A stretch of 58,021 nucleotides of DNA, filler included, from Streblomastix strix (taxonomy: Eukaryota): NCBI GenBank assembly GCA_008636045.1. It is 3 parts of 3 records of this genome, joined end to end, with 100 filler letters (N's around TTAATTAATTAA, not from the genome) between each part and the next. Parts side by side here need not be neighbours in the genome. Positions count along the whole stretch, not along the records: positions 1 to 19,283 come from SNRW01000526.1; 2 more parts are not named here. One strand, given 5' to 3'. The translations under genes were made by a program, and so were the position numbers. Numbering within the stretch: position 1 is the first letter of the stretch; the number at the start of each line of letters is the position of its first letter. Under the pieces are notes generated by a model. That model was not told where the DNA came from and made no database searches. It saw only the letters and a program-made list of their open reading frames with translations. This document shows positions 1-58,021 of this stretch, one piece after another.

Positions 1-461
1 AATTTGTTTTTGCTCCTATCCAAAAATCTAATATGCTACGTATGACCGACTTCGCGCCTCACCATGGTAGATGCTTCAATTCTGATTTCAATTGGAGTGG
101 TATATCCTGATTATTCTATGGTTTGTAAACAATATTCAACTAACTTTCTTTCATCCTCTACTGAAAGAATTGCAGATTATTTTTTTTCAATAATTTTCTT
201 AGACGAATTACCCAACGTTCTGGATACCAAACTAGGATAACATTCAGCTGCTGCTGCAATATCAAGCTATGAAGGTATATCTACATCCATTTCTTACTAG
301 CACTTTTCTATAACTCTGATAGCATCAGTTTTAGTATGTGGATCACTTTCTTTAATGTACCATTATAACATCCAATAATCAAATGGTTCCATCTGTTTTT
401 CAAGCTTTTCCAAAAATTTAAGACTGTTAAATCCTTCATTTGGCACTTATTCTTTTTCCAT
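1..461 (-). pseudogene. pogo/Tc5-like transposase N-terminal HTH fragment (frameshifted, runs off contig end)
   Basis: Code-6 translation MEKEQVP...SQLDIAAAAECYPSLVSRTL (HTH-like). After a shift in the homopolymer at ~179-187 it reads ILSVEDERKLVEYCLQTIEQSGYTTPIEIRIEAS, resembling a CENP-B/Tc5 HTH. Confidence 0.5.
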
Positions 462-1140
462 TTTTGTTTGCAATATGAGACGAATCGTTTAGAAAAAATT
501 TTAAAATTTCAGGAACTACGACTACCTGTATGATATATCTAACGTAAAACAATGTGAATATTTTTTATATTTTTTGATTTTTAATGCAAATCTTTAAATT
601 ATCAACTTAGGTAATTGATATAAAATATATTTAAAATATTATAAAATATAAAAATCTAGTGGATTATCTGTGAATGGACTCACTTGCATATTAAAATAAT
701 AATATTTTATACAATAAAAAAAATTTAAAGTACTAATAATAATTAAATTAACATATTAAATATAATTTTATTTTAATTTTAAATCCAAAAGATGAAATCT
801 AGGTGAATCAAATGTCAATGTGTAATTAATTATAATATATGTTATTAAATTTTTTGTTTATATTTTCATTACATATTAAATAAAATTTATTTTATTTAAT
901 ATTAGTTACTTTAGGAAGAGTTATAACTTTTGCAATAAGAAAGTCTCCAACAATTCTGGACGAAGATCAAATGCAATCATTAACTTGCACATTTTTTCAT
1001 AATTCAATAGGTTGATATATGAGACCTTAACTAATCAAGAAAGCAACTAAGGATGTATCGGACGAATATGATACTTATGTATGAAAAATGCTTTAATTTG
1101 GAACTAGCGTCACTGGTTATTAGAACAAGTTTAAATTAGA

Positions 1141-1390
1141 GAATTTTTAGTTAAAGTTGTATTTCCAGAAATTCTTGAAGAATATAATAAAGTATAACGA
1201 AATGTCAAGAATTAAAAATAAAAGATCTTTTTTACTTTTAGATGAACAGAGCTCTAGAATAAATCCAAAATTGTGGACATTTGCCGCATTTATGAACATA
1301 GACGCTTTATGTTTACTTGCTCGCTAATCCACCGTTCTATGACCTAGCTATTGGGGAATAAATACCAGTTTTATGGTTTACGTTTAAAAT
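1141..1390 (+). pseudogene. Degenerate DDE_1 (pogo-family) transposase catalytic fragment
   Basis: KRSFLLLDEQSSRINPKLWTFAAFMNIDALCLLARQSTVL*PSYWGINTSF follows the LLLDGHSSH...NI..LP.H.TH.LQP.D.G.N..F pattern, with catalytic residues decayed and a TGA. Confidence 0.6.
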
Positions 1391-4300
1391 AGTGTTTAAT
1401 TTATTTTGAAATTTGGACAGTTCCAATAATAACATACTATCGTTTCATTCTTTTAATTTGTTACAATAACTGATTTTGGTTTTAATATTAAATTATTAAC
1501 AAATATGTGTGTAACAATTTGGTATTACTGAAATTTAAAATATATTTATATAAATTAAATATTTTAAATTTTATTAAATTAAAATTTAAAAAAAAATAAT
1601 AAATTTTTAAATAAAATGTATTTTTTATATTATTTAATTATTTTATGAAAAATAATCATTACATTTAAACCTATAATATTTTTAATTACTTATACTTTAA
1701 TTTTTGATTAAACTTGAACAATTTTTAAATTTTTTTCTTTCTTTGAACTTATAAAGCCAAAAAGAACTCTGCAATTTTAACAGATTCATTATTTAATGTT
1801 CTTTTAAAATTAATAAAATAATTTTTTCTATTTTTATTTAATAAGATTCATTTATGCATCAATATTATTAAACATATAAGATATTTTAAGATAAATTTAA
1901 TTCAGATTGAATGGAAAACCTTAAATAAGATGTTAGAAAAAAGAGAAAACAACCGATGGTATGCTTGATCTGTCATATATTGGCGCGATGTATTCACATG
2001 TTACTAAATCTACTTGGAAAAAGTCGTCATTGTATCTGTTTGATCTTGACTAAATAAAACTTTTATATGAATGCAATCTTACGCTAAAACAAAAAAAATC
2101 AGATAGATTCACATTTTCTGATTTGATGTTAATTAATAAAGATTTTTATCGATAAATGGGAAAATTATTCAATGATAAAAGATACAAAAAAGTAAGGAAA
2201 TTATTATTACAAGAGTTAAAAACAGATTAATCAATTAATTTCACTAAATACTGTTCAATTTCTTTTATTCTTTAATACACCAGGCCTTATATAAGCTTCA
2301 TAGCCGCTTAAATCCTTCCTCCAATTTATTTTCTACTATTCATTAAATTATCTACATAATTCTCATCATTTTCAATATAATTTTAATTAATACCAAACTT
2401 AATTTTCCAATTATCTTCAATATGTTTTTTTTAGTTTTTAATTGAGTTAGTTTTTCTATTCATTTGAATTTATTTTTAATTAATAGTTTATATTCTTAAA
2501 TTCAGATCTAATTAATTCAAAATAACTTATACATTTTATAATCAATTTAAATTCAAATCAGGTAACTAATCCTAAAGAATAGTTTGTTATGAAGAATCAA
2601 AATTTTAATGATGTTACGAAGATTATAATCAAACAGAAGAAGTAGAAGATGGGTTAAAAAATTGATTAAAACTATCTTTTCCTTGTTTTTATTGATGTTG
2701 AAGATACAACTGATTAATTATCAAAAAAAAGTGAATTTTTTGAAGAATGCGATTCATTCTGGTTTATAAGTTTCAATTTATGTTGCCATTTCTTTTGAAC
2801 TGCTGAATTATTTTTAAGGTCAACTAAATAAAAAAATTTAATAAAAAAATATATATTTTTTAGTAATTAAAGCAAAATTATTTGTATAAAAATTTAATAA
2901 AAATTTTATTAATAAATATTTATTTCTGAACCTTTTATTGCTATCCCAACATTCTTTATCTTTTATGCTAGGCATTATGTGAAAAGTCTTGCTTTTTCTA
3001 TCTGAATTTCACTTATTTATGATGATCGAAAAGTGAATTAATTAACTAGGCAAATTTACTATATTACAATAAAAGTTAATTGATCAAAAATATTATTTAA
3101 AAATAATTTTAATAAAATAATAAATTGTTTAATATAATATAATTGCAAACATATACTGACTATCTATCTAATTTTCATGCCCACGAACTATTATAATTAC
3201 ACGAATATTGACTAAAAAAATTTTATTTCTTTTTGATCTTCATTTTATTTACATTCCTCATGCAAATTTTCTATTACTATGACTCATCTACATTGTTCAA
3301 AAGCAAATAATTTAAAGTCCACAAATTCGTTCAAAATAGATAAAAAGAACTTAATAAAACAACTTATTTTCGGAATATTAAAAAAATATGGATTTAATTT
3401 GTTAATTTTATTTTAATGAGAATTAAAATTTCAATAAAAATAAATATTAACTCAAATGAAAAATATATGAAAATCAAGGTTTATAAGAGCATAAAAAATA
3501 GCAATCAATTTATTTCACCAAAAAACATACAAAAATAGATAAAATAAATGGAAAATAATATAAAACACTTGATAATAATTTCATATAAATAAGAAATAAA
3601 ATAAAATAAAATTGCTCCAAACAAAAACTGAATTTAATTTAAAATAAATTAGTCAAGAAATATAATAATTTTGACTCCATTTGGAATTTGTCAAAATGAT
3701 CATGAAACGGATTGAAATTTATTTTTTTAAATTAAAATTATTTTATAAATAAAATAATTTTGATATTCTTATTATTTATTAAAAACTAATGAAATTATAT
3801 CTGAAATTTATGCTTAAAGTAAATAATTAAATTAAATCTATCATTGTAGCACCAATCGACAGGAGTTCATTAATCATAAATAAAATTTTATAAAATAATA
3901 TAAAAATTAACTAGTAATATAAAAAATCACGTCAATCATTTCAAATATTCTCGAAAATTAAATTAATTTTATTCTCTGAGAATATAAAGCTGTCAAATAC
4001 GCAAATATTTAAGTCTTACATTTATTTTTATTTCATTTGACCTATTTTAATCCTTCAATTGATCTCTAATACTATCATTCCTTAGCTCATATTATTTGTG
4101 TTTCACTTTCCTTTTAATACATTCTCATCATTATAGCGTTGTTTTAAATATAAATTTCAATTTTTAAAGTCCGAACTGATGTATATCTAAAATCGTAAAT
4201 TTATAATATATTATAAATAAAACTTCAAATATTATTTAAATAATTTACTTTAAAACTAAATATTAAAATTTGACATTAAATTTTAAAGAATATTATGGAA

Positions 4301-5457
4301 TGTCTCAGTTGAAAAAATTTGATTTATTTTTTGGGCTATTTTTAAATTGATTGCAAATCTTAAAATATGCAATTTAAACAATTAATATTAAAATTATTTT
4401 AAATAACATAAAGTAGAAAAACTTAAAGGAGTTATATTGAATAGAAACACCCACATCATCATTATAATATTATTATATAATTAAATGTTAGAAATTAAAA
4501 AATCTCAAATGACATGAATCGGATTAAAAAATCTTTTATTTACAATTAATTTGTTGTAGTATAAACTATTAAAAAAATAATTAAATAATTAAATAGTAAT
4601 TAATTTAAATTAATTTAATTACAAATATATTTTTTTAACTTAGTTTTTAGAAACATGCCAAATATAATTATTAAATAAATGAATCATTTTCAACTATTTC
4701 TTAAATTTAATTAAAAAATATCCATTTTGCATTAAAATTTGAATTACCCAATTAAATACTCGAATGTATCAGTCCTCCCAGGGGTAGTTTATAAAATTCA
4801 ACTTAATTCTTTTTCAAAAATCAATAGTTTAAAATAACTAATAAAAAAATTTTTTTTGATTTAAAATTAATATTAAAAAATGTAAATAAAAAGAGAATTA
4901 TGAATATTTGTGAAAAGTTAAATATAAAATATATCAATTTATTAAAAATCTTATTGAAAAGTGAAAATTTTATAAATGAATGTATATGAAATAGAAAATA
5001 ATATTTTTTAATTAAATTTATAAAAAAAATTTAAATTCAAAATAAAAATATAACAATAAATAAAGTTATATATCAATTTTAGTTATTTATTAAAATACAA
5101 CAAATCTATGGATAATCTATAAAAGATCAATTTTATATTAAATATTTTATTAATTTCAAGAGATAGAGTATACAATTTTTTGAACCTATGATTTTCCGTA
5201 TGAATTTACCCTCATTCTACCACGCCAAATCACTATAACCATTAACGCATAAATTAGTCACAATCACTAGTCAAATGATATAGTCAATTTTACTTAAATA
5301 TCCGTAACGGAGAGCACTAATTTTATCCTGATAATTGGAATCATAATCCCCACAGCCAATGCATATTATTATTTTTTATGAATAGTGTATAAAAATAATA
5401 GGTAAAAATTAATATTATTATCTATTATGATTATTATTTTTTTTTGTTTCCTAATAA

Positions 5458-8400
5458 ACGTCTAAGTTAACAAAACCACAAGTTTTTTAATTAATGGCTA
5501 TTGTTAGACCAATCAATGAATCAGTGAATTATGGTCCGTTATATAATGAATTAGTTACTAAATTAAAGGATTTATATTACACAGGAAGTAGAACAAACTT
5601 TGATAATGTGCGACAATTTCTTGAGTAATAATTAGGATAACTATATAACTAACTTATGTAAGAAAATGATGTCAATTAATCAGATTTCATAAGTAAGTTA
5701 TTTGATAGATAACATCAACTTTTCATTAATGAATTCGACGTTAATAGAATATATAATGATAGAATTAATAAAGCAAAATAGAGATTAAGTGTATATGATA
5801 ATATAGATTAATTCAAAGTTAAACAGTTTGATGTTGATAGGATATATAAAGATAAAATCAATAAAATTAAACGTAGCCTCAATCAATAATTGATGGAAAA
5901 TGAGGATGATATTTCTAACGCAATTTCAACAATTGAGAATTTAAAAAGGGTAAATAAATTATCATAAATTGCATAACAATTATTTGATGTTGAAACTGAA
6001 GAGGAAGCAATTAAAGCAATAAAGAGGGTAAGTAAATTCAAAAATAATGAAGCAATTGCTGAAGTTGTTTATGATGAAATTAATTATAAACTTCATTACT
6101 TTAATAAACTAACTCAATAAGAGCAACTGTCTTAATATGCAGATAAAGTATATGATTCGTACAAAGGACTTCCGTTTAAAGTTCAAATTGATTTTGGAGT
6201 TCAATTATAAGAAAAACTTGATGGAAATAATTATAAATATTCATGTAGAATACCTTCACTAGATAATGCTTTCAAACATAAATAATCAACTATAAGTGAC
6301 AAGAAGTCACTAGAATAATTCAAAGTAGATATGTTCAAATAGTTGAGAGAAATGATGGAATGAACATATGAAGACACTAGAAATCTGATAGTTGGAATAT
6401 TTAGCGTAATGTTTGCTACTTATAAATTAATAGATACTAGAGCAAGAATGCCATATCTTGATAAGCATGTAAAATAACACTCAGTTCATTATATAGATTC
6501 AGATTATAAAATATGTTTCTTTATTGCAATATCCTATAGAATAAGAGGTGAAATTGACAAAAAGGTTGATCATCATTCAGTAATAACTTTTGCTAAACAA
6601 TTATTCGCATACTTTTATAAAATTAAAGGAAAATATTACCTGTTTGAGTACTTATATAATAATGCAGCTAAGAAAGACTAGTCTCTTAACAAATATCTAT
6701 AGGATTACTAAGGATTCAATATCTCGACTGAAATGACTAAATTTACAGATACATTCAATCTTGTTGTTAACATATACACTTATCATGAAGGGTTAGAAGG
6801 GAAAACAGGTTAATATAGACTATTTAATTCATATGGTGAACTTAATAATGAATCAATGACTTTAGACTTATTACTCATTAGTGATGGGACTGAGCAGCAC
6901 GCAATGTATCTATCTAATGTTGAAAAGCTAACAGGTGTTCTTATATGTCCTTACTGCCATGATTATGTTACAATATTATCAAACACTAACAAAAGAGCTA
7001 ATGAGTATTTCAGTACTCATGTGGAAAAATGTAAATAATCAACTCATGAGCCATCAATCTTATTACATGACGTTCCAATGCCTATATGTCCCGCGCTATT
7101 AAATCACCCTACAGTAGAGTATTTAATGGCTTATGGAATAATGAATTAATTTAAAGCATAGCGAGGATTCATAACAAATGACTTTGAGACATTAAGCGAT
7201 TAAGTTATGAAAAATATTACAGATTAAACAACATTACTCTCATAATTATCTAAATTATCAATTGCTTCAACAGAAGTGTTTCCCAATTAAGACAAATCAT
7301 ATGAATTAAATAAGAGATGTTATACATTATTCGATGAATAAGCTAATGATTATTAAGATTAATTAGAGAATTATGGACTGCCATCCAATTCATCATTAGT
7401 TCATTTATGGCTCGCATAAACTTTCGAATCAGCAGAATAGATATATTAATGTATGAAGTATGATGATGAAAATATTCCTTTTGACAAATGTGTTAAAGTA
7501 CTGGGATGGAATAGTTCAAGATTTGATATTGCTCTGTTATGGGATGCATTAGATTGTGAACTTTGGACAATGGGTGTACCTATTGGTGATCTCAATAATA
7601 CTAAATCAATTACAGTAACAAACAAGAAGTCACACATGAAGTTACAATTTATTGATGCTGAGAATTTATTTGGACCAATGACATTAAAAGCTTGCGTTAA
7701 AGATTAAGGAGATAAAACTGAACATAAAGATGTATTTCCTTATGAAATTATTAACTCAAAGAATTGGAACGAAGTATTAATGAAAACAGAACCATTTGAA
7801 TATGAAGATTTCAAGTCATAGCTTAAGGGAGGTTGTTCTATCATTAAAGATGAATATGATTAATATTTGATAGATTTTAAAAGGTTCACCAACAGATTAG
7901 AATATCTCAAATACTATAACATTAACTATACGGAAATTATGGTTAAGCCATTAATGAATTTGATTGATACATTTGAATAATTCAATATTGATGTTTTGCC
8001 CTATATTTCAATTGCTTCATGTGCGTATGCAACGAAACACTATTCAACATACTTTCCTTCTAAATTCAATCTTGAAAGTGACAAATAAACATATTACTCT
8101 GATTTTGATATAAACGCTGACTACTCCAATCCAAATCCTAATGCGAAACCTTTTATATTAACAGCAGGGTATTGGAAGAATAAATCCTATCACTACAAGT
8201 AACAAGATTACAAAGCAGGTAGAGAAACAGAGAAAAGTGTAACAGCTGATGATTATGATTACTACAAAAAGTTGTTTGAAGCATCAGTATGTTCAATTTG
8301 TAGTGCAAAATTCACTTATTATAATCCTCCGAGTTTAGATAGATAAGACAATGAACTTCCTCATACTAAAGAAAACTGTTTGCCTGTATGTGTTTCATGT

Positions 8401-10031
8401 AATATAGCGCATGCAAATAGAGATCCAAAAATAGCATCATTACATATCAAGATGAGATAGTATGCAATTAAACACAATTTACCTATGACATTTAGTGATG
8501 AGAGAATATATAAATTACTTCGAGAATGTATTACAGGCGGTCTTGCAGCGGAATTTCATAGAGAGAATGTCGCAAGTAAGACTCATATAAATGAATTAAC
8601 TTATGATGAATAATCAAACAAAGTGATCTCATAAGATAATGAAAACGAAGTTACCCATGTATTTGCTCTTGATGGAAATAGCCTTTATCCCAGTTCATAT
8701 TCATCAGTCAAAAATGAAAATATCCCTTATACTGATCATAGAATGTATATGGCAGGCAGATCGAGATTTTATTCAGAAAAACCATATGTAATCAAAAACT
8801 GCATAGATTAGAGAAAAGAGATATTTGTAGCAAAAGTCAAAAGCTACTTTCCTAAATCAGAGTACAATAACCTTCTTCCACTTCCCCCCAATCTTTAGAA
8901 ACATTGAGATTGAAAACAAGGAAGAAGTAATTGGTGAATATATGTATTCATAAGCGCAAAACCATTCACTTCCAATGTCAAAAAAAGATAGAAAACTAAC
9001 AACATTACTCGACACTAATGGATAATATATGGTGTTTAATAACTATTATCTTTGGCTTCTTATTGATCTCGGTTTCGTGATTACTGACTACAAATCTGTT
9101 GCAGTCTTTGAGAAAAATGCGGCTTATGAGCCTTTCGTTAGAACAATGATGAATTTACGAATATAAGCTATATTAGCAGGGTCATCTAAAGAGAAATTAT
9201 ATAAACTTATAATTAACGCATCATATGGATATGATACACTAAATACAGAGAAGTTTGGAAAGATAAAGATGTTAGATAAAGCTGATACTTTCATTGCATA
9301 ACATCATCCTAATCACATTGGTATCAGAAGGATTAGTGCTAATACATTTGCAGTATAAATTAAAACTAAGACAGCGACTTGTTTTACATCAATTTAATCA
9401 GGAGTTTTTACCTTAGATAATGCGAAATATTGGTATCTCAATTATATATATAACTTCATGTATAAATGTCTAGACAGCAAACGATTTCATTTTGTTCTTG
9501 CAGATATTGATTCAATCTATATAGCAATAGCAAGAGACTCAAGTAAAGACTGTCATTAATAATTTGAATCAATAGTAACAGATAAACAGTTCTATGACTA
9601 ACATGTATACTAGTATTTACCTGATCCTAATAAAGATATCTATGACTAAAAAAAAGATACTCGGATTTGGGATTGAAAATGAAGGATATGAACTTACATC
9701 ATTAGGACCTAAGTGCTATTCAATGATTGCAAATTAATGGAACAAAGAAAAATAGCAATATGAATTTAAACCAAAAATAACATCTAAAGGAATTAGCAAC
9801 ACACAACAAATATCTCATAATGATTACGTTAATGTAATTACTAAAGATATAGTGAAGAAAGGTATTAATGGAACATTAAAAATGAACGATAATGTTATGA
9901 GCAGCATTTAAGTAGAAAAGTATGCACTAACTGGGTTCAATAATAAATCAATAGTACTTAGGAATTAATGCTGTTGTCCGTATATTAAAGGATTGACAGC
10001 AAAAGATTATTCAATCAAAGATTAATAATGA
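5458..10031 (+). pseudogene. Protein-primed family B DNA polymerase with internal endonuclease-VII-like domain (copy A)
   Basis: Motifs: ExoI NDFET, ExoII GWNSSRFD, CSIC..LDRQDN..H..NC..CVSCN, motif A DGNSLYP, motif B KLIINASYG, motif C ADIDS (DTDS mutated). Lesions: start ATG>ACG, TGA at 6361, +1 shifts at ~8886 and ~9650. Confidence 0.9.
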
Positions 10032-10062
10032 ATTATTATTATTTTTTTTATTTTAATCTAAA

Positions 10063-10473
10063 ATGGAAACCATATAGCAATATCTAACTCAAATTGATGC
10101 AAACAATAAAATGATTGAGGAATTAATGAAAAAGAAGGAGTAACTATAAGAAATTATTAATAAATAGTAATTCTCTAACGAACATCGGTTCGCTGGCATA
10201 AATGCTAATAACTATAGCCTTAATCGAAAACCAAATCATATTAGTGGTGAAATAAATAACACTTTCGGCGACATTAGAGATACCGACAACAGAGCTAGCA
10301 CTTTCATTGATATGAGAAGAATACTTAAAAATAGTATATAAAATGAATTACATTGGATTAATTGTAATAACACTAGTTATAACAGATTTCATAACGCATT
10401 AATGGAATATGATGAAATTAGATATAATTATTAGCAATAATTAGAAGATCTTCTTGATAAAATAGATGATTGA
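10063..10473 (+). CDS. Hypothetical 136-aa element protein
   Basis: Open ATG..TGA in code 6; homologue of equal length at 13000-13410(-). Confidence 0.7.
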
Positions 10474-10521
10474 AACCGTAGGTTTGAGCTCTGCTAATTA
10501 GTTTATTTTTGTATTAATGAA

Positions 10522-10665
10522 ATGACTCTCTTTGAACCACTTACTGCAAATATAACGGTCGCAATTGAAGCACTTGAATCACTCCATATTGATTGGCATG
10601 CTATTTTGAAAGCAATTTATGAGGCAGGAATCAAGTTCGCTTGTGAATCTAAATTATGCAAATGA
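10522..10665 (+). CDS. Hypothetical 47-aa element protein (MTLFEPLTAN...CESKLCK)
   Basis: Conserved with the same length at 12833-12976(-). Confidence 0.6.
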   Translation: MTLFEPLTANITVAIEALESLHIDWHAILKAIYEAGIKFACESKLCK

Positions 10666-10713
10666 ATAATTAAGTAAGATAGATATTATTTTTATTTTTT
10701 ATCTTTGAAAAAT

Positions 10714-11303
10714 ATGTCATAATAAGAAACAGAATTCATTACTCTTAAAGCTAATAGTGAATTTGAAATCTCAGCACATGAACCATGGATTATGCGGAGA
10801 AAAGTAGATGGATTTATTCCTAAATTCGGTAAAACTAATAGTTGATATTTGCGTGGAAGGCTTGGTGAATAAATGTATTCATTACACAGATTAGTTGCCG
10901 AACAATTTGTTGCAAATGATGATCCAATTAATAAGACATAAATCGATCACAAAAATGGAGTTAAAACAGATAATAGTATAGAAAGTTTACGTTGGGTGAA
11001 TAATAGTGCTAATTAGAAAAAAATAAGTCGAAACACAACGCTGATGTTTAATATGAATATGTTAATGAAGTTCCTGATGACGCTATTACTATTAATGATT
11101 AAGGAAAACATAGATTTGAATTCTATTCTTATAGTTAATAGACAGATAAATTTTATTACTATAACGGCTTAAAATATAGAATACTACACATCAATGAGAT
11201 AAAATAAAATGGATCATTATTTGTTCACGCTTATGACACTAAAAATGATTTAATAAAAATTTGTATCAATAAATTCAAAAGACTGTACAATATAATTAAT
11301 TGA
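10714..11303 (+). pseudogene. HNH endonuclease
   Basis: LHRLVAEQFV...IDHKNGVKTDNSIESLRWV..SAN; internal TGA at ~10843 and a frameshift at ~11020. Confidence 0.85.
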
Positions 11304-11373
11304 AATTATGCAAAATAATAAATGAGAAAACTAGATATAATTATTTTTTTTTACTTTTTTATCCATATTATAA

Positions 11374-11727
11374 ATGACATAGACAGAAACTCAGACTTAA
11401 TCCATTAAAATAAAATCACCTGCTGAATAGAGAAAAAGTCGTTTTATTAATAATCAACTTAAATATGACTTTGTCTTTCAACTCCCTGATGACGCTTTTC
11501 GTATTGAACATTACGATAGTAGTCGTGGGTACTATGAGTTTTAAAATTAATATTACTATAGTTAACGGACAGATAAATTTTACTCGCGTAACTATTTGAT
11601 ATTACCTACTAGTGTATAAAAGAAAACTGAGGCATAAATTGTTTATTTGACTGATACAAATGATCATAGAGTAGCTGTAAATATCAATAAATTCAAAAGA
11701 TAACACAATTTCATGAAATTGAACTGA
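11374..11727 (+). CDS. Stand-alone homologue of the HNH protein C-terminal domain (117 aa)
   Basis: LPDDA..YYSQRTDKFY..INKFKR aligns with VPDDA..YSQQTDKFY..INKFKR of the upstream HNH gene, but there is no HNH motif. Confidence 0.7.
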
Positions 11728-11755
11728 TTATTTTTGCTTACTTCCTATAAATTAA

Positions 11756-12727
11756 ATGGCATCAAGACAGATACAATAACTTTATCAATAGAAAAATTTA
11801 GATTCATATACGCTAGCTTATTAAAATTTATATGATTTTGATAACACGAATAATGTTATATTAACAAAGGAATAGATGAAGAAATTATTAGATAAAGATT
11901 CTGATAACATGCTAATTGAAAATGGATATTATTATACTACTTACTTAACAAATGATGATTATAATAGATTATTGGGTAAGTATAAGAGTTGGACTGAGGA
12001 TGAAAATCCAGATATGTATAAATTTATCATCCCATAGGAGTAAACTGATTAATAAATTGCTTAAGCAAGATTTCGAACAACTGTAAAGCATTAGCCATAA
12101 TCAATATCTTAATCAATTTTACCATAAATTCAAGTCTATTAGCCAATCAGAATTAATTAACAGTAATTGAATACTCTAACTATTTAATAGTTGAAACCAA
12201 ATGCTAAAAAACCAACCTAATCAATTAATTCTGTTAATGAACTTAATAAATTAAAGTGGGAGGTAATGGATACAGTTAGTGAATAGGAGTAATTCAATTT
12301 AGATAATGATATAGATCCAAACACAAAAATAAATGCAATGCTTTAAAAAGAAAACATTAATACAAAGCAATCATTTTATATCAGTTTTCTGAATCATAAA
12401 TTCAATTAAAAGCAGTTCAAAGTATTGGACTAAATAGCACAAACTATTAACTTTGTTGACTAATCTCTTAGCTAATGGTATGACTAATACATCTTGTAAT
12501 ATTCCGAGAAACATCCATAGAAAATTTATTCTTAACATAAGCCAAAGAAATCAAAAAAGTTAGCGAAAGATGAATTATACCAAGAGATAACATAAAAGCA
12601 ATTTCCCTTCAAATCAAAGTATGATGTTATCAGTAAAGCTAATTACTATGATATCCCAACACACTAAACTAAGAACTAATTTGATATTTATCCTTAGACT
12701 AATACTCTTGAACCACATGACTATTAA
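11756..12727 (+). CDS. Q-rich hypothetical protein truncated at the A/B junction
   Basis: More than 320 open codons in code 6 (MASRQIQQLYQ...EPHDYQ) running into inverted segment B. Confidence 0.55.
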
Positions 12728-12781
12728 CTCAAAATCATTATTAGCTTTAAGAGTAACGTATTCTGTTTCTGTCTATGTCAT
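12728..12781 (-). pseudogene. 18-codon stub of the segment B HNH gene
   Basis: MTQTETEYVTLKANNDFE matches MSQQETEFITLKANSEFE at 10714, then similarity stops abruptly. Confidence 0.7.
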
Positions 12782-12832
12782 TTATAATCGCATAAAAAAC
12801 TAAAAAATAATAATATCTATCTTATTTTTTAT

Positions 12833-12976
12833 TCATTTGCATAATTACGATTCACAGGCGAACTTGATTCATGCCTCATAAATTGCTTTCCAAATAGCAT
12901 GCCAATCAATTAGGAGTGATTCAAGTGCTTCAATTGTAATGGATATATTTGCAGATAGTGGTTCAAAGAGAGTCAT
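12833..12976 (-). CDS. Hypothetical 47-aa protein (paralogue of 10522-10665)
   Basis: Direct homology, intact frame. Confidence 0.6.
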
Positions 12977-12999
12977 TTTGATTACGAAAAATAAACGAA

Positions 13000-13410
13000 T
13001 CATTCATCTATATTATCAAGAAGATCTTCAAATTATTTCTAATAATTATATCTAATTTCATCATATTCCATTAATGCGTTATGTTCTCTGTTATAACTAG
13101 TATTATTACAATTTATATAATGTAATTCATTTTTTATACCATCTTTAAGAATTCTTCTCATATCAATGAAAGGACTAATTTCAGCATGCAAATCAAGTTT
13201 GCCGCAAATCGGAGATTTGTTCATACCATCACTACTACGATTTGGTTTTCGATTGAAGTTAAAGTTATTAAAGAATTACTATTGATTAATAATTTCTTAT
13301 TGTTACTCTTTCTTTTTCATTAATTCGTCAATCCTTTTATTGTTTGCATCAATTTGAGTTAGATATTGCTATATGGTTTGACTTTTGTCTAGATTCTTCG
13401 AATATTCCAT
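13000..13410 (-). CDS. Hypothetical 136-aa protein (paralogue of 10063-10473)
   Basis: Direct homology; contains supplied ORF 13039-13224. Confidence 0.7.
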
Positions 13411-13437
13411 TTTAGACTAAAATAAAAAAATAATAAT

Positions 13438-16400
13438 TCATTAATCTTTAATAATATAATCATTTGCTGTTAATCCTTTAATATAAGGGCAACAACATTA
13501 GTTCCTTAACACTATTGATTTTTTATTGAACCCTGTTAGTGCATATTCTTCAACTTAAATGCTACTCATAACATTATCGTACATTTTAAATGTTCCATTA
13601 ATACATTTTTTCACTATATCTTTATTAATTACATTGACGTAATCACTATGAGATATCTACTATGATTTACTAATACCTTTTGATGTTATTTTTGGTTTAA
13701 ATTCATATTGCTATCTCCCTTTACTCCTTTTGAGTACAATCGTTGAATAGCACTTAGGTCCTAATGATGTAAGTTCATATCCTTCATTTTTAATCCCAAA
13801 TCCAAGTATCTTTTTATAGTCATAGATATCTTTATTAGGATCAGGTAAATACTAATATATATGTTAGTCATAGAACTGTTTATCTGTTACTATTAATTCA
13901 AATTATTAATGGCAGTCTTTATCAGGATTTCCTTCTATAGCTATATAAATTGAATCAGTATCTGCAAGAACAAAACGAAATCGTTTACGGTCTAGATATT
14001 TGTACATAAAATTATATATATAATTGAGATTCCAAAATTTTGCATTATCTAGTATAAGGACTCCTGATTAAATTGATGTAAAACAAATTGCTGTTTTAGG
14101 CTTAATTTATACTGCGAATGTATTAGCCCTAATACGTCTGGTACCAATGTGATTAGGATGATGTTATGCGATGAAAGTATCAGCTTTATCTAACATCTTT
14201 ATTTTACCAAATTTCTCTGTGTTTAGAGTGTCATAGCCATATGATGCGTTATTTATTAGTTTATAGAATTTCTCTTTAGATGATTCTGCTAGTATAGCTT
14301 ATATTCGTAAATTCATCATTGTTCTAATGAAAGGCTCATATGCCGCATTTTTCTCAAATACTGCAACAGATTTGTAGTCAGTTATGATGAAGACAAGATC
14401 AATAAGAAGCCAAAGATAGTAGTTATTAAACACCATAAATTATCCATTAGTGTCGAGTAATGTTGTTAATTTTCTATCATTTTTTGACATCAGAAGTGAG
14501 TGTTTTTGCACTTGTGAATACATATATTCCCATATCACTTCTTCCTTATTTTCTATCTCATTATTTCTAAAGATTGGTGGAAGTGGAAGGAGGTTATTGT
14601 ATTCTGATTTAGGAAAGTAGCCTTTGACTTTCGCTACAAACATATCCTTTCGCTAGTCAATACAATATTTTATTACATATGGTTTTTCTGAATAAAATCT
14701 CGATCTGCCTGCCATATACATTCTATGATCAGTTTAAGGGATATTTTCATTTTTGACTGACGAATATGAACTGAGATATAGACTATTATCGTCAAGAGCA
14801 AATACACGAGTAACTACGTTTTCATTATCTTATGAGATCACTTTGTTTGACTAATCATCATAAGTAATTTCATTTATATGAGTCTTACCTGCAATATTCT
14901 CTCTATGAAATACCGCTGCAAGACCACCTGTAATACAATATCGAAGTAATTTATATATTTTCTCATAACTTATTGTCATAGGTAAATTGTGTTTAATTGC
15001 ATACTATCTCATCTTGATACGTAATGATGCTATTTTTGGATCTCTATTTGCATGCGCTGTATTGCATGAAACACATGCAGGCAAATAGTTATCTTTAGTA
15101 TGAGGAAGTTCATTGTCTTATCATTCTAAACTCGGAGGGTTATCGTAAGTAAATTTAGCACTACAAATGGAACATATTGATGTTTCAAATAACCTCTTAT
15201 AATAATCATAATCATCAGCTGTTACATTTTTCTCTGTTTCTCTACCTGCTTTATAATCTTGTTATTTATAGTGATAACATTTATTCTTCCAATACCATGC
15301 TGTTAATGCAAAAGGTTTCGCATTAGGATTTGGACTAGTGTAGTCAGCATTTATATCGAAATCTTCATAATATGCTTGTTTATCAATTTCAAGATTGAAT
15401 TTAGAAGGGAAATATGTTGAATAGTGCTTCGTTGCATACACACATGAAGTAATTGAAATATAGTGCAAAACATCAATATTGAATTATTCAAATGTATCAA
15501 TCAAATTCATTAATGGCTTAACCATAATCTCTGTATCATTAATATTATAATACTTGAGGTATTCTAATCTGTTGGTGAATCTCCTGAAATCATTCAAATA
15601 TTAATCATACTCATCTTTAGTGATAGAATAACCACCTTTGAGTTATGATTTGAAATCTTCATATTCAAATGGCTCAATTTTCATTTGTACTTCGTTCCAG
15701 TTCTTTGAATTAATAATTTCATAACGAAATACATCTTTATGCTCAGTTTTATCTCCATAATCTTTTACGCAAGCTTTTAATGTCATAGGACCAAATAAGT
15801 TCTCTGCATCAATAAATTGTAATTTTATGTGTGACTTCTTGTGTGTTACTGTAATTGATTTAGTATTATTGAGATCACCATTAGGAATACCCATTGTCCA
15901 AAATTCACAATCTAATGCATCCCGTAACAGAGCGATATCAAATCTTGAACTATTCCATCCCAGTACTTTAACACATCTGTCAAAAAAGATATTTTCATAA
16001 CTCTTTGAGTCAGAATGCAAAGCATTATCACTATACTTCATACACTAATATATCTATTCTGCTGATTCGAATGTTTATGCAAGCCGTAGATGAACAAATG
16101 ATGAATTGGATGGCAATCCATAATTTTCTAATTATTCTTAATAATTCTCAGATAATTCATCGAATAATGTATAACATCTCTTAACTAATTCATATGATTT
16201 ATCTTAGTTTGGATATACTTCCGTTGATGCAATTGATAATTTAGATAATTATGAGAGTAATGTTGTTTAATTTGTTATATTTTTCATAACCTAATCACTT
16301 AATGTTTCAAAGTAATATGTTATAAATCCTCGCTATGCTTTAAATTAATCCATTAGTCCATAAGCCATTAAGTACTCTGTAGTAGGATGATTTAATATTG

Positions 16401-18037
16401 CGGGACATATAGGCATTGGAACATCATGTAATAAGATTGATGGTTCATGAGTTGATAATTTACATTTTTCTACATGAGTGTTGAAATATTCATTAGCTCT
16501 CTTGTTAGTATTAGATAATATTGTAACATAATCATGGCAGTGAGGGCAAATAAGAACACCTGTCAATTTTTCAACATTAGATACATACATTACATGCTGT
16601 TCACTTCCATCACTAATGAGTAATAAGTCAAATGTCATTGATTCATTATTAAGATATCCATATGAATTAAATAGCCTATATTAACCTGTTTTTCCCTCTA
16701 ATTTTTCATGATAAATGTATATATTTACTACAAGGTTAAATGTATCAGTAAAATGAGTCATTTCTATCGAGATATTGAATCCCTTATAATCAATTAAATA
16801 TTTGTTAAGAGACTAGTCTTTCTTAGCCTTATCATAATATAAGTACTCAAACAGTTGATATTTACCTTTAATTCTGTAGTAATATGCGAATAATTGTTTA
16901 GCAAATGAAATTACTAAATGATGATCAACTTTTTTGTCAATTTCACTTCTAATTCTATAGGATAGTGCAATAAAGAAATATATTTAATAATCTGAATCTA
17001 AATAATGAACTGAATGCTATTTAACATGTTTATCAAGATATGGCATTCTTGCTCCAGTATCTATTAACTTATAAGTAGCGAACATTACGTTAAATATACC
17101 AACTATCAGATTTGTAGTGTCTTCATATGTCCGTTCCATCAATTCCCTTAACAGTTTAAACATATCTACTTTGAATTATTCTAGTGATTTCTTGTCACTT
17201 ACTGTTGATTATTTATGTTTGAAAGCATTATCTAGTGAAGGAATTCTGCATGAACATTTATAATTATTTCCATCAAGTTTTTCTTATATTTGAACTCCAA
17301 AATCAATTTGAACTATAAATTGAAGTCCTTAGTACGAATCATATACTTTATCCGCATTTTATGACAGTTGCTCTTACTGAGTTAGTTTATTAAAGTAATG
17401 AAGTTTATAAGTAATTTCATCATAAACAGCTTCAGCAATTGCTTCACTATTTTTGATTTTAACTACTCTTTTTATTACTTTAATTGCCTCCTCTTCAGTT
17501 TCAACATCACATAATTGTAATGCTATTTATGATAATTTATTTACCCTTTTTTAAATTTTCAATTGTTGAAATTGCATTTGAGATATCATCCTCATTTTCC
17601 ATCAATTATTTGTTAAGATTACGTTTATATTTAATGATTTTGTCTTTATGTATCCTATCAACATCAAACTGTTTAACTTTGAATTAATCGATAATAACAT
17701 ATACTCTTAATCTCTATTTTGCTTTATTAATTCTATCAGTATATATCCTATCATCATCGAATTCATTAATGAAAAGTTAATGTTAGCTATCTTACAACTT
17801 ATCTATGAAATCTGATTAATTGACATCATTTTCTTACATAAGTTATTGAAATGGTTATCTTAATTATTGCTCAAGAAATTGTTTCGCATTATCGAAGTTT
17901 GTTCTACTTCCTGTATAATTTAAATCCTTTAATTTAGTTACTAATTCAGTATATATTGAACCATATTTCTCTGATTCATTGATTGGTCTAACAATAGCCA
18001 TTAATTAAAAAATTTGTGGTTTTGTTAACTTAGACAT
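13438..18037 (-). pseudogene. Protein-primed family B DNA polymerase with endonuclease-VII-like domain (copy B)
   Basis: GWNSSRFD, KLINNASYG and ADTDS present; motif A decayed (DDNSLYL). +1 shift at ~17550 and TGA at 15121-15123. Four supplied ORFs share this frame. Confidence 0.9.
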
Positions 18038-18362
18038 TTATTAGGAAATAAAAAATAAATAATAAATATAGATAATATTACACATGTGATTTTTTGCATC
18101 GGACTATAAAAAAATAATAATATGCATTAGTTGTGGAGATTATGATTCCAATTATCAGAACAAAATTAGTGCTCTTCGTTGCGGATATTTAATTAAAATC
18201 GTCTATGACATTTGACTAGTGATTATGATTGATTTTAGCGTTGATGCTTATAGTCATTTGGCGTGGACGAATGAGGGCAAATTCATACGGAAAATCATGG
18301 CCTCCAAATTTTTTATACTCTATCTCTGACATTTCATTAAAATATAAATAAATCCAAAAGAT

Positions 18363-18647
18363 TCACTCTCTTTCATTTAAATATTATATGAATTTCATTA
18401 CTACTGATTAAGTGTTCTCTGAAGCTATTTATACAACTTCTTTTAACTATTCCATCTAAAGATGATTATTGTATTATTATAATGTAAATCTAAATTCTAT
18501 CTAAGGATCACTCATCGTCGCTCGTGATATAAGTTAGCTCAAAAATATTGAGTTAGTCATAAATTCCTTACAATTTATTTTTAACAACTTAGTTGTTAGA
18601 GAATCTTCGATTCCCCAATCTTTGATTGGAATCTTTGATTATGCCAT
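18363..18647 (-). CDS. Hypothetical 94-aa protein whose 5' end is built from tandem DNA hairpins
   Basis: MAQSKIPIKDWGIEDSLTTKLL...YLNERE*, open in code 6. Confidence 0.5.
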
Positions 18648-18806
18648 ATTTTTAATCTAGAAAAAAATTTCTTTTCAATAAAGTAATTATTAACAAAATG
18701 TTAGAGATGATAATCAGAATGTCTAAACGGATTGGATTACATTTATTAGGTTATTATTATTTTGTTTTCATTTGTTTATTACTAAAATTTTAATTAAATA
18801 TAATTA

Positions 18807-19283
18807 AAATATCAAAATGTAAAAAAAGATAAATCAATTGAAACCGTAGGTTTGAGCTCCGCTAATTCAAAATGTCCCAAAGGACGACCTAAGAATAAAC
18901 CAACTGCAACTAATGTAAAAGAATATATGAGTTTAAAGAAACTTTTTACACATTTTGGATAAACTGTTAATCCCTAAAATATAGCAAAAGTTCCATAAAT
19001 TTTATTGAATTTGGGAAAACTTCAGTTAGCTTAAGGTAGAATAAAATAATCAGATTATTCAGCTTTATTAAGGTTGATGCACCAAATTGATAATAGTGTT
19101 TCAGCTTATGAAGCTGATGCTGGAATATAAGGATTAAAAGGTAACATTAGAAAAGAAAGAATATATGGATCTTATGACCTAATGAGATTAGTGAATGGTG
19201 CTTTTTAAACATAATAAATTGTGTAATAGGTTTTGGAACCATAATAGATGTAATCATAATAAGAAGCAAATTACAATATTAAT
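18807..19283 (+). CDS. Partial hypothetical protein (start unclear, cut by contig end)
   Basis: Open frame ...KDKSIETVGLSSANSKCPKGRPKNKP...QEANYNIN. Confidence 0.4.
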
Positions 19284-19383
19284 NNNNNNNNNNNNNNNNN
19301 NNNNNNNNNNNNNNNNNNNNNNNNNNNTTAATTAATTAANNNNNNNNNNNNNNNNNNNNNNNNNNNNNNNNNNNNNNNNNNNN
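19284..19383. other. Artificial contig spacer
   Basis: 44 N + TTAATTAATTAA (standard-code stops in six frames) + 44 N. Confidence 0.97.
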
Positions 19384-19669
19384 GATCAACTTATTTAGTG
19401 ATATCATCTGTAGGTATAAATTAAATAGCTACAAGTCGATGAAGACCCATAGTCTTTCCATTTATACTGACTTGCTTATATCCACTTTTCTCTGTATATA
19501 TTTTGTTAATGGCTTTATCGGCTTTTCATCTAATTGTCCATGGTTCTTATGTAGATATTTCATGAGTAGGGAAATCTGAGAGAGTTACAAATTGCTACAT
19601 TTATTAGTCCAATTTTTCATGAGTAGAGATATCTTATTACATTTATTAGTCTGGTACAAATTCTTACAT
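19384..19669 (-). pseudogene. HNH endonuclease 5' part (TGA and frameshift, cut by contig end)
   Basis: HEISTQEPWTIR*..., then GYKQVSINGKTMGLHRLVAIQFIPTDDITKQVD. Confidence 0.7.
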
Positions 19670-19721
19670 TTTATAGCCAGATAAAAAATTAGAAAAAAAA
19701 GAGAGGTGCGAAAAACCTTTT

Positions 19722-19886
19722 TTATTTTTGTCGAGGTGACTCCCTAAATTAACGATACCTAAAAAATAACACATTATTTTTGTCGAGGTGACTCCCTAAA
19801 TTAACGACACCTAAAAAATAACACATTATTTTTGTCGAGGTGACTCCCTAAATTAACGACACCTAAAAAATAACACATTATTTTTG
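19722..19886. repeat. Tandem repeat, 3 x 52 bp
   Basis: Unit TTATTTTTGTCGAGGTGACTCCCTAAATTAACGAYACCTAAAAAATAACACA; GTCGAGG at 19730, 19782 and 19834. A diverged inverted copy lies at ~22755-22815. Confidence 0.95.
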
Positions 19887-19928
19887 GGTCAGGCCTAAAA
19901 AGGGTACCACCGAAATTTCGGAGATAAA

Positions 19929-20945
19929 TCAATTCTATCGTTTTAACACATCGAAATTATTAAGTGATTTATTTACAATGATAAATTCATATTTCTATAG
20001 ACTGTTATATATAATTATAAATTCCTGCTCGTTTAATGCCGAGACATTGTTTTCCTCGTATATTTATTTCAAATCTTACTCGGCTATATTAGCACCTACA
20101 GCTATCACATGGCATAACACTCTTGCTGACCTGAACAGATATTACGGTCGTTAAGCACAGAAGAAGATGGTATTTTTACTATGTCGACTGTCACTAACTA
20201 AATGGGTTATCGATCTAGCTAGTTCACTAGTATATCTTTATATATCAGTATTTGATCCGATATCATCGAATATCATTAATGTGGAAAGTAATGCTGCGCT
20301 TGCAAATATAGGAATTTTTATAAACTCCTGTTCACCATCTTGCTCTATTATTTTTAGCTTCTTTGAATACTATACACCTTTAATAATAGATGGAAGATCG
20401 AATCGCATTAGCGTACTAGGCTAACTATATTCGTTTATTATTTTGATACACTCGGATTAGAATATATCAGATAGCCTATGTCGGTATTTTTTATCTGTAT
20501 CATCTCTTTTCTATTTGTTATTATCTACAATCGTTACTTTCATACGTGTAATATAATCCGAGTCATAATTAATACCTTGTTCTTTTAATTTCCAATAAGT
20601 ATATACTTCTTTAACCTTATATTTAATCTCATCAAATTAAGGAAGAAATGATTAAGCTTCTGCGTATGTTATATTGATTAATTTTATACCTCTATTATTT
20701 AAATTAATAGCCATTGTTTCATCAGGTCCAAAGTTAGAGAAGTATAATATATATGGGTGAATGTATCGCTAGTATAATACTATTAATTTAGCCATTAATG
20801 TCGTTTTACCACTTCCCACTGAACCCACGATATAATGATTGGCATTAATAAGAAAGATAGAATGAGGAGCTAATGGTCTTATCTTATACTCTTCTAATAG
20901 CGATTGATCATCGAATGATACTTAATTAATTTATTGGAGGGTCAT
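19929..20945 (-). CDS. A32/FtsK-HerA-type DNA packaging ATPase (338 aa)
   Basis: Intact frame; Walker A GSVGSGKT, Walker B LMIFDD, then SDSRH and FFCAQ as in A32-like ATPases. Confidence 0.88.
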
Positions 20946-21000
20946 TTATCATGAGCTAAACAATGATATTAGTATATTAGGGTCATTTTATAGGAATCAA

Positions 21001-21357
21001 ATGAATGTAATTAGTGTAATATAGCTAGTATTAAATTACTTATTTTATGGGATTAATTTTATTGTATCGATTATATCAGTTAGCGTACCTATCGAATATA
21101 TTAATCTAATCAAATAATTATGGGGTTATCTCGATATAATATTGGTTCCTATTAATATACTTGTATATATAATTTAATTTTGCTATCGTAGAAAGAAGAT
21201 GAAGAGTGCTATTGATAATAATAAAAAGTCAGCTATAGAATAGTATACTGTTGATTAATTGGAAGAGCTAATCAAATAGGCTGTTGCAGATAATGATATT
21301 GGACTAGCGAAATAATATCGATACCAACTATATCTTCTGTTGTTGAATTAAAATTGA
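21001..21357 (+). CDS. Small membrane protein (118 aa, two hydrophobic segments then RRKK)
   Basis: MNVISVIQLVLNYLFYGINFIVSIISV...LDIILVPINILVYIIQFCYRRKK; intact ATG..TGA. Confidence 0.6.
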
Positions 21358-21620
21358 CCCCAAGAGAAAAAGCTCGGGCTCAAAAAACGATAAAAGTCAA
21401 CACCGATAATTATCGGGGTAAGGTAAAAAGCCCTAACTCAAAAATAAGAGGTGTAATATTCCCTTTCTATTTTTATTCGATATAAATGATCTGAGAAGTA
21501 ATTAGCAGTATATCTTTAATGATTATAGCTATTAACAATCTACTAGGATGTATATTAACTCTATAATAGATTTCACTTGATAGAATAGAGATTAGCGATG
21601 AAGTAAGAAATTCAATTTAC

Positions 21621-22650
21621 TCATGATTAATTATGTAGGGCATAAGAATCACATACCTGAACACAAAAATCATTAGGTAAACTTACTTGACACAGTGTAT
21701 TGATTCTAACAAAACCATTAACATCGATAGTGCAGTCTATTGATATAGCATTAGTCCATACTATCGGGTTACTAGAAGTCTTAGTAATAAACATAACAGC
21801 ATTAAGAGCTATAGTAAATGGAGTCCCTGTAAATTATGGTTTAGCTTCATCCTTAAATATAGTGAATAATGTATAGGCTGATGATGATGAAGTATTAGGA
21901 TTAGAGTGTGTTACTTACATTGATATATAAGCCCTTCCATTATATGTTATAACTTATCCCCAAGCAAATGATTCATACATTCCACGCGTTAATTTTTATT
22001 TAATAGCCTATTCAACTGGTGGAGTAGGTAATGGTGCTACTAGCTAATTATTGAACTTGAGTTATGTACAATCAAAATCTATAATTAGCCCCTTATAATC
22101 ATAGGCGTCATCTTCTTATTTTTATATTTTGAATTATGATGAAGTGGATCCCATTTTCCATACTCCATCGGTATCAGTTGGATCAGTGTTACAGCCCGAT
22201 AGCACAAAGCTATCCCAGTTCGCTTTATTTTTCATTAGCCTAAGTCCTTAATTACGAATGTCATCATTCGGTTCGATAATCATTTGACCCATCGCATGTG
22301 GAAATTATTTAGGTAAAAAATCACCTATGTCTGCTATATCTCCATTAGCGAGTAGAAGCAAGTTTGCTGTGCCATCTTTTATCGAAAATTAATCGAATAT
22401 TTTTTTTACCAGATATTTCTTGTTAAGTATTTATGGTAACTAACACACTGGAATCAAATTTATATTCTTTAGCTCGAAAGTATTAACTAAAATAAGTTAG
22501 CAATTTAAGAATAAGTTTCCTGATATGATGGGTTAATTTATCTTGTAATTATTCAAATTCTTTTTACTTAATTTCATCTTACATTACTTTATTTATCTCA
22601 TCTTTCATTGCTTACATTTATTCTTCGGTTGGTAATTCTAAATCATCCAT
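21621..22650 (-). CDS. Fibre/spike-like protein (one homopolymer frameshift at ~22400-22407)
   Basis: VTINTQQEISGKKIF..IKDGTANLLLLANG resembles phage tail-fibre motifs; the C-terminus looks beta-rich. Confidence 0.5.
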
Positions 22651-22881
22651 TTATATTGATGGCAAAAAATAATAACCGTAGATTAACAGATATAGATCAA
22701 TTAATATGTCAGAGCCTAAAATAAATCAATTAGTGTACTCTGTAGAAACTGACCGACCCCAAATTAATGTGTTATTTTTTAGGTATCATTAATTTTAGGG
22801 GTCAACTCGACAAATCTATTTTTAAAAGAGAGGTGCAACTTGCCTTTTTATTATTTTTTCACAATAAGTCAATTTTTTTCC

Positions 22882-23670
22882 TCAAAACTCGTTAGGGTCA
22901 ATATCAATTGCTGGTACATCAGATAGCCGAACTAGATCTTTATTAATCCTATATAATTTCTCTACACTATTCCAGAGTACATTATCCTGTGTATTAATAG
23001 ACACATTTTTTATCAGAACATCTATAACTCTAACTATCTCCTTCTTCTTATATTATTTACTTAAGCAAGAGTGTGTTGCAATAATTGATTCCTCTAACAC
23101 TATTTCTATATCATCTTCTTTTTCTTAGGTAACTATCGACCAGAATTTAATGAAATTATCAGAGGATAATATAAAGTCATCACTCCTATTTCTATGAGTA
23201 ACTGTTCTCCAAATACAATCAACAACGAACTTCATTATCTTTAAATTTGGATGAGATAAATAAGCGTTCAAATGATTATCTGTGACATTAGTCGGAATAG
23301 TTTATGGTATGATAATTGGTTAAGGTAATATCTCAATTGATGGTTATGATAATTTATCCAATACTTCTTGGGGTGTAATTTGAGCACTAGTTCTATCGGC
23401 ATCAGTGTACTTATTTTTGTTGAATTATCTGGGTTAATTTCTAGGTGATATAATTGGTTCCGCTTACTACGTTTCATCTTATCCAGTCGATTAGATACTT
23501 CTTGATGTAATAGTTTAATTAGCCAAAGACTGTTGTTAATTCTCTAAAACTTTAGCAATTAAGTTATCCACATACTATAATCTCTGTTGGCTAGCGGTAT
23601 CAGTTAGGTCCTTCATTTATTTCTTACTTTTAGACAATCTCAATTAATTACGTTCTACTCCACGTATCAT
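22882..23670 (-). CDS. Hypothetical viral protein (262 aa)
   Basis: Continuous code-6 ORF MIRGVERNQL...IDIDPNEF*. Confidence 0.65.
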
Positions 23671-23702
23671 TTTAATTAAAACAGAAATTTCTAGATTATT
23701 AA

Positions 23703-24266
23703 ATGGATAAGTCGTAAGCGTTAAAATTTATGATGGAAAATGATACTAATATTGAGTACTTTGATGGTGGATATTTTATTCGAGATAAGAAACAAATCAA
23801 GTGTTTTGAAAATGGAAAACGAGGACTTAAATTAGTGACACAAGCTTAACAAAATAAGCTAATGATGTAGGCTAAAGGAAATAATTAGCACAAGAAATAG
23901 CCAACTAAAATGTTTGAATCTGACTCTGATGAAAGTGATAATTCTGTTGACGCTATTGAAGAAGAGTAACCTAAGCCAGTATAAAGGGTTAAAAGAAAAG
24001 TATAAAACAAACCGTAAATCAAATACGTTAATCCGCAACTTGATTTTGAAGAGCTAATATCTTTGCGAACTGAAAATAAATATACAAAATAATAACACGC
24101 AGATATGGTTAAATAAAACGAGAAATATAAAAATAAACTGAAAGCGTTAAAATAACCTAAGCCTAAATAACAACCTAAGTAAATAGAGTAAGAAGAAGAA
24201 TAGGAGGAAGAGGAAAAAAATGATTAATGTGTTCCTTAATAATATAACTACTATGATGTATATTGA
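23703..24266 (+). CDS. Hypothetical charged/coiled-coil viral protein (187 aa)
   Basis: Continuous ORF MDKSQALKFMMEND...YDVY* with acidic and K/Q-rich tracts. Confidence 0.65.
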
Positions 24267-24506
24267 TAAAAAAGTAGCCCGCCCAAATTTGATCGGGGTA
24301 CATATTCATATCGTTATTTTTTCATGTAGGTATTGACTTCGTTAATAGTATAAAAATTAACTGATTAAAATTCATGATAAAATAGTGCGCTACGATCGTA
24401 ACGGGTATACTTATTAGAATTAACGAAAAAAAATAGCACACATATTGATTAATATAACCAGTAAAAAATGCTAACAGACAAAACTGGCTGGGTAAAAATA
24501 AACACT

Positions 24507-24944
24507 TCAAATTGATGCCAATGTATAATAATTACAGAATAGTTTGTTATCATCCTCAGTAACAAATGTGTTATATATCTATTTTTCTTCATCCTATGCC
24601 TCAGTTAATATATACTATTTCAGTTTGTTAATTTACTGAGCTTAAGCAATATTTAGCTATTTATACTAGTTATATTAATCAATATGTGTGTGATTATTTT
24701 AAGTATAAATTTTATTAAAGTATTGCTCTTACTCTGCTTACTTATTAAAAAATTACAATTTAATTTAATAGATATCGAATTATTATTTTAGCTTTTTTAG
24801 CTCTTACATTAACGGGTTCACTAATTGCGGGGGTTATAATAACTCCTTCAATTATTATATTATTTATTATATCATATCTTCCTGTATATTATTTTTGGAT
24901 AATTGTTTAATTAATTACTTCAGTTATATTATTAGTGATTCCAT
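24507..24944 (-). CDS. Hypothetical Q-rich coiled-coil protein (145 aa)
   Basis: Continuous ORF MESLIIQLKQL...YTLASI* with TAAATG start. Confidence 0.5.
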
Positions 24945-25007
24945 TTATAATAAATAAAAATAGCTAATTTTATTCGCTAATTCCCATAAAAATATTCACA
25001 CACTAAT

Positions 25008-25199
25008 TCACTATATCATATTTTTAGAATGATGTATGTAATCAATTGGCTTTGGCTATATATGTGTCGGCTTTATAATAACAGCATCACTTCTAATTTA
25101 TGTTGAGGATAGAAATTTATTAAGTAATTTTGGGACGTAACCCGTGGCTTATTATACACCACTTAATATTTTAGAGCCAAAATTCTTGGTGCTAATCAT
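25008..25199 (-). CDS. 63-aa paralogue of the amphipathic peptide gene
   Basis: MISTKNFGSKILSGV...LLNKFL shares KNFGSK.L.GV and NKFL with 25349-25552. Confidence 0.5.
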
Positions 25200-25348
25200 T
25201 TATGTGCAAAAATAATGTCATAAATTTCATGTAATAATTGATGAGATTAATTTACACACTATTTCAGAAATATAGGAAAGGCAAGTTGCACCTCTGTTTA
25301 TTTTTGGGCTGGCTCAAATTTGAGCTGGTATCAATCATTTATTATATA

Positions 25349-25552
25349 TCATCGATTTAAAAACTTATTTGCCATACCTGCTGCTCCACCAACTCCTCTC
25401 GCAATCATACCCGCAGTTGGATTAATTGCGCCTATTGTTGGTGCAACTGCTCCCATAACTTTATGAAGAACTGGCGCTACCCATTTAGCTGCAGATGTAA
25501 CACCATGCAATACTTTTGAACCGAAATTCTTTAATGAACTCCAAAATCCCAT
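25349..25552 (-). CDS. 67-aa amphipathic, putative membrane-penetration protein (adenovirus pVI-like N-terminus)
   Basis: MGFWSSLKNFGSKVLHGV..; cationic, G/A-rich, no acidic residues; ends in TGA. Confidence 0.7.
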   Translation of the reverse strand: MGFWSSLKNFGSKVLHGVTSAAKWVAPVLHKVMGAVAPTIGAINPTAGMIARGVGGAAGMANKFLNR

Positions 25553-25585
25553 TTATTGATTTAAAAATAATTTTCATAAAACGAA

Positions 25586-26158
25586 TCATTCATAATTTCC
25601 ATTCCTTAATTTGTCGACATATACTTTCAATTATTTATGTGTAATATCATAACATGAAACATATTAATAAGCGTAAGCGTCATTTTTCACATTAATGTGA
25701 AGCTTTCTAAATTTTAGCCCATTGTGGAAATATACATTATATTCTTAATCAAAACTATATCCCTCTAAGTCATACCCATTATATAATATAAGCGGTTAAC
25801 TATTTTCTGGTAGTTCGTCAAAATATTCGTATTATATTTTTCCATGATTAGTTCTGTTCTTTGAGTTCTCAATATTTGTTGTCCATCGGAGATTTTCTAT
25901 TCTATTATCATTTTTGATACGATTAATGTGATCTACTTGTGGTAAATTATTAGGATTCGGAATAAATTAAATAGCAATAACTCTATGATGTTTATATTTT
26001 TTTCCATTCAGATATATTTAATTATATCCTGTGGAATTATCAAACGTTATTTTTGGAATAAATTAATCCGCAATTCTTCTTATCGTATGTGGTTCTTCAG
26101 TTAATATTTCATAGTTATTATTAACAGTTAATATTTACCATATATTTAACTCTACCAT
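25586..26158 (-). CDS. HNH endonuclease, intact (190 aa)
   Basis: HHRVIAIQFIPNPNNLPQVDHINRIKNDNRIENLRWTTNIEN. Confidence 0.9.
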
Positions 26159-26225
26159 TTATTCCCCAGATAAAAAAATGAAGAAAATATAAAACTGATT
26201 TTTAAAAAGTTATTTCGTTTATTAA

Positions 26226-28184
26226 ATGAGTTTTGGAGCACAGGATTACCTTGCAAGGCTATCGAAAGCATCACATTCGGATTATGTTTCTTCATATTCG
26301 GCTCTTAATGAAGTAATGCGGACGTTGACTATCGAACCATAATCATTCCATCTATCAAAATAATAATTCGAAGACTAACCTGTTAATACATTGTTTTCTG
26401 GTGGTACAAGATAGACACGAGCTCCTCTTGGTGCTAGGGGTTCAGCCACCTGTTGCTGTGTTTAAACATGTTAGGTTAACTGGACAATTACTATATCCGC
26501 TAACACATTGGGTATCCAGCTCAATTAAGTTAATCAAACTAAAGGAGGAAATACTGACATTGAATTTGCCCTATAATTAACTAACTTTAATGGAACAAAG
26601 ACAGCAGCTGCACCATTGCCTGCAGATAGATTGATTGCTCAAAACACATAAAAATATAATAGCAATGAAGTACTCAAATTTTGGATCGGCTTCTCAACAG
26701 CTTGTGGACCTTTCTAATAAGTTGCTATATGTAAATAAAATACAAAATTATGGGAAACTTCCATTTACGCTCGCGAATAAGCTATCATCTGTTCTAATTC
26801 TTTATCTGACCTAACAGTTAATAATTCCGTTACTGTCTCACTACTTGAAAGTATAACTTAAGGGAAACGTCATTGTGGAGTATTTATTGATATACCATGT
26901 AGTAAAATTAATGCCAGTACTGCTGACTACTATTATAAAATACCAGATCCCATTACTTTTAGTGATGTATTGGATCTCAATTAACTGAACCCGATATTTA
27001 ACGAGTTTCCTGTACTAATTAGAAATTATGCCAGTCTTTTTCTATAACTGTGGATGACTGATTTCCTATAAGATTTAAAAATAGTATGGTTAAATAAAAC
27101 AATCCCTCTATTCGATCAACATCTTGCTTATACAATGATTCCACCAGAGAAACCAGATATAATTATCCTAATGACTAATGACGCAGATATTGAATATAAA
27201 TAATACTCTGTACGAATGATTAATTGTAGAGATCTAGAAGCAGATTCAACTGACCCAAAAAATAGTATATAATAAATAGACACCGCTTACTTTGAATATT
27301 TATCGATCCATAACCTTTGCTTTACCATGGAAAATGAATAGGCAATTATCGATATGATTAGGGCACAGAAAGTAATACATTTCCCTACCTAAGTTATTAA
27401 ATCACAATCATTTAATTACACCATGAACAATTTTGAGCCATCCAGTGGGTAAATATAAAGTATAATGTCGTTTGCTAATATCAAAGCTATGTTCATGACG
27501 TTTGCGATGCCGTAATATCCCACATGGTTCTTTCCCATGTTACTCCACAACATAGACTTAATAATTGATTAACGACATGCTGTTCCTTTCCCTTACGAAG
27601 CACATACTCAAGCTACAAATGGCTCAATGTTTTAGTGTTTTGTTGATTAAGATGTTATATCACCATCTAGCGATTTGTATCATTCTCTTACCTTCGAAAA
27701 CATCAACATAAATGATAAGAGATATAGTTATGGGAAAAATGATGGTGCTACTAATGATATAGATAATGTGTTCTATAAGACTACACTATTTGTTGGTTCT
27801 AAGGCTGTTAAAACATACTATCCTAATAAATATATGCTCGCATGGAAATTAGCTACTGATGATTCATTTATGCGCGGATTTAATAGTACTAGAATTGGTG
27901 CGAGAACAGATATATAATTAATGTTGCATACACAGATTATAACTGGAATTGTTGATAACCATAAAATTAATGATGATACTATTCACCCTGAGAATTAAAA
28001 TACATTAGCTGGGTTTATAGGTACAAGAAGTTATCCCATGAGTTGGTAAGTAGGTTAGACCCCCATGTTTCATTATCTGTGTGACGCGGTCATTAGAATC
28101 ATGTTTGATGATAACCCCGAACCCTAGGTGTTAAATCTGGAGGTTATCGGTGAGATTAGCGGCAGTATGATTACTGCGGGATGA
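26226..28184 (+). CDS. Putative major capsid protein (652 aa, double jelly-roll inferred)
   Basis: Long intact code-6 ORF containing supplied ORF 27675-27917. The capsid call rests on size, composition and location near the packaging ATPase, not on a diagnostic motif. Confidence 0.65.
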
Positions 28185-28331
28185 TCTTACTATTTTTCCA
28201 TCGTTAATGAAGATTGATTAATTTCCCAAAAAAGTCAACCCTGATAATTATATCGTTAATTCAAAAAATAATAAAAAGGCAAGTTGCACCTCTCTTTTAA
28301 AATTAGATTTGTCCAATTACACTAAAATTAA

Positions 28332-28958
28332 TCATATATAATATTTGTGAAGAGGTGACCATTTAAATTTAGATTCTTCTATTTAAAATATATATTCATT
28401 GAAACATTATTTGTTTTCATCAATCATACTCCTTAATCTATTTTCATTGAACTCATTACGTTATTTTTCATTTGTTTCTAGAATGTCATCATATATTTTT
28501 CTGAACTCTTTATATTAATATGATGTTAGTATTAACATTTATTTACCACAATAAGGTATTAGATCTCCTCTATCATAACTTAAGTTACCTATTACATCAA
28601 AATTAAGTGAATATTCATAGTATGGGCAATGTGGCCAAGATTACATTTATGTTGCGTAAAATTAATTATTAAAAGAAAGACTAGAGGTAAAATTATGACC
28701 ATATTCTATTTCAAACATACATTCATCATAACATTATTTATTTTTATAAATCATTCTCGTTAATCTATTTTCATTGAACTCATTACGTTATTTTTCACTT
28801 GTTTCAAGAATGTCATCATATATTTTTTTGAACTCTTCATATTAATTAACAGCTAATATTAATTTATTATCTGATAATAATAAGTCTCCTATATCGTAAC
28901 TTAATCTAGCTACCATATTACTATCTAATGTATATTCATTGTATGAACAATATGACAT
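28332..28958 (-). CDS. 208-aa protein made of two ~100-aa repeats
   Basis: YEEFKKIYDDILETSEKQRNEFNENRL and YKEFRKIYDDILETNEKQRNEFNENRL in one frame; the DNA duplication is visible at ~28433-28520 and ~28760-28847. Confidence 0.65.
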
Positions 28959-29150
28959 TTATATGGCTGATAAAAAAAATAGAAAAAATGTTAGGGGGAA
29001 AAATAACCCCGTTGACTTATTTTTAGAATGCCAACACACTTTCAATTACAAATCTTACTCTCACAAGCATATTTTATAGCTATATCGAATATCTTCTTAA
29101 TCAGCTCCTTCCAATTAATTCCTAATTATTCGAGCTCGTAAATTATAGTT

Positions 29151-32100
29151 TCATTCAGCGGAATCATTTATAGGAGGTTAAAGATCTACATAATTACTAG
29201 CTGATAATTAATAGATAAACGGTGCTGATAATTAACTATTAGGCAAAATAATACCTTTAGTGTGTACGCCTGTCAGAGCATTTTTTGTTTAAGTTAATTT
29301 TGCCATTACCCCATCTTTTTATCCCAGTCGCATATTTTCACACTTCATTATATTTCCACCGATACAATCAATTATATTCTACTTAGTTATAATATTCTAC
29401 TTCTGATTAACTCCCTTCAATTTAATTATTTAGTCAGCAACCGTGTTAATATAATAATTCTTAGGCGAGACAGCTATCATTATATCACCTTCCTTTTCGA
29501 TTGATAGCCCTAATAATTTCTTTTGTTCTTTTAAGTTGCTAGTTGTAGGAAAATAATACTTATAATTATCATGGTAAAATTTCTAATCGGTTATTATATA
29601 GTTAAATCCTTAGCTAGTTGGTTAATTAATATCCCCTGCTACTGCAAAGTACATCGAGTCCGTATCACCTTCAATAAAATGAAACCTATTTCTATCCAAA
29701 CATTTATAAAGGAAATTATATATAAAATTAAGATACCAATACTTAGCGTTATCTAGTGTAAAATAAGCTTCTTATAGCGGAGTCATACATTTACATCTAT
29801 CTGTGTTTAACTACACGGCATAAAGGTCATCGTTTAACTATCGCTCACTCATAAAATTACCTGTCAAGTGAGTTATTAAAGTATCAGCCTTTGACTTTAG
29901 CTTCACATTACTAAATTTCTCGATATTCATCCCATCAGATCCATAACTAGCGTTCATAACTATCTTACAGAATTAGCTCAACCCTTTGTTATTAGCTTCA
30001 ATAGCTTATATTCTCCTGTTCATAAAAGTGTTAACAAATCCGTTAAATCTATCGTGCTTAGTAAAAAGAATGAGCTAATTTATATCATCTATAACAAAAT
30101 GACACGTGTCAATTAAAAACTATAAATAATAACTAGAGAATGACATGAATTGATCGTGAGTAGATAACAACTGAGTTAGCTTCCTCTCATCTTTATCTAC
30201 TTTTATCCCATTATCTTTCATAAAATTATAGGTATATTTACCTATTACTTGTTCGCTAGTAACATATGATATATTCCTAAGAATAAGCGGAAAATTAATA
30301 CAATCATTTATATCTTCAATGTGCCCCTTAATTGTTGCGATGAATAATTACCCTGCTATTGTATATCTTACTGACGAATTAATAATATTCATACACCTCT
30401 CTTTTTATATATCATTTTCCACGTTAATTACTTCTTTTACTGTACCAGCCATATACATTTTACCACCAGTATATGGACATAGTTAATTATGTTAACTACT
30501 CATTACACTCGGATATAATGAATTAAAATCTAGCCCTATTATATTAGTGACTATATTATCTGTCTCTATTACTTTCACTTTACCGTCATATTATATAGTA
30601 ACAACATTATCTGTCTCGATTACTTTTACTTAACCATCATATTGTAATCTCTTAATTTTTGTCTGACCACGTATATTTACCCGATTCATTACATTTGATA
30701 GCCCACCAGTTATTCCATTCCTTAGCGTTTAATATACTTGCTAATTGTTAATTATTGTAGGTAAATTATACTTGCTACAGAATTTCTTTAACTAGATAAG
30801 TAATTTCATCTCTTACTCATTTCTATTTCCTTTCGTTGAATTACAATATAAACAACACTATCTAACATTATCTTTAGTATGAGGTATTAAATTATCGATG
30901 CGATCTAATGTAGGTCTATTTTTAAACGTAAATTGTTCGTGACAAATAAAACAAGGCTTTCTCATTAGCTATTGAAAATATTAATAATCATCAACACTTA
31001 CGTTATTAGCCACATCTCTTTTCGCTAGTAAGTCTTGTTATTTATATCCCAACACTTTAATGTTCCAATATTATGGAGTAAGGTAAAATGGTGGATTAAA
31101 TGTTGGGTAGTTATAATTTCCATCTATACTAAAATCATTATAAGCTATTGAATATTTTATAGCGTTAGCGCAACTAGCCATTGATATATGTTATAACATA
31201 TCAACCTTGTATTCGAAGAACAGGTTAATTAATATTTATATAGGTGCAATCATAATCTAAGTATCTAGTATATTATAATGTCTTAGATAATCCCATCTGT
31301 TATTAAATTATTTATAATCCTTGAGATATAATAAGTAATCTTGATCGGAAATACTAGTATTTTTCAACGTGTTATTGTAATCTGATTATTAAAATGGGCT
31401 CTTTTTAGATAATTGCTCATCATAATCATCTCCCATTAGATCATAGGGAAATAACCCCTTAGACTATTATTAATCCGAAAAATTCGCTACAAATTAGTCC
31501 AGTGCCATTGGGGGTGCGACATATAAAAAAGCGTCTAGAAATTTGAGCGATATACTCATATTATTATGCGATACAATTAGCTACTTACACATTTGTGGTG
31601 ACCCTATATAATTAGTTATTTTCCATTAGCTCGATAACATATATGGAAAGAGTAATGACATATCAAATTTAGCAGAGTTATATCCCAGAACAGGAACATC
31701 AATTGAATAAGGTATATTTTCATCATCGTAATTATTATCTTTCTTTATTTATACTGCTTCTGCAAATAGTTATTTTATCCATTGGTTAATGAAATCTGTT
31801 TACCTAATATCATAATAAATAGATTTAATACCTTTGGATGAATGGATGGTTGATGCCACACTTAGTGGTATGAGTTAGCTTATTATCTTACTTTCTTTGC
31901 CAAATTTTGTATCAACTTTGTGCTCATAAGTTTCAAAATCATAAGTAATAAAATATTACGTCGGTTTAAATTCATTTTATCTACCCTAAGTAAGTAAATA
32001 CCGATAAGTCTTATTTTACATTATGTGGGGAACAAATGGTCTTTGTTAATCATCAAGATAGACTTATTTCACTATTTTCCCCTTACATTTCTTAATATGT

Positions 32101-33449
32101 CTATCCATAGTCTCTTTAGTATGTTAATCTTATTTAAAGCAGTGATTCTTGCAAATAGGGCAGAATAATAATCCAGTTAGACGTTATTTATCTGTTACTA
32201 GTAATGTATGAATATTTATACCATTTATTTCCTCTGATTAGATAAGTAGCAAATTAAGCTCATCATCTCCTTCGATTGGAAATGATTAAGATAAGAAATA
32301 ATGAAAAGACTTATCATCCTACTAGTATGAAAAGAGATTAACTGATAATTTTAGATGATCATGGATTTTCTATATATCTGTTGCGTAATTGAATCCCTCA
32401 AATGTCTTAGGGTTAAAGTCCTTGTAAAATAAGACGCCAATTTCTTTCATTTTATGAAGAACTTGACTGTCACTATATCTTTTCTCCTTAGTATCTTTTA
32501 GCAAATGTCTAGCTATTGCTTCTAGTACACAAGTATTAGGATAAGGTGAATTGATAAATCTGAGACATTAACGTTTTTTTGACAAATGTATTTTTAAACT
32601 CGGAATAGACTTACCACTGATTGGAAGGAGATAGGTCATTGCGCAGATAGAATAAACAGCTATATATTTCTATTTTGTATCGATTAGGGTCTTTTCCTAA
32701 ACAGATATTATAACTGACTAGATATATTCCTTGTATAGTTCAATATCTTGTTGAGTTCTTATTAATAATGGGGCTCTTCTTTCTGTCATTGATTCTCTCG
32801 GGATAATATAACCGTATGTTATTTTTATATCATTATTCTTATCTCTATCTTTTCGCTCGTAAATGAAGCCAAAGTCGATTGCTAATTTATAGACGCTATG
32901 AGCCATATTAATGTGAATTTGATCAATGAAATTATAGATATCTAATACGCTAGTTATATTATTGCTATAGTGAACTGTGGTTATTGGACTGCGTTAGATG
33001 TGATTTTAATCGGAGAAATTAGATTTGGCGTCAAGGAGAATTCTAGTGAAATCATCTAGATCGTGAGGTTGAGTTAATAATAATACTCCTTCGTTTATTA
33101 TTTTAAGTAGCTTACGTTCTTTTGTAGACTCTATCTGTTGTTTGATTTCTAATAGTTACGGTTAAAATATATACTGTAATTGCTACTCTAATTATTATTG
33201 TATCTCGTTAAAGTTCTCTTGATGAGTTGGAGGTTAACGTACATAGAATTAGTTATCTAATCTAGCGTCTAAGTCAATCATAAATTATCTGAGGACATTA
33301 TAGTTATTTCGTGAGCCTTTTGCTGGAAAGTTATTTTTATCAAGTGCACGTTTTAGTTGTTACTTTAACTATTCACGTGTCTTTTTTTCTTATAGTTGGG
33401 GTGATATAATTCGCAATAAATTTAGCAGCTCCTTTTTAGTTAATACCAT
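29151..33449 (-). CDS. Intact protein-primed PolB with internal endonuclease-VII-like domain (1432 aa)
   Basis: Read through with no TGA or shift: CPIC Zn motif, YDFET, GYNSAKFD, KGLFPY, YNILD, CFIC..LDRIDN..H..NV..CCLYCN, DFNSLYP, KIVMNASYG, GDTDS. An in-frame upstream ATG exists at 33581. Confidence 0.93.
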
Positions 33450-33636
33450 TTTATCTTACGTATAAAAAATGATTATTTCATGAAGAGTTGATGAGGATAT
33501 AATAAAGGTTAATATCTAGTCGAATTATTTTTGTAATTTTATGAAGAGATAGAGATTACGGATAGTGTTTTTATTAGCCATTTATCGTTAGAAATCTATT
33601 TTTTAGTCGAATAGGGGAACTGATTTATTATACCCA

Positions 33637-34079
33637 AGTAGTTAAGGATCTTAGAAACTTGTACTATTGAAAGAAAAAATATGTGTTCAAATTAAGGCGA
33701 CCAGATAGGTCCAACGGGTATAAATATTCAAAACACTTAAATTATGATGGAAAATAGCGACAGTAATCCATATCAATTCATTTGTGGATTAGCCCGTGGG
33801 GTAATGAGTATAAGTAATTATTCCAAAAAGTTCTGATAGATAGTGTATTATTAGTGAAATAAAGTGAAAATAAGATAAAAATAAGAAAAAACTTGTATTT
33901 ATTTAGTCGGTAACGTATTGAGTAGTACTTTATCGGTGAAAAAAGATAATTTAAAGAGCTATTTTCCATCATAATTTAAGTGTTTTGAATATTTATACCC
34001 GTTGGACCTATCTGATCGCCTTAATTTGAACACATATTTTTTCTTTCAATAGAACAAGTTTCTCAGATCCCTAACTACT
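33637..34079. mobile_element. 443-bp element bounded by 122-bp inverted repeats with AGTAGT...ACTACT ends
   Basis: 33637-33758 is the reverse complement of 33958-34079 with 4 mismatches; no TSD seen. Confidence 0.65.
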
Positions 34080-34282
34080 GCCATTAACCATAAATGTCAT
34101 AAATTTGAATGATGGAGAAATCGATTGAATTACCTTAAATGAAAAACAAGACAGATAAGACATGACAAGTCAGAAAAATATAAGACACCAAAAGTTGCAG
34201 GACAGGTTGACAGATGGACAGATGAATCAAAAATAAAAATTTTTTTTCTCAAACTATTTCTATATTTTTATCTTTTTGGAAA

Positions 34283-36395
34283 ATGGCATAACTGGCAAAT
34301 AACTTTGAAGATAGTAAACTCATTGAATCAATTATGAGCGAATCAACTGAAAAGAATATTAAATGTGTGACACTTGAGAAAGGATCAAAAAGACAATATA
34401 ATTGTAAGTCAAAAACATATGAGAAAACTAAAGCGTTAATTGATCAGATGATTAATGAATAGACTAATGAACAGACAAATGAACAGACAGATGAATAGAT
34501 AAATGATTAAGAATAAACTAAAGAGTAATCCGTTCCCTAAAGTGATTATGATGTATTCTCTGAAGTATTTTCTGAATGTTTCACTAAAGTTAATGAAATA
34601 ATATATAATCCAAAACTATCAAAAAGAGAATTGATGGTGCAATCATTGATTTATATGAATATCGAAAATTCGCTGATCCTAAATTAAAAAATAAATAATT
34701 AACAGGATATGTTGTTTATTTGAGTTTGCGAAAAGATGATAATTTATGTATTATTGATTTTGATATTGATCATGCAGGCAAATTGAATGAGGAAGAGAAA
34801 GAGAAAATACGATAAAATATAATCAATAATATGCTTCCAAAAAATGTTGGTTTAGTCGTAACTGCATGAGGTGGAATACATGCTTATTGCAATAGGAATG
34901 GATATAAATTAACTACAAACAGAAATGAGAAAGTGAGAGTATATGATGATAGTCATGAAATTGATATCTTTGCATAGATGTACACACATAAAGATGGTGA
35001 ACTAGTAGCGAATCGAGTTGTACTACCAAATAGCAAAGTAAGAATCATGGAAAAAGGAGTCTAGAAAAAAGAGATACTTCATTATAAAAAACTTAATGAT
35101 TGGTCTAATGCTCATCATCAAGCATCTTTGCATAATATTCTTGGTCATTGGAATGTTGATCTATCTGCAAAAGATGATGATATTTCGAACACCGTTTCAT
35201 AAGATTGTACATATGAAGCAATGACAATTGAAATAGTTGATGCATGTATATAAAGTTTGAAACGATTAACTATTCACAATGATACAAACACATTAGCAAG
35301 AGAGATTAGTTTGCTTCCAGTATTCATGGGACTAAACGGATTAGAATAAACGAAAGATAAATAATATAAAGAAGATGCCTACATAACTGTTTATAGAAAT
35401 AATATTCTGACACCTAATGCAAATGAACATTGGAGCGATAGAAAAGGAAGATATTCCAGTAGAGCTAATGCATAGATACTAACGAAAATTATTAAACTTC
35501 ATAACAAAGAATACTATGAAACAACTTTTAAACATTTGCACAAAAAGAGATTACAAGATAAACATAAATTAAAGCCTGAAATAAAATTGGAAATGATTGA
35601 AAAATAAGGATCTGACATCAATGATCCATTCATATTTGGAAACATAAGTGAAAAAGCAACAAGAGGAGAATATAAAGAAGAAGCAGATATTGCGACTGAT
35701 TTAACTAAGGTAATTAGATACTATGCTGGTGAATCTGAATTAGTGTTAATAATCAAAGAATATGATGCTTAGTAAGAGACTAACGTAATACGCTATAAAA
35801 CAAAGACAAACGCATATGAATAAATGCACATAATTAGATTAAGGGATGATGGTAAAAACATATAACAGTATAAGATATTTTCGAAAAATATAGTAGATAA
35901 TATGTTGTTGAAGGAGTTAGATTCAATTCATATAATCCGAATGTATTCAATGTCTTTCAAGGATATAAGTATGAAAAATTTGAATAAGTTGAAGAATCAA
36001 AGATAAATATGTTCATTAATGATCTGACGTATGGAACAATAGCAGGAGGAAACTAAGAGGTTTTTGAATATATTCTTAATTGGATTGCATTCATTGCTTA
36101 AATTGCAGGATAAAAAACTAGAACAGCTATCATTTTTCAAGGATTATAGAGAATTAGTAAAAATAGATTCACAGATGTTATTGCAGAAATTTTTTCACGT
36201 TATAGCCTACCAAATATATCAATAATTGAAGAATTTACAGGAATATTCAATTTAGTTGTTGAGAATGTAGTGTTTGCTGTTCTGAATGAAATGATGAATT
36301 ATAACGAACCCAAGAAGGGTACTGCCTAGATAATGAAGACGATAGTTACTGATTAAACAATAAGAATTAATAAGAAAAATTAACCAAGAAGACGA
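34283..36395 (+). pseudogene. Primase-polymerase (AEP-type) / SF3-like helicase, 3'-truncated
   Basis: IIDFDID, TA*GGIHAY (TGA 34867), NRVVLP; then FNVFQG, YILNWIA, eroded Walker A QGLQRISKN, VLNE, RINKKNQP. Frameshifts at ~34612 and ~35856. Confidence 0.8.
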
Positions 36396-37974
36396 GCTGA
36401 AACAGATAATTAGACTTGGGGATTGGGGCACTTCACTAGACCTCTCCTCCGCATTTCACCACCTAATAGTCCTAACAGAATCACAACCATACCTAGCATT
36501 CGAGTTCCAGAACAACCACTACACATATAGAGCTATGCCATTTGGAACCAAACACTCATCAATATACTTCGCAACAGCAATGGAGCAAATAATGCAACAA
36601 ATAAGAATGAAATCCGAGATTAGAATAATCAATTACGTCGACGACATCTATCTCCTTCACCAAAACTAGGAGTATCTGAAGAACATGACTTAGAGAGTAA
36701 TAGACACACTGAAATACTTCGGATTCACAATAAACACAGAAAAGAGCGAGACAGAACCAAATCAAATAGTAATATTTCTAGGATGGGAATGGAATCTAGC
36801 CAATGCAACAGTCAAGACGAAACCGAAGAAGCGATTATTTCTTCTACACGATCTATACAATACGAGAAGTTGGATAAAGACAGGAACAGAGACAACAGTA
36901 AAATAAACAGCTAAGTTAATAGGAAAACTAAACTATCTAAGACTGTAATTTTAAGAAGCCTCACTCTTCCTGAACATAATGGACCATCAGAAAGCATAAG
37001 CAGCAAGACTGAGAGGATGAAATACAACGATGATAATGAACAAGACTGCAATTCCAGATATAAATTGATGGATAGCGAAACTCAGAGCGAACATTCCAGG
37101 ACAATTAATATAGATATCACCATAAATGAAAATGACAACAGATGCAGCACCTAGTAGATGGGGTTCTAATCAAAAGAAGGAATCGGAAATGACTGCAATA
37201 TCTCATGGAACTTGGAATAAAAGATAAGCGAAGTTAATAAGTAACAGCAGAGAAGCTAAAGTTATAACTTAAAGCTTGCGAAGTTTCGCCAAAATCTTAA
37301 AGAATTCGCGAATTCAATCCCTAGCGATTAGAAGTGATAATAGTACAGCAGTTTTCGACATTTATAAATGGAGAACATCAATATCATTAATAAAGGAAAT
37401 TAAACATGTACACTAAACAATAGAAAAGCTAGGAATTTAGATCCAGATTACTCACTTCCCAGGAGTTAAAACCGAAATGGCAGACGCACTAAGTAGATTA
37501 TCAAGAGCAGGAGACTATTAACTAAAGGAGAAAATTTTTCGACAGACATGTCTTCAGATGAACTTGAAACCAACAACAGATTTATTCTCACAACACTTCA
37601 ATTATCTACTGCCAAGATTCATGTCAACAATAGGAGGACACAGAGAAATAGCAATCGACGCTCTCAATCAAACATGGAAGAAGGAACTATCATGGATTCA
37701 TCCTCCTATCCCTCTCCTTCCAGCAGTTCTGAAGAAGATCAGAGAAGAGCAGATCGAGACAATGATAATAGCTCCACTATGGCCAGGCCAGATATGGTAC
37801 ACAGAACTGGTAAACGAGAATGCTCGATCCCTTATGCTTGATTGGAGCAACGAATTTCTGGAACCAGGAATATCGTTAATTAAGAAGAATTTGAAACTCT
37901 TTCCAGGCAAGATATGTTGTTTCCTGATGGACCGAAGCCCAGAAAAGCGAGAAGATTCACAAGAAATATTTTGA
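36391..37974 (+). pseudogene. DIRS RT / RNase H / adenine-methyltransferase-like polyprotein
   Basis: LDLSSAFHHL, YRAMPFG, YVDD; TDAA, RSDNSTAV, ADALSR; DLFS, WIHPP, APLWPGQIWY. TGA at 37018 and 37066 at probable Trp positions. Confidence 0.9.
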
Positions 37975-38006
37975 GAATACTAAACGTTTCCAAGGCAGCA
38001 ATAGAC

Positions 38007-38656
38007 ATGATTTTATATGGATAAAGATACAATACTTAAAGGAGATACTACTATGCAATGGAAAAACTTAAGAAATGGATCCAAATCAATCACTACACAA
38101 TACTTGATTTATTAACAATGAAGCCACACATCATTATAACAGAGGTACTAGCTTAATTCACTTTAGTAAACACTTCAGCAAGCTCAGCACTTCAGTTTCT
38201 TAATGGACTCTCATCAATGCTCTCACTCACGTTCGAAATAGATTTAAAGAATAACCACATGCTCCAATTTACTAAGAAAGCAATCTCAGCACACATAGTC
38301 GTCAAACCAAAATATGAAGACAAATGGAACGTGGTAATACTATTTGATTATTGGAGAGGAAAAGGATCGAACCGAAATTTGACAAATGTTGAACTGTAGA
38401 CTAAACTCACTTCACTCCTTATGACTATCTATTCAATGAGACCAGCCGAAATCGAAGGAATATCACTAAGACACACAGTAATTTGCGAACAAACTGACAA
38501 AGTAGATTTACGACAACAACCGAAAACAAAGTCTGGACTTCACTCACACAAACTTCCAAAGACTAGAGATCGAACTGTATGTCCAAGAGCAACATTTTTT
38601 GATTGGCTGAAAAGAATTGATAACAAACATGGTCGATCCATCAGAGATAATAAGTA
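38007..38656 (+). CDS. DIRS tyrosine recombinase (partial)
   Basis: PKY..W, KLTSLL..SMRPAEI, PKTK, VCPR; joins supplied ORFs 38217 and 38421 through TAG=Gln. Confidence 0.8.
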
Positions 38657-38756
38657 NNNNNNNNNNNNNNNNNNNNNNNNNNNNNNNNNNNNNNNNNNNN
38701 TTAATTAATTAANNNNNNNNNNNNNNNNNNNNNNNNNNNNNNNNNNNNNNNNNNNN
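38657..38756. other. Artificial contig spacer
   Basis: Identical N44-TTAATTAATTAA-N44 structure. Confidence 0.97.
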
Positions 38757-41700
38757 TACCCTTATACTTATCCAGTCTACTGTGGATTCATTATCTTTGA
38801 TATTCCATCATCATTCGTTAATTCAAGGACTATCTGTGATATGGTTGTTTTGGGGACTGCTAGAAGCCTCTATAAACCTTGTTACCTCGTTTTATTCACA
38901 TGTTTGAATGCAATTACTGTTATTAATAATATTAGTAAGGATAATATGATGTTTAATACTGCAACTAACATTATAATAACAACTCTCATTAACATCTTTC
39001 TATTATTTACTAATGATGCATATTCCTGATTCGCTCTTTTAAACCCTTCAATTAATCCAGTTGGAACATTCAATATAATATTGGCTATTTTAGAATAAAG
39101 CATCTCGACCCTCATTTCATCTAAACTTCCTCCCAAATCTTATCCAATGAATCCTAATCTCTGCAGTCCAAGATATATTGATGTCTCACCCTGCCATTAT
39201 TCTGATATGACATCCTTATCATATGCAACATCAATCATATTAATATCTCTCTTCTCCCAGGGTTCAAATCCTTATTAATTGAATACTTATCCCAATTGAT
39301 CCAATACAGATTGTGAATTGGTGTAGAGGATCTTCTTACATTCAGCTAATGATGGAATAAATAATGGTATCTCAACACCTGGTTATTAATATGAAGGATG
39401 TACATGCATCATAAGACCTTTTGCATATATACTCATAATTCCTACTTGCCCATAGATATTACTCATCTGGATAAATCTGGTTATTCCATTCAGTGATTAG
39501 TACTATAAATAATAGAATAACAATATTGTTGCTAATGACGATGCAATTATTAACAAATGAAGTATAAGTTATATTGGTACATAGAATGTTATTATGCTCC
39601 TTTAATAGACCTTATGTTTCTTCTTTAAATCTTCTTCATTATCTTCTTCATTATCTTCTTCTTCTTCTTCCTCCTCTTTCTCAGAATCTGAATCTGAATC
39701 ATCTGAATTCTTATGTTTCTTCTTCTTCTTATCTTCTTATTCTTTATTATTATTATTATTATTATTATCTTTGTTATCAATATTATTATCTTATTAACTC
39801 TTTTAATCATCATCATATTATTCTGACTTAGTATTTGATTCATATTCACTCACTGCTGATCTCTCTGAAAATGGAGACTTACTTTGTGAAATGAATTCTG
39901 AGTTGTAATTTGACCTGAAGTTGTCCTTATTTGATACTTCACTTTTAAATGAGCTTCTGGCGGAGTCTGGATTTCCATATTTTACATTCAACAATCCTTT
40001 TTATTGATTGTTATCATCTTTTCCTTTATTCCTGTCCTATTATTTATCTTTATCCAAATTCTTATCTTTATTTGTTTCCTACTATTTCTTCTAATGTTTA
40101 TCTTTATCCTTCTTGCTCAGACTCTGGTTAGTCTTTGTTTGTGTGCCAAATGCGCTGAATGATCCAGATTACCCTCCATTCATCTCCACAATCTCATCAG
40201 CCCTCTTTATTAGTAAGTCTGCTTATTATTAATCTCTAAGGACCTTCTTCAACAGTGATGCATACATTCTGATTAAGCGAGCATTGTTAGGAAACATCTC
40301 AAGTAATGATTCGTATAACTTACTAGCTCTATTCTCATTGTACACAATCTAAGACAGCAACAAAGGTAATCTATAATACTCCACTCTTGGTGATAGAAGA
40401 GCGACCCAGAATTCTTTTGCCCACATAACTGATTATTCATGTAACTTAGTTGCTTCATCCAACTACTGTCTTGCAGCCAATGATTTAACTGCAGATTATC
40501 TTCCAGTCTTTTGAGTGTCTTCGTTAGTCTACCCACCAATCATACTCATTGACTGATTCTATGATCCCCATAATGTGGCAGTTCCCATACTTTTATCTCC
40601 TTCCTGTTATTATGGGTTCAGAATTGTCTTCCCAAATAGAGTATTGGTTCCATTTCCTTCCTATGATTATCCTTACTTCCCTTGTAGGATGTTATATGCT
40701 ACTCCAGGTGCTGATGATGTGGATGTTACTGTTGAATCCTGGTTATCTCCTTCAATCTCCATAAGTTGTGCTTCAAATGATTGAGCTTCTTATGTTAATT
40801 GTATATGGGATTGAACTATGAATTTAAGTGGGAGCGAGGGATCATATGAACTAATCATCTTAATCATTCGATCTGCTTTTATTGGAGATTTCTTATAAAC
40901 TTTGAGTATAATTGAGTCCAGAAACATTAGTTTGGTGTTATCTTTATTCCTATCCATAGCTAATTTGAGTATCTATTCTACATATCTCATATGTCTTAAT
41001 GATCTCAATTGTTTATTCTATAAGAATCTTAATGATGCTTCTACTCTATATACTTTGATCATCTTAGGTAACATATTGCGTATATCTTCTTTATGAGGTC
41101 TCTTTAGACCATCCTGTTCCCATCTCCCCATTAAAGGCTCTTTCTCTTTATCCAATAAACATAGACTCAGTTTATTATACCATTTATGAACATATAAAGA
41201 TACTATTATAGATAGAACTATAGATAATAATATTATTAATGACCATAGTAGGATGTGCTTCCATAATTATGTTCCTATGAAATAAGCTGGTTAATATGAT
41301 ATATAATATAATAAATATAATAAATATAATATATATAATATATATTCATACATATCTCTCCTCCGCATCTCAGAATAGTGAATGATGTATATCCAACACA
41401 CAACCATATATTGGCTACTTCATGATAGTATGGTATTCTCCATATAGTGTATATAAGTATTATAACACTCCCTAATATACTAATTATAGCTCTCCATCCT
41501 CTGTTATATGCACTTAAGAATAGGCTTATATTCATTATAGATATATATACTCCTATTATAGCTCCAGGAGTGCTATCTATTCTTGAGCTCAATCCTCCAT
41601 GTCTTGGATCCCAGGGGTATATAAATATTCTATATATGATATGTGAGAGAGATATCAAGATTGATATTAATGCACCAAGACTGGCTATTATTGCATGGCC

Positions 41701-42502
41701 TATTGACCTGTATTATAAATATAAATGTAGATTATCATATACTGAATAATTAATGTATTATAACATACCAACATTTGACTGTTTCATTCATTCGGAGTAC
41801 TCCTCCAGGACAATCAAACATACTCATTAGTATTGAAAGAGAAGGAATAGTTCTTAATATTGAATAGAATAGAATTGAATAAAATAAATAGAACATTAAT
41901 CAAATGAATAATTAATATAAATGAATCATACAATATATGAAAATAAAACCAGATAAAACTCCTATGTACATCCTCCACCCAAGGAACTGAAGTGATTATT
42001 ATTCTATGGGTCAATCCAACTATCAATGTCATAACTACTACAACAATGAATAATGCATAGACAATCACACTAGCTATAATATGACCATTGGGAAGCAAGT
42101 TAATAAACCCTGGACCATGTATTGCACCAAATAACTATTTAGTAGATTGAATAATATGAGTAAAAAAAAGTATTATATTTATATGTAAAGTGAATATATG
42201 AATAGAATATTATGCATACAACATTAAATATTTTAATTCCTGAAAAGTTAGCTCCATATAAAGCCATGCAGAGGTATTCAATTGTGATAACCACCCATGT
42301 GAATATAAATCTTCTTTTTCTAGGGTTATAAGGCTTTAAGGAGCAATTTTGTTATTTATTTAAATAAAAATTAAATAAAGTTAAATATTTATTATTAAAA
42401 TAAAGTTTTAAAAACCTGATCGTACAACGGATAGAGCAGGAGAAAGAAAATCTAATCTATTCCAAGTCTTTTAGTGTGTGAATAATCAATACTCCTGCTC
42501 AT
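38757..42502 (-). CDS. TmcB/TmcC-like multi-pass membrane protein (spliced, 3'-partial, start approximate)
   Basis: N-terminal TM bundle (WRIPYYHEVAN), TPR-like KEFWVALL..YESLLEMFPNNARLIRMYASLL..VLRD, low-complexity linker, further TM segments; GT-AG introns. Confidence 0.65.
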
Positions 42503-42735
42503 TGAATCTACAATAGTGAATAAAATAAATAATAATAAATAAATCAGTAAAATGTTTATATTTTATTGACTATCAAAATAAATAGAAGGTGGGATGCTGA
42601 TTATTCAGTAATTCATATGTCTTTCTATTTTAACCAGCTATTATACTTAAAAAATTGATTTTTTAACGATATACAAATTTAAATTATGATAATTTTGCAT
42701 TATTTGTTCTGTTATTTATTATTATACTTATTTGA

Positions 42736-42960
42736 TCGTGATTAAAATGAATTTTAAAATTGAAAAAATTTTGATGAGATTTTCAGTTATTAATAAATTG
42801 AAATATTTGAAATATCTAATAAAATTGATAGTATAAAAATAATTAAGTTAATGTTTGTTAATTATTGAAATGTTTAATAGCATCAGAAAGGATGTTATAG
42901 CTTTTGCAAGTTGTTTTATTTTGTTTTTGTTTATAAATTAGTAAAAATATATGCATATTA
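42736..42960. repeat. Dispersed non-coding repeat (second copy ~47003-47230)
   Basis: Shared TCGTGATTAAAATGAATTT...AATAATTAAGTTAAT...ATCAGAAAGGATG...TAGTAAAAA. Confidence 0.6.
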
Positions 42961-43116
42961 TTAGAAATGAACAAATTTATGTCATTTAATAATATTTTTT
43001 ATAATATTATGTTTACAGAAACCGTCAATGCTTTAAAAAAATAAAACAATTTTTTTGAAATATATTTGAAAATAGATAATGTTTATTAATATAAGGTATT
43101 ATATTATTGGCTCCAT

Positions 43117-46100
43117 TCATTTTGGTAAAACAAAACCACCCTTCTAAATCATTGTACGGTTTTCTTTATGAAAAATAATAAGTAAAAAAGTAATATTATT
43201 AAAAATAATTCATACGGCTATTCTGGGAGAGATATTAAAGTGCAAGTTTTGCATAGTTCATCGTCCAATCATCAGAATCATTTAGTAGCGATTTCAAATG
43301 AGTGAATATTTCTAATTTCATTTCATTATCAACAATTTCACGAGATCTGTAAAGAAATCCAATGATTATTGCAATTGTGTCTTTGATTATTGTACTCGAA
43401 TTTTCCGACTTGAATGTTTTGAAGAGTTATTGAATTCCATTGTTTTCATTGATAACAGTAAAATGTGGATGATGTGATTTTGATTCAGTTGATGCAGCTC
43501 CTGAACTAATGAGGTTGAAAATTGAGAGAACAGCATCTTCAATAACATCAGTATTTGAGTGATCAAGAAGATGAATTAATGGTTAATATGGTTTTTTCTT
43601 ATAAATTAATAGTTTAGTTTCATCATTAGAAGGATTTGTAAGTACATAGAATGCGTGAGTAAGCAATGATGTTATTGAATTCAATTCGTTTGTCATAAAT
43701 GTATTGAGAAAAGCTTCAATAATTCCTGATTAAATAAAGAGTTGTCTAATTTAATCTTCCTCTTTATGCTCAAGAATAGCTAAAAGAAATATGCAATCAT
43801 CTTATATTTATGAATTAATCCATTTCACTTATTCCTCTTTTCCTTCAATTCTTACATTAAGATCATTCACAATCTTATTTATATCAAAGTTATTCAAAAT
43901 TTCTCTGAAATTAGCTATGATTTATTAAATATAATATAAATAAATTTGAATTTATATTTATTAAATCATATATAATAAATTTTTTCAAACCATCATTTTA
44001 TGCAAGATAACTTAGTGCGTCTTTAGCATCGAATTTTGAATTTACATCAGATGCATTGATGATTGAAATGAGATGTGTTATTATCTTATTTCTCTGTTCA
44101 ATATTAAGGATTTCATGTCCTCTGAATAGATGACTTATACAGATTGAAGATCGATCTTTTGAATACTGACTCATGTTCCTATCAAACAAACTAAATAGTT
44201 TATTAATTCCATCACACGCTTAGATAGAACCAATGTGCGGATGTGGAGATGTTGATTTGGTTGAAGATGATCCATCAATCAAAATGTTGAATATTGATCC
44301 AATTACCCTGTTGATAATAAATACGTCACTGTGATCAATTAAACGAAAAAGTGCTGAATACGGTTTCTTAGAATATAATAACTTATTTATTTCATCATTT
44401 GAGTATGTGAAGATAAAGAATGCCCAGATATGTGAAACTTATATTCTCTCCAGAGGATGAATTGATAAGAAATGAATAAGAGCATCAACAATGCCACATT
44501 CAATTGCTTATTTCTTTCTTTCATCATTTATCCCTCCAATAAGAAGAGTGATAATCTTCTAACAGGTATTTCTCTTATTTATTATTATTTCTTATTATTA
44601 TTAATCATTCCCTGTTTCTTCTTATTCAAGATCATTCTTCATCTGAATCCAATCATCTTTCTTTATTTCAATGTTAAATTATGGATTATTCAGGCATTTT
44701 AATAATTATTCTACTTCTTCTCCAAATAATTTCAGCTTTTACTCTATTTTTATTTTCCTTGATTCATTTTCTATTACTCTCACTTCTTGAATTCTAATTT
44801 ATTCACTCAATTGTTATTTCTCTTATTCATATTCAATTCTCTTCTACTAATCTGCTTCTTATGTCCTTTTATCATTATCTTTCATTTATTATTCAATAAT
44901 TCTTATTCTCTCATCTGCATTTCTTTTATTTACTTCAGATTCTTTTAATTATCCTTCCAGTTATGTCATTCTTTCTTCAACTTATCTTTTGCTTTATTCA
45001 ACTTAACTCTTTTTCATTTCCATTTCTCTTCTACTATTCTCTGCAATACGATAATTTTCATCTGATTATCTTTTTCCTTATTCAGCTGTTTATATTCTAT
45101 ATTCTAATTATCTCAGCCTTTGCTCAGAATTTCGAACTCTTTCTTCGGCTTCAATCTTCTTTTATTCTGCATATCTTCTGCTCTCTTCTGATTGTCTTAA
45201 TCTTTATTCTGAAACTCGAATTCTTTCTTCATCAACTTTCTGGATCTTCATTTGTTTCTTCTGCTCTTCAACAATTCGTAACTTTTCAAAAGATTCTCTT
45301 TTCTCCCTTTCTAATATTCTGATCCTGTCTTCAAATAATCTGACATTCTCTTCTGCTTATTTCTTTTTCATTTCTTCTTGCCTCTTATCTTCTTATGATT
45401 TACGAGTTTGTTCTTCTGCTGATATTCTTCTTCTTTCTTCCTCTTTCTTTTTCTATTCACTTTCATTTAATTTCATTTATAATTCTTTCAATTATTTATT
45501 GATTTATTATTAATCTTAATGTCCTTCTTATTTTTTATCTTATTCATCTTCTTCAGATTCAAATACAGATAATAACATTCTCGCCTTCTATTTAATCGCT
45601 TTTTATGATCCTTGTTTCTTCAACTACTAAAGAGCATCCTGAATCTTAGAAGATTTCTAGATCTTTTCAGATGCTACTGTCATCAGCTTGTCTATAACTT
45701 CAAGAATACTCATTACTATTGAAGAAGATATTTATACTAATGAAGTTGAAGATGAAGATGAAGATGAAGATTATGCATTTAGAGATCTAAGCAGAGTTTA
45801 GGCTGCATTGTCTGCAAAATTTATTTGCATCAATCCATTAACAGCATTTTCACTTCTCTCAATCAAACAAATCAAAGCTACTTTTCCAGTTTATGTAATT
45901 CCTTCATCTGAAGACTTAAACAAATAATATATTAATAAATAAATAAATAAATAATATTTTGAATATGAAATTAAGCATACAAGAAGTAATGCAACCAATG
46001 ATGAACACACACTTGTCCAATCTAATTCACCAATACTTGAAACTTCTAACTATCCAATTATACCAATTAAAACTGCGCATAATTACTATAATGCAGAAAT

Positions 46101-46550
46101 TAATAATATAAATGTAAAAATTAATTTAAATAAAAATTAAACCATTTTCATACTTTGATCCTTGGGTTCTAAGATTAACTAAGCAATAAACTACTAGCTT
46201 CAATAGCTCCACTTTCTTTGGTTAAATTTATTACATTTTCAGCTATTTATTCAAATAAATATTAATAACAATAAATAATAAGTAATTAAACACCATTAAT
46301 AGTAAGTATAATAATCTATTGCAATGCAGCAATTTGATCATCTTCTGAAATCCCTGTCTATCGAACCCTAAGAACTAGTTATGCTATTTATGAAATAGTC
46401 TTAATATTTAAGGAAAAAATACAATAAAAGGAGCTAAAAACTATTAAAATAACACACAGAATTAGAAGTTTCCTAGTGAATCCATATTGAATTTGTTTAT
46501 TATTGGATTCTATTCCCTCTCAAAGATACTTCCATTCTATCATCTGCCAT
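43117..46550 (-). CDS. ARM-like repeat protein with central coiled coil (multi-exon)
   Basis: Two repeats of KKPY..L..L.DHS...HPH...GI..LF...YLAQN, an E/K/Q/R coiled coil at ~44700-45480, and C-terminal ENRTMIQKGGFVLPK*. Confidence 0.7.
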
Positions 46551-46664
46551 TTGCAAAAATATTTCTATTGAAAAAAATTAATAGATTAATTTTATTCAAA
46601 TAAAATAAAATAATATGTTTTTATAATCAAATAATAATAAAATATTAGTTTTTGTACTTTAAGA

Positions 46665-46995
46665 CAGTGGTTTTCCTAAGAGAAAATGAGCGGAGTAGAT
46701 GAAAATTATATGGAGTAGATATAAAAAATGAGTGTAGTATAAATGAAATATAATTGATTATCTGCTAGTCTATGCGAGGCCAGAAGGGCCGAGAAAATAA
46801 TTTTTTTTGTATTAATTGCAAATATTAAGGTAATTCGTGAGGCCCGAAGGGCGGTGCGAGAAATTTGTAGTTGCTATTCGTATTATTAAATATTTTATAT
46901 TGAATGAGTGGAGTAGGAGAGGCATTTGAGTGGAGTAATTAAACCCGTTTGAGCGGAGTAACCTACTCCGCTCCAAAGACTTAGGAAAACCGCTG
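46665..46995. mobile_element. hAT-like MITE (331 bp)
   Basis: 16-bp TIRs CAGTGGTTTTCCTAAG / CTTAGGAAAACCGCTG; flanks CTTTAAGA / TTTTAAGT (6/8, decayed TSD); multiple GAGYGGAGTA subterminal repeats. Confidence 0.8.
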
Positions 46996-47787
46996 TTTTA
47001 AGTCGTGATTAAAATGAATTTAAAATTGTAAATTTTAGAATTGGATTTTTGTAGCTAAAAAATTATAAAATTTATTATATAAAATGAAAACGATAATATA
47101 AAAATAATTAAGTTAATATATGATGACTAACGAAATATTTAATTGTATCAGAAAGGATGGAAAACCTCAAAAAGTTATTTAATCTTGTTTTAGATTAAAA
47201 ATAGTAAAAAAATGTGTAAATTATTTTGATTTTTATTAAGTATTGATAGTTTTAAAGATTTTAAAATTTAAATATATTAATAAAATAAAATTACAGTACC
47301 AATTCAATTTCGAATCTATTTTAATACTTTCAAAAAATAATTTTCTGCTCTTGTCTAGTTCTATCTTAAATAAATCATACATTATTTTATAATTATTATA
47401 TGTAGTTTATTATTTAATCTACAAATTATATATGAAATGCAACAGGAAATGTGTTGTTTATCATCATTTTTTAGCATAAGCAGTCTTCATGAGCTTCTAC
47501 ATAGCCCTTTACTATACTTAAGAGAAGATATTGTTATGATAATTAATGAATTTATAACAATTTTACACAGAATTGATCCACTAAGTGAAATGCAATATTT
47601 TTTGAGCCAAAAACAAGAATTTTACATGAATTATTGATTTGATGAATATTTTCTAATTAAAAATCAGTTCTTATTATCTATTACAAAACTTTACAATATA
47701 AAAATATAAATTAACGTTCTATTTTCAATATATTGTATTATATATTATTGATTTTTATTTTTTTCATTTATTTAATTCTTTGTTTAG

Positions 47788-52258
<4,471 letters not shown>

Positions 52259-52391
52259 GACACTAATCATGATTATCGTTTGTTTCAGTTATTTAAATCG
52301 AATTTATATATACGTACAAATAATTAATAAAAATTCTAGTAATATATATAACATAATAATAATATTAATACAAATTTCTTTGATCAATTTT

Positions 52392-55123
52392 TCATTTTTC
52401 TTATCGATATTGCAGACTTTCAACTACCTCAGATACTTCAAGAATCGCTTTTGCTGTGATCCTCTAAGTAGGGTTCTATTTGATATTGATAATGAATATA
52501 AATCAATCAATAAATAAATTGAAAAATATTATTAATTAACAAACTTTTATTAACATTTGTTTGATTAAATTTCTCATTTTCAAAGGATAGTTGTTTGGGA
52601 GCTCAGCTGGTTTATTTTCAATTACATTCTTGATAAAATCCTTATGCGAAAATTTTTTCTTCAAATAAATAATATTATATTATAAAATAAAATAAGTTAT
52701 TAGTTATAATTATAAATTTATATGAAAAAAAATTATAGTAATCAAACTAAAATTTGTATGAATGGATGAGTTAGAGCTAGCAGTTCATAAAGCACAATTC
52801 CTACTGCCCAAATATCAGATGCGAATCCTTATATTGGCTTTCTATCACAAAAAAATAAGAACGAAAAATTAATAAAAAGCAATTAAAGATCAGATCTAAA
52901 AATAAAATAAAAATAATTTATACATTTATTATTCATTTAAATTAGCATCAACATCTCCTTTATCTTTATCTTTTTCTATTCCTTCTACATTTTAAGCTTC
53001 AATTTAATCTTTGTATTTATCAGGGTCAAGAAGCTCAGGTGCTTAATAAATACTGAATGAAAATAATTATTGAAATTAATTTTAATAATTTCACTAAACA
53101 TTTTATTATTATTTATTTAATTTTTTAATAATAATATTCAATTTTAATATTACAGTCAATAAAGCCGAAATTAACAATGGTAACTTTATACATCCAAAGT
53201 GAGATGATTTGAATAATAGATGAAAATGATTTCAATAATACTTTTATAAATCATTTCAATTAAGTTGTTTTAATTTTTTTTTAGTTTTTAATATTATTAA
53301 TTGTTTATATTTAATGAATCACTCATACTATATAATATATTTATCGATATTTAAACTATTAATCACTCAGCTACAATAAAAAGAAAGAGTTAATAAAACA
53401 TTATTATTATTTTTTAAACTTTTTATTATTTGGACACGAACAGTAATTATCATAATTCAAAATTCTTCTTTAAACTTTGAAAAAACCCTTCCTTATTCAA
53501 ATTGTACCTTAATGTTCTTGTAAAAATCTATTATTTATCTAATCACTCTTTAAATACTTTAATATAACCATCATTTATTAATTATGCTGATAGAACAATA
53601 CGTGCTACAGTAAATTCATCTTAATTCTGGAATTGTAGCGATTCAATCTCAAATGTTGTTCCTTCTTCAATAAAATGCTCTTTAAGTTCGTGATTAAATT
53701 CAAGAGTGTTTAAAAAGTGTTTTTCTTAGTTATATTTATCCATGATTTTCAATATTAATTCAACAGCTTCTTCTATTATCAAATTATTTTATTCCGTAGA
53801 TCCACCACACGCTCCTATTAATGCTGTTAGAACTGAAAGAAGTTTGTATTAATTCAAGAGATTCTTATGAGAATATTCTGGACAAAAACGATACATGTCT
53901 GTAAATATATCTAATATTTCTAATTTGAATTATTCTTATTATTTACTTGCAACTAGTTCTTATTCTGAACAAAACTAGAACGTTGCTAACTGAATTATAT
54001 TAGGAACCAAACATGGAGCAATACCATCTAATTATGAAAAATCTAACTTACAACCAATCAATTAGTCAAAAAAGGAGATTACATAATAAATCACATCAGA
54101 ATTATACTATGGCTCTGAAAGGATTTTATTTACTGATGATACTTGAACTAGTGAAGTTGATTACTTGTCATTCTATTAAATAATTTATGTTCCTGAGCTG
54201 TGATTCTTCAAGTAGCTGGTCAGAATTTGCTCAATATGCTTAATAATATCATGAGATTGAGAAATTTAGTACCGCTTTTTAATATCAAAAAGCAATGGAT
54301 TACTTAACAAAGTGAATATGGATTATTAAAGATGATTAGCTATTTTAACTGGTAAATTGATTGATTGCTAACAATTGAGTTATTCTGGGCAATTTAAATG
54401 AAACAATGTAAGGAGATAATCAAACAACTGCTGGTTGGTTTCATTACCTTTAAAATTACAATCAAAGAATTAATATAAAGATGAATTGGTTCTTAAAAAT
54501 GGAATTATTGTTCTAATAACTTCTTATTCTTAATCAACTGACTTTGAATTCTCATTATTTGTAGAACTTACTTATTTAATAATCCTAATTGCATTTTTAA
54601 AACTTTTATTAACTGTTGAATAGCAAATTTTAAGAAGTTCATTATTAATCTATCTATACCTCATTTAACAAAAATAGATACATAGAAGCTGAAGAGATGC
54701 TGTTTTTGGAGGTTTGTTATCATCTTCATTATCAGCTGCAACTTTTGAACGAATCAGATTTTCTATTGTTTATTCCAATTTACTTTGGATAATTATAGCT
54801 TTCAATTTATTCCAATATTCATCAGAATTACAAAATGATAATCTACAAACAATAACTTCAATCAAAGCGAGTAATTGGAGTTATAACTTTGTTTCAAGAT
54901 TCTTAATTTTATTTTGAAAGAATGAACACATTTACTCATCTACGCACGAATGAAGTTCTAATAAATCTGTTGAATCAGCATATTGATAGATTTTGTCCAG
55001 TTATTCACATTTCTCATTTTCTTGAGCTTCAGTTAACTGATCAGGTGTGAAAATGCTTGTAAGATTTTCAATATTTAGCTATTTCTTCACAGCAGGTTAA
55101 CTTTCAGGGACTTAAGAGGTCAT
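52392..55123 (-). CDS. Protein with C-terminal degenerate NEK-like kinase domain (pseudokinase or pseudogene)
   Basis: IVNFG (DFG position), YQAPELL, SDIWAVGIVLYELLALTHPF, NPTQRITA; N-lobe and HRD motifs not recognisable; introns present. Confidence 0.5.
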
Positions 55124-56347
55124 GAATTTGTACTGACTATCTATTAAATGAAAAATCATTAAATATTATTAAGATGCAATAAAGATTATAATTTAGAATT
55201 ATAATATAAGTATGTGAAAAAATAGTTTTTCGTGAATGGATATAAATGTATGCGAAATCAATAATATATTATAAACCGGATTAAATTGTAATAGTATGAT
55301 GTTTATGATGTGAAATCTATTTTGTAAAATTAAATTTTTGGTAAATTGCGGATTAATTTTATTTTATATTATTTCGTGCGCGATGCTCATATAAATACAT
55401 TATTATTGGTTAAAATATTAATAAATCCAATAGTAAAACACAAAATCCACATAAACAGATAATTAGTACTGTATCACAGGAGGAAAACGGTAATGACGGG
55501 ATTTCTGTGAAGTCATTATCAGCACATGTTTACATTATCTCAAATATATGTACAACATATAATAATTATTTTAGTATTATTTATAATATTTTAAACATAA
55601 TTTAAATAACCAAGTAAAAAATAGATTTTTTTAAATTCAAAATTACAAAAGTTTGTAATAATAAGTAGCCATTCTCGGTGGGAAATGCATTATTTCAAAG
55701 TAGTGGTATATACAAAAATGACTATATATGTTCGCTGAAGACGAATATGTACCTTATATTTCGGGCATATTCAGTGGAGATGGCTGGACATGGCGTTTTT
55801 TGTTCAAAATTTGGTTTAATTTTTGTCTACTTTTGCATATCAAAAATTGTTGATATTTTGTTTTAATATGATAAATTTTAGTGTATTTATGATAGTTATT
55901 TGATATATTAGTGAGTAAACAAATTTATGAGTTCCAACTCTGTGATAAAGAGGTAATTAAACTGTGAATCTTCAGAGAGTTTTTTCTTTAGTATAATATT
56001 TATTTTACGATTTAATGATAAATGCAAACTAATAAGAAAATATATATCATAAACTTTTTATTGTTGAATGGAAATATGGTTGAAAGGGTGATGTAAAATC
56101 TCAAAAGATAAAATAAATTTGGTATCTTGTGCGCTATTAGGTAAAAAAATGAAGATTAACAACACATTTCCTGTTGCATTTCATATATAATTTGTAGATT
56201 AAATAATAAACAACACGTAACAATTATAATACAATGTTTGATTTATTTAAGATATAACTAGACAAGAGCAGATAATTATTTTTTGAAGATATTAAAATAG
56301 AATTGAAATTAATTTGGTACTGTAATTTTATTTTACTAAATGTTCGT

Positions 56348-56800
56348 TCATTCAGGAATCGTAAAGCCACCTTATTCAATCACTGCCCGATTAGCTGGAT
56401 ATGAAACAATAAGTATAAATAATATGAATATAATAATTCTGTTATTAGTAATCAATATGACACACCTTCATTCTATGCCAGATACTTCAATGTCAATCTT
56501 GCTTCCTTCTTTGCCCAGTTATCTTCTGTTGCTAATTACTTCAGATAAGTAATAAAGTCCTACCTCATAAATGGATCATATATCTCCCTTGATTTGAATA
56601 GATTTCCAAGACAGAGTGCAGCAATGTCTTTAATATGCAGAAAAGAAACCATTTCCTAATCTAACAAGAATTCTTGAACATTAGAATAAGATGATCAATT
56701 TTTATGCTATTTAAGCAATTGATAACATTCTTGCTGGTAGGAGTAACGAATCACACAGAAATAATATCCACAATTTAAAGAAGTTAAATAATATAAATAA
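56348..56800. pseudogene. ARM-like repeat gene fragment with an internal inversion
   Basis: Minus strand 56636-56348 gives IKDIAALCLGNLFKSREI...YLAQNE/NRAVIEQGGFTIPE*; plus strand from ~56637 gives AEKKPFPNLTRILEH...AIDNIL. Confidence 0.6.
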
Positions 56801-57624
56801 TATAGTATGAAGAAGTTGGGGACATGTTCAAAATCATTCATTTTCAAATCAATCTACCCGCGCTTAACGCACAGTCGTAGCCCTTTGATTTGAAAATACG
56901 TGATTCTGAACTATCCCCATCAAATCTTCATACTAATTCTCTATTAGACATATCAGAAAGCATTAATCCACAACACTAATACAAAGTATTAATAAATATC
57001 AATAATATGAACGATTTTTAGCAATTTGCACACATTAATCCACATGACTAATGAGTAAAAGTTCATTTATTCATTAATCCACAACGATTATTGACATGGC
57101 TAAATGTCCACGATTCTGAGCTATCACTATCAATTCGACATCTGTATATTTAATAAACATATCAAAAAGTAATATTTGTCAACAACCATAGTTGTAGTGG
57201 AAAAGCATACCTTAAAATGAACGATTTAAAAAATTTATGCAAAAATCACTTTCGCGATTGCAATAATCGTTGATGAAAAGCATTAATTGTCCACGAAAAC
57301 GATTTTAATTAATTATGACCATTACTGAAGTGTTTGTGGCGCTGCAAAGGATTATTCATTTTCGTTTACGATTTCAGCAAATGGTTATGGTAAATTGTGT
57401 AAAGTAATTATACCGTTAATCCTTATGATTATCTAGTGTTTCTAATATATTATTAAAAATAAATTAATGAGGAGCTAGCATTTATGCCGCCAACGGAGTT
57501 GGTATCGAATAAAGTTAATGGTTTTATTAAATTATGTTTTGTTGCTGGTATAATTGTTTGTTTGGCTAATATTTTTTAATAAATGTGTATTATTAATAAT
57601 TACAGTAATTTAGCACTTTTAATT

Positions 57625-57697
57625 GTGCAAGTAGCTTAGTGGTTAGATAGATGCATTTCCTATCTAGAGTCGTGGGTTCGAATCCCACTATGAGGGA
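57625..57697 (+). pseudogene. tRNA-like sequence (pseudo-tRNA or tRNA-derived element)
   Basis: A-box TAGCTTAGTGG, perfect T-arm GTGGG-TTCGAAT-CCCAC, downstream T5. The acceptor stem does not pair and the anticodon arm is non-canonical. Confidence 0.6.
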
Positions 57698-58021
57698 GTT
57701 TTTGCATAAAGCAATTTATAGCCAAAATGCAAAAATTTGTAAGAAAAAAAAATTATTTTTTAGCCCCCCTTTTTTATTTTTTGTTTTTTATTTTTAGGCA
57801 TTTTGGTATATCTAGGAGATGGAATTTTTATATAATTTTTACTAATATACATTTTCCACAAAAAATCAATTTTTCATTTTTGTGCATGAATATAGCAAAT
57901 TATCATATATAAAATTAATGTAAAAATAAATTACATAGTTTATAGATGATAAAGCGTTCAAAGTTGATAAAATTAAATTAGTGGATTTCATTAAGAATTT
58001 GAATTATGTATTTAAAAAGCA

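Follow-up and report, generated by a model that had tools for sequence, protein, structure and literature searches.

The window, by which we mean the whole stretch of 58,021 nucleotides analysed here, consists of three contigs of Streblomastix strix, an oxymonad protist of the termite gut, to which genetic code 6 applies. Long ORFs were absent from these contigs under code 4, marking them as nuclear-type, and the relatives of the window polymerase were S. strix proteins. On these grounds, the inserts described below appear to lie in nuclear or viral DNA, not in mitochondrial DNA. The genes and other features were as follows.

5494..10031, + strand: polymerase copy A (family B of the Polinton type), interrupted by one TGA and two frameshifts
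8272..8448, + strand: HNH/endonuclease VII-like domain inside the polymerase, reading DR
10063..10473, + strand: ORF136-A, 136 aa, host of element (i)
10873..11325, + strand: free-standing HNH_3 endonuclease ORF, DH motif kept, frame drifting past the domain; a candidate nick source
13000..13410, - strand: ORF136-B, 136 aa, host of elements (ii) and (v)
13438..18127, - strand: polymerase copy B, interrupted by one frameshift and one TGA, bearing element (iii)
18582..18640, no strand assigned: short hairpins in a chain, upstream of the ORF holding element (iv) copy 2
29151..33581, - strand: contig-2 Polinton polymerase, intact and distant; the outgroup
36337-37017: reverse transcriptase ORF, found in the ORF scan of the window

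The polymerase family has a very high copy number and a star-like tree (built from 80 of 94 rows), from which gains are not countable. Sequence search returned no solved structure related to the polymerase, and no relatives of ORF136 were found outside the window. Within the window, Rfam gave 0 matches and ARAGORN found nothing. Viral, metagenome and prokaryote genome collections held no relatives of the locus or copies of the elements, with phages giving chance matches only. The hairpin chain possibly represents stacked elements; an empty site was not seen for it.

Segment A (5132-10766, + strand) was aligned with segment B (18352-12729, - strand), giving 4942 matches and 595 mismatches. Only four indels reached 20 nt or more, the remainder all being 8 nt or shorter: 30 nt in B only (16028-15999), 27 nt in B only (13406-13380), 30 nt in A only (10175-10204) and 24 nt in A only (10473-10496). 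All four of these clean indels were double hairpins of lengths divisible by three, as an earlier sequence-only reading had proposed, and the five strings it had picked out were confirmed at their positions by direct check. The fifth, element (v), had been listed with the larger indels and instead lies within a diverged stretch with a net change of +3. Against 3000 base shuffles of each element, double hairpins as good arose with P = 0.020, 0.012, 0.006, 0.003 and 0.0003 for elements (i) to (v); under a lenient criterion the values were 0.12, 0.04, 0.17, 0.06 and 0.15. The elements of the window are these.

10176..10207, + strand: element (i), TA + 28-nt core (CGAAC-ATCG-GTTCG, CTG, GCA-TAAA-TGC) + TA; a 30-nt gain
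10473..10496, + strand: element (iv) copy 1, AAACC-GTA-GGTTT, G, AGC-TCT-GCT; 24 nt, with a 1-nt (A) repeat only
13184..13227, - strand: element (v), the element proper at 13188-13219, CAAATC-TCC-GATTTG, CG, GCAAA-CTTGA-TTTGC
13378..13406, - strand: element (ii), AA + 25-nt core (ATTC-GAA-GAAT, CTA, GAC-AAAA-GTC) + AA; 27 nt, B only
15997..16028, - strand: element (iii), AT + 28-nt core (AATGC-TTT-GCATT, CTG, ACTC-AAA-GAGT) + AT
18841..18864, + strand: element (iv) copy 2, in frame, close to the beginning of an unrelated ORF; 8 residues, ETVGLSSA
57476..57504, - strand: element (vi), TA + 25-nt core (CCAAC-TCC-GTTGG, CG, GCA-TAAA-TGC) + TA; reads TNSVGGINA

Two further elements, X3 and X4, were read from sequencing runs; a second read alignment showed loose ends for one filled allele only, among the loose-end rows listed. 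The common plan is a hairpin, a 1-3-nt linker and a second hairpin, flanked by a 1-3-nt A/T repeat, and the inserts (lengths of 24, 27, 30 and 33 nt, the double-hairpin elements themselves being 23-32 nt, with a GC content of 32-52%) add 8-11 amino acids in frame. The repeat follows the family: TA in (i), (vi) and X3, AT in (iii) and X4, AA in (ii), and a single A in (iv) at both of its loci. Among the eight elements known as DNA, terminal inverted repeats and shared end words were absent, and the ends were unpaired beyond the flank repeat. Hairpins are swapped as modules, since (i) and (vi) differ in hairpin 1, where a paired G-C to C-G change occurs, and share hairpin 2, and element (v) is nested in a decayed GINA-type hairpin, within its loop, a nesting present at two sites. 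The flank repeat, the nesting, the swapping and the element at 57478-57502 had all escaped the earlier reading. Flanks common to both copies of (iv) had suggested a 28-nt reading, which was given up because homologues show +8 residues.

The prediction that reading frame is preserved held for (i), (ii), (iii) and (iv) copy 2, and failed for (iv) copy 1, which sits at the TGA stop of ORF136-A (ORF 10063-10473) and is thus non-coding. New peptide segments were, as anticipated, added in frame in ORF136, the polymerase and the ORF of (iv) copy 2. Element (i) gives ORF136-A the peptide NEHRFAGINA (the 'GINA' family), element (ii) lies just past the ORF136-B start, and element (iii) is a 30-nt gain in polymerase B (NALHSDSKSY) that also occurs in P0001 and P0088. 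The idea that these inserts serve as cis-signals fared poorly: they occur rarely, are polymorphic and sit within coding loops. A role as functional cis-signals or as spliced mini-introns would account for the conserved structure and for (iv) copy 1 at a gene end, yet GT-AG ends were not found in the elements, the window lacks any Rfam match, and the strict 3n lengths suggest translation rather than removal, making such a function extremely unlikely.

We then compared the filled and empty states of these sites. The proposal that (iii) is a gain was borne out, as the contig-2 outgroup is empty there (YDDENIP) and filled states are a minority among homologues; the same polarity speaks against ancestral sequence deleted from the other copy. 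Filled alleles made up 2/45, 4/45, 7/57 and 2/49 rows, with many empty homologues, and in 5/50 rows predicted introns left a gap at the (iii) site. Homologues of the (iv) copy 2 ORF were filled in P0101 and P0103 and empty in P0100 and P0102. Copy A is empty near 6896-6901, 7285, 7468-7474 and 8083-8092, hot spots that are filled in relatives. Such hot spots fall at loops of the predicted model (residues 68, 129-131 and 334, with low confidence at two of the three). At sites 6 nt apart, all four filled/empty combinations were present among relatives and window B, which indicates that gain, loss or exchange is frequent; the very high copy number and star-like family would also make donors and heteroduplexes plentiful. 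Across 93 related polymerases, 13/15 insertions of at least 2 residues were 9, 10, 19 or 20 aa long. The 3n rule is partly ascertainment, as predicted proteins reveal in-frame inserts only and some rows are gapped by predicted introns. Back-translated protein-only inserts fitted the template in 8/10 cases, a comparison of low power given that 28-44% of random segments fit too.

Three different elements were each present at non-homologous sites. Element (iv) recurs at 18837-18867 in an unrelated ORF (30/31 nt identical, as first noted), the nested peptide of (v), NKSPIC(G/S)KLDLHA, is common to the ORF136-B region and polymerase P0007, and TNSVGGINA occurs at two positions within the polymerase and again, outside viral DNA, at window position 57478, an exact 9-aa match with an expectation of 7e-8. 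Immobile sequence, whether made by local fold-back mutations or inherited from an ancestor, lost from most copies and shuffled by recombination among homologous viruses, would explain inserts shared at one site, which are partly inherited, and sits comfortably with the weak blind enrichment and with a star-like tree that cannot count events. However, neither hairpin arm derives from flanking sequence, and the match at 57478, the three elements at non-homologous sites and the empty outgroup at (iii) leave this explanation largely refuted and, in our estimate, very unlikely. The presence of one element at non-homologous sites, and of filled sites against many empty homologues, thus upholds the original notion of a structure-defined micro-mobile element and supports the inserts as gains. 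The elements are very probably mobile, and few mobile DNA elements are likely to be smaller.

Blind enrichment within the window was weak. On contig 1 the scan gave 7 hits against 1.35 expected under one post hoc GC threshold and 42 against 41.5, hence no enrichment, under a looser one; with the flank-repeat rule the window-wide count was 5 against 2.05, a value reached by 3/40 shuffles. The enrichment foreseen by the sequence-only reading therefore appeared in this window in a weak and threshold-dependent form. Its restriction of the elements to viruses found no support: element (vi) lies in a non-viral context (a tRNA-like stretch is ~130 nt away; no empty site was seen), and the contig-2 Polinton had 0 elements at the strict threshold and 1 against 2.0 expected with the flank-repeat rule.

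The loops had been likened to stable C-GNA-G triloops, which fits some of them and not all; what they have in common is a C-G closing pair, seen in 9/11 window hairpins compared with 34% in the background (P = 0.0017). Triloops, which favour DNA over RNA folding, made up 6/11 of the window hairpin loops. DNA folding parameters kept the double hairpin on both strands in all six elements, while RNA parameters lost or rearranged it in (ii) and (iv). This folding result weighs against insertion through an RNA intermediate, with a reverse transcriptase acting in trans, as do the absence of poly(A) tails and truncated copies and repeats of just 1-3 nt. A reverse transcriptase ORF does lie in the window, GINA-family inserts in coding DNA share one orientation and one frame throughout (a bias equally expected from peptide tolerance), and an RNA route has been proposed for GC42 and the Allomyces elements in the parts of PMC4478555 and PMC2800124 available to us; nevertheless we consider such a route quite improbable.

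We favour copying-in by polymerase template switching, without an enzyme of the element's own, at a probability of roughly 45%. In this mechanism, a 1-3-nt A/T match would let a DNA polymerase jump from its template to a donor copy in single-stranded form, copy both hairpins and then return to the original template. Folding immediately at its C-G-closed loops, the new copy would quit the donor and re-pair with the acceptor through the same 1-3 nt, leaving a family-specific flank repeat. The process would probably take place where a strand-displacing viral polymerase is combined with HNH nicks. The sequence-only reading had suggested a spread on displaced single strands, which we treat as conjecture. 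In viral genes that were active at the time, purifying selection would let only inserts of 3n length persist, at tolerant loops, and the donor pool itself would thereby become 3n. Counted for template switching are a flank repeat that tracks the family, and not one enzyme rule, the absence of shared ends, the C-G loop closure with its many triloops, the hairpin swapping, the nesting, the frequent gain, loss or exchange, the plentiful donors and the hot spots in predicted loops. Counted against it are the copy in non-viral DNA, the contig-2 Polinton, which has an intact polymerase and lacks elements, the DR motif of the polymerase's nuclease domain, the ascertainment behind the 3n rule and the weak back-translation result; the fixed 2-nt repeat of most elements also fits a staggered-cut enzyme.

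Such an enzyme, a structure-reading transposase or nuclease encoded elsewhere (DDE with a 2-nt stagger, or HUH/Y1 as in IS200/IS605 and REP), could move the elements in trans. A 2-nt A/T repeat flanks 6/8 elements (TA in 3/8), one copy lies outside viral DNA, and shape-based recognition has a precedent in TnpA, which reportedly recognises its DNA by shape. However, the shared ends or terminal inverted repeats on which a transposase would depend are absent here, the repeat changes from family to family and is a single nucleotide in (iv), and no such enzyme was found among the 22 window ORFs scanned (a small part of the genome). We regard movement in trans as possible, though rather unlikely.

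Alternatively, structure-driven homing would explain why there are two hairpins rather than one. A filled/empty heteroduplex would form a four-way junction of two flanks and two hairpins, an endonuclease VII-like/HNH nick on the empty strand would prime copying, and rare ectopic priming would seed new sites. The polymerase bears an endonuclease VII-like domain (phrog_1035 match, E 6.8e-9), and a fold search gave weak matches to HNH nucleases (E 0.03-0.05, none at E ≤0.001). We take the catalytic motif of this domain to be DH; DR replaces it in the copies from the window and in the majority of the 30 rows listed, none of which has DH, and so the polymerase domain may not cut. Filled alleles are also rare, unlike in homing, and the contig-2 Polinton has the nuclease domain by motif and no elements. 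T4 endonuclease VII nicks branched DNA according to the available text of PMC10956419, and the accessible portion of PMC11071308 reports such domains as already known in polinton polymerases and reads them as intein-derived, which counts against a homing role. Homing is, in sum, improbable.

Several known systems resemble these elements in part. Rickettsia palindromic elements are bacterial, sequence-defined, in-frame palindromic inserts of ~100-150 bp that add peptide; in-frame insertion in protein genes is shared, whereas our inserts are 24-33 nt and of unrelated sequences. Stowaway-type (Tc1/mariner) MITEs have a TA target duplication and terminal inverted repeats; here TA flanks 3/8 elements, of one family, and the inverted repeats are absent. 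Helitron, REP and IS200-IS605 derivatives carry conserved end words (TC...CTRR; GTAG tag) and make no duplication. A Helitron reading of a CTRR-like word was dropped, the word being internal only, at the linker of (i)-(iii). REP elements are hairpins of 20-40 bp in the text seen of PMC3733652, a size alike to ours, yet the GTAG/CGTC end tag of REP/REPIN and IS200/IS605 derivatives is absent from our elements, and their mover was not found among the 22 ORFs scanned.

Closest in plan are mitochondrial double-hairpin elements (DHEs) of Allomyces, other chytrids and Schizosaccharomyces, two adjacent hairpins patchy at homologous sites, which, in the excerpt of PMC10085805, likewise have no coding capacity and no known mover. 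Unlike DHEs, which were scanned there in windows of >75% GC, our elements are 32-52% GC and reside in nuclear/viral oxymonad DNA. They also have a 1-3-nt flank repeat, whereas Allomyces elements show no flank duplication in the available part of PMC2800124, and they lie in frame in protein genes, unlike fission-yeast DHEs (intergenic or in rRNA in the text seen). Yeast mitochondrial GC clusters (GC42 and kin) share short palindromic inserts, unit merger and shuffling, an unsettled mechanism and a short flank repeat (2-3-nt AG/ACT there; TA, AT, AA or A here), as far as the excerpt of PMC4478555 goes; ours are shorter, not GC-rich, quantised in 3n lengths and not mitochondrial. The hairpin repeats of sponge and placozoan mitochondria (RHE, SIR) are similarly diverse and sometimes in protein genes, but are organellar, and the portions seen of PMC7813641 and PMC2800124 describe no fixed two-hairpin plan or flank rule for them. 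The plan is therefore that of DHEs and GC clusters, yet the elements are neither GC-rich nor mitochondrial. Our literature search, with most subscription papers outside its scope, did not turn up any account of such elements in Streblomastix, in Polintons or in the nuclei of protists.

Taken as a whole, and more tentatively than template switching itself, these may be shape-only mobile DNA in the nucleus of a mitochondrion-lacking eukaryote: two C-G-closed mini-hairpins of ~25 nt, with no ends and no transposase, moved by template switching of Polinton machinery, with lengths evolved to 3n and new 8-11-residue loops in viral and host proteins; this full combination is somewhat unlikely. The case for mobility of small hairpin elements in mitochondria has been made for decades with the mechanism unsettled, in the excerpts available to us. 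Here a like plan turns up in nuclear DNA of viral origin, with homologous copies numbering from dozens to thousands in one genome, which makes sites both filled and empty, the flank rules and co-conversion directly countable. In this polymerase family new protein loops arise in 8-11-residue steps, which account for 13 of its 15 multi-residue insertions.

The window (27% GC; three contigs with N linkers between them, at 1-19283, 19384-38656 and 38757-58021) gave 122 ORFs in code 6 versus 7 of at least 90 aa in code 1 and 6 of at least 120 in code 4, and reading TAA and TAG as glutamine was the sole setting that yielded long ORFs. This code is described in S. strix endogenous viruses (PMC10120064). 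Two broken polymerase copies, A and B, lie mutually inverted; of the polymerase's 57 relatives, 54 carry the name Streblomastix strix, two are the window's own and one is a metagenome protein (37% identical). The family also recurs in four termite-gut or coded sequencing runs from three studies (7715, 1861, 972 and 493 matching contigs; runs X1 and X4 are one sample, from which the window itself may come). The label 'Polinton-type' is putative, drawn from motifs, database names and a relative (P0055) linked with contig 2's presumed capsid ORF. The window holds the following features:

5132-10766, plus strand: segment A, with one polymerase copy
18352-12729, minus strand: segment B, with the other
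10259-10300: part of ORF136 in A wholly unlike B, with both flanks aligning; possibly a different, decayed element
10522-10659: 46-aa ORF after ORF136, without a Pfam match; it is present in A and B, and three predicted relatives have it fused on
18582-18640: chain of five short hairpins, with a similar pair at 18691-18716; these may be stacked elements
19722-19886, 22761-22859 and 28263-28336: 52-bp unit of the contig-2 Polinton, repeated three times in tandem and found inverted at other places in it
30537-30643: in-frame tandem duplication of ~54 nt in the contig-2 polymerase, which is no insert of the hairpin kind
33637-33758 and 33958-34079: two inverted copies of a 122-bp repeat, 97% identical, directly upstream of that polymerase
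36337-38654: broken reverse transcriptase (Pfam RVT_1), then further ORFs that we take to resemble a DIRS-type element
49601-52255: 885-aa code 6 ORF with a Gln-rich N-terminus; NTP-transferase and hexapeptide domains like those of bacterial GlmU make up its C-terminal half

All four clean A/B indels of at least 20 nt were double hairpins (30, 27, 30 and 24 nt), and the remaining indels measured 8 nt or less. The sequence-only reading had described five such inserts, (i)-(v), as preserving frame. Of these, (i), (ii) and (v) lie in ORF136 and (iii) in polymerase copy B. The clean indels are all divisible by three in length, but (iv) in A falls at a stop codon, outside the coding frame; (v) is a double hairpin in a diverged stretch and no clean indel. 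Shuffling gave P values of 0.020, 0.012, 0.006, 0.003 and 0.0003 for (i) to (v), respectively. The predicted enrichment over shuffled DNA was weak in blind scans. When each stem had to hold two G-C pairs, contig 1 gave 7 versus 1.35 expected (maximum of 6 in 20 shuffles), but one pair per stem gave no excess; across the window, a flank-repeat rule gave 5 versus 2.05 (3 of 40 shuffles reached 5). The elements are supported by polymorphism and recurrence; the blind scan is much less convincing.

We compared copy A with 93 of 98 stored related proteins (51,940 aligned residues; alignments below 60% identity dropped; two window proteins, one distant protein and two of 41 aa left out). Of 19 insertions, four were single residues and 13 of the other 15 measured 9, 10, 19 or 20 aa, clustering in copy A around 7285, 7468, 7474 and 8083-8092. 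Rows carrying an insert numbered 2 of 49 at 7285 and 7 of 57 at 8083; 45 ungapped rows had (iii) in two and TNSVG(G/V)INA in four, and five further rows were gapped by predicted introns. Since filled rows are a minority and the (iii) site is empty in the distant polymerase of contig 2, the inserts are gains, as the sequence-only reading had concluded for (iii). The tree (80 of 94 rows) was star-like with filled rows scattered, so gain events cannot be counted.

The same inserts recur at unrelated sites. TNSVGGINA, of the family ending in GINA, was found at 7474 in P0001, P0072 and P0088 (and in P0047 with one change) and at 8083 in P0034. This last protein jumps afterwards to YSNP, as if the span from GINA to a similar DINA were deleted, which may be a real deletion or a gene-prediction gap. 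As DNA, TNSVGGINA appears at 57478-57502, element (vi), as a double hairpin flanked by TA on each side (chance expectation 7e-8), on a contig without a match to any stored viral protein. It lies ~130 nt from a tRNA-like stretch (57632-57704) missed by ARAGORN and Rfam, and element (vi) shares its second hairpin, base for base, with (i). We also observed nesting: the (v) peptide occurs in polymerase P0007 as well, inside a GINA-type hairpin loop at both places. For the second copy of (iv), where five of seven matches covered the site, the homologues P0101 and P0103 were filled and P0100 and P0102 empty (8 residues' difference), and P0099 carried a similar insert at another position.

Elements consist of a 4-6 bp hairpin, a 1-3 nt linker (often CTG) and a 3-5 bp hairpin (core 23-32 nt), flanked by repeats of TA, AT, AA or one A, with no ends shared among them. 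Loops were closed by 5'-C/G-3' in 9 of 11 distinct window hairpins, against backgrounds of 34% (at least two G-C pairs; P = 0.0017) or 17.5% (at least one; P = 6e-6); the former is the fair figure because elements were picked for G-C pairs. DNA folding parameters gave the double hairpin on both strands in 6/6 elements, and RNA parameters lost or rearranged it in (ii) and (iv). Elements (i) and (vi) are set apart by a base-paired change of G-C to C-G and, at three separate points, by single-base changes in length that add up to one codon. Back-translation of ten protein-only inserts fitted the template in eight, a weak result given that 28-44% of random segments fit.

These double-hairpin inserts form a genuine family of mobile elements of very small size. 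Inverted repeats characterize MITEs, and end words characterize Helitrons and REP elements; both are absent here. The family works in a similar way to mitochondrial double-hairpin elements and yeast GC clusters (PMC10085805, PMC4478555, PMC2800124, PMC7813641), but the GC, location and no-duplication features of the former and the GC and location features of the latter were not found here. The literature searched, whose coverage left out most subscription papers, contained no earlier report of these elements.

Copy-in would proceed through a template switch at a match of 1-3 nt, the newly made copy would fold on itself, and selection for reading frame and tolerant loops would follow (PMC12721341 and PMC10956419 offer background only). 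Insert sites fall in loops of a predicted model (mean pLDDT 52.6; flanks confident at the (iii) site only). We identified no mover, and template switching is favored over one transposase because repeats are family-specific and of varying length and ends are not shared. An endonuclease VII-like/HNH domain inside the polymerase (8272-8448) suggests a variant of copy-in in which this domain would nick junctions. Yet domains of this sort have been described before in polinton polymerases (PMC11071308), their catalytic motif, DH, reads DR across the polymerase family (DRIDN in the contig-2 polymerase), few alleles are filled, and the contig-2 Polinton is free of elements. Literature searches worded for endonuclease VII in polinton polymerases found no report.

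Independent DNA came from sequencing runs. In run X3, from another study, the loose end at the 8083 site read, on the strand as aligned, TA, GCATTTATGT, CAG, ACCC-TGA-GGGT, A, and rejoined at TA (core 25 nt, TA repeat, 27 nt in total; one contig per junction), joining the same second hairpin to a first one that is new. One contig of run X4 stepped back from 6901 to 6896 across 27 intervening letters; read by eye, this 33-nt insert pairs as GAC-AAAAA-GTC and TAAAC-TAT-GTTTA inside an AT repeat. All six inserts whose empty site was measured in DNA ((i)-(iv), X3 and X4) were divisible by three in length (chance 0.0014), but five of them are in coding DNA. Both window copies now tolerate 1-nt frameshifts, so the inserts likely entered while their host genes were still functional.

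What the first reader, a model, noticed from the sequence alone, without database searches (positions are those of the whole stretch)
19384..33600. Near-intact endogenous Polinton-like virus written in the host's TAR=Gln code
Seen: ATPase, putative capsid, HNH and a 1432-aa pPolB are uninterrupted only if TAA/TAG = Gln, and all end in TGA; polymerase catalytic motifs are intact. No integrase or cysteine protease is visible in the captured part. Inference: a recently active virus lineage specialised on a non-canonical-code host, which would restrict its host range.
Basis: partly seen in the sequence, partly recalled or inferred. Interest (0 to 1): 0.7.

Follow-up and report, generated by a model that had tools for sequence, protein, structure and literature searches.

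The report
Aging Polinton virus in recoded protist
This is the right-hand 14.7 kb of a Polinton-type DNA virus, likely integrated in the genome of the termite-gut protist Streblomastix strix, whose genes read only if TAA and TAG mean glutamine; such viruses are already reported from this host, but this copy has broken genes and a predicted capsid protein of a second, likely uncatalogued family.

Summary
On a 19,273-bp contig (19384-38656), ATPase, HNH, a 652-aa ORF and a 1432-aa pPolB are open only with TAA/TAG=Gln, and homologues confirm Gln independently. The 652-aa model matches double-jelly-roll capsids (Foldseek E 6e-6; weak model). Its close relatives are all Streblomastix strix proteins. 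Bellas et al. 2023 already reported S. strix endogenous viruses in this code, so the headline is known. Corrections: the element runs on to a Polinton terminus at 34079, and its left end is only the contig edge. 'Near-intact' is overstated: a fibre-like gene is frameshifted, a second HNH has an in-frame TGA, and pPolB has private changes at invariant sites. One is Trp to TAG, a nonsense change that this code hides. New: the capsid is only about 18-22% identical to Metamonada-type capsids and was not found in the readable part of the published catalogue. All 67 related metagenome pPolB loci use the standard code, so recoding happened within the family. Activity today is not shown.

The parts
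19384..19669 (-). Second HNH endonuclease gene, broken by an in-frame TGA and cut off by the contig end
   Evidence: stop after residue 47; 42% identical to the intact HNH over 77 aa, E 1e-16, with the stop read as X
19697..19886 (.). Dispersed intergenic motif (19697-19729; copies near 21442, 22824, 25286, 28284) followed by three 52-bp tandem repeats (inverted copy at 22755-22814); likely regulatory
   Evidence: D4, D6, I15, I16; 5 matches against 0.10 expected, one of the five (30391) inside pPolB
19929..20945 (-). Predicted genome-packaging ATPase, 338 aa
   Evidence: Walker A at 41, Walker B at 224, RH at 254; PHROG terminase-type ATPase E 1.8e-7; E 2e-8 to 7e-6 to ATPases of standard-code relatives, one inside the TIR-bounded element of L013
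21199..21357 (+). Possible small ORF of 52 aa, unknown
   Evidence: no family match; may not be a gene
21621..22470 (-). Fibre- or spike-like gene (inferred from the N-terminal motif, which I recall from fibres), frameshifted near the T8 run at 22400-22407
   Evidence: The top sibling models are 279-290 aa and 76-84% identical. Their residues 2-24 match one frame and the rest another. Several S. strix homologues carry locus tags next to capsid homologues on contigs of the same length.
22882..23670 (-). 262-aa ORF, unknown
   Evidence: no family; annotated on a 19,273-bp NCBI contig
23700..24266 (+). 187-aa charged ORF, unknown
24507..24944 (-). 145-aa Gln-rich ORF, unknown
25008..25199 (-). 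63-aa likely degenerate paralogue of the 67-aa gene
   Evidence: siblings of the 67-aa protein hit it at 44-45%, E 2e-4 to 8e-4
25349..25552 (-). 67-aa amphipathic protein, predicted membrane-penetration protein
   Evidence: Hydrophobic moment 0.4-0.5 over residues 1-36; weak look-alikes (E 0.06-1.0) in 8 standard-code loci, between capsid and ATPase genes in L013; cluster of 5; no useful PDB match
25586..26158 (-). HNH endonuclease, 190 aa
   Evidence: PF13392 E 1.2e-9; PHROG HNH E 5e-20
26226..28184 (+). [quoted passage not shown]
   Evidence: AlphaFold2 with 68 sequences, pLDDT 52; Foldseek best hits are mavirus, Sputnik, PBCV-1 and adenovirus capsids, E 6e-6 and up; 188 clusters, all 120 listed from S. 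strix
28332..28958 (-). 208-aa ORF with an internal duplication, unknown
   Evidence: repeat D2, 159 nt, 86%
29151..33449 (-). Protein-primed DNA polymerase B, 1432 aa: inferred terminal-protein and vOTU-like region (Cys307 and a downstream His aligned with relatives), exonuclease, HNH/EndoVII insert (about 809-893), polymerase; a 17-aa duplication before motif A; private W1110Q (TAG) and P1055L
   Evidence: (EndoVII E 2e-14; polymerase E 4e-11)
33622..34079 (.). Right terminal region: two 122-bp inverted arms (33637-33758, 33958-34079; 118 of 122 identical), each starting AGTAGT; the element ends ACTACT at 34079
   Evidence: same end motif plus a 6-bp target-site duplication in the complete relative in L013; other flanks join this motif in run contigs
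34283..38656 (+). Flank, not part of the virus: broken primase-helicase-like element (34283-36400) and DIRS-like retroelement (RT; RNase H and tyrosine recombinase by my reading; 36535-38656)
   Evidence: DUF5906 E 2.5e-6 and RVT_1 E 3.7e-14; PHROG primase E 3e-8

Best explanation
This is the right-hand 14.7 kb of one likely integrated, decaying copy of a multi-copy Polinton-type virus of a TAR=Gln protist, likely Streblomastix strix, whose genes use TAA/TAG for glutamine. Shown: the ORFs and their code, the AGTAGT/ACTACT end, the lesions, and a large family of sibling genes. Inferred from Polinton biology and the complete relative in L013: an active copy is a linear DNA with terminal repeats; pPolB primes on its own terminal-protein domain and copies the genome; the ATPase fills a double-jelly-roll capsid; the 67-aa peptide helps entry; and an integrase encoded beyond the contig edge, or supplied by another element, inserts copies with a 6-bp duplication. 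The lineage came from standard-code ancestors and replicated in this host lineage long enough for its Gln codons to reach the share that base composition predicts. That makes a one-way barrier: standard-code viruses entering this host suffer only read-through at gene ends, while these genes would stop within 5-39 codons in a standard-code cell. This copy is probably no longer autonomous.
For: Host: all 120 listed capsid homologues and all 102 named hits to the fibre-like gene are S. strix; the capsid protein itself sits on a 19,273-bp NCBI contig in a 29-member cluster whose 14 other listed members are S. strix. Code. TAR makes up 73-90% of Gln codons in the four genes, against 65-74% expected from T/(T+C); 80 such codons in pPolB are too many to date from after insertion (inference). 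Fold; VIA aligns about 300 residues to Sputnik (Z 4.8, rmsd 5.2) and mavirus (Z 4.1, rmsd 5.2) capsids. Terminus; run contigs join the motif to another flank (X1, X3) and to capsid-gene position 27123 (X1). Ancestry: 67 of 67 metagenome pPolB loci have 0-4 stops in the standard code over 314-1448 aligned codons; the 12 S. strix pPolB rows are not rejected as one clade (AU p 0.59). Decay; Trp in 51 of 51 and Pro in 50 of 51 relatives are changed here, and sibling contigs in 4 of 4 runs carry the other letter at both places. Past selection: 51 of 159 private capsid changes in 10 close copies fall on conserved columns against 45% expected, p 0.001.
Against: The capsid model is weak (pLDDT 52; TM-scores about 0.2; VIA Z under 8 is within the background range). 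No integrase, protease or minor capsid gene was found in the captured part. No listed run contig bridges the 34079 junction, and the best run holds only 0.44 of the stretch's words, so a mosaic assembly of copies is possible and the T8 frameshift may be an assembly error. This copy is better kept than 'decaying' suggests: 2 of 13 private capsid changes hit conserved columns, 8 of 13 classed differences are synonymous, and it departs at 21 of 224 conserved pPolB columns against 10-20% for four other S. strix rows. Terminal-protein and vOTU roles rest on motif alignment only. The free tree split the S. strix pPolBs into two groups.
Confidence: 0.82

Rival explanations
1. One reading: a functionally intact, recently active virus. 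The lesions are errors of amplification or of assembling many similar copies, or lie in dispensable genes, and the element can still make virions.
For: Four core ORFs and the catalytic motifs are whole. At 3% neutral divergence pPolB would stay free of TGA in only about 15% of cases. Private capsid changes avoid conserved columns. The frameshift lies at a homopolymer. Bellas et al. show that many stops in such elements are assembly artefacts.
Against: Three independent kinds of damage; changes at Trp 51/51 and Pro 50/51 where siblings keep the conserved letter; close capsid copies differ by 3-16%.
Confidence: 0.12
2. The contig is a patchwork of several copies or subfamilies (capsid module from one, polymerase from another), so no single element has this gene order.
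For: Best run holds 0.44 of the words; many joints skip or invert parts in other copies; the nearest long S. strix pPolB model is only 50% identical while the capsid has 92% neighbours.
Against: Run contigs 85-99% alike cover all 30 bins in 4 of 4 runs; the same intergenic motif recurs along the element; capsid, fibre-like and pPolB homologues carry neighbouring locus tags on other S. strix contigs.
Confidence: 0.05
3. A free virus of another TAR=Gln microbe in the termite gut, co-assembled with host DNA.
For: The runs that hold it are labelled termite gut metagenome in 3 of 4 cases.
Against: 188 clusters of divergent capsid copies, only 15 of 120 listed at 640-670 aa; the terminus abuts broken mobile elements written in the same code.
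Confidence: 0.01

Closest known systems
Metamonada-group Maverick-Polinton EVEs of Streblomastix strix and Trichomonas vaginalis (MCP cluster 40; Bellas et al. 2023, PMC10120064)
   Same: Same inferred host, same TAA/TAG=Gln code in the viral genes, double-jelly-roll capsid found by structure prediction, many copies (820 capsid hits in one cluster in their Table S4).
   Different: Their S. strix capsids are about 550-560 aa and about 32% identical to T. vaginalis. This one is 652 aa and only 18% (profile, probability 73, E 3e-5) to 22% (best pair, E 7e-4) like 540-565-aa capsids that I match to that group by eye. Six ids and four motifs of this family were not found in the readable supplement.
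Polintons/Mavericks (class Polintoviricetes) with pPolB2 (Jeong et al., 10.1101/2023.08.22.554363; Krupovic et al., 10.1101/2024.03.18.585575)
   Same: pPolB with a long N-terminal region and an HNH insert, packaging ATPase, capsid, terminal repeats; a relative shows a 6-bp target-site duplication.
   Different: Integrase, protease and minor capsid are not in the captured part. The HNH insert, described as exclusive to oomycete and nematode pPolB2, is present in all 52 aligned pPolBs here; that it is the same insertion was not tested.
Complete standard-code element in locus L013 (9215-23519)
   Same: Related pPolB (34%), ATPase (E 8e-7), small amphipathic ORF beside the capsid gene, AGTAGT/ACTACT ends.
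   Different: Standard code, 542-aa capsid of the other family, terminal integrase-like ORF, 14.3 kb.

Membership tests
Polinton/Maverick (Polintoviricetes) | [quoted passage not shown] | tested here: met
   Motifs; PHROG polymerase E 4e-11; many relatives carry PF03175; no Pfam hit for this copy itself
Polinton/Maverick (Polintoviricetes) | rve-type integrase | tested here: inconclusive
   Not in the captured 14.7 kb, but the left end is cut; relatives carry a terminal integrase-like ORF (16 frames; rve E 0.093 in 1 of 10)
Polinton/Maverick (Polintoviricetes) | [quoted passage not shown] | tested here: met
   All PDB rows shown are double-jelly-roll capsids, best E 6e-6; model pLDDT 52; VIA Z 4.8, inconclusive on its own
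Polinton/Maverick (Polintoviricetes) | A32/FtsK-like packaging ATPase | tested here: met
   Motifs, PHROG E 1.8e-7, homology to the ATPase inside the L013 element; Pfam Pox_A32 not hit
Polinton/Maverick (Polintoviricetes) | Terminal inverted repeats and 5-8 bp target-site duplication | tested here: inconclusive
   One end found with the family's end motif; the other end is missing, so pairing and duplication cannot be checked
Polinton/Maverick (Polintoviricetes) | [quoted passage not shown] | tested here: inconclusive
Metamonada group, MCP cluster 40 of Bellas et al. | Capsid clusters at 25% identity over 30% length with T. vaginalis-like capsids | tested here: inconclusive
   18-22% to stand-ins matched to the group by eye, below the threshold; the published members were not available as sequences and their S. 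strix hit table is cut
Metamonada group, MCP cluster 40 of Bellas et al. | S. strix members use TAA/TAG=Gln | tested here: met
   paper passage
Virophages (Virophaviricetes) | Virophage-type capsid by sequence | tested here: inconclusive
   Mavirus and Sputnik are the best fold matches at 8-10% identity, but the capsid profile finds no capsid in the PDB by sequence
Virophages (Virophaviricetes) | Dependence on a giant virus | not testable with these tools
   Needs infection experiments

The most novel reading that the evidence does not exclude
S. strix hosts a second, uncatalogued lineage of Polinton-type viruses, defined by a 650-aa capsid with hundreds of copies and 21-31% relatives in metagenomes. 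It has been locked into TAR=Gln oxymonads by a one-way code ratchet, and some copies still make infectious particles. It would link the unplaced Metamonada viruses to environmental groups and give a natural test of the genetic code as a viral host-range barrier.
Probability: 0.2. Interest if true: 0.6.

Novelty: new member of a known kind. Interest (0 to 1): 0.33.

Why it matters
The main point, Polinton-type viruses in S. strix using the host's code, is in print. Three smaller things are added. (1) A likely uncatalogued capsid family in a group that a 2026 preprint still calls unplaceable for lack of genomes. (2) Standard-code relatives all round the pPolB, so the recoding can be studied as an event within one virus family. 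(3) A caution: in one-stop codes, changes such as Trp to TAG read as Gln, so open frames overstate how intact or recent an element is (about half as many substitutions make a stop).

Tried and rejected
The single-sequence fold was useless (pLDDT 30). Pfam finds no family for the capsid or any of 68 aligned members, DUF4106 included, nor for the 540-aa capsids; a PDB sequence search with the profile found no capsid. Four scans of viral contigs (capsid alignment, pPolB alignment, two distant capsids) found no relative; back-translated patterns may miss TAR-coded genes. None of the 67 pPolB loci carries a clear capsid of this family (best E 7e-4). No RNA holder listed. No language-model look-alike search of the capsid is available. 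The 443-bp AGTAGT..ACTACT unit as an independent mini-element was rejected: its flanks differ (TACCCA and GCCATT) and other copies share the 15 bp to its left. Two independent recodings are not supported (AU p 0.59). Tree rows: 15 proteins under 380 aligned residues were dropped, and 129 rows were thinned to 73 at 70% identity. In one search the pPolB positions are one too high and one host control frame was wrong and was ignored. Of 101 stop-to-stop frames of 80 aa or more in 19384-34079, 55 were scanned; those left out mostly overlap the core genes. Literature searches; only PMC10120064 holds both Streblomastix and polinton. Three papers were not held. No support in print was found for the AGTAGT end motif; I recall it for Polintons and showed it here in L013.
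Full report
Setting. The window is three contigs of about 19.27 kb joined by N spacers. The finding lies on the middle one, 19384-38656, and begins at its first base, so the left limit is an assembly edge. The capsid ORF is on record on a 19,273-bp NCBI contig, in a 29-member cluster whose 14 other listed members are Streblomastix strix proteins, and all 120 listed of 188 homologous clusters are S. strix. The host is therefore inferred to be this oxymonad, which uses TAA/TAG for Gln (PMC10120064).

Observation. The four ORFs exist as described. The code was tested without assuming it. With TAR masked, standard-code relatives are 5.3-fold enriched for Gln at 69 TAR columns, and one TAA falls on a Gln found in 52 of 52 relatives. 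Only the capsid and pPolB frames are longer than chance gives in this code: 0 of 200 shuffles reach 652 codons, 144 of 200 reach 338. TAR makes up 73-90% of Gln codons in the four genes, close to the 65-74% that base composition predicts. I infer that the lineage replicated in a TAR=Gln host for a long time, since drift after insertion could not supply 80 TAR codons in pPolB.

Capsid. A single-sequence fold failed. With 68 sequences the model reached pLDDT 52 and is rich in beta strands. Foldseek ranks mavirus, Sputnik, PBCV-1, adenovirus and ASFV capsids first (best E 6e-6; 39 matches at E 0.001 or better), and capsids lead the viral library too. TM-scores are only about 0.2 and VIA Z values (4.8 for Sputnik over 303 residues, rmsd 5.2) are in the background range, so the call rests on the agreement of the hits. 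A profile search of 1.84 billion representatives gave 213 hits, 150 listed; nine that I looked up are proteins of 462-696 aa without an organism name, on contigs of up to 22 kb, 21-31% identical. I did not see their DNA, so their code is unknown.

Polymerase and ancestry. pPolB keeps Exo I-III and Pol A-C, has an HNH/EndoVII insert (E 2e-14) seen in all 52 aligned rows, and a Cys and a His that align with relatives where Krupovic et al. place a vOTU protease (inferred). Its relatives are 27-50% identical; the best S. strix model of 787 aa or more is 50%. All 67 loci from the metagenome scan read in the standard code (0-4 stops). In a 73-row tree the window groups with S. strix rows among standard-code and unnamed metagenomic rows; the free tree splits the 12 S. 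strix rows, but one clade is not rejected (p 0.59). The tree is unrooted, so 'derived from standard-code ancestors' rests on the spread of standard-code relatives and on the standard code being ancestral.

The end of the element. Two 122-bp inverted arms at 33637-33758 and 33958-34079 each begin AGTAGT. A complete standard-code relative in L013 has terminal repeats that begin AGTAGT, end ACTACT and sit in a 6-bp duplication, CATATG, with pPolB beside one end as here. Run contigs join this motif to another flank and to position 27123 of a capsid gene (short side 37 letters), as expected of insertion ends; other copies keep 33622 onward upstream of pPolB. So the element likely ends at 34079 and 14,696 bp are captured. 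Beyond lie a broken primase-helicase-like element and a DIRS-like retroelement. No listed contig bridges the junction. L013 and other loci carry a terminal ORF with a DDE-like pattern (16 frames; rve E 0.093 in 1 of 10); its profile finds nothing in the window.

How intact. Against 'near-intact': the fibre-like gene is split between two frames near a T8 run at 22400-22407; a second HNH gene at the left edge has an in-frame TGA; pPolB has Gln (TAG) where 51 of 51 relatives have Trp and Leu where 50 of 51 have Pro, and sibling contigs in all four runs read the other letter at both places; a 17-aa duplication before motif A is unique among 52 rows. The Trp change would be a stop in the standard code. 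About 1.5-2.1% of weighted substitutions give TGA, against 3.2-3.9% giving any of three stops (my own weights). For 'recently active': 8 of 13 differences that I classed (picked from 40 shown of about 3,300) are synonymous; 2 of 13 private capsid residues lie on conserved columns, which make up 45%; across 10 close copies it is 51 of 159 (p 0.001), and 8 of 74 for shared variants. Close copies are 84-97% identical. The family thus spread under purifying selection and its copies have since begun to decay; this one is among the better kept (21 of 224 conserved pPolB columns changed, against 10-20% in four other S. strix rows). The best run holds 0.44 of the words, so assembly artefacts are not excluded.

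Mechanism. Inferred from Polinton biology: protein-primed replication of a linear genome from the terminal repeats, packaging by the ATPase into a double-jelly-roll capsid, entry helped by the 67-aa amphipathic peptide (likeness to adenovirus protein VI is recalled; membrane-active accessory genes of adintoviruses are described), and insertion by an integrase that is not captured. The code barrier is one-way: the first TAR falls at codon 5, 8, 39 and 20 of ATPase, HNH, capsid and pPolB. It would not bar other TAR=Gln hosts. No test of host range was possible.

Known versus new. Bellas et al. 2023 (PMC10120064; I read parts 1-3 of 7, passages, and searched the supplements) state that S. strix EVEs use the host's table and suggest a long association; they list 820 capsid hits in one cluster. 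The six S. strix capsid ids visible in their tables are not among my 120 listed hits, and six ids and four motifs of this family are absent from the stored spreadsheet. That file is cut, cells stop at 400 characters, and the S. strix rows of Table S5 are missing, so overlap is not excluded. Against 540-565-aa capsids from my loci, which resemble their printed S. strix capsid by eye, this family scores 18% by profile (probability 73, E 3e-5) and 22% at best pairwise: remote kin, probably a separate cluster. A 2026 preprint (10.64898/2026.06.19.733378; passages) leaves Metamonada elements ungrouped. Jeong et al. (passages) describe pPolB2 in Metamonada and the HNH insert. PMC13524828 (passages) reports a code-6 giant-virus genome. 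Also seen as passages: 10.1101/2024.03.18.585575, PMC8502044, PMC12220804, PMC12451622 and 10.64898/2026.10.13.758929 (abstract too). Two earlier notes of this scan describe code-6 viruses in other genomes (unchecked).

Verdict. Real, and mostly known. The additions are a probably uncatalogued capsid family, a mapped terminus, standard-code relatives and evidence that the code hides decay. Interest 0.33.

Noticed in passing
window 5136-10669 (+) and 12829-18350 (-), first contig: Two inverted, about 89% identical, frameshifted copies of a second pPolB type (36% to the finding's over the polymerase core), tail to tail; they fall in another S. strix group in the tree.
   Followed up: partly
L013:9215-23519; L021 similar: Complete 14.3-kb standard-code Polinton-type element with AGTAGT ends and a CATATG duplication, beside eukaryotic genes (adenylate kinase, DENN, PPPDE); its capsid, ATPase and integrase-like ORFs escape Pfam at E 0.001.
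   Followed up: partly
window 30770-31025 (pPolB residues about 809-893): The HNH/EndoVII insert, described as exclusive to oomycete and nematode pPolB2, is present in all 52 aligned pPolBs; weak PacI match, E 0.56.
   Followed up: partly
window 27123 joined to 33639 in run X1: A contig joins the terminal motif to the middle of a capsid gene, suggesting insertion of one element into another copy.
   Followed up: no
window 34283-38656: Primase-helicase-like element broken by a frameshift and interrupted by a DIRS-like retroelement whose ORFs use TAR for only 33-50% of Gln codons.
   Followed up: partly
window 49601-52258 (+), third contig: GlmU-like bifunctional gene (NTP transferase plus hexapeptide repeats) in the host code, possibly of bacterial origin.
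   Followed up: no
window 42754-47479 and 56137-56339: Duplicated Armadillo-repeat genes and a 203-nt inverted repeat in the third contig.
   Followed up: no
L028 and L027: AT-rich standard-code elements with pPolB, A32 ATPase, ORFs of 650-680 aa that do not match either capsid profile tested on them, and, in L028, dispersed 100-nt repeats.
   Followed up: no

Follow-up and report, generated by a model that had tools for sequence, protein, structure and literature searches.

Genes and features of the locus

Two small open reading frames, ORF A (25349-25552) and ORF B (25008-25199), lie on the minus strand near a capsid gene in the middle contig of the window, the whole stretch of 58,021 nucleotides of Streblomastix strix DNA that was analysed. 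Three contigs make up the window; the N spacers that separate them occupy 19284-19383 and 38657-38756. It contains 10 ORFs of at least 90 aa under translation table 11, and its longest open frame extends over 152 codons under table 1 versus 1511 codons under table 6, which reads TAA and TAG (TAR) as glutamine. Since open frames are far longer under table 6 than under table 1, table 6 is taken to be the code of the region. The middle contig carries a polinton-like virus whose host, going by the labels of relatives, is probably an oxymonad, a protist likely to live in the termite gut. It shows the features of the Metamonada group of such elements: a divergent capsid protein (its fold being weakly supported), a packaging ATPase, a family B polymerase and TAR codons specifying glutamine. 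The endogenous polinton-like viruses of this group use the code of their host, in which TAR means glutamine (PMC10120064), and the group remains unplaced (10.64898/2026.06.19.733378).

The 652-aa product of the plus-strand gene at 26226-28184 is the probable major capsid protein, of double-jelly-roll type, according to the labels of its relatives and to weak fold matches. It has 188 relatives, and the 120 listed are all labelled Streblomastix strix, several of them as major capsid protein. A structure model built from a 54-row alignment is of low confidence (pLDDT 49; 30 for the single-sequence model). Hexon, D13, PBCV-1, Sputnik and mavirus capsids make up most of the best Foldseek rows of the alignment-based model, and no row reaches E≤0.001. 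The ORF stops at 652 aa, with neither a peptide tail nor a helix motif. A P-loop ATPase found by Pfam and PHROG searches (19929-20945, minus strand) is the probable packaging ATPase of the same element. The family B DNA polymerase gene (29151-33581, minus strand) matches PHROG DNA polymerase (E 4.5e-11) and endonuclease VII (E 2.3e-14), the endonuclease VII/HNH domain being inserted at about residues 853-937. No protease gene was recognised in the element by a motif scan, which is a weak test.

Several further features were noted. A 17-base intergenic motif occurs in three exact copies in the element, at 22829-22845 (plus), 25279-25295 (minus) and 28277-28293 (minus), the second of which falls between ORF A and ORF B; looser copies are found near 19697 and 21442. 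It comprises a hairpin of 6-8 bp before a U-rich run, folds no better than shuffled sequences, and is a possible transcript end signal. Near the contig end, a 52-base tandem repeat is present three times (19722-19890), with a partial inverted copy 3 kb inside the element (22755-22814). The 208-aa ORF behind the capsid gene contains an internal duplication of 159 bases (28377-28535 and 28704-28862, 86%). On the plus strand, a hydrophobic frame at 24780-24960 has the look of a small membrane protein; the minus frame facing it is rich in Gln. At 36009-38656, Pfam detects a DUF5906 helicase-like ORF broken by reverse-transcriptase fragments, which we take to resemble a DIRS-type retroelement. The first contig bears an inverted duplication of about 5 kb (5136-10669 versus 12829-18350, 83-92%), spanning a frameshifted polymerase-B-like gene.

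ORF A encodes a 67-aa cationic peptide that is likely to be an internal, membrane-active virion protein. Its translation is the same under tables 11 and 6, it has a net charge of +7 without a single acidic residue, and its sequence shows no sign of a signal peptide or precursor. Residues 2-37 (25442-25549, minus strand) are predicted to form an amphipathic helix with an unbroken hydrophobic face (moment 0.41, peaking at 100 degrees). The moment is 0.49 for residues 3-20, a value reached by 100 of 2000 shuffles. The amphipathic character of the peptide thus exceeds chance expectation for its composition only moderately. Both the peptide quoted in the preliminary description of this DNA and its characterisation as a cationic amphipathic helix hold, the latter at about the 5% level by shuffling. 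An N-myristoylated, Arf-like helix was considered and rejected, Gly2 not being invariant (18 of 25 full-length members, with Ser in 4). Among language-model neighbours in the ESM Atlas, the nearest named cluster is Cecropin-A (0.78, a lead only). A 310-member Atlas cluster of 92-aa proteins scores 0.89-0.92; its commonest record is Parabasalia (3 records), and it could possibly represent relatives in elements of trichomonads.

ORF B, of 63 aa, is open only under table 6, with five TAR codons read as glutamine. The peptide first quoted for it is indeed present on the minus strand; that quotation ended before two TAA codons, beyond which the ORF continues in table 6. ORF A and ORF B align over 30 residues with 47% identity (pairwise E 6e-8). 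The helix core is kept in ORF B, while the Phe-Trp start is gone and the C-terminal half differs, forming a proline-rich tail. Its best 18-mer has a moment of 0.50, which 178 of 2000 shuffles reach. TAAATG is the start context of both ORFs and of 9 of the 14 candidate starts inspected in the element; neither ORF has any Pfam or PHROG match.

The ORF A family and its linkage to the capsid gene

From its sequence conservation, ORF A is a real gene family with dozens of relatives. All 33 candidate relatives proved genuine, 32 of them labelled Streblomastix strix, and a profile gave 63 matches among 1.84 billion proteins, 60 of which are family members by inspection. The remaining three (P0038, P0073 and P0094) are repeat-driven matches and were set aside. 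P0073 and P0094, which score weakly against the profile, look like secreted precursors in which amphipathic helices recur, separated by basic sites; they are unlabelled, and presumably fungal. Substitutions were taken from contigs of four runs, belonging to two studies, aligned to the region; of the 9 in ORF A among the 40 of 205 rows listed, 7 are silent. The best conserved residues are F3-K13, the part that matches the lytic helix of adenovirus protein VI (pVI), the basic or glycine-rich remainder being less so. The commonest 9-mer of the family is carried by 14 of 29 members.

In this copy, the capsid gene starts 674 bases from ORF A, on the other strand, and an HNH endonuclease gene (25586-26158, minus strand; Pfam HNH_3, E 1.2e-9) lies between them. 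Nineteen of 92 retrieved gene models fuse the peptide with capsid-gene sequence, 18 of them on the capsid antisense. Two contigs depart from the window just upstream of ORF A (at 25567 and 25574); beyond that point their letters match the capsid start, and in the gene model P0049, likewise, the region upstream of ORF A runs directly into the capsid start. The fused models and the contig ends indicate that ORF A normally stands head-to-head with the capsid gene and that the HNH gene is an insertion here. Moreover, four peptide/capsid pairs have consecutive locus tags on contigs that, by eye, are equally long. The closeness to the capsid gene that had been pointed out initially is therefore borne out across copies.

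A metagenome pattern search gave 391 matches, of which two were confirmed. One (L001) uses the standard code and encodes a 74-aa relative that follows, at a distance of about 290 bases, the C-terminus of a related capsid protein (pairwise E 1e-4); in the other (L002), no capsid gene is present within 1 kb. Conservation in related elements thus extends from the dozens of family members to one distant standard-code element. A second gene seemingly common to the window (23703-24266) and L001 did not hold (E 0.013, low-complexity). The capsid query and the broad profile A3 yielded no locus in IMG/VR. In another subfamily (P0057, P0062-P0065, P0067, P0069 and P0074), the models fuse the peptide with long, repeat-rich, fibre-looking sequences, which suggests that a fibre gene is the downstream neighbour there; these sequences gave no informative Pfam or PHROG match.

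Helix motifs in protein VI, virophage capsid tails and a phage protein

The lytic helix of pVI consists of residues 34-54 (PMC8156859; PMC8310329, PMC5425241). ORF A residues 3-14 (25511-25546, minus strand) align on pVI residues 40-51, where PDB chains carry the very motif that the preliminary description had quoted, and also on the starts of virophage capsid tails. When ORF A residues 1-23 were compared with 177,635 PDB sequences, all six matches at E≤10 were pre-protein VI, at E values of 0.21-2.7 (17-37 for the best single stretch) that are not significant, the 23-residue query having moreover been trimmed after the fact. The commonest family 9-mer is identical to pVI in 3 of the 5 alignments shown; since helix motifs recur, a chance estimate for it based on independent letters was not counted as proof. 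Other searches of the PDB were less favourable. Full-length ORF A missed pVI, its sole match being a synuclein, and the broad profile A3 missed it too. A narrow profile found it at E 1.2 and 2.1, as the third and fourth of four matches, behind two unrelated ones. None of 16 family members matched Pfam PF02993 (MCPVI) at E≤10 with the HMMER filters on. No canonical protease site, (M/I/L/N/Q)xGG-x or xGx-G (the hyphen marking the cut), is present in ORF A or B, and PPxY is absent from all 19 sequences scanned. The resemblance to pVI is therefore specific, but short and not significant, and ORF A is not classed as a pVI member because every other feature of pVI is missing. Of the original proposal of a pVI-like peptide, what stands is that the N-terminal 23 residues match pVI alone in the PDB; the E values and the unmatched MCPVI family do not carry it further. 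That description took in neither the TAR code of the region nor the virophage tails, nor the earlier proposals of such proteins in animal polintons.

A second likeness came from virophages. In an IMG/VR pattern search, one of 88 matches was confirmed, a virophage (L003). Its capsid protein can be aligned with the mature Sputnik protein over the full length of the latter, and the motif follows directly on this mature part. Pfam MCPVI gave no candidate in this record. A search with a core capsid motif gave seven virophage loci, two of them already found and one identical to Sputnik V20 over 192 residues. All seven tails open with an amphipathic stretch behind GG, and the Sputnik tail reads much like the start of ORF A. 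Virophage capsid tails are cleaved off, and an endosome-rupturing helix has been proposed in the first fragment, which was undetected in virions (Born et al., PMC6048507). A profile of nine virophage tails gave 9-15 bits to 5 of the 13 family peptides, 2.5-6.3 to the others and no more than 2.6 to eight decoys; hhalign against the family profile gave 87%, but only 43% with virophage tails found without selection on the motif. Little of the score comes from the part beyond the motif, since between 19 and 262 of 500 tail shuffles reach it. pVI is not among the matches of the virophage-tail profile.

A tailed phage provided a control for convergence. The virophage capsid has no match in the phage collection. 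A tail protein of a tailed phage (L004:3825-3902) has the same 8-residue core within an amphipathic stretch; lying in a tailed-phage module, it was rejected as a relative and retained for this purpose. Against the family profile it obtains 18.3 bits, more than the virophage tails do (3.5-14.1); with hhalign it reaches 95%, equal to the motif-selected virophages. It does not retrieve pVI from the PDB. In pVI, in virophage tails and in ORF A alike, as judged from the sequences, no more than a dozen or so residues separate the motif from the mature N-terminus. One may imagine a single ancestral lytic helix of eukaryotic double-jelly-roll viruses that was kept in three architectures, namely pVI, the virophage capsid tail and a stand-alone, protease-free gene of metamonad-type polinton-like viruses, duplicated here. 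We lean somewhat against this idea, and hold it as tentative, given that the family profile scores an unrelated phage tail protein equally high. If the three helices are related, the entry helix would predate the split between adenoviruses, virophages and polinton-like viruses, and if common ancestry is true, the ORF A peptide would be a minimal ancestral form of the adenovirus entry device.

Possible roles and comparison with known systems

The reading that we favour, with rather more confidence than doubt, is that ORF A encodes a peptide housed inside the virion and made without a precursor, with the likely function of breaking membranes during entry. It would be co-expressed with the capsid protein from a common divergent promoter region, and its positive charge and hydrophobic face may hold it on the inner capsid face or on the DNA until uncoating releases it. 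As with pVI, the N-terminal helix would then enter and break the endosomal membrane, with Phe3, Trp4, Leu7 and Phe10 inserting shallowly into the bilayer. ORF B is a duplicate in which the core of the helix persists, while the aromatic start has gone and a proline-rich tail has been added; it is probably an accessory virion protein and not the main lytic one. Since the motif is already N-terminal in ORF A, no maturation cut would be needed, in contrast to the proteolytic release seen in adenoviruses and virophages, and the failure to recognise a protease gene or a canonical site in ORF A is consistent with a ready-made peptide.

The same lack of precursor and protease can be turned the other way, as it leaves no obvious shield for a lytic helix in the producing cell. 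A and B might instead be internal cement, scaffold or DNA-condensing proteins, with the hydrophobic face on the capsid and the basic face on DNA, and break no membrane. Capsid linkage and the charge of +7 fit this explanation equally, a role chiefly in scaffolding and in tethering DNA has been proposed for the mavirus capsid tail (PMC6048507), and ORF B is under selection despite its missing aromatic start. Against a purely structural role, conservation culminates at the residues matching the pVI lytic helix and not in the basic or glycine-rich remainder, and the language-model neighbours that have a family are the cecropins, a lead only. We regard this explanation as rather unlikely.

The cecropin neighbourhood would also suit a convergent, antimicrobial-peptide-like helix acting outside the virion, for example in host lysis at release or on neighbouring microbes; the likeness to pVI would then reflect convergence between short helices of amphipathic type. 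The same motif does occur in an unrelated phage tail protein and, weakly, in the secreted repeat precursors P0073 and P0094. We find this improbable: ORF A has no visible signal peptide or precursor, its gene stays adjacent to the capsid gene across subfamilies and in the distant standard-code element, and in virophages, helices of this kind belong covalently to the capsid protein.

For ORF B, 16 of the 24 listed substitutions are silent (22% expected), none creates a stop and no indel is listed inside the frame, which indicates purifying selection on it. The plus frame sharing its third positions has 14 of 24 silent changes. These changes are not mutually independent, so that the strand of ORF B rests on its homology to ORF A and its start context. 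A stand-alone ORF B was not retrieved: its three matches are each a hybrid gene model that fuses the second half of A to B. These hybrids, together with P0039, suggest that ORF B follows ORF A in other copies. That ORF B is a decayed duplicate of a real ORF A, or that the selected frame is the one on the plus strand, would agree with the hybrid models and with the silent changes of the plus frame, and is nevertheless very improbable given the uninterrupted frame, its own silent changes, the homology to ORF A and the TAAATG context. The earlier identification of ORF B as a diverged paralogue is thus upheld, by homology and by selection alike.

On the favoured reading of ORF A as an entry peptide, the gene bears on how non-enveloped polinton-like viruses cross membranes. 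A gene of 67 residues that selection has maintained next to the capsid gene, in dozens of endogenous copies, also argues that these elements form infectious particles. The idea of pVI-like and venom-like helices is not new here, as it has already been put forward for animal polintons. Cupiennin, PLA2X and GasderminX have been proposed, by remote similarity, as membrane-active virion accessory proteins of adintoviruses, the animal polintons, and one map of a MELD virus shows a 'VI'-like gene (PMC8502044); LO6 of adomaviruses gives moderate matches to pVI (10.1101/341131). These proteins come mostly from animal-associated lineages, and none was retrieved by name in the searches made here, so that they are likened to ORF A by description only. 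Unlike the ORF A/B pair, no duplicated pair in metamonad elements appears in the available portions of these accounts (PMC8502044; 10.1101/341131). In the open-licence literature, we found neither an account of the ORF A family nor any sequence connection drawn from pVI to virophage tails and, in the literature surveyed, no accepted relative of pVI outside its own family.

The element itself is closest to the Metamonada-group polinton-like viruses, with which it shares the host label, the reading of TAR as glutamine and a divergent capsid protein confirmed only by modelling (PMC10120064; 10.64898/2026.06.19.733378). The accessible parts of both accounts mention no small virion peptide such as ORF A or ORF B. 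With pVI, ORF A has in common a near-identical motif of 9-12 residues close to the mature N-terminus, and the two are alike in being small basic proteins whose genes lie near the capsid gene of a double-jelly-roll virus. It is 67 aa long versus about 250 for pVI, and is devoid of the 33-residue propeptide, the C-terminal protease cofactor and the PPxY motif of the latter. The virophage tail is fused to the capsid protein and freed by a cut after GG, whereas ORF A has a gene to itself, on the strand opposite to the capsid gene; profile similarity between the ORF A family and virophage tails is modest (43-87%). Like the C-terminal fragment of the virophage major capsid protein, ORF A would be a basic amphipathic helix of about 50-60 residues that starts with F-(F/L)-S-x-(L/F)-K-N-F and is broken by proline later on, and for both ORF A and the virophage fragment (mavirus MCPC1, or the 87-residue tail of Sputnik), the proposed role is the rupture of the endosome (PMC6048507).
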